This document shows positions 1-64,000 of a stretch of DNA of 64,000 bases, piece after piece; position 1 is the stretch's first letter, and every line of letters begins with the position of its first letter. The stretch spans positions 64,001 to 128,000 of the forward strand of contig CBDCXV010000010.1 of the NCBI GenBank assembly GCA_965223905.1, in the 5' to 3' direction. Made by a program: the position numbers and the translations under genes. A model generated the notes under the pieces. That model saw only the letters and a program-made list of their open reading frames with translations, was not told the origin of the DNA and did no database searches. The DNA is from Candidatus Latescibacterota bacterium. GTDB lineage: Bacteria; Latescibacterota; UBA2968; UBA8231.

Positions 1-265
1 CACCTTCTGGGATTCATGTACGCGGTTCGGGAAGGGAGGGAGAAACACCTTGTCGGTCCACGAGGTTGACAAACAGGTTGAAAGCGGAGAGATTGTGAAT
101 ACCCTGATCCGTAAATTTCCAGAGTCCAGGGATTGGATCAGGGAATCTCTGATTTAGCAAGAGATTGATGTGGAGAAGCGAGCCTCCGCTTCTCTGTGCA
201 CTTTCATATATAATTCCCTTCGGTAAATATCGTGATTGCCTACCTCAATTGCCTTGCCGGTTCCG

Positions 266-803
266 TCATCCCTCACCTGGAACGTCTGAGACCTCGAGGT
301 CGGCCAGCTCGGAGATGCGCAGCAGGCCGTCGGACATCACCGCGATGATCGCCGCATCGCGCAGCCCGAAAAGAGAGCCGTCGCCGGCGGCGATGGCCGC
401 CGCTGCGTCTGCCTGCGAGAAGTTCACGCCCTGGGCTTGGCCCCGCCCGCGGCCGCGGCCCTTGCGCCGGATACCGGCCAGCACGCGATCGGTGGCCGGC
501 CCGGTCGGAGAAGGCTCCCCGTTCAGCTTGGCGCGGAACCGGATCGCGGCCACGATCTGGGCACAGGTGGCCGGCGCCGGGGATTTCTCCTCGTCGTCGA
601 ACAGGCCGGCGAGATAGTTGGCCACCACTTCATCGGTGACCACCGGCCACCCGGCAACCGCCTCGTCGAACTTCTTCAGCGCGTGTCGGTAGGCCCGCTT
701 CGTGTTGGGCGCGATGCTGGCGTCGACGAGCTGGCGGACCTGCCCGGAGACCGGAAGCGAGGGCGTCGGCTCGACGGGGACCGGGGGCGGTGTTGGTATC
801 CAT
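266..803 (-). pseudogene. Truncated, frameshifted tyrosine recombinase (Cre/Xer-like N-terminal half)
   Basis: The frame upstream of ORF 266..643 reads SIAPNTKRAY, and the ORF contains LRDAAIIAVMSDGLLRISEL (catalytic Arg box I). It stops before the H-x-x-R and Tyr motifs, and the ATG at 803 is out of frame. Confidence 0.75.
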
Positions 804-1058
804 GGGGGTGCCTTTGGCTTTGCGATAAGCCGGGATTATCGAAAGTGGCCAGGGCCTTGTCAACCGTATGGGCTTCCCCGAAATTGGGTGAAACCTTCAA
901 AGCAGAAAATGGCAAAGTCAGGAGGAACCAAAGGCGGAAGCCAGCAAAGCGGCAGTAAGGGAGGGAGCCGGGGGAATGTTCCCAATTTGCCCTCCACGAC
1001 CGGTAATAAAATCGGGTGGGAATCGAGGCAATAACCCGACGAAGGGGGGGAAACGGTA

Positions 1059-1281
1059 ATGTCCAAGTACCCCCAGCCGCGCGGGGAACGCGGGGAGCCT
1101 CCGGTGGATCCAGGAGTTCGTGAACGACCGTCCCGGGGTTCTGGATTCAGCCATCGTTTCGGCTTCGGGACAGAGAATCCAGGGGCCGATCAAATGGCTT
1201 TCTCCGCTTGCCGACGATGACTACGCCGCGTATCGCGACGAGGCGTTTCTCGAGAAACTCGGCATCGAGCTCTCGAGGTGA
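1059..1281 (+). pseudogene. Remnant of a conserved hypothetical protein (GSLRWIQ...WLSPLADDDYAAYRD)
   Basis: Protein-like reading across a frameshift that ends after ~70 codons; the family was recognised only loosely from memory. Confidence 0.35.
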
Positions 1282-1310
1282 ATCTTCAAAAAACAGGGAG
1301 GTGATTTCAA

Positions 1311-1454
1311 ATGCGAGGACCCGACGAGCACAGCCCGCAGGAAGAGCAGGATTTATGGTCGGACGTCAACAACCCGAACAACGACGCCGACATGGATGAC
1401 TGGGCGGACGCCCATAATCCCAACAACGAAGACTACATTGATTCCGCGTCGTGA
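1311..1454 (+). CDS. 47-aa acidic micro-protein with two NPNN repeats
   Basis: SD GGGAGGTG precedes the ATG; translation MRGPDEHSPQEEQDLWSDVNNPNNDADMDDWADAHNPNNEDYIDSAS. Confidence 0.55.
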   Translation: MRGPDEHSPQEEQDLWSDVNNPNNDADMDDWADAHNPNNEDYIDSAS

Positions 1455-2579
1455 ACCTGTTCCTCGTGTGGATGCGTAGACCCTGCCGTACACACACCGA
1501 AGGGGGGTGGCTGTGTGCAGCCCCCCCTAAAGGAGAAGACCGATGATAGACCCAGAAATTGCCACTTCGATTGTCATCAATTCCGAACAAAACTTGTCGG
1601 AAAAAAGCATAGATGAAATTGCCATCCGCCAGGCTTCGGGATCAGGCAAGATCGCAACTTTATTCGTTTCAAGACCCGAAGGATGGCAATAAAGCGAAAC
1701 CTACCTGTCCATCCTAGGCAGACCTCAAAGCCTTGAAGGAATGGGTTGAAATCCGACAGATTGAAGTGACCCTACTTACCGTACCAAAACTCATCGAGGA
1801 GCTTGCGGAGCTTTTCGCTCGTCTCGGTAAAGACGTTCCCATTGAGGGAAGCGTCAGGCTGGGGACTCCGCGTTCTGCGGAATAGGTCTTCCTGCCAGCC
1901 CTCCCGCAGTCGGTTGCGGGGGCGCTGTTCGTTTGGGAAATCGGTTTCCATTCACACCCCACAGGGATTAAAACCAAAATTTAAGGCCGTTCCAAGTCTC
2001 CTACTCTCATCGGGATTTTCTGAAACCATGAGAAACGAAAAAAAACAACCGCTCGACTCACTGAGATAAAGGGACAGCCTATCCAAGCGCATACAGGCCC
2101 GCCTTAACGAAGCCGCCGCCGCATTATTGAGCCGGTAGCACCCTTCACACACACATTAGGACGAGGAGAAAGAAATGGCTAACCGAGAGAAAAACCACAC
2201 AGCTATCGGGAAACTCGTCGAGGACTACAAATCGGCACAACAACGGGTACTTGAATTGAAAAATAAAACGACGGAGGTTGCTGAGGAATTGTCCGAATCG
2301 CTCAGGGATTAAAGCGGGGAGTTACCGATAAGCGTATCCGGGGACGACGCCATAATAGTCAAGATTCCCGACCAGCCTTTATCCCGAATAACTTCCTATC
2401 CCTCACAGGAAGAACTGGTCCAGTTGATTCGTGAGAAGGCCGAGGCCCTTAAGACTCTCGAGGGCTTGCGTACAGAGTGGGACAAGGTAAAGCCGCCGGA
2501 ACTGTAAAACCGTTCGCATCGGGGCGTGTCCCGGATATGTGCGGGTGGGAGTGGACCTGAACGACGAAAGAGGGAAGAA

Positions 2580-5476
2580 TTGCCCCGAACCAACGAAATC
2601 GCTTTCAACGTCAAGCTGTACGAGGTGCTTCTGACCAAGCATCCGCGCTGGCGCGATCTTGCCGGCGTGGAAGCAACAGGACATCTCCGCGGAAGGGCAG
2701 GGCAGCGTCCCGACTTAATCATCCGGACCCCGGGCGGGGTCCCGGTCGTTCTGGAGACGGAGTTTGTGCCGGCGCGCGGCGTCGAAATCGATGCTCAAGC
2801 TCGCCTGGGGCAAATCCTGCAAGCTACCGGCGACCCGATTGAACAGACCATCGCCGTCCAGATCCCGCCGAAGCTGCGCGAAGGTCAGAAGAACCTGGCA
2901 CAACGGATCGAGGATGCGAGTTTCCGCTTACTGCACCTACTCGGGTCCTGCAGCGGACGCGGCGGTCCGCTGGCCGGCCAAAGGCTGGCTGACCGGGAGC
3001 CCCGACGACCTGGCCGCCTGCATTGAAAACGTCTCCCTGTCCGAACGGCTGCTCGTCGAAGGCGCGAACATCCTGGAGGAAAGCATCGGCGCGGCCGCCG
3101 GAAAGCTGCGCGAATCGGCCGGTCCCCAAGTACTGGCGACGATGGCCGGGGAGCTGCACCAGGAGGACGGCGAGCAGACCTCGCGCATGGCCTGCGCCAT
3201 CATCGCCAACGCCTTGGTCTTTCACACCGCCATCGTCGATCCGCACGGCATCGAGACCATCGACGAGCTGCGCACGCAGCGCGGCCACCTCAGCAAGACC
3301 CGACTGCTGGCCTGCTGGAAGCGGATCCTCGAGATCAACTACTACCCGATCTTCCATATCGCTTCCGAGCTGCTCAAGCCCATTGCCAACGGCGCGGCAA
3401 ACGCGGTCCTCAACCGGCTTGCCGAGGCGGCCCACGCCTTGGCGGGTCTGGGCGCTACCACTCTGCACGACCTCTCCGGACGCATGTTTCAGCGGCTGAT
3501 CGCCGATCGGAAGTTCCTCGCCACGTTCTACACCCTGCCGACGTCGGCGGCCCTGCTGGCCGAATTGGCGGTTTCCCGTCTGGACGAGCGGACAGACTGG
3601 TCCGACCCGGACGCGCTCACCCGCCTCCGGATTGCCGACTTGGCCTGCGGCACCGGGGCCCTGCTCTCGGCCGCATACCGCGCCCTGGCGGCCCGCTATC
3701 GACGGACCGGCGGGGACGACCAGGAGCTGCACGCGGCGATGATGGAACAGACCCTCATCGCCGCCGATCATGCCGGCCGCGGCGCACCTTACCGCGTCCA
3801 TGCTGTCGAGCGCCCATCCGGGCACGACCTTTCTCGGTACCCGCGTTCACACCTTGCCTTATGGACAGCAGACCCAGGAAAAACGGCATACCATGGCCCT
3901 GGGCGCTCTCGACCTGATAGAGGTAGACGCGGCACCCTCTCTGTTTGGTACCGGCGTCCAGGTGGCGCACGGCGCCGGGGCGGACCGGAAAGGCAAGGGG
4001 AGCCTTGATATGACTCTGCCGTATGAAACAGCCGACCTGGTGATCATGAATCCCCCGTTCACGAGACCGACCAACCACGAAATTGCCGAGGTTCCCGTCC
4101 CGTCGTTTGCCGGGTTCCAGACCAGTGAAGATGAGCAAGAGAAAATGAGCCGCCGGTTGAAGGGGATCTGCGCCAAACTCAAGGCCGGGGGATCCCTGGC
4201 CGGCCACGGCAACGCCGGGCTGGCATCCAATTTCATCGATCTGGCCCACACCAAGGTCAAGCCGGGCGGCGTTGTGGCCCTGGTGTTGCCCGCCGCCGTG
4301 GTGAGCGGCGGTTCCTGGGAGGACGCTCGCAACCTGCTGGAAATTGAGTACGAGGACCTCACCGTATTGACGATCGCGACGCACGGCCAGACGGATCGGT
4401 CCTTTTCGGCCGACACCGGGATGGCCGAAGCCCTGGTAGTGGCCAGCAAGCGCCAACCGGGCAAACAGGGAAAGGGAGAAACCGCGCTGTTCGTCAATCT
4501 CTACCACCGGCCCCACAGCTTCGCGGAAGCCTTTGAGATGGCCCGGGCGGTACGGAAACTCGGGAAAAGGAATCGACAGGGACGGCTCAGCGTCGGGAAT
4601 CAGTCTATCGGAACGTACATCCGCGCCCCTCTGAATCAGGGGGGCTGCGCCTCTCTACGCGAAACCACCTTGGCGGCCGCCGCCATCGGATTGACGGAAG
4701 GAACGCTTTGGTTGCCCCAACGAGGTTACTCTGGGCAGTGTCCCACGACCCCCCTCGAGGAGCTGGGTCAGAGAGGTTTGGTCCATCGCGATATCTCCGG
4801 ATGGGACAGTAATGGAGATCCCCGAGGGCCGTTTGAGATCGTGTCCATTCAGGGGATACCGGAGTATCCGGCGTTATGGAACCACGACGCCGAGCGTGAA
4901 CGGGGCCTTGTCGTTCAGCCCGACAGCGAAGGCGAGGTGCGCCCCGGCTGCAAAGATCAAGCTGTTGAAGTGTGGGATGGGGCCTCGCGGCTGCACTTCA
5001 ATCTCGATTTCCGGATCAACTCCCAAAGCCTCGCCGCCTGTCTCACGCCGACCAAAACGATCGGGGGGCGGGCCTGGCCCAACTTCGTCCTTGAGCAGGA
5101 GGAATGGACGCTGCCCCTGGTCCTGTGGTCCAATACGACCTTGGGAATGTTTGCCTTCTGGTGGATTGGGGTGCGCCAGCAACAGGGCAGGGCGGTGCTC
5201 ACGATCACCCGGCTGCCCGCCCTGACGGTCCTGGATCCCCGCGCGCTTCGTCCGGAGCAACTCGCCACGGCCGAGGAGCTCTTCGAGCGGTTCAAAGGGG
5301 AGGAGTTCCTGCCGGCCAACGAGGCGTACCGGGACGAGGTTCGCCAAGCCCTCGACCGGGCCGTCCTGGTGGAGCTGCTTGAGCTGTCCGAAGACGTTCT
5401 CGGGCCGCTCGAAGTGTTGCGCAACCAGTGGTGCGCCGAGCCGAGCGTCCACGGGGGTAAGGGAACGCGGATTTGA
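2580..5476 (+). pseudogene. Type IIG-like fused restriction endonuclease / N6-adenine methyltransferase, two frameshifts
   Basis: N-terminal PD...ETE nuclease-like motif (RPDLII...VLETEF), MTase motif I IADLACGTG and motif IV IMNPPF. Split across ORFs 2526-3026, 2764-4008 and 3770-5476 by indels near 2928 and 3768. Confidence 0.8.
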
Positions 5477-5528
5477 GCCTGAAAAAGGGGAGGCCAAATG
5501 ACATTCAGCTGGAAAACCGGCTCATGCC

Positions 5529-5948
5529 GTGCAGACCGCCATCGGCCAGACGCTGCGAGCGGCGGCGCTGCAGGCGGAAGCAGGCCGCGAATCGGGCCGC
5601 GGGCGAAATCTCGCTGTCGAGTTGTTGCAGAAGCGAAAAGCCAGTGCCCGCGGCGAGGACCTCGGCCTTTCGGAAGACGAGCTGGCTTTCTACGACGCGC
5701 TCGGCGTCAACGAAAGCGCGGTGCAAGTACTCGGGGACGAGACCCTGCGCACCATCGCCCGCGAACTGGTCGTAACCGTTCAGAACAATGTGACCATCGA
5801 CTGGACGCTCCGCGAGAACGTGCGCGCCAATATGCGCCGGCTAGTGAGGCGAATCTTGCGGAAGCACGACTACCCGCCCGACAAGCAAAAAAAGGCGGTC
5901 CAAACCGTATTGGAACAGGCCGAGGTGCTGTCCGCGGATTGGACCTAA
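5529..5948 (+). pseudogene. hsdR: C-terminal fragment of type I restriction subunit HsdR (DUF3387-like)
   Basis: [18 protein letters not shown]...[32 protein letters not shown] is the typical HsdR tail; the helicase core is absent. Confidence 0.85.
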
Positions 5949-6123
5949 GTGGTGGTGCATGAGCCGTAATTCCCTGGAAATCTGAAGCAAGGCAATCTGG
6001 TCCCGCACCTTCGGGTTTTTTGCGTCCAGTGTGTAATAGAACCTTCGTCGTCACCGACATCATTTTCCTGCAAGAAAGGGTACGGCCCCGAGGTCGCCGC
6101 GCCGGCGTTCCGCGGCTATATAC

Positions 6124-7567
6124 GGGTTTTTCAACGTGGTATTTATAGCGTTTCCCCAATGAGATTTTTAGGGTTTCATACTGTACGGAATCGGGTCGGG
6201 ATCTGCGCAGGGATATCGAGGTCTCCGACGCACAGGTAAATCAGGTCGGCAAAGGCATCCAGAGTTTTAAATCCACTGGCTCGATTCTTGACCATGCGGA
6301 TAATGCGATTGAGCCCTTCGGCGGCGGCGTTGGTCAGGTGCGTGTCGACGAAGGCGGTGATGCCGGCCGCCTGCTTGCGCACCGTGTTGACGAACTTGCG
6401 CAGGGGCTGCAGGCGGCTGCGCAGGGCCGCCGTCGTCCACTTCTTGAGGAAGCGTTCGGCGGCCCAGCGCGCCTTGTAGCGCCAGAAGTGCTCGAACTCG
6501 TCCTTCAGGCGCCAGGCGCGGTAGATGCGGCGGTTGGCCTTCTCCAGGGTTTGGAGCGTGCGCCGGTCCTTTGGCGAGCGCCGGGCGGAGTGATGCAGCA
6601 GCACCCAGCGCAGGCCCTTGAGCAGCTTGCGGTCCTCGCCGCAGGCTTGCCGCCACTGCTCCTTGCGCACCTCGTCGACGGCTTCGTTGAGGGCCTTGAC
6701 GACGTGGAATCGGTCCAGGACCAACTCGGCGTTGGGACCATGCTGCCGGATGGCGCCGATGAAGGTCTCGCTCAGGTCGCAGCAGGCCCAGCGGATGCGG
6801 TCCTTCCGGAAGGCGCTGAGATGGTCCCGGAAAAACGCGTCGATGGTCTTCCGTGCCTTGCCCTTGCCGATCCAGACGACACGGGAACGTTCCAGGTCGT
6901 AGACCAGGGTAGCGTATTTATGGCCCTTGGCGTAGGAGATCTCGTCGATGCCGAGGGTCTTCAGCCGGCGGATGCGGTGCCCCGTACGCCGGCGCTCGAT
7001 GAGCCGGTGCAGCTGGTCGGACAGGGTCGACGGGGCCAGACCCAGCAGGCGCGCGGCGGCGGCCTGCGTCATCCACTGGCAGTACCTCAGCAGCAGGTAT
7101 TCGAAGCGGTAGCTGACCTGGGCCGAGCGCGCCGCCCAGGGCACCTCCTCGACGCGACGGCCGTGGGTCGGGCAGCGGATCTCCCGAGGGGCGTGGTGCA
7201 ACCAGAGGGTACGGCCGCAAACGCGGACGTCGCGCCAGCGGCGGAACTCCATGACCTGTACGATCTTGCCGCGGCGCCCACACTCGGGACACCGGCACCC
7301 GTTCCTTTGGGGCTTCACCGCGACCACGACGGCCGCTTCTTCCCCGTGTCCTTCGAACCACACGCCCACCGCGCGAAATCCCTTGAATTGGAACAGCTTG
7401 GAGACGAACTTCATAGCGGTCATAGGTCGCCTTCCCTTCCCTTTCTTGGGGAGTGCTTGATGGGGATACACCAAGCATAGGGAACGACCTATGGCCTTGT
7501 CATGTACTCAGATGGACAGCAAGGGCTCAGGTACTTTCCGTACTTACGTTTCGGCGTTGAAAAACCC
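6124..7567 (-). mobile_element. ISL3-family insertion sequence
   Basis: 13-bp terminal inverted repeats GGGTTTTTCAACG (6124-6136) and CGTTGAAAAACCC (7555-7567) enclose the transposase; no exact target duplication seen. Confidence 0.85.
6176..7423 (-). CDS. ISL3 family transposase
   Basis: CRCPECG zinc finger, LGIDEISYAKGHKY, LDRFHVVK and TNAAAEGLNRII motifs. Confidence 0.93.
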   Translation of the reverse strand: MTAMKFVSKLFQFKGFRAVGVWFEGHGEEAAVVVAVKPQRNGCRCPECGRRGKIVQVMEFRRWRDVRVCGRTLWLHHAPREIRCPTHGRRVEEVPWAARSAQVSYRFEYLLLRYCQWMTQAAAARLLGLAPSTLSDQLHRLIERRRTGHRIRRLKTLGIDEISYAKGHKYATLVYDLERSRVVWIGKGKARKTIDAFFRDHLSAFRKDRIRWACCDLSETFIGAIRQHGPNAELVLDRFHVVKALNEAVDEVRKEQWRQACGEDRKLLKGLRWVLLHHSARRSPKDRRTLQTLEKANRRIYRAWRLKDEFEHFWRYKARWAAERFLKKWTTAALRSRLQPLRKFVNTVRKQAAGITAFVDTHLTNAAAEGLNRIIRMVKNRASGFKTLDAFADLIYLCVGDLDIPAQIPTRFRTV

Positions 7568-7691
7568 GGATAGACCCCGTTCCGCGAGATCGTCGACGTC
7601 GACGGGGTACCGGTAAACGAGTACTACGCCGAGCGTCCGTCCATGATGCTAGGCAACCCCACGTCTCGGCCTGAGAGGAAGGAGACCTCAT

Positions 7692-8309
7692 TTGAAAGCG
7701 TGCTTCCCGGTGTTCATCATCATTGTCCTGTTCTGGCCGAAGTTCAGTATATCCGGGAAGGAGGACATTTCGGTCGTAGAGGCCATGGTGGACGATATGT
7801 CCGAAAAAAACTATGTCTGGAGCGACACTACCGACGCGGATGTAAGAGCAGAGCTGACTATTACGACCCGGCGAAGGACCGCCGCGGGGTCGGACGGGAG
7901 AGACGGGAGAGCGGATTGTTGCGTCGATATGACTCCTGAAATGATTGCCATTGTTAGTGTAGGGGTTGTTGCGCTGCTAGCCCTGGTGTTTTTGCTGTGG
8001 CACCTGAGCAGACGCATCGACAGGCTTTTGGACGGCATGAAGAGCAACAAGCTCGAAGTCGTCAAAGAAGGCTTACGGCACGCGCAGAAGGCTCAGGAGA
8101 AGGCCAGTGAGATCCAGGCACCCTCTGACGACTGCGGCGAACCGTCAGTGGACGTTTTCGCCGCCCACGCCATGCAGGGCCTGCTCAGCCACGGGGTAAT
8201 CCCCTACGAAAAGGTGGCTGAACTGTCCTACAACATCGCCATCATCATGAGAGCCGAGGGGAAAATCCGCAAGGGAGCATCAGGGGATGAAATAAATGGA
8301 TTTGGTTGA
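7692..8309 (+). CDS. Hypothetical membrane protein (start uncertain)
   Basis: ORF with a hydrophobic segment IAIVSVGVVALLALVFLLW and a C-terminal DVFAAHAMQGLLS motif of a kind seen in phage proteins. Confidence 0.45.
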   Translation: MKACFPVFIIIVLFWPKFSISGKEDISVVEAMVDDMSEKNYVWSDTTDADVRAELTITTRRRTAAGSDGRDGRADCCVDMTPEMIAIVSVGVVALLALVFLLWHLSRRIDRLLDGMKSNKLEVVKEGLRHAQKAQEKASEIQAPSDDCGEPSVDVFAAHAMQGLLSHGVIPYEKVAELSYNIAIIMRAEGKIRKGASGDEINGFG

Positions 8310-8324
8310 CGAGCGGGGAATCTT

Positions 8325-9659
8325 TTAGGACCTGACCGTCGGGAAAAGCCCGCCTTCCAGTAACGCAGTGACAATTTTCTGGTTGTCTTCTACATGCTCA
8401 TTGTGATCCGCCTCCTGCACTGGATCCCATCCGGAATGCCAGTCCTCCACACCTGGATCGGCTCCAGTCTTCAAAAGCAACTCGACGACTAGTAGAGTGT
8501 CTTCGACCGGTGACGTGGAAGCGGCCGCATAGTGCAGGGGAGTCTTCCCCCATTCGTCCTGTGCATTGGGATCAGCTCCCCCGTTCAGAAGCGCAGCAAC
8601 GACAGCCAGGTCGGTTCTTTCCTGTACTGCAGCGTGCAGCAAAGATCCGTCGGAGCGGAAATAGGAATTTGGATTGGCCCCGGCATTCAGAAGCACCGTG
8701 ATGGCAGCCAGGTTTTTTCTGCTTACCGCAAGAGACAGAGGAGTTTCGCCGGAGCCCCGCGCATCTGGATCGGCTCCCGCGGCCAAGAGGGTCATGAGGA
8801 CGGGAAGGGCTACGTTGGCCGAATCGACCGCTATCTGTAGGGAAGTTTTCCCCGAACGGTAGTTTTCATCCGGATCGGCTCCCGCTTTCAGGAGCGCGTC
8901 GATGGCAGCCAAGTCGTTTTCGTAGACCACCTGATGCAGGGGAGGGGCATCCCCCGGGCACAGATGACCGTATACCAGCGCTATCGCCTGTTCATGGGTC
9001 CTTCCGGATCGTTCCCGAAGCTGTTCGTACAACTCCACCGCCTGTCTCGCTTCCTTCCTCGCGTCATTCCTTCTCCGGCTCCGCGCCCGTTCGTCCAGCG
9101 GGTCCCATTTTTGGTCCCGTTGCTGTTCCAACCACCGCACTTTCGCCCGGACCAGAACCTCGGCGAAACAATCCCGAAGGTTGTCGTCTGAGAGAAGACT
9201 GTCTCGGTCGTACGGGATCGGGTCCGCCCCCCCCTCCAGCAAGGCATCAACGATCTCCCAACCCCCATCGGCCCAACGGGCTGCCTCCAACGCCGACTCC
9301 AAAGGAGTCCACCTTTCTCCTGTAACTCCTCCATCATCCACTGTCGGGCTGCCCCCCTCAGTTGCGTCTTCGCTTCCTTCTCCGTCTGGCTCGTCGGTGC
9401 CGGCATCTTGCTCCCTCTGCTTTCTTATCTCCTCACGAGCGAAACGCCGAATCATGCGCCGCACCGGTTTAGGGTCCCACCCGGCCTGATCGACCAGGGC
9501 ATCGGCCATGAGGTTCACGAACTCGCCGAGGCTCGCCCCGGCTGCTTTGGTGTCCGCCCATGCCTGCTGGAAGTAGGGCAGGGCGTTGTTGTAGGCGTCC
9601 TCATCGAACGGGAGAGTGCCCGTAGTGAGTTGGCTCGGATCCGGCTTGGACGCAGCCAC
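8325..9659 (-). CDS. Ankyrin-repeat protein
   Basis: Repeated TPLH/TSLQ/TPLS...LLxAGADP(N/D)A ankyrin motifs in the C-terminal half. Confidence 0.85.
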   Translation of the reverse strand: MAASKPDPSQLTTGTLPFDEDAYNNALPYFQQAWADTKAAGASLGEFVNLMADALVDQAGWDPKPVRRMIRRFAREEIRKQREQDAGTDEPDGEGSEDATEGGSPTVDDGGVTGERWTPLESALEAARWADGGWEIVDALLEGGADPIPYDRDSLLSDDNLRDCFAEVLVRAKVRWLEQQRDQKWDPLDERARSRRRNDARKEARQAVELYEQLRERSGRTHEQAIALVYGHLCPGDAPPLHQVVYENDLAAIDALLKAGADPDENYRSGKTSLQIAVDSANVALPVLMTLLAAGADPDARGSGETPLSLAVSRKNLAAITVLLNAGANPNSYFRSDGSLLHAAVQERTDLAVVAALLNGGADPNAQDEWGKTPLHYAAASTSPVEDTLLVVELLLKTGADPGVEDWHSGWDPVQEADHNEHVEDNQKIVTALLEGGLFPTVRS

Positions 9660-10243
9660 GGCCCGGACTCCGGGAAAATGGGTGTCTCGATCGGATTATC
9701 GGGTATTTCTTCCTCCTGGCGGGACCGCTCAACCGTCCACACGGCCCCGGGAGGAGGGACGTGAAAAAGGCGGACGCACGCGGAGAAAGGACCGGAGAAC
9801 CGGCTTCGTTCAGCTTTTCAGCGGATTCAGCGGGTGATGCGAAAGAGGGGGTGCGAGAGCACAGCGCATGAGTCGTCCTCCTGAAGGATGAGAGGAAACC
9901 CGGCTGTTTTAGGGTTGCCGGGCCCTGTCACCATCATCAACGGAAACGACGTGGCTCCGCCTATTCGCCAAGCATCGGGGAGCTACCCCTATGCCGGGAA
10001 TTCCTGGCTGTTGTATTCAGCGAAAAACCCGGCACATCGGGTTTTCCGTTGATGAAGTGACACACCAATTCTAATCGGGTGGCTATTAGGATGCAAAGGT
10101 CCTGGATGGTGATGGCCCTCAGGGTTTGCCGAAAACCATCCTTGATGGACGTCATGGTTTCGTGCCCCAGGACCGATTCACGCCAGTGACTGTCGTCCCC
10201 CTGGTTTGGTGGCAGGCCAGCACCTGGGGGGAAGTACGAGATC

Positions 10244-11434
10244 CAGCCAACAGGGGTGATATGTTGGCCCCCTGGGGCGTCCCTGCCTCTACGTCGATCC
10301 GCCTGCCCTCTTCCAGGACCCCCGCGTTGAGCCACTTCCTGAGGTGGCGTACCACGCGTCGGTCCCGCACACGGTGCTCGACGAACCTCTCCAGCCATTC
10401 GTGGTCGATGGTGTCGAAGAACCCACGGATGTCCGCGTCGAGTGCCCAGTTCACTTTGCGGTGTCGAATCCCCACCGCCAACGCATCCAGCGCCCTGTGC
10501 GGGGCTGCGCCCCGGTCGAAAGCCATACGAGAATCCCAGGAAATCGACTTCGTAGAACCGCGTTGAGCACCTCCACGGTTGCCTTCTGGACGATCTTGTC
10601 CTCCAGCGCCGCAAGGCCCTGCGGTCTCCTGCCTCCGTCGGCTTTCGGGAGGTAGGTCCGGTTGACCGGTTTGGCTCGATACGCGCCGCGCTTGAGCCGG
10701 GCCGAAAGGTCTTCAAGTCTGCTTCCAACCCCTGCCCGTACTCGCTCCACGTCATGCGATCAACCCCCGGTGCGGCCTCCCGCTTGAGGCCGAGGTAGGA
10801 CCTCCCGGAGGCGGTCGACGGCGTAGACGTGGTGCCACAGCGTCGTGAACGGCAGCGCCCTGTCTCGAACCGCTGCTTGCCGTACGCGTTCGAGCGCCTG
10901 GTTGCAGGCCGGTCCGAATCTGCGCCCGGGACCTGGGGTGCTCGCGCGCGTTCGCCTTGGCCAGCCCCCTTCCCTCCCCCCGCTCCGCCGGCGGCGCAGC
11001 GGGCCGACCGCCCTTGTTCGCGGGGTTCCCTGGGTTGTATGGGGCGGTCCGACTTCCGGCGGTCGTGCGTCATCGGCGTATCCCACATGGGTTCCCGATG
11101 CGGACCCGGGGACCATCCCCCCGGGCCAACCGCCGGACCTCCCGGTTCCCGTACGAGGTGCCTGGGCGCATGCACCGGGTCTCTGACCGCGCCGGGTCCG
11201 GTGGACTGGCGATATCGCGCCCCCCGATGTGGCCCTCCCTCGTCTCCTAGCGGGTCGGCACCCGAAAGTTGTTCATTTCTTTCGCGGCTCAATACCGGAC
11301 CTACGCCTCCCCCTGCCAACGCTTCGCCTGCGCCGTTACCGGCGCACACGCATGACTCGAGGCTGTCGTGGTTCGCTACACCTTCAACACAGAGGACTTT
11401 CACCTCTTACACCTCGCCGGTGTGACCGGCGCAC
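10244..11434 (-). mobile_element. Group II intron (bacterial class E-like), 3'-truncated, with a frameshifted reverse-transcriptase remnant
   Basis: The minus strand begins GTGCGCC at 11434 with domain-I-like sequence (GTGAAAGTCC...GCGAAGCGTTG). RT pieces: AAPGVD, EDKIVQ, FSYGFRPGRS, LDADIRGFFDTIDH, GTPQGANISPLLA. Similarity stops at ~10244; no YADD or domain V/VI. Confidence 0.88.
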
Positions 11435-11514
11435 AGGAGTCGAAGCATGGTCCGGATTTTTCTCCTGGAAAAACGCATCGACCGCCTTTTACCGGCGGGG
11501 GCGCCGAAAAACGC

Positions 11515-11615
11515 AACCTAGTGCACGTCAAGGACGACCAGACGAAAGCCGGCGTATTCGAAGGGGCGATCCCGTTCGATCTGCGCCAAACCCTGATGGA
11601 AGATTGGGAGACTTT
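11515..11615 (+). pseudogene. Degenerate 3' end of a P4-type integrase
   Basis: Translates LVHVKDDQTKA...PFDLRQTLMEDWETL versus LAHVNDDRTEA...LFDLRRKLMEDWEAY in the intact integrase (31176-32468). Confidence 0.7.
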
Positions 11616-11654
11616 AGGTTTCAAAAGGGATTTTTATGTTTCATATAATTCCAT

Positions 11655-11975
11655 AGTGGAATCAGTGCCAAAACTCGGATGTCACATGTCAGATGCTAAG
11701 TGCTTGCTATATAATAATTAATAATTAATAACCTGCAATAACTTTGATGTATCCCTCCCATAAAGACGTTTTTCGGAATGTCTTCCCAAGTGGAATCAGT
11801 GCCAAGACTGTCGGATGTCACATGTCAGATGCTAAGTGCTTGCTATATACTAGCAAGCAATAACTTTGGGTGTATACCTCCCAAAAAAAATTTAAATTCG
11901 TTCTTGACACCAGCGAGGCCACGTTTACCTTCGTTTGCAGAAGTTGTAAAGGCGTTTTTCGGAATGCCTTCCCAT
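11655..11975 (+). repeat. AT-rich imperfect tandem duplication (~135-bp period) upstream of alpA
   Basis: GTGGAATCAGTGCCAA...TCGGATGTCACATGTCAGATGCTAAGTGCTTGCTATATA occurs at ~11656 and ~11790; CGTTTTTCGGAATG(T/C)CTTCCCA occurs at ~11767 and ~11953. Confidence 0.8.
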
Positions 11976-12052
11976 TTCCAACCCCATTTCTAATTCACTG
12001 TCACAAGCAAGGGATATATGTTCCCACGCCAATAAAGAGCAAGGAAGAGGTT

Positions 12053-12253
12053 ATGGATGAAGCCAGAATTTTTCGTCTTCCGGAAGTTCTCGAGCGAACC
12101 GGTCTCTGCCGCACGACGATCTGGCGGAAGGTCAAGGCGGGCACCTTCCCCCCACCGGTGAAGCTGGGAGCGCGCGCCGTCGGCTGGCGATATTCGGATA
12201 TCAAGCAGTGGCTCGAAAACCTGCCCGAGGCGTGCCCCGCACCGACGACATAG
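12053..12253 (+). CDS. alpA: AlpA-family transcriptional regulator / excisionase
   Basis: FRLPEVLERTGLCRTTIWRKVKAGTFPPPVKLGARAVGW is a canonical AlpA signature; SD GAGG precedes the start. Confidence 0.9.
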   Translation: MDEARIFRLPEVLERTGLCRTTIWRKVKAGTFPPPVKLGARAVGWRYSDIKQWLENLPEACPAPTT

Positions 12254-13410
12254 ACTGGTCGGCCCTTATGGGGCCGGTGGCACTCCACCTGCTTGGAAAA
12301 CCGACGTCGATCGAGAACGGGGAAAAGACCTGGCGATACGGCCGAAAGGGTTCTCTGGCGGTGCACGTTGGCGGTTCGGAGGGGCTGGTCGGCTCCTGGA
12401 CCGACTTCGAAAGCGGCGACCAAGGGGGCGTGCTGGACCTGATCGAGAGGGAACGCAATTGCGAACGTCGCGCGGCTTTGGATTGGCTTCGCGACCAGGG
12501 GTTGATGATCCCCTCCGAGGACCAGCGAGGTCGGATCGGGGCGCCTCGATCCTCCCGCCGCACCCGGGCCTCCCAGGCTGCCCCTCAACGCCGATCCCGG
12601 GAGCCCACCCCGACACCTGCCGGCACAGACGGAGACCGCGAGGCGACAGCCTACGCCCGCCAGCTGTGGGCAAAAGGGGTCCCCGCCGACGACACCCCCG
12701 GTCGCATCTACCTGACCGAACGATGGGTCTGGCCCGGCCTCCATGTGACCGGAGCTCCGAATTTGCCCGCCGAAGTCGTGCGCTGGCTGTCCCGGAAGAC
12801 GGCCGCCCGAACCGTGGCCCCTTGCACCGAAAAGGGGTTGTGGCTGCCCAAAGGCGCGGCCGGAGCCCTGATGTTCGCGTTCACCGAAGCGGACAACGTG
12901 ATCGCCGTTCAGTTCGAGGGCCTGACCGCCGACGGGGAGCGCACCCCCTACACCACTCGCAGGCAGGAAATGAACCGATTCCGCCAGTTCCGGGGGCGGG
13001 TAGCCGGGGCCTACATGCTCCTTCGCCGGGCAGAAAGCAAAAGCCTTCTGATACTCGTCGAGGGCCCGGCCGACGCCCTGGCGGCCTGGTGGCTCTGGCC
13101 CAACGCGGCGGCCGTGTGGAGTTGCGCAGGGACCAGCGGCCTGGCACAGGTGCAGCCCGATCATGTGACCGGTTTCGACACGGTAGCTTTGGCCGCCGAC
13201 GGAGACCGCGCCGGACAGAAAGCTGCCTGGCGGACCACGGTGCGGCTGTTCGAAGCCGGTATTCCTGTCAAAAGATGGCCCAGCCGCCGCGGTGCTGACC
13301 CGGTGGACTCCTTGGCCGAACGCCTCCAGGAACGGGCTGCCATCGTCGAATTCGACGGCCGACTACCTCGCCTCGAGGCCGAAGCCGTGGCTTGGACACC
13401 GTACCTCTAA
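12208..13410 (+). CDS. Toprim-domain DNA primase-like protein
   Basis: N-terminal WRYGRKGSLAV...WTDFESGDQGGVLDLI; Toprim motifs LVEGPADAL and LAADGDRAG. Confidence 0.8.
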   Translation: MARKPARGVPRTDDIDWSALMGPVALHLLGKPTSIENGEKTWRYGRKGSLAVHVGGSEGLVGSWTDFESGDQGGVLDLIERERNCERRAALDWLRDQGLMIPSEDQRGRIGAPRSSRRTRASQAAPQRRSREPTPTPAGTDGDREATAYARQLWAKGVPADDTPGRIYLTERWVWPGLHVTGAPNLPAEVVRWLSRKTAARTVAPCTEKGLWLPKGAAGALMFAFTEADNVIAVQFEGLTADGERTPYTTRRQEMNRFRQFRGRVAGAYMLLRRAESKSLLILVEGPADALAAWWLWPNAAAVWSCAGTSGLAQVQPDHVTGFDTVALAADGDRAGQKAAWRTTVRLFEAGIPVKRWPSRRGADPVDSLAERLQERAAIVEFDGRLPRLEAEAVAWTPYL

Positions 13411-13421
13411 CCAACCCCCCC

Positions 13422-14636
13422 ATGGCCGATCCTGAACCTCTGAAAGAAGTGACCGCCGATCAGGTGGTGGCCCAAAAAGCCCTCAAAAAGTTGCGGAGGT
13501 ACGCCAAGGCAGTCGGCAAGCAGGAAGACACCGACTACGTAAACAGGTTGCGATCCGGACTCAGGAATCTGGTCGATCCCCCCGATGAGGGCGAAACGGA
13601 GGAAGAGGATCGGGAAGCTGACGCTCTGCTCGCCGTAGCCGAACGCTACTCCGACACCGAAGAAGCCGACCCGAAAGAACTCCTTGCCGAGATTCGGGCG
13701 GCTTTTTCCGACGACAACGACAGTTCCAAACACCTGCCGGACCCCGTAGTCGGCGACGCTTGGGATGTGGAGGACCCGGATCGCGAGTGGTTGGTTGACG
13801 GTTGGCTGCCCGCCGCCGAACTGGCCTTGCTGAGCGGCCCCGGAAACGTCGGAAAAAGCCTGTTGGTTCTGCAGCTCGCCAATGCGCTGGCTACGAGCCA
13901 GGAGGTTCCCAGTTGGCTACCCAAAGGGAAGAAAGCAACGGCCGAAGCCCCGGCCCTGAAATCGGAGGAGGGGGTGCCCGTGGTGATGGCGAATTGGGAG
14001 GACTCGGCTCCCGAAGCACGACATCGCCGTTTTAGACTGCATGCTTTCGGCGACTGCAAATGGGCGGATGCTTCCGACGTGAAAAAGCACCTGCACGTGT
14101 TGCCGATGCGCGGCCATGGCCCTACCTGGGGACCGGGCGGAACCGGACACATCTCCGTCATGGGCGAAGTGACCAAAACAGGGGAGGCCCTGCGTCGATA
14201 CTGTGAAGCCCACAAGGCCCGCCTGCTGGTGTTGGATCCGGTCAGCCTTGCCTTGGCGGTCGAGGAGAATTCCCGCCCCCTGGTTTCGGTGGCTTTGGAG
14301 AGTTGGGCCGGGTGGGCCAACGATACCGGCTGTGCGGTGTTGCTGACCGGACACCCCTCCAAGGTCACAGAAGGGGAAGGAAGCGACTACAGCGGCTCGA
14401 CGGCCTGGCGGGGCCTGGTGCGGAGCCTGTGGACGCTCAAGCCACTCAAGGATCCCGACCCCAACGCCGCAGAAACCCACGCGGAGTTGATCTTGAACAA
14501 AGCCAACTACGCCAAGGCCGGACAGATCCTGAACCTTGAGACCCACGGCAGAGGTGCTGCCTGGCATTTTCAGTCTACGGGCAGCGTGAAACGGAAGGGA
14601 ACCGGGGGGGGAAAAGAGGAAGTGAAACCGGCATGA
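13422..14636 (+). CDS. AAA_25 / RepA-like replicative helicase
   Basis: REWLVDGWLP, Walker A GPGNVGKS, Walker B LLVLDP, and GHPSK...YSGSTAW. Confidence 0.87.
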   Translation: MADPEPLKEVTADQVVAQKALKKLRRYAKAVGKQEDTDYVNRLRSGLRNLVDPPDEGETEEEDREADALLAVAERYSDTEEADPKELLAEIRAAFSDDNDSSKHLPDPVVGDAWDVEDPDREWLVDGWLPAAELALLSGPGNVGKSLLVLQLANALATSQEVPSWLPKGKKATAEAPALKSEEGVPVVMANWEDSAPEARHRRFRLHAFGDCKWADASDVKKHLHVLPMRGHGPTWGPGGTGHISVMGEVTKTGEALRRYCEAHKARLLVLDPVSLALAVEENSRPLVSVALESWAGWANDTGCAVLLTGHPSKVTEGEGSDYSGSTAWRGLVRSLWTLKPLKDPDPNAAETHAELILNKANYAKAGQILNLETHGRGAAWHFQSTGSVKRKGTGGGKEEVKPA

Positions 14637-16036
14637 ACAACCCCAAATCCCAAAATGAGGAAGCTCGGAAGTACGCCAACGACCACCGGATCGAGACTGT
14701 CCGCTACGCCATCCACGACGTCGGACGCCTGCAGGACTGGGCGAAGAAGGATCCAGAACGGTTCCCTACGGCTGTGGAGCTGGGCAAACGCTTAGAAGGA
14801 TTCGAACTCGAAGGCCGGCGCTACGTCTGTCAGAATGACGATTTTAATCCCCCAGAACTCGTAAAATTAGTGGCCGAGGCCCTGTACCCAGAGGACGAGT
14901 CAGTTTTTCTGGTGTCGGGAACATGGCAACAACCCTCTGGCCAATATGAAAAGAATCAGGAGGGTGCTAAGCCCGTTTTTGACCAGAATGGTCGGATATG
15001 GATTCCCGACGAAGACCCGTTCGAGTGGATCATCGAGGCCCTCAACGAGGCCGCGGTAAGCGCCGACGGATTGACAGCGCTGGCCGAAGTAGTACCCATA
15101 GATCCAGAAACTAGCCGACCCGATCCCATATTGGCAGCCCCTCTCGTTATGGTCCATCGAGACCACCAACAGGCCAACCTGTTCAGCCCATCGAGGTGGG
15201 GGGAGACACAAAATGGGCAGTACGAAATGTTTTCCGGATTCGGCCGCAGCCAGGAAGACGGTCCGATCGTCCCGGCACTTCCTATGGCGTTGTACGACCT
15301 GGGAGTCGGAGGCCATCAACATATATCGCCCGGTAGTGGCGCCCCGATGGCCCTGCGTATCTTCGTCGAAATGTGCCTGTCAGTACCTCTTGCAGAACGG
15401 AACCGGCCCGGCCCTGTGGTGTTAAAACCCCAACGCTTCTGCGAATTTCTGGAAACGCTGTATCCCGACTCCTCGTCCTATCGTCCCGGCCGCCACTATG
15501 GCCCCATACGCGAAGCCCTGGAAAGCCTGACGACTCCCCAAGCTCGGGTACCCTGGGTTGATCCGGAAACCGGCGACGGCGCGGCCCGTTTCGTGGTGGT
15601 TCCCTTGGACGTTCCTCGCGAAGGAAGAATGAAGGATTGGATTCAGTTCCAGGTCCATTTACCTCCCGGCTCCCACCGCGGCGCCATCGTGGACCGACCA
15701 GCCATGCGGGTAGCGGGAGTTAGGTCGGTGACGATGTATCGCATGGCGTTGTCGCTGGCACTACACTGGCACGATCCAGGACGCCTGCGAGTCCCAATTT
15801 CAAGGGGGAAAGAAAAGCATTGGTACCAAGTCCGATCCCCGGAACGATACCCCGAAGTCACGGATGCCCAATTGATTGGGATGGCCTACCCTCGCACCAG
15901 TGACGACGACAACCGCCGTATGCGGTTAAAGCGAGCTCAGGAAGCGCTAGACGCCTTGGTGGAAATCGGGTATGCCGCAGTGCATCCCAGGCGGCTAATA
16001 TATCCAGGACCCAAATGGGTGGGATGGGGTACGTAG
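14633..16036 (+). CDS. Hypothetical protein, possible replication initiator
   Basis: 467-aa ORF coupled (ATGA overlap) to the helicase and followed directly by iterons; function inferred from context only. Confidence 0.55.
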   Translation: MNNPKSQNEEARKYANDHRIETVRYAIHDVGRLQDWAKKDPERFPTAVELGKRLEGFELEGRRYVCQNDDFNPPELVKLVAEALYPEDESVFLVSGTWQQPSGQYEKNQEGAKPVFDQNGRIWIPDEDPFEWIIEALNEAAVSADGLTALAEVVPIDPETSRPDPILAAPLVMVHRDHQQANLFSPSRWGETQNGQYEMFSGFGRSQEDGPIVPALPMALYDLGVGGHQHISPGSGAPMALRIFVEMCLSVPLAERNRPGPVVLKPQRFCEFLETLYPDSSSYRPGRHYGPIREALESLTTPQARVPWVDPETGDGAARFVVVPLDVPREGRMKDWIQFQVHLPPGSHRGAIVDRPAMRVAGVRSVTMYRMALSLALHWHDPGRLRVPISRGKEKHWYQVRSPERYPEVTDAQLIGMAYPRTSDDDNRRMRLKRAQEALDALVEIGYAAVHPRRLIYPGPKWVGWGT

Positions 16037-16077
16037 GCCGGAAATCGCCGCTTAACCTAACGCCCGGAACTCAAGCC

Positions 16078-16482
16078 TAACCGACAAGCACCTTCCTCCC
16101 GGAGTTAGCGGATCGCGACGTCCGCCCTGAACCCCCAAAAAGGTCTCTAACGGGATTTTATCGGCCCCTTCGAAGCGTTAGAGACGTGCTTGTCGGTTAC
16201 GCCGACCCCCCTTTACAGCCCCTGGACGTTAACCTCGGTAGCGAAAATCCTTGAAAAAAGGGGCCGTATCCGATTTTTCTCCCCTTTTTTTTCCTAAAGA
16301 CGTGCTTGTCGGTTACGCCGATCCCTTACAGGCCCTTAAAAAACGTGCTTGTCGGTTACGCACGGGTGTGTCGCCCCTCTTCTTTCCTTGAGGGGAGGCC
16401 CCCCCGTCCTGTCGGTAAAAGACGTGCTTGTCGGTTACAAAAGACGTGCTTGTCGGTTACAAAAGACGTGCTTGTCGGTTAC
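16078..16482. repeat. Iteron-like repeats (putative replication origin)
   Basis: ACGTGCTTGTCGGTTAC at ~16184, ~16300 and 16343; three exact 22-bp tandem copies AAAAGACGTGCTTGTCGGTTAC at 16417-16482; an inverted partial copy at 16078-16091. Confidence 0.8.
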
Positions 16483-17402
16483 ATTTTCGCCCCTGCTAGT
16501 TCGGCTAACTTGTTGTCTGGCAACGAGTTGATTTTTCCGCGGAATGCCCACCGACCCCGACCCCCACGAGGGGAGGGGGGGGCCGCTGGGAGGGGACGAA
16601 GGGTGGCTCCCCTCCCGCGGCCATTCCAAAAAAAACCGTTTTCGTCATGTCGGCGATCACGGTATCGTCGTCGGCCAGGTATTTCCCGAACCGGCACCGA
16701 AACCCGACCTGGGTTGTCGATGTGGGTCCGACGACCTCGAGCAGCTTGCCGACACTTCCCCGGTTTTTTTGGAAAAATTTTGAAAATTTTCCACGAGCTC
16801 TGCGCGAGGGTAACTTCACCCCGCTGCGCAGCTCCGCGCGCTTCGCCGTCGATCTGAGATCCCCCCCCGACGGTCCCCCGGCCCCCTTCGCGCTCGTTCG
16901 TTCGCGTTCTTTCCGCCCCCTCGCGTTTCTCCGCCCCTCGCGGCGCTGACCGCCCCCCCTGGACGCGCTCCGGCCCCCTTCGTTGCACCGTGCAGCACCG
17001 TCAATTCAGCCTGCGGCGCCTCGTTTTTGAGTTCGTATATCAACCATTATCACAAGTAAAACAGCACCCAGCTAATAGCTATTGTCCGGTGGGTCGTCCG
17101 CCTTCGACCAGCCCGGCCGGACGGAACGAACTACTACGCCCTCGGCCCTTGAGAACCACCAACGGCCTTTCGATGGCTTTGGGAAACCGGCAAAAGGTGC
17201 CCGAGGTAGCAGGCCCCAGGGGATTTTCAAAGTGCTTGCTGACAAACAATCAGTACGCTAAGGGGCTCTCACTCTCACTCTAACTCTAACCCATCGCAGG
17301 TTGCCCCCCCGACTCAACAAAGCGAGGACCTGAACCTCCCCCTTTCGACTCGCCGGGCTCCAACCAATCGCGCGATTCGGCGCCCTTCTGCCGAGAAACA
17401 TT

Positions 17403-17431
17403 TTGCGCTACGTGGCGATAATTAGTATTGT
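17403..17431 (+). promoter_or_regulatory. Putative sigma70-type promoter of the accessory operon
   Basis: TTGCGC-17 nt-TATTGT lies upstream of SD AGGAGG and the first gene. Confidence 0.35.
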
Positions 17432-17476
17432 CTTATCTAAATGAACACTTCACCCCCAACAGGAGGAACAAAGACC

Positions 17477-17914
17477 GTGCTGACCTACAACGACTACCGC
17501 AACGTCGATTTGCGGACGGACGTGATGGAAACGGCGTCGGGAGAGGCTGTGAAACTGCCTGAGGTGCCGTTGCCTGAGATGATTTCGTTCAGGAACAGCG
17601 TGGCGAGTGAAGGGGATTGGGTGCTTGCCGACTACCTGCGGCAGTTCGTGCCGGAGGTATTCCTGTCGAATCTCGGCGCGGCGATAGCGCACTCGATTGA
17701 CCCGGCTATGAACAGCGTCGGCGTCGAGGCGGCGATCAGGGTGTCTCATGAGACCCTGTCGGGGTTGGATGCGGAGACCTTCGCCCACGAAATCAACCTC
17801 GCCCGCGCCTGCGAGTTCATCCGGCCCGGCTACCTCGCCGCATGCGCCCGGGAGCAGGGTATGGATCAGGACTACTGCGCGGCGGCGAAGTATGTGCAGG
17901 AGGCGACGGCATGA
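17477..17914 (+). CDS. Hypothetical protein
   Basis: SD AGGAGG and GTG start; open frame, first gene of a co-directional operon. Confidence 0.65.
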   Translation: MLTYNDYRNVDLRTDVMETASGEAVKLPEVPLPEMISFRNSVASEGDWVLADYLRQFVPEVFLSNLGAAIAHSIDPAMNSVGVEAAIRVSHETLSGLDAETFAHEINLARACEFIRPGYLAACAREQGMDQDYCAAAKYVQEATA

Positions 17915-18027
17915 GCTTCTCCCTCACGGTGCTGTTCACGCTGCTTGTGATCTACCTCGTGTTGCTTCTCACGGTGCCGATTTACATGGCATTAACCACA
18001 CGTCGCAACGGGCGACGATACAGGTAA
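17911..18027 (+). CDS. 38-aa single-transmembrane peptide
   Basis: ATGA overlap with the previous gene; MSFSLTVLFTLLVIYLVLLLTVPIYMALTTRRNGRRYR. Confidence 0.55.
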   Translation: MSFSLTVLFTLLVIYLVLLLTVPIYMALTTRRNGRRYR

Positions 18028-18100
18028 CGGTGAGGGGGCGGGAGCCTTTTCGGGGCTTCCGCCTAAGCCTACGTGCCGGCGTCTCAAGTGCCGGCGCCCT
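18022..18100 (+). ncRNA. Putative type-P5 twister ribozyme 1
   Basis: GGT-AA-CGGT-GAGGGG-[GCGGGAGCC/GGCTTCCGC hairpin]-CTAA-GCCT-AC-[GCCGGC GTCTCAAGT GCCGGC]; predicted cut at 18064/18065. Confidence 0.7.
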
Positions 18101-18127
18101 TTAACCCATTCAGGAGGAACAGGCAAG

Positions 18128-18703
18128 ATGAAAGAGATCACGATTCAACGCTCGGAGCTGGAAGGGGCTGGTATCCAGCCCTACGTCGCCATGCTCCTGC
18201 TCGGACACGACCCGGGCACCTTGTCGGCGGCGACGATGCCCAAGGCGATGCGCGAGTTCGCGGCGCGCCACAACGTGCTGATGGCGCTGATGATGCCGGA
18301 CGCCTCGGCGAACTTCCGGGGTGGCAACGTGTGGGTGACAGGTTGGGCGGGGCAGGGGGCAGAGGAGGATTGGCGGCCGGAGCGATGCCAGTTCGTGGTA
18401 GAGCAGGAGACCGAGCTGATGATGCCGGTGACTTTGGAGTTGAAGATGAAATTGAGCGGCCGCGTGCTTCGGTATGACGCGGACATTCCGTCCGGTCCGG
18501 TGTCCGTGGTCGACGAATGGACCACGCTCGGGGCGATACTCGCACAGTGTCCCGAGTTGGCCGACGAGGTGCTGCGGTCAGGCGACACGCTCGCGGTGGT
18601 TATCGAGCAGCCGGAGGCCCCGGAGGCCCCGGAGCTCGGAAGCGACAAGGACCGGGATCGAATGAACAAGGACGGTACCCCGCCCATTGTTTGGTCGAGG
18701 TGA
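18128..18703 (+). CDS. Hypothetical protein
   Basis: SD AGGAGG and a 191-aa ORF. Confidence 0.7.
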   Translation: MKEITIQRSELEGAGIQPYVAMLLLGHDPGTLSAATMPKAMREFAARHNVLMALMMPDASANFRGGNVWVTGWAGQGAEEDWRPERCQFVVEQETELMMPVTLELKMKLSGRVLRYDADIPSGPVSVVDEWTTLGAILAQCPELADEVLRSGDTLAVVIEQPEAPEAPELGSDKDRDRMNKDGTPPIVWSR

Positions 18704-18775
18704 GAGGTGAGAGGGGCGGGGGGAGACCCCGCCCTAACCCCACAGCCCGGACATCTCAAGTACCGGGCCACCCAT
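18699..18775 (+). ncRNA. Putative twister ribozyme 2 (more degenerate)
   Basis: GAGAGG-[GGCGGGG/CCCCGCC]-CTAA-CCCC-AC-[GCCCGG...ATCTCAAGT...CCGGGC]; GAGG can pair with TCTC (T1); P2 is weak. Confidence 0.55.
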
Positions 18776-18792
18776 TCACAGGAGGTAGCAGC

Positions 18793-19368
18793 ATGTATCT
18801 CAGAGACGGAAAGGTCGGACAGACCTTCAAAGAGCCGAAGAGCGGCAGGTTCGTCACCCTCTTCGACATCAACGGCGGCGAGGCGACGTTCAGCTACACG
18901 ACGGGCGTCGAGGCGACGGGTATGGGACCTGTCGGCGAAGTGTTCCCGATGGGCGATTGGGAGCCTGTCCCGATCCCTGTCATCCCCGACAGCCCTTGGG
19001 GGCAAACGCAGTACGTTGGCGGCGTGGCGGAGGGCATCTACAGGATCATCACGGCCTCTCACGGCGGTCTCAGACTGTTGCAGGCTGCGCAGGACAAGCT
19101 GCCTCCGGGAGTGCGTCAGATGTTCCTGAACGGCCCCGAGTGGGCCGAAGAGGACTGCGAGGAGATCATCGTGCTCGCGTTGCTCGGGTTGACCGGCAAG
19201 CGGGAGATCCTGCTGGCGCTGAAGATGGCGCAACAGATCCCCCGGTATCAGCCGGCAGTGGCCAAGCTGTGCGAGCTCGCCGGCGTCGAGGTAGTCGAGA
19301 CCCCGGCGCTGAACCCGTTGCAGGGCTCGTACGCACACGCGGACGGGCGTACCGAGTACTCGGATTAG
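18793..19368 (+). CDS. Hypothetical protein with a DUF7007-like motif
   Basis: SPWGQTQ...AEGIYRIITASHGGLRL...WAEEDCE resembles a plasmid-associated family recalled as DUF7007. Confidence 0.6.
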   Translation: MYLRDGKVGQTFKEPKSGRFVTLFDINGGEATFSYTTGVEATGMGPVGEVFPMGDWEPVPIPVIPDSPWGQTQYVGGVAEGIYRIITASHGGLRLLQAAQDKLPPGVRQMFLNGPEWAEEDCEEIIVLALLGLTGKREILLALKMAQQIPRYQPAVAKLCELAGVEVVETPALNPLQGSYAHADGRTEYSD

Positions 19369-19371
19369 AAA

Positions 19372-19419
19372 CCACAAGGGGTAGGGGTATGACGAGCTCG
19401 TGCAGCCCCTACCCCTTGT
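19372..19419 (+). other. 15-bp perfect intergenic hairpin
   Basis: CACAAGGGGTAGGGG...CCCCTACCCCTTGTG, with no U-tract, directly before the next SD. Confidence 0.6.
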
Positions 19420-19435
19420 GGAAAGGACAAACGAA

Positions 19436-19597
19436 ATGAGCTTGAACATCGAGAAGGTGCGGGAGCTGATGGAATCGGCGGCGGAGACCCTGGAGCTGTC
19501 CGGCTCCGAGGACCTGCACGTGACCGCGGCGGCCTGCCGCATCCGCTTCTACGCTTCACAGCTGGAAGAGTGGGAGTTGGAGGTCTACGAGGAATGA
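19436..19597 (+). CDS. Small hypothetical protein
   Basis: SD AAGGA; 53-aa ORF. Confidence 0.5.
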   Translation: MSLNIEKVRELMESAAETLELSGSEDLHVTAAACRIRFYASQLEEWELEVYEE

Positions 19598-19698
19598 CAA
19601 CCATCATCGAAGTCAGGCGCATCGTTGCTTTCGACGCCAACGGAGAGCCCGTGTGGCGGACGTTGCTGGAGGTGCGCATCAGGGAGAATGAACGATGA
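19594..19698 (+). CDS. 34-aa hypothetical peptide
   Basis: ATGA overlaps at both ends and GGAGG upstream. Confidence 0.4.
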   Translation: MTTIIEVRRIVAFDANGEPVWRTLLEVRIRENER

Positions 19699-20504
19699 AT
19701 CACGCAGGAACCAAGGTTTTCACGGACAAGATCGACGACGTAAGGATGCGCGAGATGTGCAGCATCATCGCCGCCTACATCGCCTCGCGCACCGCGGCGG
19801 TAGACTGGACGGGCGTCGAGGCCCTCGCCGCCGTCGCCGCCGAACTCGGGTTTGTGGACCGGGACGGGGTGATCGTCGGCGGACTCGCCGAATACCTCCA
19901 ACAGAGCTTGGGGGCGGAGCACGTCAACTATCGGCCCGCCATCAACATCCTGCAGGCTGCCGGCAGAGCGCGGGACGTGACGGACCTGAACAGCCTCACG
20001 GTGCACGTCGATGTAGAGGTGACCGAGGGAGACATCGCGGACGGTATCCAGGGGAATTGCGACCTGTGCGCCCTGGCGCTGGCGCTGCAGCGGGCAGTTG
20101 GCATCGAGGTCCACGTGCACGTGACGGGTACGATGGCCTACCTCGACGGGTTCTATCACTGCTGGCTGCCGGCAGAGGTCAAGACCTTCATCAGCCTGTT
20201 CGACAACAACTCCGACAACGGTGTGACGGTCAAGCCCTTCAAGGTGCACCTGATCTTCATCGCGACGGGACCGAGGGCGATTCCCGAGGAAGCGCGGTGC
20301 AACGCAAGCCGGTTCAGAAACGATGCCACGCCGACGTGGAGCTACTGGATCGAGACGGACGGCCCGGTGCTGGAGGATAGCGTCAGGGCGCACACGCTGG
20401 CAGAGGCGCGGCAGTTGATCCGAGCCGCACACCCCAACGACATCGGAGCGGACGGCGAGGTCACAGGGCCTGGCGGTCACAGCTTCCCGGTGTTCAGGAA
20501 GTAG
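19695..20504 (+). CDS. Hypothetical protein
   Basis: 269-aa ORF; contains DIADGIQGNCDLCALALAL. Confidence 0.7.
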   Translation: MNHAGTKVFTDKIDDVRMREMCSIIAAYIASRTAAVDWTGVEALAAVAAELGFVDRDGVIVGGLAEYLQQSLGAEHVNYRPAINILQAAGRARDVTDLNSLTVHVDVEVTEGDIADGIQGNCDLCALALALQRAVGIEVHVHVTGTMAYLDGFYHCWLPAEVKTFISLFDNNSDNGVTVKPFKVHLIFIATGPRAIPEEARCNASRFRNDATPTWSYWIETDGPVLEDSVRAHTLAEARQLIRAAHPNDIGADGEVTGPGGHSFPVFRK

Positions 20505-20617
20505 CGGCGAGGGGACCGGGGTCCCGAAAGGGAGCGAGGGGCAGTGAGGAGCTGTCCCTCGCTTGGCAATCCCGGTCTAAGCCTACTGCCGGTGTCTCAA
20601 GTGCCGGCGCCTTCTAC
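20496..20617 (+). ncRNA. Putative type-P5 twister ribozyme 3 (branched P1 insert)
   Basis: CGGC-GAGGGG-ACCGGG...CCCGGT-CTAA-GCCT-AC-TGCCGGT-GTCTCAAGT-GCCGGCG; predicted cut at 20578/20579. Confidence 0.72.
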
Positions 20618-20641
20618 CCCATTCAGGAGCAAGAAATCGAC

Positions 20642-21259
20642 ATGGACATGGAGCGAATGATTTACCCGAACCGGGCGCAGGTTCAAATCGACGTGGTGGA
20701 CCACCTGCGAAAGGCGGCGGACTTCCTCGCTGTCGATGAGGAATCGATGCGGAATCCGGCCAACGTGGCGGCCTTGATGCTGCGGGAGATGTACACAGGC
20801 GGCGGGACGCTGTCCGATTACGTGGGCTCCTCGCTCGGGGAGTACATCGTCGAAACGCTCGGACTGACCGAGGCGCGGCTCGATTGGGAAGAGGAGGAGG
20901 ACGTGTGGATGGTGAGGCACCACAACTACGGACGGGAGACGCTCTACGGGGCCTATACCTCGTATCAGGAGATGCAGGACGCGGTGACTGCATCCGGAGT
21001 GATGGCCGTGTTCGCCTCTGACGGAGCCTGGGAGCGCATCTGTCGCCTCGACCTGTTGGACAACCCCGGAGCCGAGCGGCTGCGAGGGGAGGCCCTGGTG
21101 TCCCGCGTGAAGGAGATCCTGCGCGGCGCCGGCGCCGGCATCAGAGAAGGCGGCAGGGCGGGGGAGCTCGCCGCGTTGGCCATTCACCGCGCAAGCGGCC
21201 AATTCAGCTACGAGGACCTCAACTGCGAGGACCTCTACGAAGAGGACAAGGGGGTGTGA
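20642..21259 (+). CDS. Hypothetical protein (paralog A)
   Basis: 205-aa ORF, clearly similar to 21604-22206. Confidence 0.75.
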   Translation: MDMERMIYPNRAQVQIDVVDHLRKAADFLAVDEESMRNPANVAALMLREMYTGGGTLSDYVGSSLGEYIVETLGLTEARLDWEEEEDVWMVRHHNYGRETLYGAYTSYQEMQDAVTASGVMAVFASDGAWERICRLDLLDNPGAERLRGEALVSRVKEILRGAGAGIREGGRAGELAALAIHRASGQFSYEDLNCEDLYEEDKGV

Positions 21260-21376
21260 ACGGCGAGGGGACCGGGGTCCCGAAAAGGGAGCGAGGGGCA
21301 GTGAGGAACTGTCCCTCGCTTGGCAATCCCGGTCTAAGCCTACGTGCCGGCGTCTCAAGTGCCGGCGCTTCTCTTT
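21250..21376 (+). ncRNA. Putative type-P5 twister ribozyme 4
   Basis: Near-identical to ribozyme 3; predicted cut at 21335/21336. Confidence 0.72.
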
Positions 21377-21400
21377 TAACCCATTCAGGAGAGGATTGGA

Positions 21401-21601
21401 ATGATCTACTGCGTGGCAGTGAAGAAGTACGAAGAATGGCACTGGAGCGTCAAAGACGAAGAGGACCGCCTGTGCTACACGACAACCGCCCGCACCAACG
21501 CGAATGCGGTGGCGGAGTTCCTGTCGGACCCAAGGACGCCTCATTTCGAGGGCATGAAGGCATGGATTGCCGACGTGACCGAAAACCGAAAGGACGGGTA
21601 G
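21401..21601 (+). CDS. Small hypothetical protein
   Basis: SD AGGAGAGG; 66-aa ORF. Confidence 0.55.
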   Translation: MIYCVAVKKYEEWHWSVKDEEDRLCYTTTARTNANAVAEFLSDPRTPHFEGMKAWIADVTENRKDG

Positions 21602-21603
21602 CA

Positions 21604-22206
21604 ATGGACATGGAACGGATGATCTATCCGAACCCGACGCAGGTGAAAATCGACGTGATTCAGCATCTGCGGAAAGCGGCTGAGTTCCTCACCTTGGAAC
21701 ACCTCACGAGAACCCACCCGTCCAACGTGGCTGCCTGCCTGTTGCGGGAGACCTACGTCGGCGGCTCGATGCTCGCCGATTACGTGGCTTCCTCGCTCGG
21801 GGAGCACCTCGTCGAGACGCTCGGGCTGACCGAGGCGCGCCTCGATTGGGACCCGGACGAAAGCGTGTGGCTGGTGCATCACTTGGCCATGGAGCAGGAG
21901 ACGTTCTACGGCGGGTACAACTCATACGCGGAGATGCTACAGGCGATGGCGACAAGCGGAGGGATGGCCGTGTTCGCCTCTGATGGAGCCTGGGAGCGTA
22001 TCCGGCAGCTCGACCTCATGGACACCCCCGGAGCCGAACAGCTCACAGGAGAGCCCCTGGTAGAGCGCATACGGGAGATCATGCGAGGCGCGGGGGCGAG
22101 CATCCGGGGAGGCGGGCGTGCCGGCGAGCTCGCCGCGTTGGCCATCTACCGGGCAAGCGGGCAGTTCGCTTACAAGGACCTCACTCCAAAGGAGCAAGGG
22201 TTGTAG
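21604..22206 (+). CDS. Hypothetical protein (paralog B)
   Basis: MDMERMIYPN...GELAALAI shared with 20642-21259. Confidence 0.75.
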   Translation: MDMERMIYPNPTQVKIDVIQHLRKAAEFLTLEHLTRTHPSNVAACLLRETYVGGSMLADYVASSLGEHLVETLGLTEARLDWDPDESVWLVHHLAMEQETFYGGYNSYAEMLQAMATSGGMAVFASDGAWERIRQLDLMDTPGAEQLTGEPLVERIREIMRGAGASIRGGGRAGELAALAIYRASGQFAYKDLTPKEQGL

Positions 22207-22277
22207 CGGCGAGGGGGCGGAAGGCTACGGTCCTCCGCCTAAACCCACAGCCGGTGCCCCAAGTGCCGGCGCAACCC
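22198..22277 (+). ncRNA. Putative type-P5 twister ribozyme 5
   Basis: P5 GGGTTGT/GCAACCC; GAGGGG-[GCGGAAGG/CCTCCGC]-CTAA; L4 GCCCCAAGT (CCCC can pair with GGGG); predicted cut at 22240/22241. Confidence 0.72.
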
Positions 22278-22290
22278 ACAGGAGGAACGG

Positions 22291-23052
22291 ATGAAGTCAT
22301 TGGATGAGTGCCACGACCTGCTCGTGCAGGGAGTGAGAGAGAGGAAGAAAGAGCTGATCGAGGAGGCCCGCAACGAGGCGGCGCCGTGGTCCCTGCCCAA
22401 GATCGTGCTGAGCATGACCGGCGTGGATCTCGTCGGAACCAAGGGACACGGAAGCAACTACCTCCCGAAGGACGGCGAGCCCACCAGCGAGGTTGTCGAC
22501 CGGATCGCGATGGCCCTGTGCGGGTCGATCTTCATCGCCGACACCCTCGACAACGAGGCGAGGGACATCATTCAGAGCCGCATCTCCCTGTTGGATCAAT
22601 GGGCAGAAACGGAGAATCTGGAGACGGCGGCTCGGTTCCTGATCGAGAACCGTTGCGAGCGCAAGGTGCCGGCGACGACGGCCGCTGATTCCATCCTGTT
22701 GCTGAAGCCCTTCGTTTTTCCGCGCTACATCTCCGAGGCGGTGAAGGCGTACACCGAGCGCATCAGGCAGCACAACCGGAAGCTGATGCAGGAGGAGGAG
22801 GAGAGGGTGAGAGCGAGGCGGGCAGAGCAGGAAAACCGCGTTCACCTCGACATCATGCGAAACGGCCACTCTCTCGCCGCAGCCACCTTGAAGGGGCCGG
22901 GGGCGTGGGACATCGCCGAGGTGCTCTGCAAGAGCTTGGCGAGCGGTCCCCAATTCAGCGACTCGTTCCTGCGAATCACGTCGGGTCCCGAAAGCCGCGA
23001 GATCCCTCTTGATCTCGGCGGCAAGTTCGATGAGGAAGAGGAAGAAGAATGA
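22291..23052 (+). CDS. Hypothetical protein
   Basis: SD AGGAGG; 253-aa ORF with an acidic tail. Confidence 0.7.
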   Translation: MKSLDECHDLLVQGVRERKKELIEEARNEAAPWSLPKIVLSMTGVDLVGTKGHGSNYLPKDGEPTSEVVDRIAMALCGSIFIADTLDNEARDIIQSRISLLDQWAETENLETAARFLIENRCERKVPATTAADSILLLKPFVFPRYISEAVKAYTERIRQHNRKLMQEEEERVRARRAEQENRVHLDIMRNGHSLAAATLKGPGAWDIAEVLCKSLASGPQFSDSFLRITSGPESREIPLDLGGKFDEEEEEE

Positions 23053-23205
23053 AACCGACTCCTCCCCGTGGAGGAACAGGACCGGGGGGGGAGTGATGAA
23101 TCCAGACTGGCAAGAATCGCCTTGCAAGGGGGAGGGGGAAGGACTGCGAGGGTCCTCCCCCTCCCGAACAACAACCACTCATCCCGAGAAGGAGAATGGA
23201 TAGCC

Positions 23206-23934
23206 ATGAAGATGCACAACTCCGCAGACCGCGTCACCTGCGCCCGTGAGGCGCCCGGCGCCGGCAGGGTATCGGAGGCCGGCCCGGTGTACGACGGCCC
23301 TCTGGCGGCTCCTACGTGCCGCGAGCGGCTGATTTCGGACGGTCCCGAGTCGATGCGCGATTCGGAACTGCTGACCGTCGCCCTGGGTAGTACGGAAGAG
23401 GACGCCCGCGAGATCGTCGAGCGCTTCGACTTCGGCGAGCTGGTCAACCTGAGCGTCGACAAGCTCGCCAACCTGAGCGGCGTCACCTCCTGCCGCGCGG
23501 CGCGGCTGCTGGCCGCCGTCGAGATCGCCCGCCGGGCGCTGAATCGCGGCATCGGCATCCTGCCGGTGATTACGACGCCCGTCGAGACGATTCCGCTGCT
23601 GGCCGACATCAAGGACGAGCTCAAGGAGTTCTTCGTCTGCCTGTATCTGAACGCCCGCAATCAGGTGATCCACAAGGAGGTCGTCAGCATCGGCTCGCTG
23701 TCGGCGTCCATCGTCCACCCCCGCGAGGTGTTCCGGATCGGCGTGGCCAAGTGCGCGGCTTCGGTCATCCTCGCCCACAATCATCCCTCCGGGGACGTGT
23801 CGCCCTCCAAGGACGACATCGACCTGACGCACAGGCTGCGGGAGGCCGGGCTCATCATGGGCATCGAGGTGCTGGACCACATCATCATCGCCCGCTCGGA
23901 TTTCTGCAGCCTGAAGGAGACCGGGATCGTATGA
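23206..23934 (+). CDS. radC: RadC-family JAB-domain protein
   Basis: RERL...DSELL, EFFVCLYLNARNQVI, VHPREVF, HNHPSGDVSPSKDD and VLDHIII. Confidence 0.93.
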   Translation: MKMHNSADRVTCAREAPGAGRVSEAGPVYDGPLAAPTCRERLISDGPESMRDSELLTVALGSTEEDAREIVERFDFGELVNLSVDKLANLSGVTSCRAARLLAAVEIARRALNRGIGILPVITTPVETIPLLADIKDELKEFFVCLYLNARNQVIHKEVVSIGSLSASIVHPREVFRIGVAKCAASVILAHNHPSGDVSPSKDDIDLTHRLREAGLIMGIEVLDHIIIARSDFCSLKETGIV

Positions 23935-24116
23935 GCAAGACAACGGCTTTTCCACCTGAGCGGATCGAGAAGGCGGCGAGGATCTACCACTCGACCGGCG
24001 ACGCGGCGGCGGCCCTCGGGATCGCCCCGTCCAGCTTCGGCCGTCTGTGTCGGCGCTACGGCATCGCCACCCCCGGCCAGCGGCGCCAGGCTCGCCGTGA
24101 GACGGGCGGCAACTGA
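23931..24116 (+). CDS. Small Fis-type helix-turn-helix protein
   Basis: IEKAARIYHSTGDAAAALGIAPSSFGRLCRRYGI. Confidence 0.7.
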   Translation: MSKTTAFPPERIEKAARIYHSTGDAAAALGIAPSSFGRLCRRYGIATPGQRRQARRETGGN

Positions 24117-24369
24117 AACCAAGGAGCAGGGGGGGGCCATGTCGAGCCCTCCCCTGCCTTCCCGTCAATCGACAATCGACTGAGGAAGGTTCACCTGATG
24201 GCCCCTTACGACAACGGGCAATACAACCAGAACGGCAACCGCTGACGGGGCTTCCCCCCCGAGGCGCCGGTGTCGCCCGTTGTCGAGGGGTACGCGGGCA
24301 AAAAGCTTTCTCGTCGAGCCGGAAACCGGAGTTGGAATCTTTCCCGAAGGGGAACAATCTTTGGGAAGA

Positions 24370-24569
24370 ATGAGAAACGAGGAAATGGGCGAAGAAGAGA
24401 GCCGGAAACCCCACACGCCGCAGGATTTCGAGGCCGCCGCCGCCGTCGATCAGGAGGCCGCGGCTCGTCGGCGGCGGGAAAGCGAGCTGTTCAAAAGCGG
24501 CAGTGGATCGAGCGCAACAGGCAAGCGAATCTGGCCCGGCGCATCCTCAACCGCCTGCTCCGCGCATAG
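24370..24569 (+). pseudogene. Small hypothetical protein, frameshifted (paralog remnant at ~26113-26283)
   Basis: TPQDFEAAAAVD...RRILNRLLRA versus PRDFETAAALD...RRLLNRLLRA. Confidence 0.45.
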
Positions 24570-24637
24570 CTCTGCGGTTGTGACGACGGGAGGACGGACG
24601 GGTTGCGAGAGAAATACCCAACAGGGAAGGAAAGACC

Positions 24638-25162
24638 ATGAAGAAGTGCAGTGAATGCAATAACCCCATTCCAGAGGACCGGCTGAAATTGCAACCGAAC
24701 GTCAAGACCTGCTCGGACATCTGCTCAGCGATGCGCCAAGGGTCGAAGGGCAACCAGCGCTCGAAGTCCTATCGTCAGCGCGTTCGGAAGAGCCTGGGGG
24801 AGCTCGAACACGTTCCTCTGGTCGAGGACACCACCTTGATCGTCCGCCGTGGCCACGTCGTCGGGTGGCAACCGGAAGGAGAGGGGTGGAAACTGGTCGC
24901 AGTGGTTCGCGCAACGCATGAGGGCAGGGCAACCCATGTCTGCCCCGTCAGTTCCTGGGGACAGCAAAAAGCCACGTCGGCCACCCGGTTGTCGGGCGGG
25001 AAGATAGCCGTCCTGCCCCCCCAATGGGCTCAAGACCAGGAGTGGGTGAGGGACCTCGCCCAGGTATCATTTTCGGATTTGAAGGCTCTGGAAAAGTCGT
25101 TGGATACCCTGGCCCAGCGCCGCTCGTCCTCCGACTGCGCAGGTCAGGAAAGCGGGAGATAA
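24638..25162 (+). CDS. Protein with an N-terminal DksA/TraR-like C4 zinc finger (copy 1)
   Basis: CSECNNPIPEDRLKLQPNVKTCSDIC resembles the CxxCxxxIPxxRLxxxPxxxxCxxC motif. Confidence 0.65.
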   Translation: MKKCSECNNPIPEDRLKLQPNVKTCSDICSAMRQGSKGNQRSKSYRQRVRKSLGELEHVPLVEDTTLIVRRGHVVGWQPEGEGWKLVAVVRATHEGRATHVCPVSSWGQQKATSATRLSGGKIAVLPPQWAQDQEWVRDLAQVSFSDLKALEKSLDTLAQRRSSSDCAGQESGR

Positions 25163-25190
25163 ACTCACCCGGAAAACGGGGGATGTGCTT

Positions 25191-25649
25191 TCATTGGTCT
25201 TTGGAAATCACCTTTTCTATATACTCCTGGAAACGGTCACGAGTCCGGCCCTTGTTGTGGCAGTTGAGCTCGACAATGGCTTTCTGGTAGCCATCCCGGA
25301 GTGCCTGCTCAATCATGTCTCGTTTCGTGCACTTGGTTTCGGTTTTGTATTGGCCGATCCGCTCGTACAGTTTCGGGGTGAAGGCGATTGTGACTGGTTT
25401 GCGGTCTTCAACTACCGGCGCTATTACTAAGAAGTTGTATGTGCCCTCCTTCAATTCCAGTCGTTTCTGCCAGAGCTCGTTCAGCTTGTGTTGTCGGGCT
25501 ATCTCCAGGCCGTAGTGGATGCACAGGTACATGAAGACCTGCCGTGAAACCTGGCATTCTTGGGCTCGATCCCCCAAAAAGGCGACGAAATCAGGGGGGA
25601 GTCTGAAGGTAATTCTGATCGTTTTGTGCGGGGGAAGTTTTCGGACCAC
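25191..25649 (-). CDS. Putative tandem ribbon-helix-helix regulator
   Basis: Two RHH-like segments: RITFRLPPDF...VSRQVF and VTIAFTPKLY...TKRDMIEQAL. Confidence 0.5.
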   Translation of the reverse strand: MVRKLPPHKTIRITFRLPPDFVAFLGDRAQECQVSRQVFMYLCIHYGLEIARQHKLNELWQKRLELKEGTYNFLVIAPVVEDRKPVTIAFTPKLYERIGQYKTETKCTKRDMIEQALRDGYQKAIVELNCHNKGRTRDRFQEYIEKVISKDQ

Positions 25650-25728
25650 GGTGGTTCCTTTGTCGTTAATCGAGAGAATCCAAAGCCCCTTTTACGTCGA
25701 GCCTTTTCCACCCCAGCCCATCAACCAA

Positions 25729-25879
25729 GATTCTCTCGTAAAAACCCTACGTCGCTCAGAATGCCCGGTTTGTCATACAGCATATAGTGTATGCGTTGTC
25801 TTCTTTAGCCAATATATAGTGGTTCTCTAATGTGCTGAATCGCTGAACATCCTCAAAATGGGGTTTATACGGAGGAGTC
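25729..25879 (+). mobile_element. MITE copy 1 (151 bp)
   Basis: Imperfect 19-bp TIRs GATTCTCTCGTAAAAACCC / GGGTTTATACGGAGGAGTC; 6-bp direct repeat AACCAA on both flanks. Confidence 0.8.
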
Positions 25880-26336
25880 AACCAAGTAGACGCTTCGGAT
25901 ACTACCGAACTTTTGGGGGAATCGAAAAGCCTCCGACTGCGCAGGTCAGGAAAGCGGGAGATTTCGGCCTCCGGTCGAACCGGAGAGCGAGGGTTATAAG
26001 GTGCAGCCCCCCTGAAACGAAATGCAACTCCCGGCAGCCCCTCAGTTGAGGGACTGGCCTGCGACAGCGACCCGTCCGACTGCTTGCCGCCGCGGCGTCG
26101 CCTCCTGCACCCCTTACGCCACGGGATTTCGAGACCGCCGCCGCTCTCGACCTGAACGCCGCCGACCGCCGCCGCCAGGAAAGCGAGCGGCTCAAAGCGC
26201 TTTCTCTGCGGCGCCACCCGACCGAATCGGTGGGACGCCGCCTGCTCAACCGCCTCCTGCGCGCCCTGTCCGCCCTGCTGTGATAAGGGGGACGGGGACG
26301 GTCGGGAGGATACCAGGAAGGAACAGGGAGAGCACA

Positions 26337-26836
26337 ATGAAGAAGTGCACGGTATGTAGAAAGAACATTCCAGCCGCCCGGTTCAGAGCGCGGCCACACA
26401 CCAAAACCTGCTCGGTCGCCTGCTCCGGGATTCGCCAGGGGAACAAGGGCAGCAATCGCTCGAAGTCCTACCTCCAGCGCGTACGCAAAACCCTCGTGGA
26501 GGTCCCGCACGTGCCCCTGGTCGCCGGCACCGAACTGAAAGTCCGCAAGGGCCACGTCGTCGGCGTGAAGCACGCCGAGGGGGGCAGGTGGCACCTGGCC
26601 GTGGTGGTGCGCGCTACGCAGGAAGGCAAGGCGATTCATGCCTGTCCCGCCAGCGAATGGGCGACGACAAGTGCCACGCCGGCCACCCGGTTGGCCGGCG
26701 GGACGGTCGCCGTCCTGCCGCCCGAGTGGGCCGAGAATCAGGAGCTGGCCGTCGAGCTCGAGGAACAGCGGTCCCGTATCTGGAGGAACTGCGGCAGGCG
26801 GTGGTGGAACGGCGGGAGGCGGTGAGCCAGGGGTAA
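26337..26836 (+). CDS. C4 zinc-finger protein (copy 2), 1-nt deletion near 26771
   Basis: Paralog of 24638-25162. The duplicated tails at 27788 and 29074 read CGGTTCCCG where this copy reads CGGTCCCG. Confidence 0.6.
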
Positions 26837-26932
26837 AACCAGAACCTGCGCTGCGGGGCGGGGGCGGGCAGTCGTTGATCTTCCTCGATCAGCGGCTGCC
26901 CGCTTTTTGATTCAGGTCACCGCTCGCGGCTC

Positions 26933-26968
26933 GCTTCAATGAGGCCGGGATCCGAGGACCCCGGAAAG
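26933..26968 (-). CRISPR. Solitary full-length CRISPR repeat
   Basis: Exact 36-nt copy of the array repeat, ~970 bp from the array. Confidence 0.9.
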
Positions 26969-27031
26969 AAGCTCAACATCCCTTCAAGGGTAAATCGTTG
27001 TCGGACAGATAGTTACTTCAAAATCTGTATC

Positions 27032-27430
27032 TCATCGGGTTGAGGGAACTTCTTCGGATTCCTGCTCTTGCCTATCGAGGAAGTTCAGCACTTCCTTGTT
27101 ACCCTCCTCTTCAGCTTTTTTCCTGATTGCCTTTCGTTCCTTCTCCTGGCCGCGTTCCTCATTGCGCTTGAGAACGTAATCCCGAAGAGCGCCCATAGTG
27201 TCCCATCCTATTGTTACGGAATAGGTTATAACGATCCAGGACCCGGCAATTTCGGCTAGGCCTCTGATGAGTTGCTTTGAAGTACAAACTCCCTTCGCCC
27301 AAGTCGAATAGTCATAATGCTGAAATGTGATAGCATAGATCAGCCAGGACAGGCTCGAGAGAACGATCCACCCGATACAGAACCGTAGCCTTTGGCCTTC
27401 CTTGATACTCCAAATCGAGACAAGTCCCAA
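27032..27430 (-). CDS. Small membrane protein with a charged C-terminus
   Basis: Two hydrophobic segments followed by ERGQEKERKAIRKKAEEE; start uncertain. Confidence 0.5.
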   Translation of the reverse strand: MGLVSIWSIKEGQRLRFCIGWIVLSSLSWLIYAITFQHYDYSTWAKGVCTSKQLIRGLAEIAGSWIVITYSVTIGWDTMGALRDYVLKRNEERGQEKERKAIRKKAEEEGNKEVLNFLDRQEQESEEVPSTR

Positions 27431-27508
27431 TGGTATCCCTCACATTGGCTATCCCAGATGAAATAGGCTACCCCGAATCCATCAGGCTGCTGGCTTGCGT
27501 GTCTGGCG

Positions 27509-27537
27509 CTTTCTCCGAATCCCGGCCTCATTGAAGC
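27509..27537 (+). repeat. Inverted, internally shortened CRISPR repeat
   Basis: CTTTCTCCGAATCCCGGCCTCATTGAAGC: the last 19 nt are identical to the repeat 3' end, in the opposite orientation to the array. Confidence 0.75.
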
Positions 27538-27938
27538 ATCTTGCCCGAATGAGGTCCCGCTTATTTGCCAACTCCGGGGAGCTACCCCCGAGCGTGGGTC
27601 TGAGGCTGTTCTATTCAGCGAGAGGCCCGACAACGGGGCTCTGTACTGGTGATAGGCATCCGCCAAAATAGACACCTTATCCACAGACAACAACCCCTCT
27701 TTGACGGTCACGGGCATCCTCAGTACCCCTACGGCAGATATGCCGTTAGGGGTACTTCCTTTCAGTCTGAAAACAGGGGAGAAGCAAGGAACGGTAGCCG
27801 TCCTGCCGGCCGAGTGGGCCGAGAATCAGGAGCTGGCCGCCGAGCTCGAGGAACAGCGGTTCCCGTATCTGGAAGAACTGCGGCAGGCGGTGGTGGTGGA
27901 ACGGCGCATTCGGAGACGCGGAGCATTGCGTCCGACAT

Positions 27939-28854
27939 GCTTCAATGAGGCCGGGATCCGAGGACCCCGGAAAGCCGCGTAGGTAGTTGGCAATTCGAGG
28001 TGTACCAAGGGGCTTCAATGAGGCCGGGATCCGAGGACCCCGGAAAGGACCTTCGCGAAGAACTTCGCGATCTCGACGAGGAGGCTTCAATGAGGCCGGG
28101 ATCCGAGGACCCCGGAAAGACGGTCCGCTCGCAGCTTTCCCGCTTCTCCCTGCTGGCTTCAATGAGGCCGGGATCCGAGGACCCCGGAAAGCTCCTCGAA
28201 TGAGCTGTTTCGATTAATCGAGCTCATAGGTTGCTTCAATGAGGCCGGGATCCGAGGACCCCGGAAAGCCCGGACCCTGGGAACCAACAGCCACGGGAAC
28301 CAAGAGCTTCAATGAGGCCGGGATCCGAGGACCCCGGAAAGCGATCGGCTGGCCAACGGGTGGCGCGAAGTTTGTCCCGGCATTGCTTCAATGAGGCCGG
28401 GATCCGAGGACCCCGGAAAGTTGAGTGAAGACGCGGAGGATCGGCTCCGAAAGGGATTGCTTCAATGAGGCCGGGATCCGAGGACCCCGGAAAGCAGCTA
28501 TAAAGGAGGAATTTGGGGGAAAGACCTTAGCTTCAATGAGGCCGGGATCCGAGGACCCCGGAAAGTCGATGATTGGGCCAACTTCTCCTCCGGATACTCG
28601 CTTCAATGAGGCCGGGATCCGAGGACCCCGGAAAGGTGAGTATTGAATAGTCATCCTTTTCAATGTTACCAGCTTCAATGAGGCCGGGATCCGAGGACCC
28701 CGGAAAGTAGAAGAATCGCATGAGTTTTACATAGAAGAGGAACCTGGCTTCAATGAGGCCGGGATCCGAGGACCCCGGAAAGCAGCGCATCACCTATCGG
28801 CCGGAAGGGCCGGACGGCGCTTCAATGAGGCCGGGATCCGAGGACCCCGGAAAG
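27939..28854 (-). CRISPR. CRISPR array, 13 repeats / 12 spacers, type I-G (I-U)-like repeat, no cas genes in the window
   Basis: Identical 36-nt repeat CTTTCCGGGGTCCTCGGATCCCGGCCTCATTGAAGC with an internal hairpin and an ATTGAAGC end; unique spacers of ~34-43 nt. Confidence 0.97.
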
Positions 28855-29025
28855 GGCCGGCCCTGACAACCGCAGTAATCATAACACGTTACAGAAGGAA
28901 ATGCGAGAGGTTCGCAAAAGGTCTGTCGGGCTGCGGTCCATCCTCTGGCGGTGAGAGGGATAAGTCCTTGTCTTGCAGAGGCTGCGAGCGACGCCGGGAT
29001 TATTTTCACCGTTCCGCCGCTCGCC
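28855..29025 (-). promoter_or_regulatory. Putative CRISPR leader
   Basis: Non-coding flank at the repeat 5' end; includes GCGAGCG-type motifs recalled from I-G leaders. Confidence 0.55.
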
Positions 29026-29450
29026 TTAGTTGCATAGCTCGGTCGATGCAGGAAAACCGCCCAGCCTTCGTCAGGAACGGTAGCCGTCCTGCCGCCCGAG
29101 TGGGCCGAGAATCAGGAACTGGCCGTCGAGCTCGAGGAACAGCGGTTCCCGTATCTGGAGGAACTGCGGGAGGCGGTGGTGGTGGAACGGCGGGAGGCGG
29201 TGAGCCAAGGGTAAATCAGGAACCTGCGCTGCGGGGCGGGGGCGGGCAGTCGTTGATCTTCCTTCGATCAGCGGCTGCCCGCTTTTCTTTGCCCCAAAAA
29301 AAGGCTCTCCCCGAGAGTCCGGAATTAGTTGTTTCAGGGCGTTCAAAGCGATTTCGAGAGGAATCTTGTATATTTGCTCTGAAAGCACCAAAGGCCCGTT
29401 TCTGGAGGATCTGCGGGAGGCAGGCGGAAAGGGCGGAAGGAGTGCTACCG

Positions 29451-29747
29451 ATGTCTGAATTATCCCACGAGGGATTTTTGCTGTGTCCGCACTGCGAGGG
29501 CGACTATACTCACCATGATCGCGTGACTGTGTATGCCAGAGTGGAAGACGCGCTGCCAGGACGCCATGTAATCGAGATTCCTGACGAGAATACGACACGC
29601 CCGATGTAAATTCCAGACAACCCTTCTGCTCGTCGCTCGGGTCTTGTCGTTGAAGGGTATTGTGAGTCTTGTAGCGGTCGCTGGGAATTGACTATTGAAC
29701 AGCATAAGGGACAGACGCTTGTCGAGGTCAGAACACAGGAGGATTAA
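29451..29747 (+). pseudogene. Small CxxC...CxxC phage-type protein with an in-frame stop at 29607
   Basis: LLCPHCEGDYTHH...*...NPSARRSG...CESC...IEQHKGQT in a single frame. Confidence 0.55.
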
Positions 29748-30249
29748 TTCAGGGGGGGGCGTTGTCTTCAGGGTCTGATGATCGCGGCAGATGTTATAGT
29801 GGCTTATTCTCCAGAAGGAGTTTTGCTGGTTTATCGAAAAAAGAGTAGAATAGAAAAGCGAGCCCCGAATGAGGCTCGCTTTTGAAATTCGCCAGGAACC
29901 GGAAAAGGTTGGAGGACCGAAAGGTTCCTGATGTGAAGGTGGGCTAGAAGGCCCCCCTTCTTTCTTACAACTGCCCGGATTACGCTGCTAACACAGCATC
30001 CGGACTTAGCACGGAGGCAATCCGATGCCAATACGGATAGTACGGGATCCGTCCGATTATCGCAAGCGCCCGAGACAGATCCGGAAAGGAAATGAGTTTG
30101 GCTTCAAGTGTGAGGAGTGCGACCGAGAAAAGGATCAGGGAGAGATGTGGTCGAGACTGTGTCGCTCCTGTGAAAGCACTCAGCATCTTCGGTCCCCTTC
30201 CTGAAGATGCTGAGTGCCCCGCCCATCGGGAGCGTGGGACATGTTCTCT

Positions 30250-30750
30250 CTACAACCCGACATACGCCTCCCAATCTTGACTCCTTCGCATAAACCCCAT
30301 TTTTTTGAGGATGTTCAGCGATTCAGCACATTAGAGCGCCACTATATATTGGCCAACGAAGACAGTGCATACACTATATGTTGTATGACAAACCGGGCAT
30401 TTTGATCGACGCAGGGTTTTTACGAGAGAATCAATCTTCCATCAGCTTGCGTCGCAGATCGAACAATAGGCCGCCTCCGTCCGAATCGTCGTTGACGTGG
30501 GCCCAGGGCTAGCTCGCAGACCTCGCGGGGCGCCTGAGAGCAACTCGGCCGCCCAATCGCGGAAGCTGCTGCGAACTTGGGGACACCAGCCCCAAGCCGT
30601 CGTCGAACGCTCGCGCCCTGATCCAGGACTGTCCAAGGGCTCGAGGAGCCAAGGGCACGCGGTGCTCCCGGCTTCCTTACATTGCATGCGCTCGCTCGCG
30701 GGGATCGTCCACGTCGCTCCGTCGATTTCGTCCCCCCAACGCCCCCCGCC
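30250..30750 (-). pseudogene. Degenerate integrase 3' half, interrupted by MITE copy 2
   Basis: Colinear similarity to 31310-31715 (SSFRDWAAE, LMEDWEAY) with indels. Confidence 0.85.
30279..30432 (-). mobile_element. MITE copy 2 (154 bp)
   Basis: Reverse-complement homolog of 25729-25879, flanked by the 6-bp duplication AATCTT. Confidence 0.82.
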
Positions 30751-30924
30751 TTGACTGGTTGACTGTGCTATCCCGATCCTTCCCATGTCTCGGTGCTATT
30801 GGCTGACGTCGCAGATTAACTCGCGCACGGGAGGAGCCCCCCACATGGCCTATCCAGTCTGGGATGTCGTCCGGTTCGTCGTGAGATCCGGTGATATCTA
30901 CGATGATGGTGATTCCATCACCAA

Positions 30925-31278
30925 ATGAGTTACAAAAGCCCGCTACTGGATGAAAAGGATGAATGCACAGCCATGCTGTTGGCTACGGTCCTAATCCGGA
31001 TTCAAACATCAACTCCCGAATCTCCTCTCCGAGAGTTTTCGCGCTTTGGGTATCGAAGCCGGGTTCGCCAGGCCAAAGAAGAAGGAAAAGAGTGGCAAAG
31101 CCCTCTGGAGCTATTTGGAGATGACGAAAAACACCTTTTTGACATTGTTGAAAATATTTCGCTTCGACCTCAATATCAGCCTGTTCTGGCAGTATGCCGG
31201 GCGATTGTGATGAAAGAACCGATGTCGTCCGAGGTCTCCGTTTTTGAGTCGGTTATCGAGGCTCTCGGGATAACCTGA
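30925..31278 (+). CDS. Hypothetical protein
   Basis: 117-aa lower-GC ORF convergent with the integrase. Confidence 0.45.
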   Translation: MSYKSPLLDEKDECTAMLLATVLIRIQTSTPESPLREFSRFGYRSRVRQAKEEGKEWQSPLELFGDDEKHLFDIVENISLRPQYQPVLAVCRAIVMKEPMSSEVSVFESVIEALGIT

Positions 31279-32468
31279 TTTGATGGGTGCCGGGAACCTA
31301 CTTTCCCCAGATACGCCTCCCAATCCTCCATCAGCTTGCGGCGCAGATCGAACAGATCGCTTCTCCGGTAGGCAGCTTCGGTCCGGTCGTCGTTGACGTG
31401 GGCCAGGGCCAGCTCGCAGACCTCGCGGGGCGCTTGAGAGCACTCGGCGGCCCAATCGCGGAAGCTGCTGCGGAACCCGTGGGGCACCGCCTCGATGCCC
31501 AGTTCCTTGACGAACTGCGACAGCGACCCGTCCGCCTGCTTGCCGCGGCGCGAGCTGGGAAACACCAGCCCCGAGCCGTCGTCGAAGGCGCGCGCCTGAT
31601 CCAGCACCGCCAGGGCTCGAGGCGCCAGCGGCACGCGGTGCTCCCGGCCCTTCTTCATGCGCTCGGCCGGAATCGTCCACAACGCCCCGTCGATTTCCTC
31701 CCAGCGCGCCCCCCGGACTTCGTTGGAGCGGGTCGCGGTGAGCACCAGGAACTCGATAGCCAGCTTCCTCGGCTCCCATACTTCGGCGGCCCGCATCGTG
31801 CGCAGGGCCGCCACGACCTCGCCGTGCGGCAAGGCTTTGTAGTGGACCTTCACGGTCTCGTTCTTGGGCAGAGCCGCCTGGATGGCGTCGCCGGCCGGGT
31901 TGTCCTGGCGGTGGCCCTCGGCGACGGCCCACTTCATCACCTGCGAGATCCGCTGGCGCACCCGCTTGGCCGTCTCCCGGCGCGACGACCAGATCGGCGT
32001 GACGACGGCCAGCACGTCCGACGTCGTGATCCTGTCCACCGGCTTGCTGCCGAGCTTGGGCATGGCGTACTCGCCGAGACTCTTGCGCCAGTTTTCCTCC
32101 GAGCGGCCCCCCTCCCTCCAGGTCTCGGCGTGAATCCGGATGACGGCCTCGGCCGCGGCGGCGAAGGTGGGAACGCGGGAGGCGGCGCGTTGGGCGCGGG
32201 GGTCTGAGCCCTGCTCGACGGCGCGGCGATTCTCCAGCGCCTTGTCCCGAGCTTCTTTGAGCGTCACCAGCGGATACGGTCCGAGCCCGACGTTGGTCAG
32301 CTTCCCGTCGATGTTCAGCCGCTGGCTCCACGTCTTGGACAGCCGCCCGTTGTCCTCCCTGGGCTTGACCAGCAGCGAGAGCCCGAAGCCGCCGCGCCCG
32401 TCGCCGTAGCGGCCGGACCGGTTCACGTTTCGCACGAAGGTTGCCGAGAGCATTTTGGGGCGTTTCAT
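31176..32468 (-). CDS. P4/IntA-type tyrosine integrase with an arm-binding domain
   Basis: GRYGDGRGGFGLSL...GLGPYPLVTLKEAR; LTATRSNE (R); HGFRSSFRDW (HxxR); LAH...AAY. SD AAGGAGG precedes the ATG at 32468. Confidence 0.95.
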   Translation of the reverse strand: MKRPKMLSATFVRNVNRSGRYGDGRGGFGLSLLVKPREDNGRLSKTWSQRLNIDGKLTNVGLGPYPLVTLKEARDKALENRRAVEQGSDPRAQRAASRVPTFAAAAEAVIRIHAETWREGGRSEENWRKSLGEYAMPKLGSKPVDRITTSDVLAVVTPIWSSRRETAKRVRQRISQVMKWAVAEGHRQDNPAGDAIQAALPKNETVKVHYKALPHGEVVAALRTMRAAEVWEPRKLAIEFLVLTATRSNEVRGARWEEIDGALWTIPAERMKKGREHRVPLAPRALAVLDQARAFDDGSGLVFPSSRRGKQADGSLSQFVKELGIEAVPHGFRSSFRDWAAECSQAPREVCELALAHVNDDRTEAAYRRSDLFDLRRKLMEDWEAYLGKVGSRHPSNQVIPRASITDSKTETSDDIGSFITIARHTARTG

Positions 32469-32504
32469 GGGTCGATTTCCTCCTTGTTGACGTCCGTGGG
32501 TTAC

Positions 32505-32660
32505 GCACCACGTTATCACAAAATTATCACTATGTCAAGGAATCTTATGAAACGTAAGGAAACCACGAATCAGCCGTAAACGCCTGAAATACAGTCGATT
32601 ACAGAAACGCTACGGTAGGGTAAGAAATGGTATGAAATGCCAAAACAGTGGACAGGTCTT
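32505..32660. other. Putative right attachment region of the island
   Basis: AT-rich, with tandem TTATCAC arm-like sites at 32513-32530 and an abrupt switch to GC-rich YWTD-repeat coding sequence at ~32650. Confidence 0.55.
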
Positions 32661-35600
32661 CGACCTTTGAGCCGTCGAGGTGGGCGCGCTGGATCTTGTC
32701 GGCGCCGCTGTCGGTCCAGTACATGCGGCCGCTGTCCCGGTCGAGGGCGAGGTCCCGGGGCTGCATGAGCCCGGTGACCAGGGTGCGAATGTCGCTGCCG
32801 TCGAGCTCAGCCCGCTGGATGCGGTCGGTGCGCGCGTCGGTCCAGTAGAGCCAGGGCACGGCGAGCGGGGGCTCGTTGGAGGCCTGCACGGTGACGGAAA
32901 ACGTCTGGGTTGCCTGCAGGCCCCCCGGGTCGCGGGCGGTCACGGTGACGGCGGTCTCGCCGACGGCCAGCAGCCGTAGAGTCACCAGGGAGTCGGCGGC
33001 TTCCGCCGTGGCCACCGCTTCGTCGCCGGAGGAGGCCGTGTAGGTCAGGGCGTCTCCGTCCGGGTCGCTGCCGAAAAGCTCGAAGCTCAGCGAGTCGCCG
33101 GTTGCCGCGGTGCGGTCCGCCAGCGGCTCCAGGGCAGGGGCCTGGTTGTCCGTGGACAAAGTCCGAACCAGGGCCAGGCCCCGGGGGCTCTGCAGGCCCT
33201 CGGTCACCAGGTCTTCGATTTCGCTGCCGTCGAGGTTGGATCGCTGGATGCGGTCGCTGCTGCTGTCGGCCCAGTAGAGCTTGCCCGCGGCCGTATCGAG
33301 GGCCAGGCCCCGGGGCGTGCGCAAACCGGTGGTGACGAGATCCTCGACTTGAGAGCCGTCGAGCTCAGCGCGCTGGATCTTGTCGGTGCCGTTGTCGCTC
33401 CAGTAGAGCTTGCCGCTTGTCTGATCGAGGGCCAGGCCTCGCGGGATCTGCAAACCGGTGGTGACCAGGTCCTCGATTTGAGAGCCGTCGAGGTTGGCCC
33501 GCTGGATCTTGTCGGCGCCGCTGTCGGTCCAGTAGAGCTTGCCGCCGGCCGCGTCCAGGGCCAGGCCCAACGGGGTCCGCAGGCCGGTGACGAGGTCCTC
33601 GATTTCGGTTCCGTCGAGGTTGGACCGTTGAATCCGGTCGGTGCCGTTGTCCGTCCAGTAGAGCTTGCCGGCGACTGCGTCGAGGGCCAGAGCCAGGGGG
33701 ATCCGCAGGCCGGTGGTCACCAGGTCCTCCACTTCGGAGCCGTCGAGGTTGGCCCGCTGGATGCGGTCGCTGCCGTAGTCGCTCCAGTAGAGCTTTCCGG
33801 CCGCCTGATCCACGGCCAGGCCGCGCGGATTGACCAGGCCGCTGTCGACGACGTCCTCCACCCCGGAGCCGTCCAGGTGAGACCGCTGAATCCGGTCGCT
33901 GCCCGCGTCCGTCCAGTAGAGCCGGTTGACGGCCCCGAGGCTTCCGGCCCCGACGACGAGCACGGCGAAGCGCTGCACCGCCTCCAGGCTCTCCGGGTCG
34001 CGGGCGGTCGCGGTGATCGTGGCCCGGCCCATCGCCAGTGCGTAGACCGTCAGCAGAGAATCAGCCACCTCGACCCGGGCTACCGCCTCGCTGCCTGATG
34101 AAGCCGTGTAGGTCAGGGCGTCGCCGTCCGGGTCGCTGCCGGCTGCCACGACAGTCAGGGTGTCGCCGGCGGCCGCGGTCCGGTCCGCCAGCGGCCCCAG
34201 GACCGGGGCCCGGTTGCCGGCGGCGGCCACGGTCCGGGCCAGGGCCAGGCCCCGCGGACTCAGCAGACCCTCGGTCACCAGGTCTTCGATTCCGGAGCCG
34301 TCGAGGTTGGACCGCTGGATCTTGCCGGTGCCGCTGTCCGTCCAGTAGAGCTTGCCCGCCTCCGCGTCGAGAGCCAGGCCCCGGGGACTTTCCAGACCCT
34401 CCCTCACCAGCTCTTCCACCTCGGAGCCGTCGAGATTCGCCCGCCGGATCTGGTCGGTGCCGTTGTCCGTCCAGTAGAGCTTGCCGCCGGCTGCGTCCAC
34501 GGCCAGCCCCCGGGGAAGGTCCAGGCCGGTGGTCACCAGGTCCTCGATTTCGCTGCCGTCGAGGTTGGACCGCTGAATCTTGTCGGCGCCGCTGTCGGTC
34601 CAGTAGAGCTTGCCCGCGGCTGCGTCCAGGGCCAGGCTCAACGGCGTCTGCAGGCCGGTGACCAGGTCCTCGATTTCGGAGCCGTCGAGGTTGGACCGCT
34701 GAATCTTGTCGCTGCCGTTGTCCGTCCAGTAGAGCTTGCCGGCGACCGTGTCCAAGGCCAGCCCCAGGGGGATGCGCAGTCCCTCGGTGACCAGGTCTTC
34801 CACCTGAGAGCCGTCGAGGTTGGACCGCTGGATGCGGTCGCTGCCGTAGTCGGTCCAGTAGAGCTTGCCGGCCGCTGAGTCCACGGCCAGGCCGCGCGGG
34901 TTGACCAGACCGCTGTCGACCACGTCCTCCACCCCGGAGCCGTCCAGGTTTGCGCGCTGAATGCGGTCGCCGTCCGCGTCCGTCCAGAAAAGCATCGAGG
35001 CCTCCGCCCCGGCCCCGATCGGAGCACCGATCCCTTCCGGAAGCGACGGATCGGACGGGTCGGCGTGGTAGGCCTCGATCAGCCGGGCGTCGGCCAGATC
35101 GACCTGGCCGTCCCGGTTGACGTCCCCCAGGGTGAGGACGCCGTTGGCAAGGGACAGGGTCGGATCCTCGCTGTACGAGGCGATCAGCAGGGCGTCGGCG
35201 AGATCGACCCGGCCGTCCCGGTTGACGTCGCCCAGCAGACCCCCGGAGGCCATCTTGCCGCGGGGCAGGGATGACAGCGGCTGAACCTGGATCTCGACCG
35301 GACCGGCCCCCACCCGGAAGGCCGGGTCGACATAGGGGACCAGCCCCGGCCCCGAGACCGTCAGCCCGTAGACCGGCCCCTCGCCGCGGGCCGCAGCCCT
35401 CGCCCCGCCCGAACCCCCTCCACCCGCCGCAACCACCGGGCCGTCCAGCAGCACCATCGACCGCGTCAGACGCTCCCCGCCCCCAAGAAGCCGGTACAGA
35501 TACACCCCCGAGCCCACCCCCCGCCCCGAAGCGTCGGTCGCGTCCCAGATCGCCGTGTGAAAACCGGCCGGCCGCTCCCCGTCCACCAGGGTCGCCACCC

Positions 35601-36048
35601 GCTGACCCAGAATGTTGAACACCTCCAGGCGCACCCGGGTTGCCGCCGGCAGCTGATACGGGATGATCGTCGAGGGATTGAACGGGTTGGGGTAGTTCTG
35701 ACCCAGGCGCAGGCGCGCCGGCAGCGGCGCGGCACGGCGCAGCGCCTTCAGGGGAAAGGCGAAATAGCCGCTCTCATCGGTGGTGACCCGCAGCGAGCGC
35801 CCCAGCTCGGCGAACAGCCGCACCCGGGCTCCGCCAGCCGGAGCCCCCGAAGACAGAAGCACCCGACCCTCCAGCAGCGGCTCGGCGGCGGCGGCGGCCC
35901 CGGCGCCTGACCCCGGTCCCGTGAGGCAGCCGAGCACCGCCAGCAGCCATCCGAAACCGCCGGCACCCGGGAAAGAGGCCGGGGAGCGCCGGGCCGCCAG
36001 GGTGCGGGAGGTATCGATGGGGTTCTCCAGTCGCAAGGTCGGCCGCAT
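32599..36048 (-). CDS. Secreted protein with FlgD-Ig, dockerin-like, Ig/cadherin-like and many YWTD (LDL-receptor class B) repeats; 3'-truncated
   Basis: QNYPNPFNPST, two LGDVNRDG repeats and many KLYWTD...IQRANLDGS repeats; the third propeller breaks off at KVEDL. Confidence 0.9.
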   Translation of the reverse strand: MRPTLRLENPIDTSRTLAARRSPASFPGAGGFGWLLAVLGCLTGPGSGAGAAAAAEPLLEGRVLLSSGAPAGGARVRLFAELGRSLRVTTDESGYFAFPLKALRRAAPLPARLRLGQNYPNPFNPSTIIPYQLPAATRVRLEVFNILGQRVATLVDGERPAGFHTAIWDATDASGRGVGSGVYLYRLLGGGERLTRSMVLLDGPVVAAGGGGSGGARAAARGEGPVYGLTVSGPGLVPYVDPAFRVGAGPVEIQVQPLSSLPRGKMASGGLLGDVNRDGRVDLADALLIASYSEDPTLSLANGVLTLGDVNRDGQVDLADARLIEAYHADPSDPSLPEGIGAPIGAGAEASMLFWTDADGDRIQRANLDGSGVEDVVDSGLVNPRGLAVDSAAGKLYWTDYGSDRIQRSNLDGSQVEDLVTEGLRIPLGLALDTVAGKLYWTDNGSDKIQRSNLDGSEIEDLVTGLQTPLSLALDAAAGKLYWTDSGADKIQRSNLDGSEIEDLVTTGLDLPRGLAVDAAGGKLYWTDNGTDQIRRANLDGSEVEELVREGLESPRGLALDAEAGKLYWTDSGTGKIQRSNLDGSGIEDLVTEGLLSPRGLALARTVAAAGNRAPVLGPLADRTAAAGDTLTVVAAGSDPDGDALTYTASSGSEAVARVEVADSLLTVYALAMGRATITATARDPESLEAVQRFAVLVVGAGSLGAVNRLYWTDAGSDRIQRSHLDGSGVEDVVDSGLVNPRGLAVDQAAGKLYWSDYGSDRIQRANLDGSEVEDLVTTGLRIPLALALDAVAGKLYWTDNGTDRIQRSNLDGTEIEDLVTGLRTPLGLALDAAGGKLYWTDSGADKIQRANLDGSQIEDLVTTGLQIPRGLALDQTSGKLYWSDNGTDKIQRAELDGSQVEDLVTTGLRTPRGLALDTAAGKLYWADSSSDRIQRSNLDGSEIEDLVTEGLQSPRGLALVRTLSTDNQAPALEPLADRTAATGDSLSFELFGSDPDGDALTYTASSGDEAVATAEAADSLVTLRLLAVGETAVTVTARDPGGLQATQTFSVTVQASNEPPLAVPWLYWTDARTDRIQRAELDGSDIRTLVTGLMQPRDLALDRDSGRMYWTDSGADKIQRAHLDGSKVEDLSTVLAFHTISYPTVAFL

Positions 36049-36730
36049 GCAGGACCGGGATTGCCGAAGCCCCAGCAGGAACGCACCGGGGGGCCTGCGC
36101 GTTTAGATCCTGTATGGGCGTGCAAAGACTGTGCCATCTGGGAAGAAATTGAGCTAACTACTTGCAGATAAAGGGGTTGAAGAAATTCAGGAGAAGCCGG
36201 GGAAAAGGGGTCGAGTGTCGCATTTTGAAACATTCCTGCGCCTGCCCCGGGGGTCGCCTGAAGGGGAGTCAACTGTTCAACCAACTGTTTATAAACGGGT
36301 TATATAAACCAGGGGGCGGCAGACAGGGCCCTGTGACGCAATATGAGACACGTGTCTCAACTTGCGACACAAAGGGGAACGGCAGGAAGTGGGCCCGCGC
36401 GGTCGAATTCTCGGAGGGGAGGGCCCGCATCCGCAGCCCGCCGACAGGCAGACAGCCCGGCCGGGGGGAACAGCAGCAACCAGGGCAAGGGGCCGGCGTC
36501 GCACCCGGCCGAAAGGCGGTCCGCGAAACCCGGCAGCCCCTCCTCGACGGACTCGAGAAGGGCTGCGACGAGTACTGGATCCTGTTCTCCCGGCAGCGGC
36601 GTCGCCGTATCGAAAGGAAGAGGTACGAGGTGTCCGCAGGGGACGGCGTGGCCACCGGGATGGGGCACCACCACGACTTCCCGCCCGTTCACGAGCCGGT
36701 GCGGGCCGTCTATTCCGAGACCACACCGGT

Positions 36731-37831
36731 TCAACCGCCTGACAACAGCTCCTCCAGCCGGCGGGCGACGATCTCAGCCTCCCCCTCTTCCATCAGGTGG
36801 GCCGCCACCGTGACACCTTCCACCGAGGCGCTCAGCTCTATGCGGGGATCCCCTGCGGACAGCTTCCGCTCGACTTCGGCCGGGTCGACGCCCACGGCCT
36901 CGGGGTCCCATGTGATCTCGAGAAGCGGGGCGACGTTTGAGCGCCCGGGCTGGCGGATGCTCGTCCCCACCGTATCGACAGCCTCGACCGCGGCCGCAAC
37001 GGTCGCCAGGCGGCGCTCCCATTGCCGCCACTCCCCCTCGTGGTCCCGCGCGACCCACTGTTCGACCGCGGCCAGCAGACCCATCACTTCTTCCTTGCTC
37101 GCCTTCATCGGCCGCCCGATCGAGTGGTGGGGGGCCCCGTTGAGGAAGGCGGCCTGCAGCAGCTCCCTGCGGCCGAGAACCAGCCCGGACGACTGCGGGC
37201 CGCGCAGGCACTTGCCGCCGCTGTAGGCCACGGCGTCGACGCCGTCGGCGAGGTACCTGTTGGGGACGTCAGGCCGCTCCGCGGCGGCGTCGACGAACGA
37301 GGGGATGCCGCGGGCCTTTCCGCAGGCGGCCATCTCCGCCACGGAGATCTCGCCGCGGTCGGCCGCGTCCCCCATCATCAGCAGCAGGGCGGTGCGGGCC
37401 CCCACTGCCCGCTCGAGCTCCTCCCTGGTGCGCACCTCGACCATCTTCACCCCGACGGCGCGCACTGCGTGGTCGTACACGTGGCGATGGCTGGGCTGCA
37501 CGATCACCTCGTTCTTCATGCCGGCGGTGTCGGGCAGGCGCGCGATCTTCTCCGGGTCCCCGCCGGCCACCGCCGCGGCCGTCACCTGCGCGAGCGCCGC
37601 GGCGCATCCGTTGACCACCAGTCCCCACTCGCATTGCATGAGCCCGGAGATACGACTGCCGACCGCTTCGGCCAGCTCGTCGAGGTGGACGTAGCTCCGG
37701 GACGCGGCCGCCATCGCCGCACGCACCTCCGGCAGCAGCAGCGAGCCGCTGATGATGGTGTAGTAGCCGCGGCAGTTGATGAGCGGCCTGACGCCGATGG
37801 TGCCGTACGAGGGAAACTGGAGATCGCTCAT
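36731..37831 (-). CDS. SelA-like PLP-dependent enzyme
   Basis: RPLINCRG, FVDAAAE, YSGGKCLRGPQSSG and IGRPMKASKEE. Confidence 0.85.
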   Translation of the reverse strand: MSDLQFPSYGTIGVRPLINCRGYYTIISGSLLLPEVRAAMAAASRSYVHLDELAEAVGSRISGLMQCEWGLVVNGCAAALAQVTAAAVAGGDPEKIARLPDTAGMKNEVIVQPSHRHVYDHAVRAVGVKMVEVRTREELERAVGARTALLLMMGDAADRGEISVAEMAACGKARGIPSFVDAAAERPDVPNRYLADGVDAVAYSGGKCLRGPQSSGLVLGRRELLQAAFLNGAPHHSIGRPMKASKEEVMGLLAAVEQWVARDHEGEWRQWERRLATVAAAVEAVDTVGTSIRQPGRSNVAPLLEITWDPEAVGVDPAEVERKLSAGDPRIELSASVEGVTVAAHLMEEGEAEIVARRLEELLSGG

Positions 37832-37996
37832 GTCTTGTGGGTTCGTCCTTCCGGGGGCATTTGATGAGCGGCGGAATCCCGATGGGACGTCACCTGAAAA
37901 TCCGGAGATCCCTCGTCTCAGGTGCGTTCCGTTCTGCCGGCGGCAGTTAGTCAGCGTCCTGACCGGGAACGCCGCGGATGGAAAGCCGCAGGTCGC

Positions 37997-38575
37997 TCAT
38001 GCCGCTTCTCCGGCCGGATCCATCTCCATGAAGTAGTAGCAGATCACGTGCATCAGCACGGTGTGGAGATCCTCGACGCGGCCCATGTGGTGGCTTTCGA
38101 CGACAACGGCCAGGTCGGCCGCTCCGGCCAGCCTGCCTCCCCCGAACCCGGTCCAGCCGATCGTCCGCATCCCCAGCTCCCGGGCGGCGGCCACGGCGTT
38201 TAGTACGTTGGCGCTGTTTCCGGAGCCGGAGATCGCGATCAGCAGGTCGTCCGCTTCCCCGAGGTTGCGCAGCTGCTCGGCGAAGATCGAGCCGTAGTCG
38301 ACGTCGTTGGCCAGCGCCGTCATCCAGGGGACGTTGTCGGTCAGGGCGGTGACCCGGAAGCGCTGCTGGCGCGGCCGGCCGAGGCTGGCCCCCTTGCCGA
38401 GGTCGTTGGCCATGTGGCTCGCCGTGGCGGCGCTGCCGCCGTTGCCGCACAGGAAGATGCGGCTGCCCCGGTGGCGGGCCGCGGCGATCTCCATGCGGCA
38501 GCTTTCAACGGCCTCGAGGTCCAGGGCCGCAAGCGCCCCCTGCAACTCGCCGAGATAGTTGCGAAGATGGTCCAT
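37997..38575 (-). CDS. gmhA: SIS-domain phosphoheptose isomerase
   Basis: CGNGGSAATASH, TALAND, ISGSGNSANV and VEDLH. Confidence 0.85.
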   Translation of the reverse strand: MDHLRNYLGELQGALAALDLEAVESCRMEIAAARHRGSRIFLCGNGGSAATASHMANDLGKGASLGRPRQQRFRVTALTDNVPWMTALANDVDYGSIFAEQLRNLGEADDLLIAISGSGNSANVLNAVAAARELGMRTIGWTGFGGGRLAGAADLAVVVESHHMGRVEDLHTVLMHVICYYFMEMDPAGEAA

Positions 38576-38591
38576 GGCCGTGCCATCCCCC

Positions 38592-39995
38592 TCAGATATT
38601 GAGCGCCTCTCCGAAGGCCTCGGCGGCCGCTTCCATCACTGCCTCGGAAAGGGTCGGGTGGGCGTGAACCGCGGTGGCGAACTCCTCCCAGGTCGCTTCG
38701 ATCTTCTTCCCGAGGGTCACCTCGGCGATCAGCTCGGTCGCCTCGGCGCCGATGATCGAAGCCCCCGCCAGCTCTCCGTACTCCTCGTCGAACACCAGCT
38801 TCACCATGCCCTCGGTCTCTCCGGCGGCCCGCGCCTTGCCGCTGGCGGCGAAAGGAAAGCGGCCGACCTTGACCTCGAGCCCCCGGGCCCTGGCCTCCGC
38901 CTCGGTCAGCCCGACGCTGGCGACCTGGGGCTGGCAGTAGGTGCAGCTCGGTACGCTCTCCGGGTCGACCTCGGGGCGTTGCCTTCCCGCGATGAACTCG
39001 ACCGCGGCGACCGCTTCTGCCGAGGCGGCGTGGGCGAGCTGCGGCGCGCCGACGACGTCGCCGATGGCGTAGATCCCCTTGACATTGGTCTCCATGCGGC
39101 CGTTGACGGCGATCTGGCCGCGACTGGTCCTGACGCCGTTCGCCTGAAGTCCCAGACCCTCGACGTTGCCCGTCACCCCGACCGCCATCAGCACCAGGTC
39201 GGCGTCGACTTCCCCCTCCTCGCCCGCATCCCGGAAGGAGACGCGCATCCCCTTCCCGCTCTCGGCCACACCGGTCACCGACACCCCGGTGCGCAGGTCG
39301 ATCCCCTCCGCGGACAGGCTTTTCGCCAGGATTCCGGCGACCTCCTCGTCCTCGCGCGGCAGCACCTGACCCTCCGCCTCCAGCAGGTGGACCTGGGAGC
39401 CGAAGGCGTTGAAGAACCAGGCGAACTCCGTGCCGATCGCCCCGGCCCCGATGATGGCGATACGGTCCGGACGCTTCTCGAGCACCATGGCCTCGCGGCT
39501 GGAGATCACCCTCTTCCCGTCGATCTCCACCCCGGGAATCGAGCGTGGACTGCCGCCGGTCGCCAGGATGACGCTGGCCGCCTCCAGGGTTTCGGTCCCG
39601 TCCGGGGATTCCACGGCCACCTTTTTTCCGGGGGTGAGCCTGCCGCGGCCGCGGAAAACGGCGACGCGGTTCTTCTTCATCAGGAATCTCACGCCCCTCG
39701 CCAGGCCCCCGGAGATCTCCCGGCTTCTCGCGATCAGCCGGTCCCAGTCGTAGCCGACCTCCCCTACCGTCAACCCGAACTCATCGGCGCGCTGGATCAG
39801 CCGGTAGAGCTCGGCCTGCTTCAGCAGCGCCTTGGTCGGAATGCAGCCCCAGTTGAGGCACACCCCCCCGAGTTCAGGCTCGGCCTCCACGAGGGCGGCC
39901 TTCAGCCCGAGCTGCGAGGCCCGTATCGCCGCGGTGTACCCGCCCGGTCCGCCGCCGATGACGGCGACGTCGAATCCCTTGTCCTTTTCAGCCAT
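38592..39995 (-). CDS. lpdA: Dihydrolipoyl dehydrogenase
   Basis: GGGPGGY, GGVCLNWGCIPTK and HAHPTLSE. Confidence 0.96.
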   Translation of the reverse strand: MAEKDKGFDVAVIGGGPGGYTAAIRASQLGLKAALVEAEPELGGVCLNWGCIPTKALLKQAELYRLIQRADEFGLTVGEVGYDWDRLIARSREISGGLARGVRFLMKKNRVAVFRGRGRLTPGKKVAVESPDGTETLEAASVILATGGSPRSIPGVEIDGKRVISSREAMVLEKRPDRIAIIGAGAIGTEFAWFFNAFGSQVHLLEAEGQVLPREDEEVAGILAKSLSAEGIDLRTGVSVTGVAESGKGMRVSFRDAGEEGEVDADLVLMAVGVTGNVEGLGLQANGVRTSRGQIAVNGRMETNVKGIYAIGDVVGAPQLAHAASAEAVAAVEFIAGRQRPEVDPESVPSCTYCQPQVASVGLTEAEARARGLEVKVGRFPFAASGKARAAGETEGMVKLVFDEEYGELAGASIIGAEATELIAEVTLGKKIEATWEEFATAVHAHPTLSEAVMEAAAEAFGEALNI

Positions 39996-40300
39996 TTTCG
40001 CCCGCTTCCAACGCTGTTTTCCGGTGTCGAGGAGTCGGACAATCTAAGGGCTGGGCAGTCTGCGTGCATTGCGATCTCCCGTGGGTGTCTTCCTGGAATA
40101 GCACCCCATGGCTCCCCGACATCCCCTGCTGACTGGCTGGCCGAATAGGCTTTAAAAAACCGTCCAACCGCAGGGTTGTCCGGGATCGTCCTAGAGGCCG
40201 GTCCGTTTCAGCCGGTGCTGTTTGGTTGGATATAGATTGCCCTGGGGGTGGACTGGGCAGACTGAACCAGCCCCAAATCCTGAGGGATGCGCCGGACATT

Positions 40301-41497
40301 TCAGCTGTTCGACCCCACTGCGCGGCGCAGTGGCCCCGCCAGGCTGCCGCGCTCCTCGACGATCACCCCTTCAAGCCCCAACCAGGCGGCCATCGATTCC
40401 AGTTGCACCGCAAGCTCGGAAGCGACCCCGCCGGCTTCGCAACCCGCTTCCAGGTACGCACCCCGCGCGATGAGGGCGCCGTGCGCACGGTCGGCCTTGA
40501 GGTCGACGCGACCCGCCATCTCCTCGCCGATCAGGAACGGAAAAACGTAGTAGCCGTAGCGCCTCTGCGGCGCCGGGACGTAGATCTCGATACGGTAGCG
40601 GAAGTCGAACAGGCGCTCGGTCCGGTCCCGGAACCAGATCAGCGAATCGAACGGGCTGAGCAGGGCGCTGGCACGCACCTGCCGGGGAGCCCGCGCATCG
40701 CGGTGCAGGTAGGCGGGCCGGCTCCAGCCTTCCACCCGCACCTCCACCAGCTCCCCCTCCTCCACCAGTTCCTGTACCCGGGGAAGCGCCTGTGACGTGG
40801 GAATTCGGTAGTAGTCGGCGAGGTCGGCCAGGGTGCCGACGCCGTGGGCGCGGCCGGCAAGACGCAGTAGCTCGCGCTGGGCGTCGTGCGGCGCAGGCGC
40901 GGGTGCGGCCAGCAGATGCTGCGGGATGACCCGCTCGACCAGGTCGTAGACCCGCACGAAGTTCCCGCGCCTCATGGCTGCCAGCCTGCCGGTCGCGAAC
41001 AGCCACTCCAGGGCGAGCTTGCCGTCGCTGCGCCCCCACCAGGGGCGGTTGCGATTGCGGCCCGGATCTTCGAGGTCCGATACCGCCAGCGGCCCCCGCC
41101 CGGCGACCTCCCGGTAGATCGCCTCCACGTAGTCGCCGCGCTCCTGCGCGAAGGCATGCATCGCCCGCGACCGGACGTCCTCCGTGCGGTGCCGCAGGAG
41201 CGGATAATGTTCGACCGGCAACAGCGACGCTTCATGGCCCCAGCCCTCGAACAGCCTCCCCTTGCCGTACGCGTACCCGTCGAAGCGGTCCCGCCGGTAC
41301 GGGCCAAGCCGGGAGAACCCCGGCATGTAGTGGGTGCGCACCGCGACGTTGACGGAGTCGAGCTGCACGATCTTGACCCGGTCGAACAGCCGGTCGAAGT
41401 GGCGGCTGTCGACGCGTCCGGCGGGGGGCCGGTCCGCGAACCCTTGCGCCGCCAGCGCGATACGCCGGGCTTCCCTGGTGGACAGCTCAGTCTTCAT
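40301..41497 (-). CDS. ycaQ: YcaQ/AlkZ-family winged-helix DNA crosslink-repair glycosylase
   Basis: VQLDSVNV, LLSPFDSLIWFRDR...FDFRYRIEIYVP...GYYV. Confidence 0.88.
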   Translation of the reverse strand: MKTELSTREARRIALAAQGFADRPPAGRVDSRHFDRLFDRVKIVQLDSVNVAVRTHYMPGFSRLGPYRRDRFDGYAYGKGRLFEGWGHEASLLPVEHYPLLRHRTEDVRSRAMHAFAQERGDYVEAIYREVAGRGPLAVSDLEDPGRNRNRPWWGRSDGKLALEWLFATGRLAAMRRGNFVRVYDLVERVIPQHLLAAPAPAPHDAQRELLRLAGRAHGVGTLADLADYYRIPTSQALPRVQELVEEGELVEVRVEGWSRPAYLHRDARAPRQVRASALLSPFDSLIWFRDRTERLFDFRYRIEIYVPAPQRRYGYYVFPFLIGEEMAGRVDLKADRAHGALIARGAYLEAGCEAGGVASELAVQLESMAAWLGLEGVIVEERGSLAGPLRRAVGSNS

Positions 41498-41543
41498 GGA
41501 GATGTCCGACCACAGCCAGAGGAGTTTTCGCCACCTTGTAATG

Positions 41544-41716
41544 GCATTTGAATGTCGATGGCCTGTTCTAAGCCCGTTTGCACGACAATAACCGTTTTGG
41601 AATGGCGACTCCCCGTGGCTAAGGAAATATTTGCATTTGAATGTCCACGGCTTATTCTAAGCCCGTTTGCACGACAATAACCGTTTCCGAATGGCAACCC
41701 CCGTGGCTAAGGAAAA
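41544..41716 (+). repeat. 89-bp-period tandem duplication covering the fic upstream region and first codons
   Basis: GCATTTGAATGTC...TTCTAAGCCCGTTTGCACGACAATAACCGTTT...CCCCGTGGCTAAGGAAA starts at 41544 and 41633. Confidence 0.85.
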
Positions 41717-43223
41717 ATGGAGCCCCATCGGCCAGGCTTGGCTCAGGAGCGAACTGGACTTGGCAGTCCCTCCGCCGGCGGTAGAGAGCTACGTCGGGGC
41801 AGGTGCGCGGCGAACCGAGGTGCACGGCCCGCGGACCGTGGAACTGTATCCTAGACAATACGCCACGGGCGGTTCGGTCGTGGCGCATCTCCGGTTCGCA
41901 CTGCGCCATGAGCCTGTCGACCTCGGAGTGCTGGTCGCCACCCTCGAGGCAATCGAGGCAGCCGATCTCGAGACCTGGGTAAGGGCGGAGCCCACGGGGG
42001 CCTTCAGCCGGCGCGCATGGTTCTTTTACGAGGCCTTCACCGGCCGGACCTTGGACCTGGACGATACCCGGGCCGGCAACTACGTCATGGCCCTTGATCC
42101 CGGCAGGCATATCACCGCCGAACGCCGCAATTCCCCGCGGCACCGCGTGGCCGACAACCTTCTCGGCGGTCCCGGTCTGTGCCCCACCATCAGACGCACA
42201 CCGAGACTGATGGAGCAGATTGCCATGCGGGTGGGCGTGGAGGCGCGCGCGCTCATCGAAAGCTATGACCCGGTCATTCTCGCCCGGGCCGTAAACTACC
42301 TCTACACCAAGGAGACACGCTCCTCGTTCGCCATCGAGGGCGAAAGCCCCAGCCCCCGGCGCACCGAGCGGTTCGTCGCCGCGCTCAAGGAGGCGCCCGA
42401 CTTCGACCCGGCCGACAAGGCCGCTCTGATTCGCCTGCAGGGCGAGATCGTCGACCCCCGTTACGCAGCGACCGCCTGGCGCGACTTTCAGAACTTCGTA
42501 GGCGCGACTGGAGGGGGCTATCGCGAGGAGGTGCATTTCATCTGCCCGCGCCCCGAAGACGTTTCGGGCCTCATGAACGCCTGGATGAGCATGACACGGC
42601 GCGTTGTCGAGGGAGGCGTCGATCCCGTCGTCGCAGCGGCAATCTCCGCCTTCACCTTCGTCTTCATCCACCCGTTCGAGGACGGGAACGGTCGCATCCA
42701 TCGCTTCCTGATACATCACGTCCTCGCAAAGCGGGGCTACAGCCCGCCCGGTGTCGTATTTCCCGTCTCCGCGGCCATTCTGCGCGACCGGCGCAGCTAC
42801 GATGAAGTGCTCGAAACCTTCTCGCGGGCGATTCTCGAATTCATCCAATGGCATTGGACGGAGGAGGGAGAGATTGCGGTCGGGAACAGGACGGCCGATC
42901 TCTACCGCTACTTCGACGCCACCCCGTTCGCCGAATATCTGTACGACCGCGTGGTCGACACGGTTCGCCGGGATCTCAAGGAGGAACTTGGATTCATTGC
43001 CGTCTTCGACCAGGCCTTTGAAGCGGTGCGCGAGATCGTCGACATGCCGGACCGCCGGGCTTCCCTGTTCGTGCGCCTCTGCATGCAGAACGGAGGGCGG
43101 CTTTCCGCGGCGAAACGGCAGCGCTTTCCCGAGCTGGACGACGCGGAAGTGGCCGCGATGGAGGCGGGGGTCCGGGAAGCGACGGGACCTGAGACCGGAC
43201 GCTCCGGAGACGAATCCCGTTGA
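41691..43223 (+). CDS. Fic-family protein
   Basis: HPFEDGNGRIHR Fic motif. Confidence 0.92.
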   Translation: MATPVAKEKWSPIGQAWLRSELDLAVPPPAVESYVGAGARRTEVHGPRTVELYPRQYATGGSVVAHLRFALRHEPVDLGVLVATLEAIEAADLETWVRAEPTGAFSRRAWFFYEAFTGRTLDLDDTRAGNYVMALDPGRHITAERRNSPRHRVADNLLGGPGLCPTIRRTPRLMEQIAMRVGVEARALIESYDPVILARAVNYLYTKETRSSFAIEGESPSPRRTERFVAALKEAPDFDPADKAALIRLQGEIVDPRYAATAWRDFQNFVGATGGGYREEVHFICPRPEDVSGLMNAWMSMTRRVVEGGVDPVVAAAISAFTFVFIHPFEDGNGRIHRFLIHHVLAKRGYSPPGVVFPVSAAILRDRRSYDEVLETFSRAILEFIQWHWTEEGEIAVGNRTADLYRYFDATPFAEYLYDRVVDTVRRDLKEELGFIAVFDQAFEAVREIVDMPDRRASLFVRLCMQNGGRLSAAKRQRFPELDDAEVAAMEAGVREATGPETGRSGDESR

Positions 43224-43350
43224 ATTCCGTATCCGTCCGGACATGACGGTCCCCTATCAGTCGTCAGCTGCTCCCCCCTCACGGAGGCGGAAGTGTTCCC
43301 CACCCAACCCCATTCCGGCGTCTGAAAGGTGCCGTCGATGAAAGCAATCC

Positions 43351-43800
43351 ATGTCGATAACGATCTACAGTGACGGCGCCTGCTCGGGAAACCCGGGTCC
43401 GGGCGGCTGGGCGGCGCGCCTGAAGTACGATGGCGGCCGCGTCCGCGAACTCGCCGGAGCCGAGCCGGACACCACCAACAACCGCATGGAGCTGCAGGCC
43501 GCCATCGAGGGGCTGAGGTTCGTTGGCCGCGGCGAGCCGGTCACCATGGTGACCGACAGCCAGTACCTGCTGAAGGGGATCACCCGGTGGATCCACGGCT
43601 GGAAGAGGAAGCAGTGGAAGACCGCGGCGCGGAAGCCGGTGCTGAATCAGGACCTGTGGAGGGCCCTGGACGAGCTCAACAGCAGCAGCGTGAAGTGGCA
43701 GTACACCCGCGGCCACGCCGGCGACCCGGACAACGAGCGCTGCGACGACCTCGCCCAGGCCTTTTCCCGCGGCGAGCAGCCGCCGCTGGAAGACGGCTGA
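43351..43800 (+). CDS. rnhA: Ribonuclease HI
   Basis: YSDGACSGNPGPGGW, TTNNRMEL, TDSQY and GHAGDPDNERCD. Confidence 0.97.
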   Translation: MSITIYSDGACSGNPGPGGWAARLKYDGGRVRELAGAEPDTTNNRMELQAAIEGLRFVGRGEPVTMVTDSQYLLKGITRWIHGWKRKQWKTAARKPVLNQDLWRALDELNSSSVKWQYTRGHAGDPDNERCDDLAQAFSRGEQPPLEDG

Positions 43801-43809
43801 CGGCCCGGG

Positions 43810-44577
43810 TCAGACCCACCGCCACAGCCAGTAGGCGGTGTAGCCGACGTACTCCTTGACCGCCCGCGTCGAGTAGCGCAGCCAGCGCGCATCCGGAACC
43901 AGGCGCAGCAGCGACCACTTCTTCGGCACCACCGCGATATCGGTCGGGGCCGGCACCACGGACAACCCCTGGCGGGTGAAGGCCGCGGCCGCCCGGCGCA
44001 TGTGCGACGCCGAGGTGACCAGGAGAATGCGGCCGGCCTCGATGCCGCGCAGGAGCTCGGCACAGGCGACGGCGTTCTCCCGCGTCGTTCGCGAAGAGGT
44101 GTCGAGCAGCACCGTCTCCCCGGGCACGCCGTACTCCAGCGCCAGCCGCTTCATCTGCTCCGCTTCGCTCATGGCGCTGCCGCCGATGCGGCCCCCGCTG
44201 AGCAGGATCACCGGGGCCTTGCCGGCCCGCAGCAGCCGCATGCCGTGCAGCAGGCGGTCGAATCCCTCCTCGACGTGAACGGAGACCCGCGGTGCCGCCG
44301 GAGAAGACGTGACTCCACCCAGCACCACGATGGCGTCGGCCTCGGGGTGCGCCTCCGGCTCCAGGGGCGCGAAGTCATCCTCCAGGGATCCGAGGAGCCT
44401 GCCTGCGACAATCGGGGTGCTGAAAAGAAGCAGCAGCAGGATCCCCGCCGCGGCGCAGGAACCGGCCCGCTTCGTGCGCCGGCTCACCAGGAACCAGAGC
44501 GCGGCGAGCCAGAGGGCCGTGGAGATGCCGAGAGGGCTTAGAAGGGGGGTGAACAGCTGCGACAGGAAGATGTACAT
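43810..44577 (-). CDS. YdcF/ElyC (DUF218) family protein
   Basis: AIVVLGG, LSGG, SRTTRENA, LVTSASHMRRA and KEYVG. Confidence 0.88.
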   Translation of the reverse strand: MYIFLSQLFTPLLSPLGISTALWLAALWFLVSRRTKRAGSCAAAGILLLLLFSTPIVAGRLLGSLEDDFAPLEPEAHPEADAIVVLGGVTSSPAAPRVSVHVEEGFDRLLHGMRLLRAGKAPVILLSGGRIGGSAMSEAEQMKRLALEYGVPGETVLLDTSSRTTRENAVACAELLRGIEAGRILLVTSASHMRRAAAAFTRQGLSVVPAPTDIAVVPKKWSLLRLVPDARWLRYSTRAVKEYVGYTAYWLWRWV

Positions 44578-44863
44578 CGGCCCCAATATAACCCGGTGAA
44601 AACCGCGTCGCGCAGGGGTTGCGGGCGGCATGCAGGCCGGGCCCAGTCCCGGGGACCGGTGCCGGCAGGAGGTTGCCGGGAAGCATCATCCTGCTGTCAT
44701 GCCTGGGCGAGCGAAGTCTGCGTGAGAACGAGGGCGAGGGAAACCAGGTCCTTCGCCGATGCGGCCGGCTCGCCGGGCGCCTGAACGAGTCGTGCGAAGT
44801 GAGTACGGCGCGCCGGTCAGGCCGGATAGTCAGGCACTTCGGGATCCCGGGTGGCCCCCGGGC

Positions 44864-45592
44864 CTACTCCCAGGTCTTTCCGCCGTCGGTCGATATGCGG
44901 CTGCGCGTCTTCCATTTGTCGACGTCGTCCTCCGCGTCGATATCGGCCCGTTTCGTCACCGCGACCTCGACGCCGACCTCGCCGCTGCCGTCGGGCCGGT
45001 TGGTTTCGATGCGCACGCTCTTGAACTCGAGGTCCGCATCCTCGAGCCCGCGGACGACCTCGCGCTGAACCCGCATCTGCCGGACTTCGAGCGCCTCCCG
45101 GCTGATGCCGGTCACCTTGAAGCGGACAACGAGCCGCCCGAGGTCGGGATCGAGGCTGATGCCGTAGAAGTCTCCGAACTCCGGATCGATGATCCTGGAG
45201 GCTTCGGCCGTATGGCGATGCAGTGTCGCGCGCGGCGGCCGCCGGACCGCGGGCTCGCGAGTGCTCTTCTTTTCCTTGCGGCCGGTTTCCCGAGGCCGGT
45301 CGACCGCCTCCTCACCCGGCTCGAACCCCCGCAGCGACGGCCCCCAAATCCACCCCTCGACGTTGATCCGCACCCATTTCCCCTCCTGCTCGAGCTCTTC
45401 GACCTCGACCCCCTTGACGAGCGTCCCGATCTGCTCGCCGTTGGGGCTCGAGCGGATGTTCTCCACCGGCTTTTCGACCTCGAGCCGTCGCGCCCCGAGC
45501 AGATCGTCCACCCCGATTGCGACGGTCGCCCCGGCAACCGGGACGACAAGGAGAGCGCGGTAGAGGCTGGCCGTCAGTCTTCTGCGTTTCAT
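44864..45592 (-). CDS. Hypothetical secreted protein with an SH3-like domain
   Basis: ENIRSSPNGEQIGTL...WVRINVEGWIW. Confidence 0.65.
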   Translation of the reverse strand: MKRRRLTASLYRALLVVPVAGATVAIGVDDLLGARRLEVEKPVENIRSSPNGEQIGTLVKGVEVEELEQEGKWVRINVEGWIWGPSLRGFEPGEEAVDRPRETGRKEKKSTREPAVRRPPRATLHRHTAEASRIIDPEFGDFYGISLDPDLGRLVVRFKVTGISREALEVRQMRVQREVVRGLEDADLEFKSVRIETNRPDGSGEVGVEVAVTKRADIDAEDDVDKWKTRSRISTDGGKTWE

Positions 45593-45782
45593 GTCTTGAA
45601 CTCCCTGTGCTGCCCTGAGTTGTCTGGTTGTGCGTTGCGGCACGGCCCCCACAAGGGACCGTTCCGGATTCAGGTATCGGGGCGATGCCCCCCTGTCAAG
45701 CTATGCGGATTATGCCGGCGTTCCCTGAAAAATAAGGTGAGGTGCGGCTCCGATGCGGCCCGTGCCTTCCGCCGCGGAACCC

Positions 45783-45932
45783 TCACTGGCCCTGGGTGAC
45801 CCGTTCGGCGAAATCGGTGGCGTAGTAGAAAAGGAAGGTCACCACCGCGGCGATGGCGACGGCAAGGCCGACCACCAGCCAGGCTTCGTACCTGGGGGGG
45901 CGCGGAGGCGGCCGGTTTTCAAGACCGAACAT
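45783..45932 (-). CDS. 49-aa single-transmembrane protein
   Basis: MFGLENRPPPRPPRYEAWLVVGLAVAIAAVVTFLFYYATDFAERVTQGQ. Confidence 0.5.
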   Translation of the reverse strand: MFGLENRPPPRPPRYEAWLVVGLAVAIAAVVTFLFYYATDFAERVTQGQ

Positions 45933-46147
45933 GGGTGCGGCTCTCTTCGGCGGTTGTCACCGCTCAGGTGAACGGTTGGCGGAAGTGCCATTCGAAAGGT
46001 CGCTTTCGGAAACAGGCCGGGCAATGCGCATGTCCGTGCAAGGAACCGGATTCTCGGCCCCGGGGTCGATTGACACTGCCGGAACCCGCCGTTACCGTCA
46101 CGCCGACCCGCCCCCCTGAACGGCGTCGAGCCGACCACCGCCCCCAC

Positions 46148-46840
46148 ATGCTGCCCTTCCACCGCTCTGCCGCCATCCTCCTTCCAGCGGTTGCCGCCTC
46201 CGTCCTCATTCCCTGGACCGCCGACGACTTCGACAGGAACGCCGCTCTCGACATCGAGCTGGTGCGCTCCGGGAAGGTCGAGTACCGGGGGATCGAGGCC
46301 AGCTTCGAGGAGCTGTCGCGGGCCTACGCGCTGACGGTCTTTTCCGAAGCGGAATTCCTCGGCTGGTCGGCGATCCCCAACCCCACCCATCCCGAGGCGC
46401 AGGCCCTGGTAACCTGCCGCTTCCGCGTCGCCGCAGTGGCCCCCCGTCCTCCCGCTGGCGGCGCGGACGCCGAGGAGGCGCGACAACGCTCGGTCCCCTC
46501 CCTCGAGGTCACCTGGTGTCTCAACACCCTCGCAGGCATCGGGATCGCCGCGCACGACGTTATCTCGCGCGACGCCGTCGCCACCTTCCGCGGCACTGTC
46601 GACGATTTCCTCGACCGCCTCGTTCTCGTCGCGGAGGGGAGCGCCTGCCGGCGCCGGGGGCCCGGACCGGACCACGCCGTCGTCGACACCCTGGAGGCCG
46701 GAACCGCGCTCGTGCGCGAGGAGGAAGCGGGGGAATGGACGCGGGTGCGGCCGGCCGGCTCCAGCGTGCACGGCGCCTCCCCGGAGGGGAGCGGCTGGCT
46801 GCGCAGCGACCGGCTGGTGCGGGTGTCGGAGATCGATTGA
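46148..46840 (+). CDS. Hypothetical protein with a C-terminal SH3b-like domain
   Basis: RRGPGPDHAVVDTLEAG...GEWTRV...GWL. Confidence 0.6.
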   Translation: MLPFHRSAAILLPAVAASVLIPWTADDFDRNAALDIELVRSGKVEYRGIEASFEELSRAYALTVFSEAEFLGWSAIPNPTHPEAQALVTCRFRVAAVAPRPPAGGADAEEARQRSVPSLEVTWCLNTLAGIGIAAHDVISRDAVATFRGTVDDFLDRLVLVAEGSACRRRGPGPDHAVVDTLEAGTALVREEEAGEWTRVRPAGSSVHGASPEGSGWLRSDRLVRVSEID

Positions 46841-46967
46841 GGACCCTGGAGCCCGCCGGAATCCCTCCTGACAGGCGCGTCGGCGGGCAAGAATGGGCTT
46901 GACGAACTGGAGCCGGGGCTTTAACTCTGTCGAGTGGCCTGTTGCGATCAGGCCCTGCTTTGCAAAA

Positions 46968-47165
46968 CAGCCATATCGGCGCAGGTGTCCGCTGCCGGCG
47001 GCAGCGGAAGAATAGGGAAGGCAGTGCGAATCTGCCGCGGTCCCGCCACTGTGACCGGTAGAACGGCCCTCGGGCCGTAGCGCCCCGGCGTCACCCACTG
47101 ATCCCCAGGATCGGGAAGGAGTCGGACGGCGTCCTACCGGAAGTCAGGAGACCTGCCTGCGACCG
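46968..47165 (+). promoter_or_regulatory. Cobalamin (AdoCbl) riboswitch
   Basis: AGGTG...AATAGGGAA-GGCAGTGCGAATCTGCC-GCGGTCCCGCCACTGTGA...CCACTG...GGGAAGG...AGTCAGGAGACCTGCC (B12 box). Confidence 0.93.
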
Positions 47166-47202
47166 AGGTGAACGGAACCCTTCGGCAGAAAGGTGGTCAC
47201 CG

Positions 47203-49485
47203 GTGCGCGGCACACGCGGCCAGACCCGCTCTCGAACGAGGGCGGGTTTTTTCATTCCCCCCCTCCTCCTGTTGGGCCTCCTTCCCGCCCTGCATCCCGG
47301 GGCTGCATCGGCCGGGGTCCTGCAGGGAAGACTGATCGACCAGGCCACCGGAGCTCCGCTGTCCGGGGCCGTGTTGACCCTGCGCGCCCCGTCCTCCGGG
47401 AAGGTCCATTCCGCGCGCAGCGACACCTCCGGCTCCTTCCGCCTCGAGAACCTCTCTCCGGGAACCTGGGACCTGCGCCTGGAGCGGCTGGGGTACCGGC
47501 CTCTGCGGCTCCCCCTCCGTATCGGCGCCGGCCCCACCTCGGTCGAGTGGCGCCTGGAGCCCCTCCCCCTGCTCGTGGACGAACTGATCGTCCGCGCCCG
47601 CCGCCATCCCGGGGAAGAGCATGTCGCCGCCTTTGTCGAGACCATCCCCCTCGACGGACCCCGCCCCCCGGGAGCGGACCTGGCACGGACCCTAGACCGC
47701 GCCGCCGGCGTCAACGTGCGCCGCTACGGCGGGCTCGGAAGCTTCAGCACCCTTTCCATCCGCGGCTCCACCGCCGAGCAGGTTCAGGTCTTCCTCGACG
47801 GGGTTCCCCTGAACCACGCCGTGGGCGGGGGGGTCGACCTGGGGGGACTGCCCGTTGGCGGCCTCGCCAGCGTCGAGATCTACCGCGGGGCGGTGCCGCA
47901 GCGCTTCGGCGGCAACAGCCTCGGCGGGGTGGTCCACCTGCGCACGCGACCGCTCGGGAGCAGCCACCGCACGCTCCTGCATACCGCCAGCGGCTCCTAC
48001 GGCACCCGCAAGCTGGGAGCCTCGATCCGCGGCCCCTGGAAGGATTGGGAGTACCTGGGGCTCGTCGATTTCCGTGCCAGCCGCAACGACTTCCGCTTCC
48101 TGGACGACAACGGCACCGAGTACAACGACGGGGACGACGGCTGGGCGCGGCGGCTCAACAGCGATTTCCGCGGCCTGCGCGGACTCGCCAAGATCGGGCG
48201 CCCCCTCGGCGCCGGCCGCCTGCAGGTCCACAACACCTTCGACCTGAGCCGCAAAGGCATCCCCGGGATCGGGAACAACCAGTCCCTGCACACCCGCTTC
48301 GGCACCTGGCGCCATATCGTCGAAGCCGCGCTCTTCGGCCCGCTGGCGCGCGGCCGCGCCGGGTACCGGCTGAAGGCCCACCACTCCTGGTCCGAGGAGG
48401 AGTACAGGGACCTGCGCGGCGAAGTCGGCCTCGGCCGCCAGCACGACCGCAACACCACCGGGGGCCTGGGCCTGAGGGGGGAAGTCAACGCCCTGCTTCC
48501 CGGCCAGTCCCTTTTAACCGCATTCGTCGCCGCCCGGCGCGAGACCTTTGTCCCCGACGACCTGCTGCGGCCGGACAGCCGGCTCCTGCGCAGCCGCCGC
48601 CGGGCCCTGGTTGCCGGCACCGAGGTGGAGATGCCGTTGGGGCAGCGCCTGACCCTCAATGCGGGCACCCAGGCCGAAGGGCTCGACGACCGCTTTTTCG
48701 ACCGCAAGAACTTCGCTCCCGGCGCCGTGTTGCCGAGCCGGAACAACCGCCAAATCCTCTGGGGCTACCGCATGGGGGCGACCCTGGACCTGGGAGCCGG
48801 CCTCGCCCTCAAGGCCCACGAGGGCCGCTATCGGCGCGCGCCCAACTTCTTCGAGCTCTTCGGCGACCGGGGCGCGGTCGTCGGCAATACCGGCCTCGTC
48901 AGCGAGCAGGGGCACAACCGGGATCTGGGCCTGGTTTTCCGGGGCCCTGCCCGAACCCCTGGGTTGGTCCTTGCCGAGGCCGTGTACTATCGCAATCGCG
49001 TCGAAGACCTCATCCGCTTCATGCAGAACTCACAGCGGGTGTCGCGGCCCCACAACCTGGGGCGGGCCCTGCTGCGCGGCGTGGAAACACGGATCGAGGC
49101 GCGGGTGTTGCCGGCGCTGAAGATCCGCGGCGGCTACGCGTACCAGCGCGCCGAGAACCGCACTCCGTTCTCGTTCGAACGGGGCAACGACCTGCCCAAT
49201 GCACCTCGCCATCGGCTCAATACCCGCGCCTCTCTCGATCTGGGACATGGGGAGCTGTACGGCGAATTCAGCCGCGAGAGCCGGCACTTCCTCGACCGGG
49301 CCAATCTGCGCGCCGTGCCGGTTCGCACCCTGTACAACCTCGGCGGCATCGTGCCGCTGGGCGGGGGCCTCGTCCTTTCCTGGGAGCTGCGCAACCTGAC
49401 CGGCAACCGGGTGGCGGATCTGTGGGGGTACCCGCTCCCGGGCCGCTCCTACGGGTTTTCGGCGCAGTATGCCGGCCGTCCGTGA
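47203..49485 (+). CDS. btuB: TonB-dependent receptor, probably for cobalamin
   Basis: CarboxypepD-like N-terminus, plug SIRGSTAEQVQVFLDGVP, C-terminal GYPLPGRSY; lies behind the B12 riboswitch. Confidence 0.8.
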   Translation: MRGTRGQTRSRTRAGFFIPPLLLLGLLPALHPGAASAGVLQGRLIDQATGAPLSGAVLTLRAPSSGKVHSARSDTSGSFRLENLSPGTWDLRLERLGYRPLRLPLRIGAGPTSVEWRLEPLPLLVDELIVRARRHPGEEHVAAFVETIPLDGPRPPGADLARTLDRAAGVNVRRYGGLGSFSTLSIRGSTAEQVQVFLDGVPLNHAVGGGVDLGGLPVGGLASVEIYRGAVPQRFGGNSLGGVVHLRTRPLGSSHRTLLHTASGSYGTRKLGASIRGPWKDWEYLGLVDFRASRNDFRFLDDNGTEYNDGDDGWARRLNSDFRGLRGLAKIGRPLGAGRLQVHNTFDLSRKGIPGIGNNQSLHTRFGTWRHIVEAALFGPLARGRAGYRLKAHHSWSEEEYRDLRGEVGLGRQHDRNTTGGLGLRGEVNALLPGQSLLTAFVAARRETFVPDDLLRPDSRLLRSRRRALVAGTEVEMPLGQRLTLNAGTQAEGLDDRFFDRKNFAPGAVLPSRNNRQILWGYRMGATLDLGAGLALKAHEGRYRRAPNFFELFGDRGAVVGNTGLVSEQGHNRDLGLVFRGPARTPGLVLAEAVYYRNRVEDLIRFMQNSQRVSRPHNLGRALLRGVETRIEARVLPALKIRGGYAYQRAENRTPFSFERGNDLPNAPRHRLNTRASLDLGHGELYGEFSRESRHFLDRANLRAVPVRTLYNLGGIVPLGGGLVLSWELRNLTGNRVADLWGYPLPGRSYGFSAQYAGRP

Positions 49486-49636
49486 ACCGCCGGCAGGAGG
49501 CGGGCTGTGATGCCTGCTCATGCCCTTATGCAGATCGGGCGCATCGCGTCCTGGCCTCACCTCGACTTTGGCGTGGAAGAACCACGCTCCCGCACATCAA
49601 CTGGCCCCAGAACCTGTTTCCAAGAGGAGGATTTCC

Positions 49637-51052
49637 GTGCACCGCAGTTTCATTGCCGCCGCTTCAGCCGCCGGATTGCTGCTTCTCGCGGCCGCTTCGT
49701 CGGCGCAGAGCGGGCTCTTCGTCATCACCACCGACTATTCCACCGGCAGCACCGCCTTTCTGGCCGCGGATGCAGAGGAAGCCGAGGTCAATCTGCTGGG
49801 CATCCACTCCGATGCGGTGGGGCACTACCACGACGGCCGCGTCTATGTCGTCAACCGCCTGGGACAGGACAATATCCTGGTGCTGGACGCGATGGATCTG
49901 CGCACTCCGCTGGCCCAGTTCTCGGTGGGCAACGGCACCAATCCGCACGACATCGAAATCGTCGCACCCGGCAAGGCGTACGTGACGCTCTACGACAGGG
50001 CCTCCCTGCTGGTCGTCGACCCCCGCGACGGCGCGGAACTGGGCGAGATCGATCTCAGCGCTTTCGCCGACGCGGATGGCCTGCCCGAGGTGTCGCAGAT
50101 CGTCCGCATCGGCGAGCGGCTCTACCTGAGCTGCCAGCGCCTCGACCGCGACGGCGGCTGGGAACCGGCCGACGTCAGCTACCTGATCGTCGTCGATATC
50201 GCGACCGACACCCTGGTCGATGTGGACCCTGACGCCGAGGGGGTGCAAGGCATCCGGCTGAGCGCCGCCAATCCCAACGGCATGGCGGTGACCGGTGAGC
50301 AGATCGCCGTGGGGGTGGTAGTCAACTTCGGGGACCGGTCGGGGGGAGTGGAGATCGTCGATACGGCCGCCAACCGCAGCCTCGGGCTGGCCCTCAGTGA
50401 AGAGGATCTGGGAGGCGACATCACCTCCATGGTGCTGGTCGGTCCGGACCGGGGCTATGCCGTGGTCGCGGACGAGAACTTCGCCAACAGCGTCCGGTCC
50501 TTTGATCTGTCCAGCGGCAGCGTCGGTGCCCCCCTGGAAAACATCAGCGGCGGTTTCATCCCGGATCTGGCCGCGGATGGCGACCGCCTGATCGTCGCCG
50601 ACCGCGGCAGTTTCTCCGACCCGGCCAGCGCCGGGCTCAAGTTCTACGACGCCGCCACCGGTGCCTTCCTGCGCGGCCCCATCGCCACCGGCCTGCCGCC
50701 GTCGAGCATCGTGGTCTTGAGCGATGCGACCGTCCCCACGGCCGTGGAGGAGGCGGCCGCCCGCTTGCCGCAGATTTTCGCCCTCGAGGCGGCCTGGCCC
50801 AATCCCTTCAACGCCTCGGTGCAGATTCCCTTCGGGGTCCGGGAAGCCGACACCCGGGTCGCACTGACCGTCCACGACGTGTTGGGCCGCACCATCCGCA
50901 CCCTGACCTCGGGCCCGGTGGCCGCGGGGCGGCACGTTCTCCACTGGGACGGCCGCGACGCCGGCGGCGAGCCGGTGGGCAACGGCGCGTATCTGGTGCA
51001 GCTGCGCGCCGGAAGTCAGCAGGCTGTGGGCAAAGTGATGTTGCTCAAATGA
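49637..51052 (+). CDS. YncE/BtuG-like beta-propeller with a C-terminal FlgD-Ig domain
   Basis: VYVVNRLGQDNI, NPHDIEIVAPGKAYVT; PNPFNAS...WDGRD. Confidence 0.75.
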   Translation: MHRSFIAAASAAGLLLLAAASSAQSGLFVITTDYSTGSTAFLAADAEEAEVNLLGIHSDAVGHYHDGRVYVVNRLGQDNILVLDAMDLRTPLAQFSVGNGTNPHDIEIVAPGKAYVTLYDRASLLVVDPRDGAELGEIDLSAFADADGLPEVSQIVRIGERLYLSCQRLDRDGGWEPADVSYLIVVDIATDTLVDVDPDAEGVQGIRLSAANPNGMAVTGEQIAVGVVVNFGDRSGGVEIVDTAANRSLGLALSEEDLGGDITSMVLVGPDRGYAVVADENFANSVRSFDLSSGSVGAPLENISGGFIPDLAADGDRLIVADRGSFSDPASAGLKFYDAATGAFLRGPIATGLPPSSIVVLSDATVPTAVEEAAARLPQIFALEAAWPNPFNASVQIPFGVREADTRVALTVHDVLGRTIRTLTSGPVAAGRHVLHWDGRDAGGEPVGNGAYLVQLRAGSQQAVGKVMLLK

Positions 51053-51098
51053 AGGGGGAACGGGCATTCGGTATGAACCCAAACACAATGGAAGACGC

Positions 51099-51559
51099 AA
51101 TGTCGAGATTCATTTTTCTATGGGGCATGGCGGCAACAGTGTGTTCGGGTACAGCATACGCCTGCAGCCTTGAGTTTTTCTCAATCGAGACAGGTGTCCG
51201 TGAGAGTGATCGCGTGGTTGTGGGCGTGGTCGATTCAGTCTCCTGGGATGAGGTCGATCTCGGGGGTGATGACGATCGATCTGGGCGAGCACTTCGACGT
51301 GGTTTCACAAGGGCATCACTGGATCGACGGTGTGCTGTGGCTTCCTGGCGGCACCTCGAATCCGCCCATTCAGGATGTGATCTACAGGGATCCCTTTATA
51401 TGGCCTTATCAAGCTCTTGAAACAACGCCAGTCCACGTGCATACCTGGGGGAGCATCAAGGAGGCGGTGACGTACGGTGCAGAAGGGAAAGTGGGCGCGG
51501 GATTTTTTAGAAGGTTCCCGAATCCCCAAGCCACGCCCGACATGGGCAAGGGCGGATAA
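51099..51559 (+). pseudogene. Secreted-protein remnant (frameshift ~51265) with a TWGSIK motif
   Basis: Signal-peptide-like start in one frame and TPVHVHTWGSIK in another. Confidence 0.45.
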
Positions 51560-51579
51560 GGAAGGGAGAGGCAACAGGT

Positions 51580-52146
51580 ATGGTTACTCTATCCAGGCTC
51601 TACACCAGGACGGGCGACGGCGGCAAGACGCGGCTTGGGGATATGTCGCAAGTCCCCAAGACCAGCCTCCGCATCGCCGCGTACGGGTGCGTGGACGAGC
51701 TGAATTCGGTGATCGGGCTGGCCCGGGCCAGCGGCGTCGAGCAGGACGACGTCCTCGTCCGGGTACAGAACGATCTCTTCGACCTGGGAGCGGACCTGTG
51801 CGTCCCGCAGGCGGACGGCGAGGAAAAGCGCCTGCGTGTGCAACCGCGGCAGGTCCTTTTCCTCGAGGAGCAGATCGACCGGCTCACGCGCGACCTGGCC
51901 CCCTTGCGCAGCTTCGTCCTGCCCGGGGGACGGCTCCCCGCGGCCTGGCTCCACCTGGCGCGCACGGTCTGCCGGCGCGCCGAGCGTGCGACCTGGCACC
52001 TCGCTGAGAAGGAGCAGGTCGGCGAGCCGGTCCTGCAGTATCTCAACCGGCTTTCAGACCTGCTCTTCGCCATGGCCAGGGCGGCCAACGACGGCGGGAA
52101 CGCGGATGTGTTGTGGCAGCCGGGGAAGGGCGCCGCCGATGAGTAA
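51580..52146 (+). CDS. pduO: PduO-type ATP:cob(I)alamin adenosyltransferase
   Basis: LYTRTGDGG, YGCVDELNS, FVLPGG, RTVCRRAER and YLNRLSDLLF. Confidence 0.93.
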   Translation: MVTLSRLYTRTGDGGKTRLGDMSQVPKTSLRIAAYGCVDELNSVIGLARASGVEQDDVLVRVQNDLFDLGADLCVPQADGEEKRLRVQPRQVLFLEEQIDRLTRDLAPLRSFVLPGGRLPAAWLHLARTVCRRAERATWHLAEKEQVGEPVLQYLNRLSDLLFAMARAANDGGNADVLWQPGKGAADE

Positions 52147-52185
52147 GCGGATCCGGGCGGGGTGGAATTTTTTCGGAGGCGTTTG

Positions 52186-53343
52186 ATGCGCAAGGTCTGT
52201 TTTTTGGCGGGGCTCGTCTTCGGCGCGCCGGCGGCGAACGCGGCCGAGTGCGTCGATACCTACGACCTGGCGAAGGACTATTTCCCCCACAAGGCCGGGC
52301 TGCAGTACGCCGAGAGCTTTGCGGTCGAGTACTTCGGCAACTACAAGGTGGTCACCGTGCACACCCCGTGGCCCGGCGCCCAGGGAGCCGTCCGCTACCT
52401 GCTGGTCCAGTGCGGGACCCCCGAGCCTGAGGGGTACGACGGCGTCCAGCGCATCACCGTTCCGGTCCGCCGCCTCGCGGCCCTTTCCACCACGCAGTTG
52501 CCCCACCTCGAGTTGCTCGGCGCCCTCGAAACCCTGGTCGCGGTCGGCGACATCGCCATCGTGAATTCCCCCGGGGTCAACCGGCGCTTCGAGGCGGGCG
52601 GGATCGCCCAAATCGGCTACGGCCCGGGGGTCAATCTCGAACTGGTGCTGGAGCTGGAGACCGGCGTGGTGATGACCGCGGCCTCGGCCCAGTCCCGGCA
52701 CAACGCCCACCCGGTCCTGCGGCAGGCCGGCGTCGCCGTGGCCATCAACGCCGAGTACACCGAGCCCTCGCTTCTCGGCCGCACCGAATGGCTCAAGTTC
52801 ACCGCGGCGTTTCTCAACGCCGAAGCCCTGGCGGAGAAACGGTTCGCGGAGATCGCGGCCCGGTTCCATCACTACGCCGCTGTGGTGCGGGACGTGCCGG
52901 CGGACCGGCGCCCCACGGTGTTCGGCGGCTCCCTCTGGCGCGACACCTGGCACGTCGCCGGCGGGCGCAGCTACGCGGCGCAACTGGTCGCCGCGGCCGG
53001 CGGCGCGTACCTGTGGGCGGGCGACGACTCCAGGGGAAGCCTGCCCCTCGACTTCGAGGCGGTGTACGAAAAGGGCCACGCCGCCGACGTCTGGCTGACC
53101 ATGCGCAACGAGTGGCGATCGCTGGCCGAGGTACAGGCAGCAGACGAGCGCTACACGGCGTTCGCCGCCTTCGACCGCGGCCGGGTCTACAATGCCAACG
53201 CCCGGCTCAACGCGCACGGCGGCAACGACTACTGGGAAACCGGCGTCGTCGAGCCCCATGTCGTGCTGGCCGACCTGATAAAGATCCTGCATCCCGATCG
53301 GCTCCCGGAACACGAACTCGAGTACTACCGGAAACTGGACTGA
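52186..53343 (+). CDS. Cobalamin/iron-chelate ABC transporter substrate-binding protein
   Basis: DYFPHK, EPSLLGRTEWLKF and NDYWETGVVEPHVVLADL. Confidence 0.85.
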   Translation: MRKVCFLAGLVFGAPAANAAECVDTYDLAKDYFPHKAGLQYAESFAVEYFGNYKVVTVHTPWPGAQGAVRYLLVQCGTPEPEGYDGVQRITVPVRRLAALSTTQLPHLELLGALETLVAVGDIAIVNSPGVNRRFEAGGIAQIGYGPGVNLELVLELETGVVMTAASAQSRHNAHPVLRQAGVAVAINAEYTEPSLLGRTEWLKFTAAFLNAEALAEKRFAEIAARFHHYAAVVRDVPADRRPTVFGGSLWRDTWHVAGGRSYAAQLVAAAGGAYLWAGDDSRGSLPLDFEAVYEKGHAADVWLTMRNEWRSLAEVQAADERYTAFAAFDRGRVYNANARLNAHGGNDYWETGVVEPHVVLADLIKILHPDRLPEHELEYYRKLD

Positions 53344-53349
53344 GACGCA

Positions 53350-54438
53350 GTGTCCTCCTCTTCCCCTGCCGCGGCACACAGCCCCCCATCGCCCCGGCCG
53401 GGACCGCGCTGGGGGCTGTTCCCGGGGATGGCCGCGGCCATGGCGGGCTTCTTCGCGCTCAGCCTCGGGGTCGGGTCGGTCTCCATCCCCCTGGACTCGG
53501 TGATCGCCATCCTCTGGGACGGGGCCGGACAGAAACCGAGCTGGACCCACATCATCCACTCGATCCGCCTGCCGCGCGCCCTCACCGCGATACTGGCCGG
53601 CGCCGCCCTGAGCGCCAGCGGCCTGCAGATGCAGACCCTGTTCCGCAATCCTCTCGCCGACCCCTTCATCCTCGGCATCAGCGCCGGGGCCAGCCTGGGG
53701 GTCGCCCTGGTCGTCCTGGGAACGGGGGTCACCGGGGCCGGGCTGCTGGCCGGGCTGGGGCTTCTCGGACAGGCCGGGGTGGTCGCCGCAGCCGTAGCCG
53801 GCGCCGCCCTGGTTCTGGGCCTGGTGCTTCTGGTCGGGAGGCGCCTGCAGCACGCCATGACCCTGCTCATCCTCGGCCTGATGTTCGGCTACCTCACCGG
53901 CGCCCTGGTCAGCGTGCTGCTCTACTTCAGCATCCCCGAGCAGGTGCAGACCTACGTCCTGTGGACCTTCGGCAGCTTCGGCGCCGTCACCTGGGGACAG
54001 CTCGCCATCCTGGCGCCGGTGGTTCTCGCCGGCCTGGGGATCGCCGGCCTGCTGGTCAAGCCGCTCAACGCCCTGCTCCTCGGGGAGACCTACGCACGCA
54101 GCATGGGCCTGGGGGCGCGGCGGGCGCGGCTGTGGATCATCTCCAGCGCCGCGCTGCTGGCCGGCGCCGTCACCGCCTACTGCGGCCCCATCGGATTCCT
54201 TGGGGTGGCGGTGCCGCATCTGTGCCGGGCCCTCTTCAACACCTCCGACCACCGCGTGCTGCTGCCGGCGTGCCTGCTCTCGGGGGGCATCCTGGCCCTG
54301 GCCGCGGACCTGGTGGCCCGCCTTCCCGGAAGCCAGGCCACCCTGCCGCTCAACGCGGTCACCGCCCTGATCGGGGCGCCCGTGGTCACCTGGATCATCC
54401 TGCGCCGCCGCAGCCTGCGGCAGGCCTTCCCGGCGTGA
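53350..54438 (+). CDS. BtuC/FecCD-family ABC permease
   Basis: IRLPRAL, QTLFRNPLADPFILGISAGA and GPIGFLG. Confidence 0.92.
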   Translation: MSSSSPAAAHSPPSPRPGPRWGLFPGMAAAMAGFFALSLGVGSVSIPLDSVIAILWDGAGQKPSWTHIIHSIRLPRALTAILAGAALSASGLQMQTLFRNPLADPFILGISAGASLGVALVVLGTGVTGAGLLAGLGLLGQAGVVAAAVAGAALVLGLVLLVGRRLQHAMTLLILGLMFGYLTGALVSVLLYFSIPEQVQTYVLWTFGSFGAVTWGQLAILAPVVLAGLGIAGLLVKPLNALLLGETYARSMGLGARRARLWIISSAALLAGAVTAYCGPIGFLGVAVPHLCRALFNTSDHRVLLPACLLSGGILALAADLVARLPGSQATLPLNAVTALIGAPVVTWIILRRRSLRQAFPA

Positions 54439-54443
54439 CCGCC

Positions 54444-55493
54444 ATGAGCGCAGCCATTCTGCAGGCACGGGGTCTGGGAATCGGGTACGCGCCGAGGGGG
54501 CGCCCCCGTCTCGAAGTGGCCGCGGACCTGGAGGTCGAGCTGTTCGAGGGGGAGCTGGTCTGCCTGCTGGGGCCGAACGGCGCCGGAAAATCCACCCTCG
54601 TTCGCACCCTGTCCGGCCTGCAGAAGCCGCTGTCCGGCGAGGTGCTCCTGCAGGGCGGCGACCTGCACGCCCTCACCGAGAGCGAAAGGGCGCGACTGCT
54701 CGGCCTCGTCCTGACCGAGCGGGTCGATGCGGGCAACCTGTCGGCTTATTCCCTCGCGGGGCTGGGCCGCTACCCGTACACCGGCTGGGACGGGCGCCTT
54801 TCCCCCGCCGACGAGGAGGTGGTGCGCTGGGCCCTGGCCGCGGTGGGGGCCGGGGACCTCGCCGCCCGCAGCGTCGGCGAGCTCAGCGACGGCGAGCGGC
54901 AGAAGGTGATGATCGCCCGGGCCCTGGCCCAGGAACCGGCGGTGCTCCTCCTCGACGAGCCCACCGCCTTTCTCGACCTGCCGCGGCGGGTCGAAATCCT
55001 GCAGCTGCTGCGGCGGCTGGCTGCCGGCGGCGACCGCGCCGTGCTTCTGTCCACCCACGATCTGGACCTCGCCCTGCGCTGCGCCGACCGCCTCTGGCTG
55101 CTGCCGCCGGGCGGCCCCCTGCAGACCGGAGCGCCGGAGGACCTGGTGCTGAGCGGGGCCTTCCAGCGGACCTTCGCCGGTGTCGAGTTCAACCCTGCGA
55201 CCGGTTCCTTTCAGCTGGAGCAGGAGCCGGAAGGGGTGGTCGGCCTGGAGGGAGAAGGGCTCGATGCCCTGTGGACGGCGCGCGCCCTGGAACGGGCAGG
55301 ATTCCGCGTCGACAGCTCGGGAAATGCCGAGGTTCGCGTCGAGATCGTCCGCCAGGACGGCGGCAGGGCCTGGAGGCTCCGGACCGCGTCCGGACCGCGC
55401 CTCTGCACCACCCTGTACGAAATGGTCGGCTGCGTCAGACATCACCTCGCCGAAAGCAGCAACCCCCCTCACGAGAGGAGTGGAAATCCGTGA
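54444..55493 (+). CDS. BtuD/FepC-family ABC ATPase
   Basis: GPNGAGKST, LSDGERQK, LLDEPT and STHD. Confidence 0.92.
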   Translation: MSAAILQARGLGIGYAPRGRPRLEVAADLEVELFEGELVCLLGPNGAGKSTLVRTLSGLQKPLSGEVLLQGGDLHALTESERARLLGLVLTERVDAGNLSAYSLAGLGRYPYTGWDGRLSPADEEVVRWALAAVGAGDLAARSVGELSDGERQKVMIARALAQEPAVLLLDEPTAFLDLPRRVEILQLLRRLAAGGDRAVLLSTHDLDLALRCADRLWLLPPGGPLQTGAPEDLVLSGAFQRTFAGVEFNPATGSFQLEQEPEGVVGLEGEGLDALWTARALERAGFRVDSSGNAEVRVEIVRQDGGRAWRLRTASGPRLCTTLYEMVGCVRHHLAESSNPPHERSGNP

Positions 55494-55720
55494 ACCGCGT
55501 CGTCTCCCTGCTGCCCAGCAGCACCAAAATCATCTGCGCCCTCGGCTGCGGGGAGCGCCTGGTCGGACGTTCCCAGGAGTGCGACTACCCCCCCGGGGTC
55601 GGCGACCTTCCCGCCTGCACGGCCCCCAAATTCGACCCGGACGGCACCTCGTACCAGATCGACCAGCGCGTCAAGGTCATACTGCAGGAGGCGGTCTCCG
55701 TGTACCGGGTGGACGCGATC
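55490..55720 (+). pseudogene. N-terminal part of a BtuF-like cobalamin-binding protein
   Basis: RVVSLLPSSTKIICALG...VGRSQECDYP...SVYRVD, then the similarity ends abruptly. Confidence 0.8.
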
Positions 55721-55852
55721 CTGTACCAGTCATTGCCAGTGCACAGTTGCAGGGAGATTGGAGCGGCACCCTGGACACTGGGGAAGCCTTCGACCTGTCC
55801 CTCGCGGAGGATGTATTCACCCTGACAATCACGGCGGAAGTCTCTGCCTCCG

Positions 55853-57556
55853 ATGACTTTTTCAGTCACCCTTGAGACCATTGTCAAGGGAACCTGGAGC
55901 ACCGTAGAGGATAGCGTTTCCGGACTGTCTCTTGTCCCGGATGGCCCCCCGGTGATCCTGGTAGACGGGGTTTCCCCAGAGCAGTTCATCAGGAATCAGT
56001 TCGAGGATGCCGGGCTCGACACTCCGAGCGATTCGACCATTGCCGATATGCGGAATGAGTTTCTCGGGGAAGGTTCCGAATTCGGCCCGGTGACGTTTGC
56101 GTATGTCATGGAAACGGGAGATACTATTCGAGTAAGGCTACAGAATGAGAAGGGAGAAGATGCGGGACGAGTAAGACTGTACCGGAAAGGCACCGATGGA
56201 GAGTACGATTCGCTTGTTGAGGGATCGGATTTCAAGACGGTCAGAGAGGGAATAACGGAAGGACATCCCTTCATGAATTCGGTAGAGATTACCGACGTTC
56301 CAACCGGCTCCGGTCCTGGGGAGATATGGAAACTCAAACTGAGTGAACATGATAGCGATGGTCCATCCGGAAACAACTGGGTACGATTCTCCAGGAACGT
56401 GCCGCCCTATTTTTCCAACGACCCCGACCGGCTGATCTATCCGATTGTTCACAAGGAATTCAAGCCCATTACATACTGCTCTGTCCCCGGACCGCCTCCC
56501 AAGAGGCAGACCTACCGGACATATCTGACGGTGCCACGTGGCACTGGCTCTCCTATCCCCCTGACGGGGGAACTCAAGATCAATGTCAACGGCACTCGTG
56601 CCAGCGCGGTAGTTCCCAACTACAGAGCAGAAGTCGGTGTTGTAATTCCGCAAGGTGCAGCCACCGTGGAAGGAGACAACCTCCAGGCGCAGGTAGTTGA
56701 CACTAACGGCGATCTTCTCGCGGACTCTACCGACAAGGTTGACAAGGTGTATTGGGTAAACAATCCGGACTTCACCGGCTGGCCCAGTCAGATAGTTATG
56801 GCCTATGACAACGGAAGCGGCAGGAATCGAACAGCCGACTTGCAGGGTGCAGGATTCAATACCATACAGACAGATAACGATGATTCACTCGACATTATCA
56901 GTACGAACAATATGTCGAGTGCGGGAGCCATGTATACTCATGAAGTAGGGGGATCTTCGGCTATAAAGGCATGGTATTGCGAGAGCCGGGATAACGCAAT
57001 GTCTACCGATATCCGATTCTGGATGATGTTGGATGAACCAGACGCCCTGTCTGGAGAGGTAGCGAAGACATTGAAGGAACTGTACGACTTGTATTACAAA
57101 TACAACACGTATGCGAACAAGCCCTACTCCTTCAACATCAGCAATCCTATCTACATTGAGGAGTTCTGCGAGGCTTGCGACGTAATCATTGCCGATCCTT
57201 TTGTGCACAAAGAGCCTCCAAAGGGTGAGAAAGGGTCGGGTAAATACAACCAGAATCGTATCTCCGATACGGCGACAGAAATGAAATACGTTGCCGGGAG
57301 TGAGAAGAAAACCATTCTTATTTTCTGGTGGTGGAATCCCGCAGACCCCTCCAGCATAGCCGATCCAACGGTGTATGGGCTTTCCTGGGACAAGGGCATA
57401 GATGCCGAAGTAAGTGGCCTTGGAGGATTCAATTTCTCCGAAACCTTCAGAAATTCTGAAGAGGAGTTAGTAACAAATGTCCTCAGTACATACGGACCGT
57501 CTTCAGGCCCGGTACGAGCTCTGTGGAATGAAGTCAAACGCAAGCTCGATTCATAG
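55853..57556 (+). CDS. Hypothetical protein, apparently 5'-truncated, with a possible glycoside-hydrolase-like C-terminal barrel
   Basis: Lower-GC 567-aa ORF; WMMLDEPD and CDVIIADPF motifs. Confidence 0.6.
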   Translation: MTFSVTLETIVKGTWSTVEDSVSGLSLVPDGPPVILVDGVSPEQFIRNQFEDAGLDTPSDSTIADMRNEFLGEGSEFGPVTFAYVMETGDTIRVRLQNEKGEDAGRVRLYRKGTDGEYDSLVEGSDFKTVREGITEGHPFMNSVEITDVPTGSGPGEIWKLKLSEHDSDGPSGNNWVRFSRNVPPYFSNDPDRLIYPIVHKEFKPITYCSVPGPPPKRQTYRTYLTVPRGTGSPIPLTGELKINVNGTRASAVVPNYRAEVGVVIPQGAATVEGDNLQAQVVDTNGDLLADSTDKVDKVYWVNNPDFTGWPSQIVMAYDNGSGRNRTADLQGAGFNTIQTDNDDSLDIISTNNMSSAGAMYTHEVGGSSAIKAWYCESRDNAMSTDIRFWMMLDEPDALSGEVAKTLKELYDLYYKYNTYANKPYSFNISNPIYIEEFCEACDVIIADPFVHKEPPKGEKGSGKYNQNRISDTATEMKYVAGSEKKTILIFWWWNPADPSSIADPTVYGLSWDKGIDAEVSGLGGFNFSETFRNSEEELVTNVLSTYGPSSGPVRALWNEVKRKLDS

Positions 57557-58562
57557 GGTGTTCCTGGCTATCGTTGCAACATTGTCGGTAGCCGGGGCCG
57601 ACGAAGCTATCTGGTTCTCTGGCCCCGCCTCCTGCGGGGGGATATGTGTCAGTTCTCCTCCGGGGGCAGAGCCAGTTCCGCTGAATCCTCATATCCTGGA
57701 ATCCATCGAGGAAGATTATATTTCTTCGTTTGATCTATCTCCAGACGGACAAAGTATTGTCTTTATAGAGCTCCAGGAAAGTATCGGATGGCATTTTTCC
57801 GACGTATGGATGATGGATTCAGACGGCACAAATTTACGCGAGATTTATGAGGGAAATCGTGGATGGTGGGAAACCTCGACAAGCAGAGGAGAGTATTGGT
57901 CATCTTCTGAGACTAATGGGCTGTCCCTGGGAATCCAATGGTCTCCGGATGGACTGGAAATCCTTGTTTGCGCATATCCAGGAAGTTTTCTATTTATGGA
58001 CGAAGAAGGAAGTATTCTATACTATTGGGAAGGCTACGGGAATATCTTCTTTGATCGATTTTTTGGCACCGATCTACAGTGGGATCCCGAAGGAGACATT
58101 GTATATCAAGGATACAGCAATGACCATAGTGAATCAGACACGTTGTTCGTAAGGTCCAGGGATGGATCTATTAAGCATAGGATATTTATTCCTGGAGTAC
58201 AATCACCTCAGTTTTCTCCAGATGGATCGAAGCTGGCATATGGAGAGTGGATAAGGAGGGGACCCTCCAAGTCTTCAAGTCTTTTTGTAATGGACGTAGC
58301 AAGTGGAGAGCGACAATTTATTGCTGATGTAGCTGAATCTGATGACTGGATGTCGCCAATAGGGCCGTTTTCATGGTCTCCGTCAGGGAATCAAATTGCT
58401 TACCGGGGCATTGACGGCCTTTACGTGATTAATGCAGACGGAACTGATCCTACGTTTCTTTTTGAGACTGGTATTGTATGGGATATTGACTGGATAAGTT
58501 CTACATCGACCGGGGTGTCCCCAACTTCCTGGGGAGCCGTGAAACATGAAAAGGACTATTAA
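57528..58562 (+). CDS. TolB/PD40-repeat secreted protein with a C-terminal SWGAVK motif
   Basis: LSPDGQSIVF, WSPDG, FSPDGSKLAY, WSPSGNQIAY; ends TGVSPTSWGAVKHEKDY. Confidence 0.8.
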   Translation: MKSNASSIHRVFLAIVATLSVAGADEAIWFSGPASCGGICVSSPPGAEPVPLNPHILESIEEDYISSFDLSPDGQSIVFIELQESIGWHFSDVWMMDSDGTNLREIYEGNRGWWETSTSRGEYWSSSETNGLSLGIQWSPDGLEILVCAYPGSFLFMDEEGSILYYWEGYGNIFFDRFFGTDLQWDPEGDIVYQGYSNDHSESDTLFVRSRDGSIKHRIFIPGVQSPQFSPDGSKLAYGEWIRRGPSKSSSLFVMDVASGERQFIADVAESDDWMSPIGPFSWSPSGNQIAYRGIDGLYVINADGTDPTFLFETGIVWDIDWISSTSTGVSPTSWGAVKHEKDY

Positions 58563-58655
58563 GGCTGTCCTCATCGCCATCGGAGTGTTTGTGGTTTTGA
58601 TTCTCCATTGGATAATCCCGTAACAGGGGAGACGGCTAACGCCGCCTCCCCTTTG

Positions 58656-58870
58656 CTATTTTACGAGGTCCCGATACAACAGACGCTTGCCGATCATCAT
58701 GGCAACAAGGTCCTCCATCTGATCGAGGGTATCACGGTTCCTGATGTTATGCTTTCCGACAAACTCATCGACGTATCGCTGTAGGTGCTTTGGAGACCAT
58801 AGATGATACGTTCCCTTGTAGGCTCGCTTCATCATCGACCAAAAACTCTCTATGCCGTTGACGTGACAGT
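58656..58870 (-). pseudogene. IS1595-family transposase C-terminal remnant
   Basis: HVNGIESFWSMMKRAYKGTYHLWSPKHLQRYVDEF...GKRLLYRDL. Confidence 0.88.
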
Positions 58871-59433
58871 CCCCGGAAACCGATGTCTGGGACGATGTCG
58901 AGCGGGTGGCCGCGGCGCTCCAAGTGGAGGACCGGGGCGGCGCCCTGGTGGCCGAACTGCGGGACCGGCTCGCACGGATCGCCGCCCGCACCCGCCGTAT
59001 CGGCGACCGCCCGCGCGTCGCCTGCATCGAGTGGTTCGAGCCGCTGATGGCCGCCGGCAACTGGATGCCCGAGCTGGTGGAGATCGCCGGGGGCCGCAAC
59101 CTCTTCGCCTCGGCGGGGGCGCATTCCCCCTGGCTGTCGTGGGAGGCACTCGAAGATGCCCAGCCGGATTGTATTCTCCTGATGCCCTGCGGTTTCGACA
59201 TCCCCCGCTCCCGGAGGGAGCTGCCGGCGCTGACCCGGAAGCCGGCGTGGTCGCGGTTGCAGGCGGTGCAGGAGGGGCGCGTATTCCTCACCGACGGCAA
59301 CCAGTTCTTCAACCGCCCGGGGCCGCGCCTGGTGGAATCGGCGGAGATTCTCGCCGAGATCCTGCATCCCCGGGATTTCGAGGACACCCACGAGCATCGG
59401 GGATGGGAGTGGTGGGAAGGGCGTACCGGATGA
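58871..59433 (+). pseudogene. C-terminal part of the BtuF-like cobalamin-binding protein
   Basis: DVWDDVERVA...RVACIEWFEPLMAAGNWMPELV...MPCGF...DGNQFFNRPGPRL. Confidence 0.82.
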
Positions 59434-59454
59434 CCGCGAAGCAGATACGGAAAC

Positions 59455-59800
59455 AGGACCCCGCGCTACCTCCGCTTCGGCTGGTGCGGGGCCCGCCTCG
59501 ACGACCTGTTCAACTATGTGCCCGCCCGCCTGACCTGGGGGGTGATGGTCCTGGTCGCCTGCCTGCTGCCGGGCTGCTCGGCCCGCAAGGCCCTGGCCGT
59601 GGGGTGGCGCCAGCACGGGGCCGTTCCCGGTCCCAATTCCGGCTGGAGCGAGGCCGCGGCGGCCGGGGCCTTGCAATGCCGTCTGGCCGGACCGATCCGG
59701 CAGGGGGGCGAGCGGGTCACCGATCTCTGGCTCGGTTGCTCCGGGGATCCCGAGGGGCGCGCGCCCCGGCGACCTGCCCCGCACCTGCACCTTCATCGCC
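59455..59800 (+). pseudogene. cbiB: CbiB/CobD adenosylcobinamide-phosphate synthase C-terminal remnant
   Basis: RYLRFGWCGARLDDLFNYVPARLT...GPNSGWSEAAAAGALQCRLAGP; the N-terminal part is missing. Confidence 0.8.
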
Positions 59801-60001
59801 GCGACCTGTCTGGCTTTCGCCGGCGCAACGGCCCTGGGGCTCCGGGCGTTCCACCCGTGAACCTGAAGGTGCCTGCAGAAGCCCCGCTGCAGGCTCTCCC
59901 GGACGTTCGCATGCCTGTTCCACCGTTTCGCCGCACATACCGGATATCTACATTCCCGATCTGCAAACATCGACCGCGCAGGCAGCCGTCGAAGCGCGAC
60001 C

Positions 60002-60700
60002 TTGGAGCCGGCACTGATTCGCATCGAAGGGGTGGAGAAGACCTACGACATGGGGGCGGTGCAGGTGCATGCCCTGCGCGGCGTGTCGCTGACCCTCGAG
60101 CGCAACGAGTACGTCGCCGTGATGGGCCCCTCCGGCTCGGGCAAGTCGACCCTGATGAACATCATCGGCTGCCTCGACGTTCCCACCGCGGGCACCTACG
60201 AGTTGAACGGGCAGCGCGTCAGCGAGATGGATGACGACGACCTCGCCCGCGTCCGCAATCGGGAGATCGGTTTCGTCTTCCAGACCTTCAACCTCCTGCC
60301 CCGGGCCGACGCCCTGCGCAACGTCGAGCTGCCCCTGGTCTACGCCGGGCTCGGACAGCGCGCCCGGCGTCAGCGGGCCGAGGAGGCGCTCGCGTCCGTG
60401 GGGCTGGAAGACCGCATGCACCACCGGCCCAACGAGCTGTCCGGCGGCCAGAAACAGCGGGTCGCCATCGCCCGGGCCCTTGCCAACGAGCCCTCGATCA
60501 TTCTCGCCGACGAACCGACCGGCGCCCTCGACACCCGCACCGGGGCCGAGATCATGTCCCTGTTCCAAAGGCTCCACGGCAACGGCCACACCGTCGTCGT
60601 CGTCACCCACGAGGAGCACGTCGCCGCGTACAGCCGCCGCGTCGTCCGCTTCCGGGACGGCCTCGTCGAGAGCGACGGCGCCGCGGCGGCCGGCGCATGA
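60002..60700 (+). CDS. MacB/LolD-type ABC ATPase
   Basis: [28 protein letters not shown] and ADEPTG. Confidence 0.93.
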
Positions 60701-61947
60701 CCCAGCTCCTGCGGGGGCGGCGGGGAAAGCTGGCCGCGGCAGTCGCCGTCGCCATTGCCGCGGCCGGGGGCATGCTCGCCCTTTCCGCCACCGGCCCAGG
60801 TGAGGGGGAAGCGGTCGAGACCTTCCTCGTCGACAGGGCAGAGTTCCGCCTCTCCCACTTCGAGGCGGGGGAAATCCGCGCCCGCAAGGACGAGAAGGTC
60901 CTCGCCCCGGAGGTGCGCGGGAGGTTGAAGATCACCTACCTCTGGCCCGAGGGAGAGAAGGTGGAGATCGGCGACCTCATTCTCGCCTTCGACCGCAGCG
61001 AGCTCGAGGCCGAGGTCAAGAACGAGGCCGGAGAGCTGGAGAAAGCCCTGGCCGACCGGCGAAAGGGACTGGCCAACCAGAAGCAGATCCTCGCCGGGCT
61101 GGCGGTAGAGGTAGAAAAGGTCGACGCCGCCCTGGAGCTGGCGCGCATCAGCCTGCAGCGCAGCGAGTACGCCTCCCCCATCGTTCGCGAAGAGCGGAAA
61201 ATCGAGCTGGCCAAGGCGGAACGGGCGATCGCCGAAACGCGCGAGAACCTCGACGCCCGCAGAATCGTCAACCGCGTCGAGCGCGCCAACCTCGACCTGC
61301 GCGTCTCCCACCACGAGAAGCGCTACGACAAGGCGCGGAAGGATTTCGACCGGCTCACCGTGTACGCCAGGCGTCCGGGCATCGTCGTCTACGAGACCAT
61401 CCGCAAGAGGGGGACCAGCCGCCGCGGCAAGGTGACCGAGGGGGACGTGGTCTGGGGCGGGACGTCGCTTTTGAGCCTTCCCGATCTCAGGGCGATGCAG
61501 GTGGTGTCACAGATCGGCGAGATGGACGTCACCAGGGTGAAGCCGGGACAGAAGGCACTCATCCGGCTCGAGGCGTTCCCCGGCCCGGTCTTTCACGGGG
61601 AAGTGGCGGCGGTGGCGCCGATGGCCGGCGAGGTGGAGGACGCTCCCAACGTGCACGTCTTCGAGATGGCCGTCGTTGTCGAAGAGCAGGACGACCGCCT
61701 CTACCCGGGGATGTCGGCTGCGGTCGAGATCATCCTGCAATCGATCCCCGACGCGGTGCGCGTTCCGCTTTCGGCGATCCGCCGGGAGGAGGGGCGCGCA
61801 GTCGTCTGGCGCTCCGAGGCAGGCGGGTTCACACCGGTCGAAGTGGCCGTCGGCCCGCACAGCGGCACCGAGATCGTCATCGAGGCCGGCCTGGAAGCGG
61901 GTGACGTTGTCGCCCTCGACGCCTCCTCGGTACCTTTGCCGCCATGA
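60697..61947 (+). CDS. MacA/HlyD-type periplasmic adaptor
   Basis: N-terminal anchor, coiled coil, lipoyl-like halves and LYPGMSA. Confidence 0.85.
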
Positions 61948-63332
61948 CCTCCTCCGGCCTCCAACCCGGGCGCGCGTCCTCGCGGCGCCAGCGGGGACTC
62001 ATCGGCGCCGCGGCCATCGCCCTGACCGCGGGCCTGGTCGCCGGTTTCCGGGTGTTGATGCCGGAAGAGTCCTCGCAGGTGGCCTCGTTCCCCGTCGGGC
62101 AGGGGGAGTTCCGCATCACCCTGGCGCTCTCCAACGGCGAGCTCGAAGCGGTCAACGCCGAGCAGATCAACGCCCCGCAGGTGCGCGGCCAGCTCAAGAT
62201 CACCAAGCTGTTCCCCGAGGGGGAAACCGTCGAGATCGGGGATCTCGTCATCGAGTTCGACAAGGCGGAATTCGTCAAGAGAGTGACCGAGGCGAGGCAG
62301 GCGCTCGAGGCGAGCAGGGCGGAGATCGAGAAGACGATGGCCAACCAGAAGGTCGAGATCGGGCGCCAGCAGTCGGACATCCACAACAAGGAGGCGGAGC
62401 TCAGACTGGCGCAACTCAAGCTGAAGAAGATGGAATTCGAGTCCCTGATCGACAAAGAGGAGACCCGGCTCAAGGTCAGGCAGTCCGAGCTCGCCCTCGA
62501 GCAGGCGCACAGGAAATTCGAAGCCCAGCGGATCGTCGACCAAGCCGAGAAAAGGAAGCAGGAGCTCGACGTCGCTCAGAAGGAACGCGGCCTCGAAAAG
62601 GCGGAAAAGGACCTCGGAAGCCTGTCGGTCCATGCCGACAAGCCGGGGCTCGTGGTGTACGAGAAGATCTGGAAGGGCTCCCGCCCCGAGAAAATCCGCG
62701 TCGGCGACGAGCCTTGGAGCGGGGCCACCCTGGTGACGCTTCCCGATCTGACCGCGATGCAGGTGAAGACCTGGGTCAACGAGGTCGACGTCGACAAGCT
62801 CGAGGTCGGGCAGCAGGCGGCCATCGAGCTCGACGCCCTGCCCGGTCCGACGTTTCGCGGCTCGATCACCAGCGTTGCTTCCCTGGGCCACGAGAAGGAG
62901 GGAGACAAGAACGTCAAGGTCTTCGACGTCGTCATCGGCATCGACGGGGAGGACGAGCGTTTGAAGCCGGGGATGTCGGCCTCCTCGGTGGTGGTGATCG
63001 AGACGGTCCCGGAACCGCCCGGCGACGTGGACTCCCTCGAAGTCAGCCCGCCCCCCGGAGAGGAGGAGGGGGACGCTGCCCTGCCCCTCTACATCCCGCT
63101 CGACGCCGTCTTCGAGAAAGGGGGCGAGACCCTCGTCTACCGGGTGCGGGGCGGAGGCACCGAGGAGCGCAAGGTCGTCCTGGGGAAGCGCAACGACGAC
63201 TACGTCATCGTCGAGGAGGGCCTGGCTCCCGGCGACCGCGTCGCCCTGCGCGACCCGACCCTAGTGCTCGAGCACCTCGGCGGCATGCCCGGGGAGGCGG
63301 CAGACCCCGCCTCGGCCTTGAACGCGGAATAG
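61944..63332 (+). CDS. Second MacA/HlyD-type periplasmic adaptor
   Basis: Paralog of the previous gene; LKPGMSA. Confidence 0.85.
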   Translation: MTSSGLQPGRASSRRQRGLIGAAAIALTAGLVAGFRVLMPEESSQVASFPVGQGEFRITLALSNGELEAVNAEQINAPQVRGQLKITKLFPEGETVEIGDLVIEFDKAEFVKRVTEARQALEASRAEIEKTMANQKVEIGRQQSDIHNKEAELRLAQLKLKKMEFESLIDKEETRLKVRQSELALEQAHRKFEAQRIVDQAEKRKQELDVAQKERGLEKAEKDLGSLSVHADKPGLVVYEKIWKGSRPEKIRVGDEPWSGATLVTLPDLTAMQVKTWVNEVDVDKLEVGQQAAIELDALPGPTFRGSITSVASLGHEKEGDKNVKVFDVVIGIDGEDERLKPGMSASSVVVIETVPEPPGDVDSLEVSPPPGEEEGDAALPLYIPLDAVFEKGGETLVYRVRGGGTEERKVVLGKRNDDYVIVEEGLAPGDRVALRDPTLVLEHLGGMPGEAADPASALNAE

Positions 63333-63347
63333 GCGGCCTCAGGACCG

Positions 63348-64000
63348 ATGGAGCTGCGGGAAACCATAGGCCTGTCCGTAGCCGGACTTACCGCCCACAA
63401 GCTGCGCACCTGCCTGACCATGCTGGGGATCATCTTCGGCGTCGCCGCGGTCATCGCCATGCTGTCGATAGGCGAGGGCGCCAGGCAGGAAGCCCTCGGC
63501 CAGATCCGGCAGATGGGGATCGACAACATCATCGTCCAGCACTGGAGCCCCGAAAGCGAAGAGGAAGGGGAAGGCCGGGGAGGACAGAATCTCTCGCGGG
63601 GACTGAGCCGCCAGGACGCGGCCGCGCTCGCCGAGATCTGCCCGCTGGCCGAGATCGTCGCGCCGCTCAGGGAAATCAAGGTCAAGGCCCGGGCCGGCGG
63701 CACCTCGTTCCAGACCATGCTGGTCGGGACCACTCCCGAGTACATCGACGTCCTCGACGCGCGCCTGGGCCGGGGCGTCTACCTCGGGGACGTGGACCTG
63801 CAGCAGGCCCGGCGGGTATGCGTCCTCGGCAGCGACGCCAAGCGCGCCTTGTTCTTTTTCGAGGACGCCCTCGGCAGGCAGGTCAAGCTGCACGACCAGT
63901 GGTTCACCGTGGTCGGGGTACTGGAGGACAAAGGGGCGGCCAGGGGCAAGATCGGCGGCGTGCTCGAGGTGAGAAACACCGACGAGGACATCTACGTGCC
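63348..64000 (+). CDS. MacB-type ABC permease (partial, runs off the window)
   Basis: AHKLRTCLTMLGIIFGVAAVIAMLSIGEGA. Confidence 0.88.
   Translation, partial: MELRETIGLSVAGLTAHKLRTCLTMLGIIFGVAAVIAMLSIGEGARQEALGQIRQMGIDNIIVQHWSPESEEEGEGRGGQNLSRGLSRQDAAALAEICPLAEIVAPLREIKVKARAGGTSFQTMLVGTTPEYIDVLDARLGRGVYLGDVDLQQARRVCVLGSDAKRALFFFEDALGRQVKLHDQWFTVVGVLEDKGAARGKIGGVLEVRNTDEDIYV

Follow-up and report, generated by a model that had tools for sequence, protein, structure and literature searches.

The window (the whole 64,000-nt stretch of DNA that was analysed) carries five intergenic elements that we consider, with fair confidence, to form a small, divergent sub-family of type-P5, that is circularly permuted, twister self-cleaving ribozymes. 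Judged from sequence, the elements of this sub-family are probably active. From them we infer cleavage and co-transcription of the surrounding operon, together with any consequence for the stability or translation of the mRNA.

Five repeats between the genes of an integrative island

The preliminary description reported five repeats of a common layout, and both the repeats and their positions are directly observed. All five read stop codon, (C/A)GGY, GA, GRG, hairpin, CTAA, NCCY, AC and a stem with loop R-Y-C-Y-C-A-A-G-T, then ACCCA...AGGAG, with CTAA at 18063, 18734, 20577, 21334 and 22239 of the forward strand. The pattern CTAANCCYAC..CYCAAGT is matched five times, whereas 100 shuffles gave 0.00 matches on average. 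Each element begins 0-1 nt past the preceding stop codon, and its end lies 22-33 nt 5' of the next start. As RNA, the order of parts is P2'-GAGRG-[P1 hairpin]-(C)UAA-P2-AC-[P4, loop G-Y-C-Y-C-A-A-G-U], which is the layout of a type-P5 twister. A covariance model built from the five window elements (R1) scores them at 69.9-88.3 bits. The predicted U^A positions had been correctly read from the sequence and are given below.

18026..18099, + strand: copy 1, R1 88.3 bits; stop TAA 18025-18027, P2' CGGT 18028-31, GAGGG 18032-36, P1 hairpin 18037-18063, predicted cut U18064/A18065, P2 GCCT 18067-70, T2 AC 18071-72, P4 18075-80 with 18090-95, L4 GTCTCAAGT 18081-89
18703..18771, + strand: copy 2, R1 69.9 bits, fold z -3.37; stop TGA 18701-03, P2' AGGT, GAGAG (T1 = GAG), P1 GGGCGGGG/CCCCGCCC, predicted cut U18735/A18736, P2 CCCC with 2/4 pairs, P4 GCCCGG/CCGGGC with a 12-nt loop
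20503..20612, + strand: copy 3, R1 80.7 bits, fold z -4.04; stop TAG 20502-04, P1 a three-way junction with a GAAA-capped hairpin and an 11-bp hairpin, predicted cut U20578/A20579
21259..21370, + strand: copy 4, R1 83.8 bits, fold z -6.00; stop TGA 21257-59, three-way P1 as in copy 3, predicted cut U21335/A21336
22205..22274, + strand: copy 5, R1 70.4 bits, fold z only -1.12; stop TAG 22204-06, GAGGG with L4 GCCCCAAGT (T1 GGG/CCC), predicted cut U22240/A22241

Copies 3 and 4 are identical at 104 of 108 positions (96.3%), and the four positions that differ either fall in loops or the linker or exchange U-G for C-G; the paralogous ORFs next to them (20642-21259 and 21604-22206) share only 73.3% nucleotide identity. 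From CTAA through the end of P4, copy 4 is identical to copy 1 (35/35).

The operon units and the main island genes are as follows.

17441..18027, + strand: unit 0, ORF 17441-17914 (GC3 0.78), then a 38-aa ORF 17911-18027 (ATGA overlap); neither has a Pfam, PHROG or NCBIfam family
18128..18703, + strand: unit 1, one 191-aa ORF from copy 1 to copy 2; no family found
18793..20504, + strand: unit 2, DUF7007 ORF 18793-19368 (Pfam PF22653, E 1.3e-13), a 16-bp hairpin 19372-19423, and ORFs 19436-19597, 19594-19698 and 19695-20504 with overlapping starts and stops
20642..21259, + strand: unit 3, one 205-aa ORF from copy 3 to copy 4, paralog of 21604-22206
21401..22206, + strand: unit 4, ORFs 21401-21601 (66 aa) and 21604-22206 (200 aa), copy 4 to copy 5
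22291..23934, + strand: unit 5, 3' of copy 5, ORF 22291-23052 and RadC-family ORF 23068-23934 (Pfam RadC E 8.8e-40; NCBIfam RadC 194.5 bits)
12208..14636, + strand: island replication genes, Toprim/DUF7146 primase-like 12208-13410 and AAA_25 13392-14636
31176..32519, - strand: tyrosine integrase at the right end of the island (Arm-DNA-bind_3, Phage_int_M, Phage_integrase)

The tyrosine integrase, Toprim primase and AAA_25 genes bear out the earlier assignment of the region to a non-phage integrative element. Almost all operon genes are without an assigned function in Pfam, PHROG and NCBIfam; PHROG matched only a DNA repair protein of RadC type, a DksA-like zinc finger and one uncharacterised family, none of which is a virion protein.

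Relationship to known twister ribozymes

The type-P5 class reportedly goes back to Roth et al. 2014. The class (Rfam RF02684, clan CL00120; reviewed in PMC5408937) has the order P2', GAGNG, P1 hairpin, NAA, P2, NC and P4 with L4 ..NNNAAGN.., and the window family keeps this order, both pseudoknots and the catalytic A, A and G positions. A match of the window copies to the Rfam twister models was not obtained at any setting run: the five copies gave none at the gathering threshold or at E <= 10 over 4.5 kb, nor did copy 5 alone (22190-22292) or copy 1 alone (18024-18100).

The link to the twister model comes from a sixth copy and is itself directly observed. The family has only six copies in the 7.9-Mb genome, plus two in one genome of the same genus (G002). 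Over the whole genome, Rfam Twister-P5 gave 14 matches at E <= 10, the five window copies not among them. The best of the 14 is the sixth family copy, on another contig (C9:422778-422843; 28.3 bits, E 0.0022), which falls below the Rfam cut-off of 37.6 bits; the second best scores 16.5 bits. The sixth copy aligns to the model in all three stems as well as at GAGGG, CCCAAG and the AA that follows the cut site.

Across the 151 sampled genomes of the host's small phylum, Twister-P5 had no match above the cut-off; the sixth copy was not re-found in that run under stricter filters, and the near-identical G002 copy was unreported at E <= 5. Two other matches in the phylum (25.5 and 26.2 bits) lie within apparent coding sequence, so this score range is noise when many genomes are searched. 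The GC-rich host and the family's scores below the cut-off set the window array apart from the type-P5 class. A locus that passes Rfam, L147 in a Clostridia-class genome (41.7 bits), has the AC...GU T2 of the window family and only three P2 pairs. It lies between same-strand ORFs in the same manner as the window copies, in the order stop codon, 5 nt, ribozyme, RBS, ATG. R1 fails to recognise it (5.1 bits).

The preliminary description had counted ACCCA..AGGAG as part of the element. This motif also occurs before the first gene (17445-17470) and is missing from the sixth copy, and we therefore assign it to the RBS/5'-UTR of the operon, outside the fold.

Conserved fold and pseudoknots

Fold and pairing statistics were obtained from all eight family copies (the five in the window, the sixth paralog and the two of G002). 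In this alignment, which contains some nearly identical sequences and was made with a model built on the proposed structure, the share of cells that pair is 91.1%, compared with 79.3% for shuffles, and none of 500 shuffles reaches 91.1%. Both sides have changed in 11 pairs, and sliding the partners by 1-3 columns lowers pairing to 35-46%. T1 and T2 can each pair in all eight copies, with a T1 middle pair of GC (4), GU (3) or AU (1). The covariation described earlier is there: T1 is GGG/CCC in copy 5, GAG/CUC in copy 2 and GGG/CUC in copies 1, 3 and 4, and T2 is AC/GU. Copy 2 joins the compensatory A-U in T1 to a covarying P4.

The A after the cut, the second A and the first G of the L1 3' strand are kept in 8/8 copies; their roles (general-acid A, A2, general-base G) are given in PMC11662667 and in a table in PMC5408937. 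Every unpaired catalysis-linked base is kept in 7/8. Minimum free energy folding alone recovers P1 and P4 in all eight copies and P2 with them in five, copy 1 included (z -3.40); z is weak for copy 5 and for the G002 copies (-1.45, -1.12).

Several features depart from the known class. P2 has 2-3 of 4 pairs, the outer pair unpaired in 8/8 copies and the inner in 2/8. P1 is long and, in copies 3 and 4, branches into a three-way junction. L4 carries an additional purine and closes with C-G, U-G or A.A instead of the G-C pair that is described as essentially invariant in twister (PMC5408937). P5 was said to pair despite differing sequences, which did not hold up: duplexes between the flanks are no better than those of shuffled flanks in copies 1, 2 and 4, and copies 3 and 5 are only marginally better than shuffles (fraction at least as good 0.09 and 0.06). 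The best candidate is in copy 5, GGGTTG 22198-22203 with CAACCC 22273-22278, at -11.9 kcal/mol. By this comparison P5 is without support in five of the eight family copies. The twister-like type-P5 reading is partly supported: it stands on architecture, conserved unpaired bases, pseudoknot pairing and the indirect model link through the sixth copy, and is weakened by P5 and by the lack of an Rfam match for the window copies.

The same flaws could mean that the elements descend from twisters and no longer cut, the paired hairpins P1 and P4 serving to stabilise mRNA, to pause ribosomes or RNA polymerase, or to mark sites for host RNases. Scores below every Rfam twister threshold in all five, the weak P2 and altered L4 of every copy and P1 hairpins much longer than catalysis requires would fit such a loss, and decay does occur in the family: two conserved bases are gone from the G002 copy at L129 (GAG to GGG, CAAG to CACG). 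We nevertheless regard it as unlikely, since mere hairpins would need neither the retained catalysis-linked bases nor two complementary pseudoknots with a compensatory pair, and the differences between copies 3 and 4 spare all core positions. McKinley et al. 2024 (PMC11662667) assayed ~2600 natural twisters, which tolerated any base at n-1, wobble G-U pairs within the pseudoknots, and flaws in P1, P2 and P4; natural twisters whose flaws are comparable were mostly active. The same study reports that L4 insertions and flaws at the P4 closing position lower activity.

That the elements are a structured RNA which only resembles twister is distinctly unlikely; such an RNA might bind an RNA-binding protein of the island, act in antitermination, or be repeated between cistrons for processing of the RNase III type. 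This reading would explain why the window copies have no direct covariance-model match, and operon genes of mostly unknown function leave room for a partner protein. However, the best Twister-P5 match in a search space of 15.8 Mb (two strands) falls on one of six family loci that total ~450 nt, and the unpaired GA, AA, NC and AAG all sit at twister-consensus positions. Complementarity between a loop and an internal loop, as in T1 and T2, would not be expected of a site for a protein or for RNase III.

Gene cassettes of unknown function, separated by repeats in a mobile island with a tyrosine recombinase, look superficially like a cassette array, and the repeats might act as DNA, as integron attC-type recombination sites, REP-like elements or operator/promoter repeats. 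This is very improbable. Many G-U pairs occur in P1, P4, T1 and P2 and would be C-A mismatches on the opposite strand, which places the fold in the sense RNA; helices covary around fixed unpaired bases, and every copy is oriented as the genes. Promoter-like sites number 0 against 1.1 expected in 16000-25000, and the integrase, which carries an arm-binding domain, is of the P4 type and differs from integron integrases. Intrinsic termination or attenuation between cistrons is scarcely credible: copy 4, whose P4 is followed by TTCTCTTTTA, is the only one of the five flagged as terminator-like, the other copies have no U tract, and the region has 10 terminator-like sites where 7.5 are expected from shuffled sequence.

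Proposed ribozyme punctuation and processing of the operon

Operons punctuated by ribozymes have already been described in phages and in other integrated elements. Perreault et al. 2011 (PMC3088659) describe clustered hammerhead ribozymes that flank single genes or short blocks, mostly of unknown function, near integrase genes, with in vitro cleavage of ~2-kb polycistronic constructs. As proposed for the island, several self-cleaving ribozymes share a transcription unit of an integrase-linked element, and the role proposed there is to turn a long transcript into gene-length mRNAs. Those are hammerheads; here five elements belong to one twister-like family and cleavage is predicted. Such clusters around single genes of integrase-linked elements have been in print since 2011.

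Among 20 viral loci scanned, five have Twister-P5 above the cut-off; one of these carries a pair separated by 411 nt, and one has a type II hammerhead ~480 nt away. The window array differs in lying in a chromosomal P4-like island and in failing the Rfam model.

RiboJ-type synthetic insulators are engineered hammerhead-type parts in which a self-cleaving ribozyme and then a hairpin stand 5' of the RBS and give a gene a defined 5' end regardless of upstream context. The window elements may be compared in function only: they too place a putative ribozyme and a hairpin before the RBS, in an arrangement that is natural and twister-like.

On the twister reading, each element would fold during transcription of the operon, P2' pairing with P2 and the P1 hairpin flanked by the GAGRG and (C)UAA strands. 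The P4 loop L4 would dock back through T1 (GRG with CYC) and T2 (AC with GU), and self-cleavage of the RNA would fall at the U-A step of CUAA. The 3' end of every upstream unit would then consist of a strong P1 hairpin and CU with a 2',3'-cyclic phosphate, and every downstream unit would begin with a 5'-OH, followed by the P4 hairpin and a free ACCCA..AGGAG ribosome-binding region. One long message would in this way become six units.

Five elements of one layout in the spacers of an operon

We searched the window with the pattern CTAANCCYAC-N(4-14)-CYCAAGT and found it at five positions and nowhere else, whereas 100 dinucleotide-preserving shuffles gave a mean of 0.00 matches. The matches are listed by the position of their CTAA, with the stop codon of the upstream ORF, which lies 0-1 nt before each element:

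18063, plus strand: copy 1, after TAA
18734, plus strand: copy 2, after TGA
20577, plus strand: copy 3, after TAG
21334, plus strand: copy 4, after TGA
22239, plus strand: copy 5, after TAG

The preliminary description had claimed five intergenic elements of one layout, and both the reading of the sequence and the alignment of the copies agree with that scheme. The next ATG follows 22-33 nt past the end of each element, with a common ACCCA..AGGAG stretch between. This stretch had been counted as part of the layout. It is indeed present in all five copies, but we do not read it as part of the fold: because it also stands before the operon's first gene (~17445-17470) and was not found at a sixth family copy, a paralog on contig C9, we assign it to the operon as an RBS/5'-UTR motif.

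Every operon spacer longer than ~70 nt is occupied, by one of the five elements or by a 16-bp hairpin, and genes that overlap or abut have nothing between them. The hairpin (19372-19423) is perfect, lacks a U tract and occupies the operon's sole long spacer without a twister-like element; it may serve as an RNase site or stand in, without catalysis, for such an element. Among the five copies only copy 4 has a terminator-like appearance, and a search of positions 16000-25000 for a sigma-70-like promoter found none.

A mobile island carries the operon

Domain searches of the ORFs place the elements in an island of ~20 kb with the following genes:

island: Toprim/DUF7146 primase-like gene and AAA_25 gene
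island: run of small genes without known families
island: DUF7007 gene, RadC and dksA/traR-type zinc fingers
31176-32519, minus strand: tyrosine integrase with arm-binding domain

Beyond the integrase, the genes are chromosomal. PHROG matches are limited to a RadC-type DNA repair protein, a DksA-like zinc finger and one family of unknown function, with no virion protein among them, and NCBIfam adds RadC and TraR only. The integrase, the lack of virion proteins among the PHROG matches and the small genes without families bear out the earlier view of a non-phage integrative element with mostly unknown genes.

Further features were noted in and around the island:

5529-5948: type I restriction-enzyme C-terminal fragment
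6176-7474, minus strand: ISL3 transposase
11177-11400 and 10152-10526, minus strand: group II intron domain (RF02005, 161 bits) and adjoining reverse-transcriptase fragment
16179-16491: six direct repeats of ~22 nt (AAAAGACGTGCTTGTCGGTTAC)
26933-26968: solitary 36-nt repeat GCTTCAATGAGGCCGGGATCCGAGGACCCCGGAAAG, 1 kb upstream of the array
27939-28854: CRISPR-like array of 13 perfect 36-nt repeats GCTTCAATGAGGCCGGGATCCGAGGACCCCGGAAAG, evenly spaced (70-79)
46966-47174, plus strand: cobalamin riboswitch (105.5 bits)

The direct repeats separate the replication genes from the ribozyme operon and resemble iterons or operator sites. The 36-nt repeat GCTTCAATGAGGCCGGGATCCGAGGACCCCGGAAAG is confined genome-wide to the island, except for one copy with 2 mismatches on contig C11, and the island ORFs tested showed no cas domain; the array could be an orphan array on a mobile island. 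The island's left flank is a patchwork of mobile DNA, since the intron domain, the reverse-transcriptase fragment, the ISL3 transposase and the type I restriction fragment all lie there. The cobalamin riboswitch has an ordinary arrangement, with a TonB-dependent receptor, a cobalamin adenosyltransferase and a periplasmic-binding/FecCD transport operon downstream.

Eight copies in two related genomes

To find further members we used a covariance model, R1, built from the five window copies with the stems P2, P1 and P4 as structure. Over the 7.9-Mb assembly it identifies six copies, the five in the window and the sixth copy at C9:422773-422845 (minus strand). A genome of the same genus (G002) holds two more, 1.9 kb apart. 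In a sample of relatives and in a sample of the phylum (151 genomes each), R1 matched the same two genomes, G000 and G002, and none of the other 149. Each of the three extra copies lies between genes, 0 nt (two copies) or 9 nt (one copy) past a stop codon and ahead of an RBS and an ATG, and in 7 of the 8 family copies the 5' edge lies 0-1 nt from the stop codon.

Wider scans added no member. A loose pattern gave at least 120 loci in genome contigs, and R1 on 80 of these returned one weak match (13.5 bits, E 0.19), treated as chance. A stricter pattern gave 5 loci in metagenome contigs, two with R1 scores of 12-15 bits in alignments without the P1 hairpin, which we also attribute to chance, and none in viral contigs. 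As the scans yielded chance matches or nothing, the family is rare, with eight sequences available.

The window island and the islands of the extra copies have dksA/traR-type zinc-finger genes in common. Duplicated modules with such zinc fingers recur at 24408-25042 and 26109-26744 in the window and in the C9 and G002 islands, with 52-76% protein identity. Judged by these recurring duplicated modules, the three islands define one family of related islands.

The copies share a predicted fold with two pseudoknots

We counted base pairs on the alignment of the eight copies to R1, with both pseudoknots included in the structure. Paired cells amount to 91.1%, versus 79.3% in column shuffles, and none of 500 shuffles reaches this value, although such statistics lean toward the structure because the alignment was fitted to it and several rows are close relatives. 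Sliding the partners by 1-3 columns leaves 35-46% paired, and 11 of the 24 pairs have changes on both sides. P1 is paired in 96.9% of cells with covariation in 7 of 8 pairs, and P4 in 91.1% with its two outer pairs covarying. Minimum-free-energy folding recovers P1 and P4 in 8/8 copies and P2 in 5/8; the fold z-scores are -3.40, -3.37, -4.04, -6.00 and -1.12 for copies 1-5 and -2.53, -1.45 and -1.12 for the other three.

Pseudoknot T1 joins three bases of loop L1 to the three bases of L4 just 5' of AAG, and all three positions pair in every copy. The covariation proposed for T1 is found at its middle pair (GC in 4, GU in 3 and AU in 1), the A-U being that of copy 2, where GAG pairs with CUC. 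T2 joins the dinucleotide behind P2 to the two L4 bases that follow AA; it is AC with GU in 8/8 and thus invariant within the family. P2 is the weakly paired stem: its two middle pairs are G-C in 8/8, the inner pair is AU in 3, CG in 2, UG in 1 and unpaired in 2, and the outer pair is unpaired in 8/8. No copy therefore reaches four Watson-Crick pairs in P2, which the preliminary description had called short.

Pairing of the flanks in P5, also claimed earlier, beats shuffled flanks in only 3 of the 8 copies. Compared with 300 shuffles, the fraction at least as good is 0.06 for copy 5 and 0.0 and 0.05 for the two G002 copies; copy 3 is marginal (0.09), while copies 1, 2 and 4 are no better than shuffles. 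The Rfam Twister-P5 model itself spans P2' to P4 without P5, and "type P5" here denotes only a chain with its ends at the place of P5.

G-U pairs occur in P1, P4, T1 and P2. On the opposite strand these would be mismatches, which places the fold on the sense RNA. An integron attC array was rejected on two grounds: the integrase combines an arm-binding domain with a phage-integrase core, and the stems rely on these sense-strand G-U pairs.

Copies 3 and 4 are identical at 104 of 108 positions, each difference lying in a loop or linker or being a U-G/C-G swap, while the paralogous ORFs adjoining them are only 73.3% identical. Copies 1 and 4 have unrelated P1 hairpins yet agree at 35 of 35 positions over the stretch that runs from CTAA through P4, a sign of either selection acting on the core or gene conversion between copies. 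P1 is far longer than catalysis needs and forms a three-way junction in copies 3 and 4; these features would fit a second role of P1 as a 3'-end cap.

A probable link to the twister class through the paralog

Rfam has a curated family, Twister-P5 (RF02684), with a gathering score of 37.6 bits. The covariance-model check proposed earlier was negative for the window: none of the five copies was reported as twister at gathering or at E<=10. At gathering, only the group II intron and the cobalamin riboswitch pass in the whole window, and no twister family does; at E<=10, positions 17900-22400 have 8 matches, none of them twister. Copies 5 and 1 searched alone likewise gave no twister match. Twister-sister (RF02681) has 8 matches in the genome at E<=10, of which the best scores 19.4 bits; no family locus is among them.

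Searched over the whole genome, Twister-P5 gives 14 matches at E<=10, and the top one is the sixth copy (28.3 bits, E 0.0022), below the 37.6 cut-off; the second-best reaches 16.5 bits. Because the six family loci total ~450 nt of a 15.8-Mb two-strand search space, it is very unlikely that the top match falls on a family locus by chance. In the cmscan alignment, the model consensus reads cGCA-GAGgG-[P1]-UAA-UGCg-GC-A..-cCG-GUCcCAAGCC-CGg and the sixth copy CGGA-GAGGG-[P1]-GAA-UCCU-AC-A..-CCG-GU(gu)CCCAAGU(g)C-CGG. The match was lost when only 33 candidates per genome were scored in the 151-genome run, and neither G002 copy, one of them nearly identical to the sixth copy, was reported at E<=5. 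Twister-P5 also scores 25.5 and 26.2 bits in apparent coding sequence of two other genomes in the phylum, and none of the 151 sampled genomes of the host phylum exceeds the cut-off.

We also tried a home-made twister-P5 descriptor, which gave 29 matches in the genome versus 22 in a reversed-sequence control (control maximum score 14). It scored copies 1-4 at 16-23 and copy 5 at 14 and missed the sixth copy. We give it little weight because its ranges were tuned after the copies had been seen and because it rejects the 3-nt P2 of a Clostridia-class twister (L147) that passes the Rfam cut-off.

The twister-like interpretation is partly supported: it stands on the fold, T1 and T2, the catalytic residues and the model match of the sixth copy, but finds no Rfam match for the window copies themselves. 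From the sequences compared here, the five elements are quite probably twister-class RNAs by descent.

Core residues are kept amid departures from the consensus

In twister catalysis, the A 3' of the cut acts as general acid and the first G of the 3' strand of L1 as general base, and the second A is nearly as sensitive as the general-acid A (PMC11662667 and PMC5408937). The corresponding alignment columns 79, 80 and 7 are A, A and G in 8/8 copies. Immediately before the cut the five window copies carry U and the remaining three G; all four bases are tolerated at this position (PMC11662667). One G002 copy (L129) has GGG for GAG and CACG for CAAG and looks decayed.

The family departs from the consensus in P2, L4 and T2. 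The twister consensus has four Watson-Crick pairs in P2 and an L4 of G-U-NNN-A-A-G-N-C with an essentially invariant closing G-C pair (PMC5408937). The family L4 is NNN-A-A-G-U in 7/8 copies (CACG in L129), with one extra base 5' of U/C and a closing pair that is C-G in 2, U-G in 5 and A.A in 1; cmscan puts the difference as a 2-nt and a 1-nt insertion. T2 is AC/GU against the consensus GC/GC, and the descriptor for the strand after P2 is NC (McKinley et al., PMC11662667). The AC/GU form is not unusual, because L147, above the cut-off at 41.7 bits, has AC..GU as well. L147, from the single genome with such a twister in a Clostridia-class sample of 150, also has 3 P2 pairs and ~4 possible P5 pairs. 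No protein homology was found between the Clostridia-class twister loci and the window operon. Another Clostridia-class genome (L148, 1501-1568, plus strand) has a sub-threshold Twister-P5 match of 28.4 bits in which A replaces the general-base G (AAG for GAG) and L4 has UUAAAAG; it may represent natural variation or a dead copy.

Natural twisters tolerate flaws in P1, P2 and P4 and G-U wobbles in the pseudoknots well, while flaws at the loop-proximal P4 pair and insertions in L4 lower activity (McKinley et al., PMC11662667). For these reasons self-cleavage of the family copies is plausible but not assured.

Proposed processing of the operon message

Each predicted site would be cleaved by the twister at CU^AA. 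The upstream unit would then keep the strong P1 hairpin at its 3' end, with a tail of two bases and a cyclic phosphate; the downstream unit would carry a 5'-OH, from which ten bases would lead to the P4 hairpin and an open RBS. We lean toward the view, from sequence comparison, that most copies cut and process the operon message in this way.

A more far-reaching reading, which we consider doubtful when taken as a whole, would make the family a distinct twister lineage (mismatched P2, larger L4, oversized P1), a portable "cistron separator" and a site of stop-codon-coupled cleavage. Such a lineage would have a three-pair P2 with an obligatory mismatch, an L4 one base larger with a reversed closing pair, and a home beyond the niche recognised so far, that of anaerobic Firmicutes and phages. 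The separator would duplicate along with genes inside P4-like islands. Because the 5' edge is fused to the stop codon in 7/8 copies, the stop-codon purines and the last codons of the upstream gene would form the ribozyme junction and P5. The terminating ribosome and ribozyme folding would compete, and cleavage, hence exposure of the downstream RBS, would be coupled to translation of the upstream gene.

The arrangement has precedents. Bacterial twisters and hammerheads have common gene neighbourhoods; what clusters of self-cleaving ribozymes do in bacteria is still described as unsettled, and a part in the processing of polycistronic messages has been suggested (PMC6765202). Multiple hammerheads flank single genes or short blocks near integrase genes, and polycistronic hammerhead constructs of ~2 kb cleave in vitro (Perreault et al., 2011; PMC3088659). 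When we scanned 20 of 117 pattern-selected viral loci, 5 had Twister-P5 above cut-off, and one of the 20 had two Twister-P5 411 nt apart. On the minus strand of one viral contig (L155), a type II hammerhead (40 bits) and a Twister-P5 (64.9 bits) lie ~480 nt from each other (2436-2500 and 2982-3035), an example of a mixed ribozyme cluster.

Given the clustered hammerheads near integrases (PMC3088659) and the multi-ribozyme viral loci, the clustered arrangement is of a known kind, and the gain is limited for that reason. New are a divergent core that the curated model misses, a carrier that is a non-phage P4-like island and a host phylum with 0 of 151 sampled genomes above the Twister-P5 cut-off, although published variant and gene lists may cover some of this. 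Family models with curated cut-offs overlook real-looking relatives of twisters in GC-rich genomes: Rfam sees none of the five window copies, which are tied to the twister class only through their paralog, so that ribozyme censuses on curated thresholds probably undercount. If active, the locus would be a compact natural test case: 4.3 kb of a non-phage integrative island in which a single ribozyme family occurs five times, each cut flanked on both sides by a protective hairpin.

Follow-up and report, generated by a model that had tools for sequence, protein, structure and literature searches.

Ribozymes lying between the genes of phages and other mobile elements, just past stop codons, are already known, and an arrangement for cutting polycistronic mRNA into single-gene units has been described for prophage hammerheads since 2011. 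In the available portions of the two main sources, these prophage ribozymes flank single genes, and a role in the processing of polycistronic RNA is proposed (Perreault et al. 2011, PMC3088659; 2019 review, PMC6765202); the review also states, in the portion available, that more work is needed to define the purpose of bacterial twister ribozymes. Twisters of the type-P5 circular permutation are represented by Rfam family RF02684 (clan CL00120). The canonical matches of this family, in Clostridia-side genomes, also lie between small genes, with the upstream stop codon -6 to +5 nt from the model start, and one such genome carries three canonical Twister-P5 copies within 1 kb.

The window analysed here is a 64,000 nt stretch of a Latescibacterota genome. 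Within 4.2 kb of it lie five elements, c1–c5, each on the coding strand between a stop codon and a Shine-Dalgarno (SD) sequence. To judge from sequence and covariation, the five are probably diverged twister self-cleaving ribozymes of the type-P5 permutation set between the small, co-directional genes of an operon that belongs to an integrated mobile element, with the upstream stop codon acting as the Y-A-R junction of each. Read 5' to 3', every element consists of the Y-A-R junction, strand P2', the sequence GAGRG (one strand of pseudoknot T1), a closed P1 hairpin, the predicted cut site N^AA, strand P2, the letters AC (one strand of pseudoknot T2), and a P4 hairpin with the loop YCYCAAGU. 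Our covariance model R1 finds exactly six copies in the 7.9 Mb genome; the sixth, C9, lies on another contig (C9:422774-422846, minus strand).

The first element follows a pair of overlapping genes: the stop codon of a 157-codon gene (17441-17914) is overlapped by the ATG of a 38-codon hydrophobic ORF (17911..18027, plus strand), whose own stop is the c1 junction. Element c1 (18025..18098, plus strand; R1 score 88.7 bits) begins with this TAA (18025-18027), continues with P2' (18028-18031), and has its predicted cut between T18064 and A18065. The next gene (18128..18703, plus strand; 191 codons, without a family match) ends in the TGA (18701-18703) of c2 (18701..18770, plus strand; 72.1 bits). 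In c2 an extra G follows the stop, P2' reads AGGT and is abutted by A-G, T1 is formed by GAG paired with CUC, and the predicted cut falls between T18735 and A18736. Downstream of c2 lies a 191-codon DUF7007 gene (18793..19368, plus strand; Pfam PF22653, 1.3e-13). A plain 16-bp hairpin (19372-19421) sits in an intergenic slot like those of the putative ribozymes.

The third element, c3 (20502..20611, plus strand; 61.0 bits; repeat family D7), starts in the TAG (20502-20504) of a 269-codon gene (19695..20504, plus strand; phrog_19191) and would be cut between T20578 and A20579; an insert of ~50 nt with two extra hairpins is accommodated inside its P1. It is followed by a 205-codon gene (20642..21259, plus strand; repeat families D1, D2 and D5), whose TGA (21257-21259), together with an extra A, opens c4 (21257..21369, plus strand; 61.2 bits; predicted cut between T21335 and A21336). 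Element c4 also carries a P1 insert of ~50 nt, and is 89% identical to c3 over 76 nt. By score, the c4 P4 hairpin together with TTCTCTTTT is also terminator-like. A 66-codon ORF (21401-21601) then precedes a 200-codon paralogue (21604..22206, plus strand) of the 205-codon gene, to which it has 76-81% DNA identity. The TAG of this paralogue (22204-22206) is the junction of c5 (22204..22273, plus strand; 77.7 bits; predicted cut between T22240 and A22241). A 253-codon gene (22291..23052, plus strand) and a RadC-like gene (23068-23934) complete the series.

Genes encoding a Toprim primase, an AAA_25 helicase, DUF7007, RadC and DksA/TraR zinc fingers surround the elements, and a phage-type tyrosine integrase with an arm-binding domain (31176-32519, minus strand) stands at the end of the island. 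Relatives of the elements occur on several metagenome contigs, where they adjoin DUF932 and DUF7192 genes; two are on contigs also filed as viral. The features of a ribozyme-punctuated mobile-element operon of the Perreault 2011 type are thus present, with five copies flanking single genes near a primase, a helicase, RadC and an integrase. As with the clustered hammerhead (and twister) ribozymes of prophages (available portions of PMC3088659 and PMC6765202), several ribozymes lie close together, flank small genes of varying identity and are found near an integrase, and the role proposed for them is the conversion of long transcripts into single-gene mRNAs. The ribozyme class is different: hammerhead in the available text of PMC3088659, twister-like here. 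The term 'stop codon' occurs nowhere in the texts of PMC3088659 and PMC6765202 as available, so the reuse of a ribozyme junction as a stop is not described there.

Two further systems bear comparison. In synthetic pRAP (ribozyme-assisted polycistronic expression; available portion of PMC9872166, which mentions 'twister' and 'polycistronic'), ribozymes are likewise placed between cistrons for co-expression; pRAP differs in being engineered, and the opening of its abstract contains no stop-codon overlap. In the available part of a report on a fusarivirus hammerhead (PMC13725137), the ribozyme likewise fills the short region between two ORFs, cutting 7 nt before the next start codon. That ribozyme belongs to a eukaryotic RNA virus and has a proposed role in translation initiation, whereas the present setting is bacterial and SD-dependent.

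The elements agree with RF02684 in how their parts are ordered and in their conserved letters (a 4-nt P2', GAGgG, the P1 hairpin, UAA, P2, two T2 letters and a P4 loop ..CcCAAG..), and both the T1 and T2 pairings are present. The order P2'-P1 hairpin-P2-P4 is found in all 14 sequences of our alignment A5, which holds the window copies, C9 and relatives (G2A, G2B and L025 among them); a loop closes P1 and the molecule's ends fall between P4' and P2', which is the type-P5 permutation. Rfam itself places the elements below its cut-off or does not report them. The sixth copy, C9, whose part order is that of c1–c5, aligns to the Twister-P5 model end to end at 28.3 bits against a gathering threshold of 37.6, a curated score cut-off rather than a structural feature. 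Rfam reports none of c1–c5 at the gathering score, nor at E<=10 over either 4.5 kb or 101 nt. The elements also differ from the family in (i) a T2 of A-U plus C-G in place of G-C plus C-G, (ii) two to three extra letters between P4 and the core of its loop, (iii) a P2 that, in the lineage of the window, has three pairs and a C/U mismatch, (iv) the ~50-nt P1 insert of c3 and c4, and (v) the host, which is Latescibacterota rather than Clostridium-type.

Covariation in A5 agrees with the twister fold. Pairing is found in 89.9% of cells, as compared with 68.7% in shuffled alignments (none of 500 shuffles reaches the observed value) and at most 51.5% when the partners are slid. Compensatory changes are seen at 10 of 10 P1 pairs, 3 of 4 P2 pairs and 6 of 7 P4 pairs, with 96.1%, 78.2% and 80.9% of the respective cells paired. 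Pseudoknot T1 joins the GAGRG strand to the P4 loop by three pairs, all of them formed in every one of the 14 sequences; its middle pair is GC in six, AU in five and GU in three. In pseudoknot T2 the letters following P2 pair with the last ones of the P4 loop, and these pairs are invariant (A-U plus C-G, 14/14). Here AC pairs with ..AAGU, while in the Rfam consensus GC pairs with ..AAGC, so that the difference is itself compensatory. Of the 14 sequences, 13 have the core letters GAG-G, N-AA (with the A 3' of the cut) and CAAG of the P4 loop. Only G2B departs from them: its GAG has lost the A, and CAAG is replaced by CACG. P2 is weak in c2 and c5, with two standard pairs each, and its outer pair is unpaired in 8 of 13 sequences. 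Taken together, layout, conserved letters and covariation support a match between c1–c5 and a known class of self-cleaving RNA, the type-P5 twister.

The stop codon lies physically inside the 5' end of the putative ribozyme in all five window copies. The five junction strings quoted in the first-pass annotation were found where it had placed them: AGG-TAA-CGGT (c1), AGG-TGA-G-AGGT (c2), AAG-TAG-CGGC (c3), GTG-TGA-A-CGGC (c4) and TTG-TAG-CGGC (c5). From the end of the stop to the 4-nt strand before GAGRG the distances are 0, 1, 0, 1 and 0 nt, and the triplets are the in-frame stops of the best upstream reading frames (GC3 0.60-0.86). The sixth copy reads TAA-CGGA, its TAA being the stop of a 202-codon gene, and in seven of the eight copies of this genus 0-1 nt separates the stop from the core. 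Across A5, nine of 14 sequences have a stop triplet at the junction (TAA five times, TAG and TGA twice each). All nine are in frame with the upstream ORF, against the one third expected for a random frame; the nine amount to some six to seven independent junctions, and two of the upstream ORFs (those of c1 and L025) have just 38 codons. The coincidence exceeds chance.

The same annotation had placed the stop at the edge of a helix P5, at a 'P5a/AR junction'. The A-R dinucleotide in that name is real and conserved, while a P5 helix is not generally demonstrable. The stop falls instead in a Y-A-R junction directly next to P2', conserved in all 14 sequences: A5 has a pyrimidine in column 1, A in column 3 and a purine in column 4 throughout, including the four sequences that read CAA, which is not a stop. 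In the TGA copies (c2 and c4) one extra purine keeps A-R beside P2'. The Rfam twister-P1 consensus has UAAA directly 5' of the P2' strand. At the level of sequence, then, the upstream stop is the ribozyme's own conserved Y-A-R junction, as UAA or UAG, or as UGA with one extra purine.

Retention of the stop at one register in homologous loci holds for the sole orthologous pair, C9 and G2A, both of which read TAA-CGGA despite a C-terminal indel (202 versus 203 codons), and breaks down in more distant relatives, where the register runs from -6 to +9. The subfamily relatives have registers of 3, 1, -1 and 4, with 9 in a decayed copy. Five of six canonical Twister-P5 matches have registers of -6, -6, 4, 2 and 5 and the sixth has no upstream ORF; A-R directly precedes the model start in only three of these six. 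Relatives keep the stop close, with its register drifting.

The best-surviving alternative is the model originally attached to these junctions, in which the last codons of the upstream gene and a strand before the next SD form P5, and a terminating ribosome melts P5 so that upstream translation regulates cleavage or exposure of the downstream ribosome-binding site. We regard it as unlikely. The proximity of the stop to the core within the genus speaks for it, as does the known size of the ribosome footprint, from which a stop-bound ribosome should occlude the 5' strands of the ribozyme. We evaluated P5 as the energy of a duplex of two strands: the 13 nt up to and including the first base of the junction triplet, and the 14 nt that follow P4'. 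Random gene ends from the same genome (1107) served as background. One element gives a convincing helix: in c5 (22198..22277, plus strand), GGGTTGT (22198-22204), whose last T opens the stop codon, pairs with GCAACCC (22271-22277), which lies directly after P4'. These 7 bp are worth -11.2 kcal/mol; 0.8% of the random gene ends do as well or better. Pairing is marginal in c4 (9% of gene ends as good) and G2A (8%), and in the other 10 of the 13 sequences 32-96% of random gene ends do as well; the proposed helix is therefore above chance in c5 only. Permuting cognate against non-cognate strands gives p=0.07 for the 13 sequences, and for the window's five 33 of 120 permutations are as good. In addition, the Rfam Twister-P5 model has no P5 positions at all, the stop register drifts among relatives, and cleavage leaves the predicted accessibility of the SD unchanged (0.10-0.50 unpaired in both the precursor and the 3' product).

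Quite improbable, too, is the notion that the elements are structured without being catalytic: decayed twister relics, or stabilising or insulating hairpins that survive as intergenic spacers. Such a notion would fit the missing Rfam call for c1–c5, a P2 reduced to two or three pairs, the core substitutions of G2B, and the plain hairpin that occupies the same kind of slot at 19372-19421. Against it, 13 of 14 sequences, drawn from at least six unrelated contigs, retain GAG-G, N-AA and CAAG along with the two pseudoknots, and T1 shows compensatory changes; a kept core with T1 compensation is expected of tertiary structure under selection, not of mere hairpins. Very improbable is a DNA-level role as cassette boundaries or recombination sites. 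Such a role would resemble that of integron attC sites, which likewise start at the stops of unrelated genes. In its favour, copies of one element do separate unrelated genes here, and c1 and c4 share an identical 34-nt stretch running from the cut site to the end of P4' though their P1 stems differ (conceivably by inter-copy exchange). Against it, some pairs of the helices are G-U, which can form in the sense-strand RNA only (T1 has GU in three sequences), and every copy is on the coding strand between stop and SD; no integron-type integrase was seen, the sole integrase identified being the phage-type tyrosine enzyme at the island's end.

For the twister-like ribozymes, the most likely function is the cutting of polycistronic mRNA into single-gene units. 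Each predicted ribozyme would cut the polycistronic RNA after the base following P1. The upstream mRNA would retain its stop codon, its 3' end being formed by the G+C-rich P1 hairpin and bearing a cyclic phosphate. The downstream mRNA would start with a 5'-OH and the P4 hairpin, with the next start codon and its SD following 20-32 nt after P4'. The operon is tightly packed, each ORF running out in the opening letters of a putative ribozyme. A ribosome on the stop would sit not merely over a P5 but over P2', over the T1 strand and over the base of P1, so the ribozyme could fold only when the stop is unoccupied. We take this to be an effect of the packing and not an established switch.

Coupling of the predicted cleavage to translation is possible. 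An unlikely reading goes further: with the stop as a conserved junction of the catalytic core, a ribosome or release factor on it and the folded ribozyme would exclude each other, termination of the upstream gene would time the cutting of each gene junction, and the elements would be natural translation-gated ribozymes. The operon would then be divided either only once the preceding cistron has been translated or only where it has gone untranslated.

The locus looks like a tidy variation on a known layout, the variation being that the stop codon also serves as the conserved opening triplet of the ribozyme. The Rfam twister models miss this putative subfamily, which has an A-U pair in T2 and is carried on mobile elements in a Latescibacterota genome and several metagenome contigs. 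With five putative ribozymes in one operon, each starting in the preceding stop, and a simple, mutable rule (Y-A-R beside P2'), the locus offers a compact natural test bed for two questions: (i) whether ribosomes and ribozyme compete for the same letters, and (ii) whether the type-P5 permutation may be favoured by leaving the upstream mRNA with a stop codon and a hairpin 3' end.

Five related elements lie between co-directional genes at 18025–22290 of the window. Each copy (c1–c5) begins at a gene's stop codon (18025–18027, 18701–18703, 20502–20504, 21257–21259 and 22204–22206, respectively) and ends just short of the following gene's SD. In 5' to 3' order, all five consist of (i) the stop codon, (ii) a 4-nt strand, CGGY or AGGT, (iii) GAGRG, (iv) a G+C-rich hairpin of variable sequence, (v) N-AA, (vi) a strand that pairs with the initial 4-nt strand, (vii) AC, and (viii) a second hairpin with the loop YCYCAAGU. 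An SD and a start codon follow downstream, with the start 20–32 nt past the second hairpin. The tails directly 5' of the SD share ACCCA(YWC) in all five copies (18100–18112, 18772–18781, 20612–20625, 21378–21387 and 22273–22279, from c1 to c5); CAATCGGGAGGA is found instead in a sixth copy on another contig of the same genome (C9) and in G2A, one of two copies in the same-genus genome G002. A pairing partner for the c1–c5 tails was sought and none was found. In c3 and c4, helix P1 contains an insert of ~50 nt (20518–20575 and 21275–21332) that is able to fold two additional hairpins. A promoter scan gave 0 sites, and terminator-like sites in the region were no more frequent than chance; among them is the P4 hairpin of c4 plus TTCTCTTTT (21344–21378).

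We file these elements as diverged twister ribozymes of the type-P5 permutation that fall below the Rfam threshold and are putatively self-cleaving. The assignment draws on a part-by-part match to the consensus, on relatives found by a home-built covariance model (R1), and on pair counts in a 14-sequence alignment (A5). At the gathering score, Rfam identifies only a group II intron (D1–D4 domain, 11177–11400 (-), 161 bits) and a cobalamin riboswitch (46966–47174 (+), 105.5 bits) in the whole window, with no twister; at E<=10, searches of 17900–22400 (4.5 kb) and 22195–22295 (101 nt) returned chance-level matches and, again, no twister. In a whole-genome search, the C9 copy scores 28.3 bits with Rfam Twister-P5 (cut-off 37.6). 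Its alignment to that model matches the consensus part by part, and c1–c5 have the identical order of parts.

R1 was built on four copies, and its search of the 7.9-Mb genome yields exactly six. Among the 151 genomes around G000, it matches only in G000 and G002, with the latter adding two copies (G2A and G2B). A strict sequence pattern retrieved one locus from viral contigs and three from genome contigs; among the genome-contig loci only L020, on the G002 chromosome, is strong with R1 (59.2 bits); L017, L018 and L019 reach at most 17.6 bits. A looser pattern retrieved 111 stretches from metagenome contigs, and in the 80 that were scored, R1 detected 33 matches with E<=1. Six metagenome members were retained by eye (two copies in L061, and one each in L099, L025, L085 and L021; 26.8–49.2 bits), while the other 27 weak matches were discarded, including L054/L087 (28.4 bits) and L059 (22.3 bits), in which the P1 or P4 pairing is unconvincing. 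The five viral-contig loci of the looser pattern comprise the contigs of L025 and L085 and three others that held nothing convincing.

Across A5, with both pseudoknots (T1 and T2) included, 89.9% of cells pair, compared with 68.7% after shuffling; none of 500 shuffles reaches the observed value, and a slid-partner control pairs in <=51.5% of cells. Compensatory changes are seen in 10/10 pairs of P1, 3/4 of P2 and 6/7 of P4. The middle pair of T1 is GC in six sequences, AU in five and GU in three. T2 consists of A-U and C-G in all 14 sequences, where the Rfam consensus has G-C and C-G; with A-U in place of G-C, the change is compensatory.

The first-pass annotation had reported that a stop codon is built into the 5' end of every element. 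This is confirmed in 5/5 copies: the strings it listed are correct, and each triplet closes, in frame, the best upstream reading frame. Its interpretation of the arrangement stands in part. The three positions just 5' of P2' (the 5' strand of P2) are Y, A and R in 14/14 sequences of A5. In four of these the junction reads CAA, which cannot be a stop; since Y-A-R is kept there too, it is the RNA, rather than the reading frame, that accounts for its conservation. Furthermore, the Rfam twister-P1 consensus has UAAA at the equivalent place, immediately 5' of P2'. On this sequence evidence, the letters that serve as the upstream stop codon are those of the ribozyme's own junction. UAA and UAG match the junction directly, while the TGA copies (c2 and c4) hold one added purine, with A-R still against P2', giving rise to gaps of 0 or 1 nt between stop and P2'. 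U occupies the first junction position in ten sequences; nine of these have a stop triplet, in every case in frame with an upstream ORF (two of the nine ORFs are only 38 codons long).

The one orthologous pair, C9 and G2A, keeps the stop register: both read TAA-CGGA, even with an indel between their upstream C-termini. More distant relatives vary. Of the four CAA-junction copies, the three with a clear stop position (all but L061b) have it 0 (L061a), 1 (L021) or 6 (G2B) nt farther upstream. G2B (locus L016, 1501–1571 (-)), in which the stop is farthest away (9 nt 5' of P2'), has also lost core letters: the A of GAG is missing and CACG replaces CAAG, changes that probably make it inactive.

Canonical Twister-P5 matches were found in 3/151 and 1/150 Clostridia-side genomes. 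This rarity in the searched genomes leaves a comparison set of only six hits in 301 genomes, one of which (G291, 33.1 bits) is below the cut-off. In five hits the stop lies at -6, -6, +4, +2 and +5 nt with respect to the model start, and the sixth hit is without an upstream ORF. In both -6 cases (L136), the U of the stop UGA is the final letter of P2', and its GA comes from the conserved GAG. Locus L136 (G256:C47, 1501–2522 (-)) holds three canonical Twister-P5 ribozymes ~485 nt apart, within 1 kb, between 134-codon genes. Given that canonical stops fall near the model start but at differing offsets, the closeness of stop and ribozyme is general, and the exact register is particular to the lineage of c1–c5.

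Two further readings of the stop codon were considered. Firstly, the last codons of the upstream gene had been proposed to pair with the strand before the next SD, forming a helix P5. In 13 sequences, we set the 13-nt stretch whose last base is the first letter of the junction triplet against the 14 nt 3' of P4', and a general pairing is not supported: c5 alone stands out, with 7 bp at -11.2 kcal/mol, a value that 0.8% of 1107 random gene ends from the same genome match or better. P5 is marginal in c4 (9%) and G2A (8%) and ordinary in the other ten (32–96%), and permutation of cognate versus non-cognate strands gave p=0.07 (n=13), or 33/120 for c1–c5. The Rfam Twister-P5 model is without P5, and the fold does not need it because the P1 loop already joins the chain in the type-P5 permutation. 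Cleavage leaves the predicted accessibility of the SD unchanged, and pairing of the new 5' end with the tail, sought by eye, has a 4-bp option in the MFE fold of c1 only, inconsistent across copies. Secondly, stop readthrough stimulated by the downstream pseudoknot was set aside, as c1 has a second in-frame TGA one codon later and, in c3, the 140 nt from the stop (20502) to the next start (20642), a length not divisible by 3, place the two in different frames. A long frame through c4 (21256–22206) was judged spurious on account of its GC3 of 0.69 and Arg-rich, junk-like sequence.

The surrounding island encodes a Toprim primase, an AAA_25 helicase, DUF7007, RadC, DksA/TraR zinc fingers and a tyrosine integrase, and contains iteron-like repeats. 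Relatives of the ribozymes adjoin DUF932 and DUF7192 genes, and two are on contigs also filed as viral. The integrase gene (31176–32519 (-)), whose product has an arm-binding domain, is probably one boundary of the island holding the ribozyme operon; a search of the window for tRNA genes detected none. Six direct repeats with a ~22-nt common core, the last three at 22-nt spacing, occupy 16179–16491, in the gap after a 467-codon gene (14633–16036), with the primase and helicase genes on their upstream side and the ribozyme operon on their downstream side. They resemble either replication-origin iterons or an array of binding sites for a regulator. A perfect 16-bp hairpin (19372–19387 with 19406–19421), with no T run after it, fills the gap between the end of the DUF7007 gene (19368) and the start of a small ORF (19436), the same type of slot as that of the ribozymes. 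The window also holds an ISL3 transposase gene (6176–7474 (-)) and an ankyrin-repeat gene (8325–9659 (-)).

The general layout—ribozymes just after stops, between genes—is already known. A processing role has been proposed for hammerheads clustered in prophages (Perreault 2011, PMC3088659) and for bacterial twisters (2019 review, PMC6765202), and the role proposed here for c1–c5 is like both; the term "stop codon" has 0 occurrences in the two texts. A printed account of the Y-A-R/stop rule for bacterial twisters was not found in the literature covered, which lies outside Roth 2014 and Felletti 2017, where a mention is possible. The present elements differ from what is known in (i) forming, by their alignment, a twister subfamily missed by Rfam, whose T2 includes an A-U pair, whose P2 is short and whose P4 loop (L4) has extra letters, (ii) occurring in a Latescibacterota integrated element, and (iii) having a conserved Y-A-R junction that, as read from the sequences, doubles as a stop codon.

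From the established chemistry of the ribozyme class and the layout of the elements, each copy is predicted to cut after the base following P1: T18064^A18065 (c1), T18735^A18736 (c2), T20578^A20579 (c3), T21335^A21336 (c4) and T22240^A22241 (c5). The upstream mRNA would retain its stop codon and end in the P1 hairpin, while the downstream mRNA would have a 5'-OH and open with the P4 hairpin. A ribosome at a stop codon covers about the next 10 letters. Here its footprint would take in P2', the T1 strand and the base of P1, which would make the terminating ribosome and ribozyme folding mutually exclusive.
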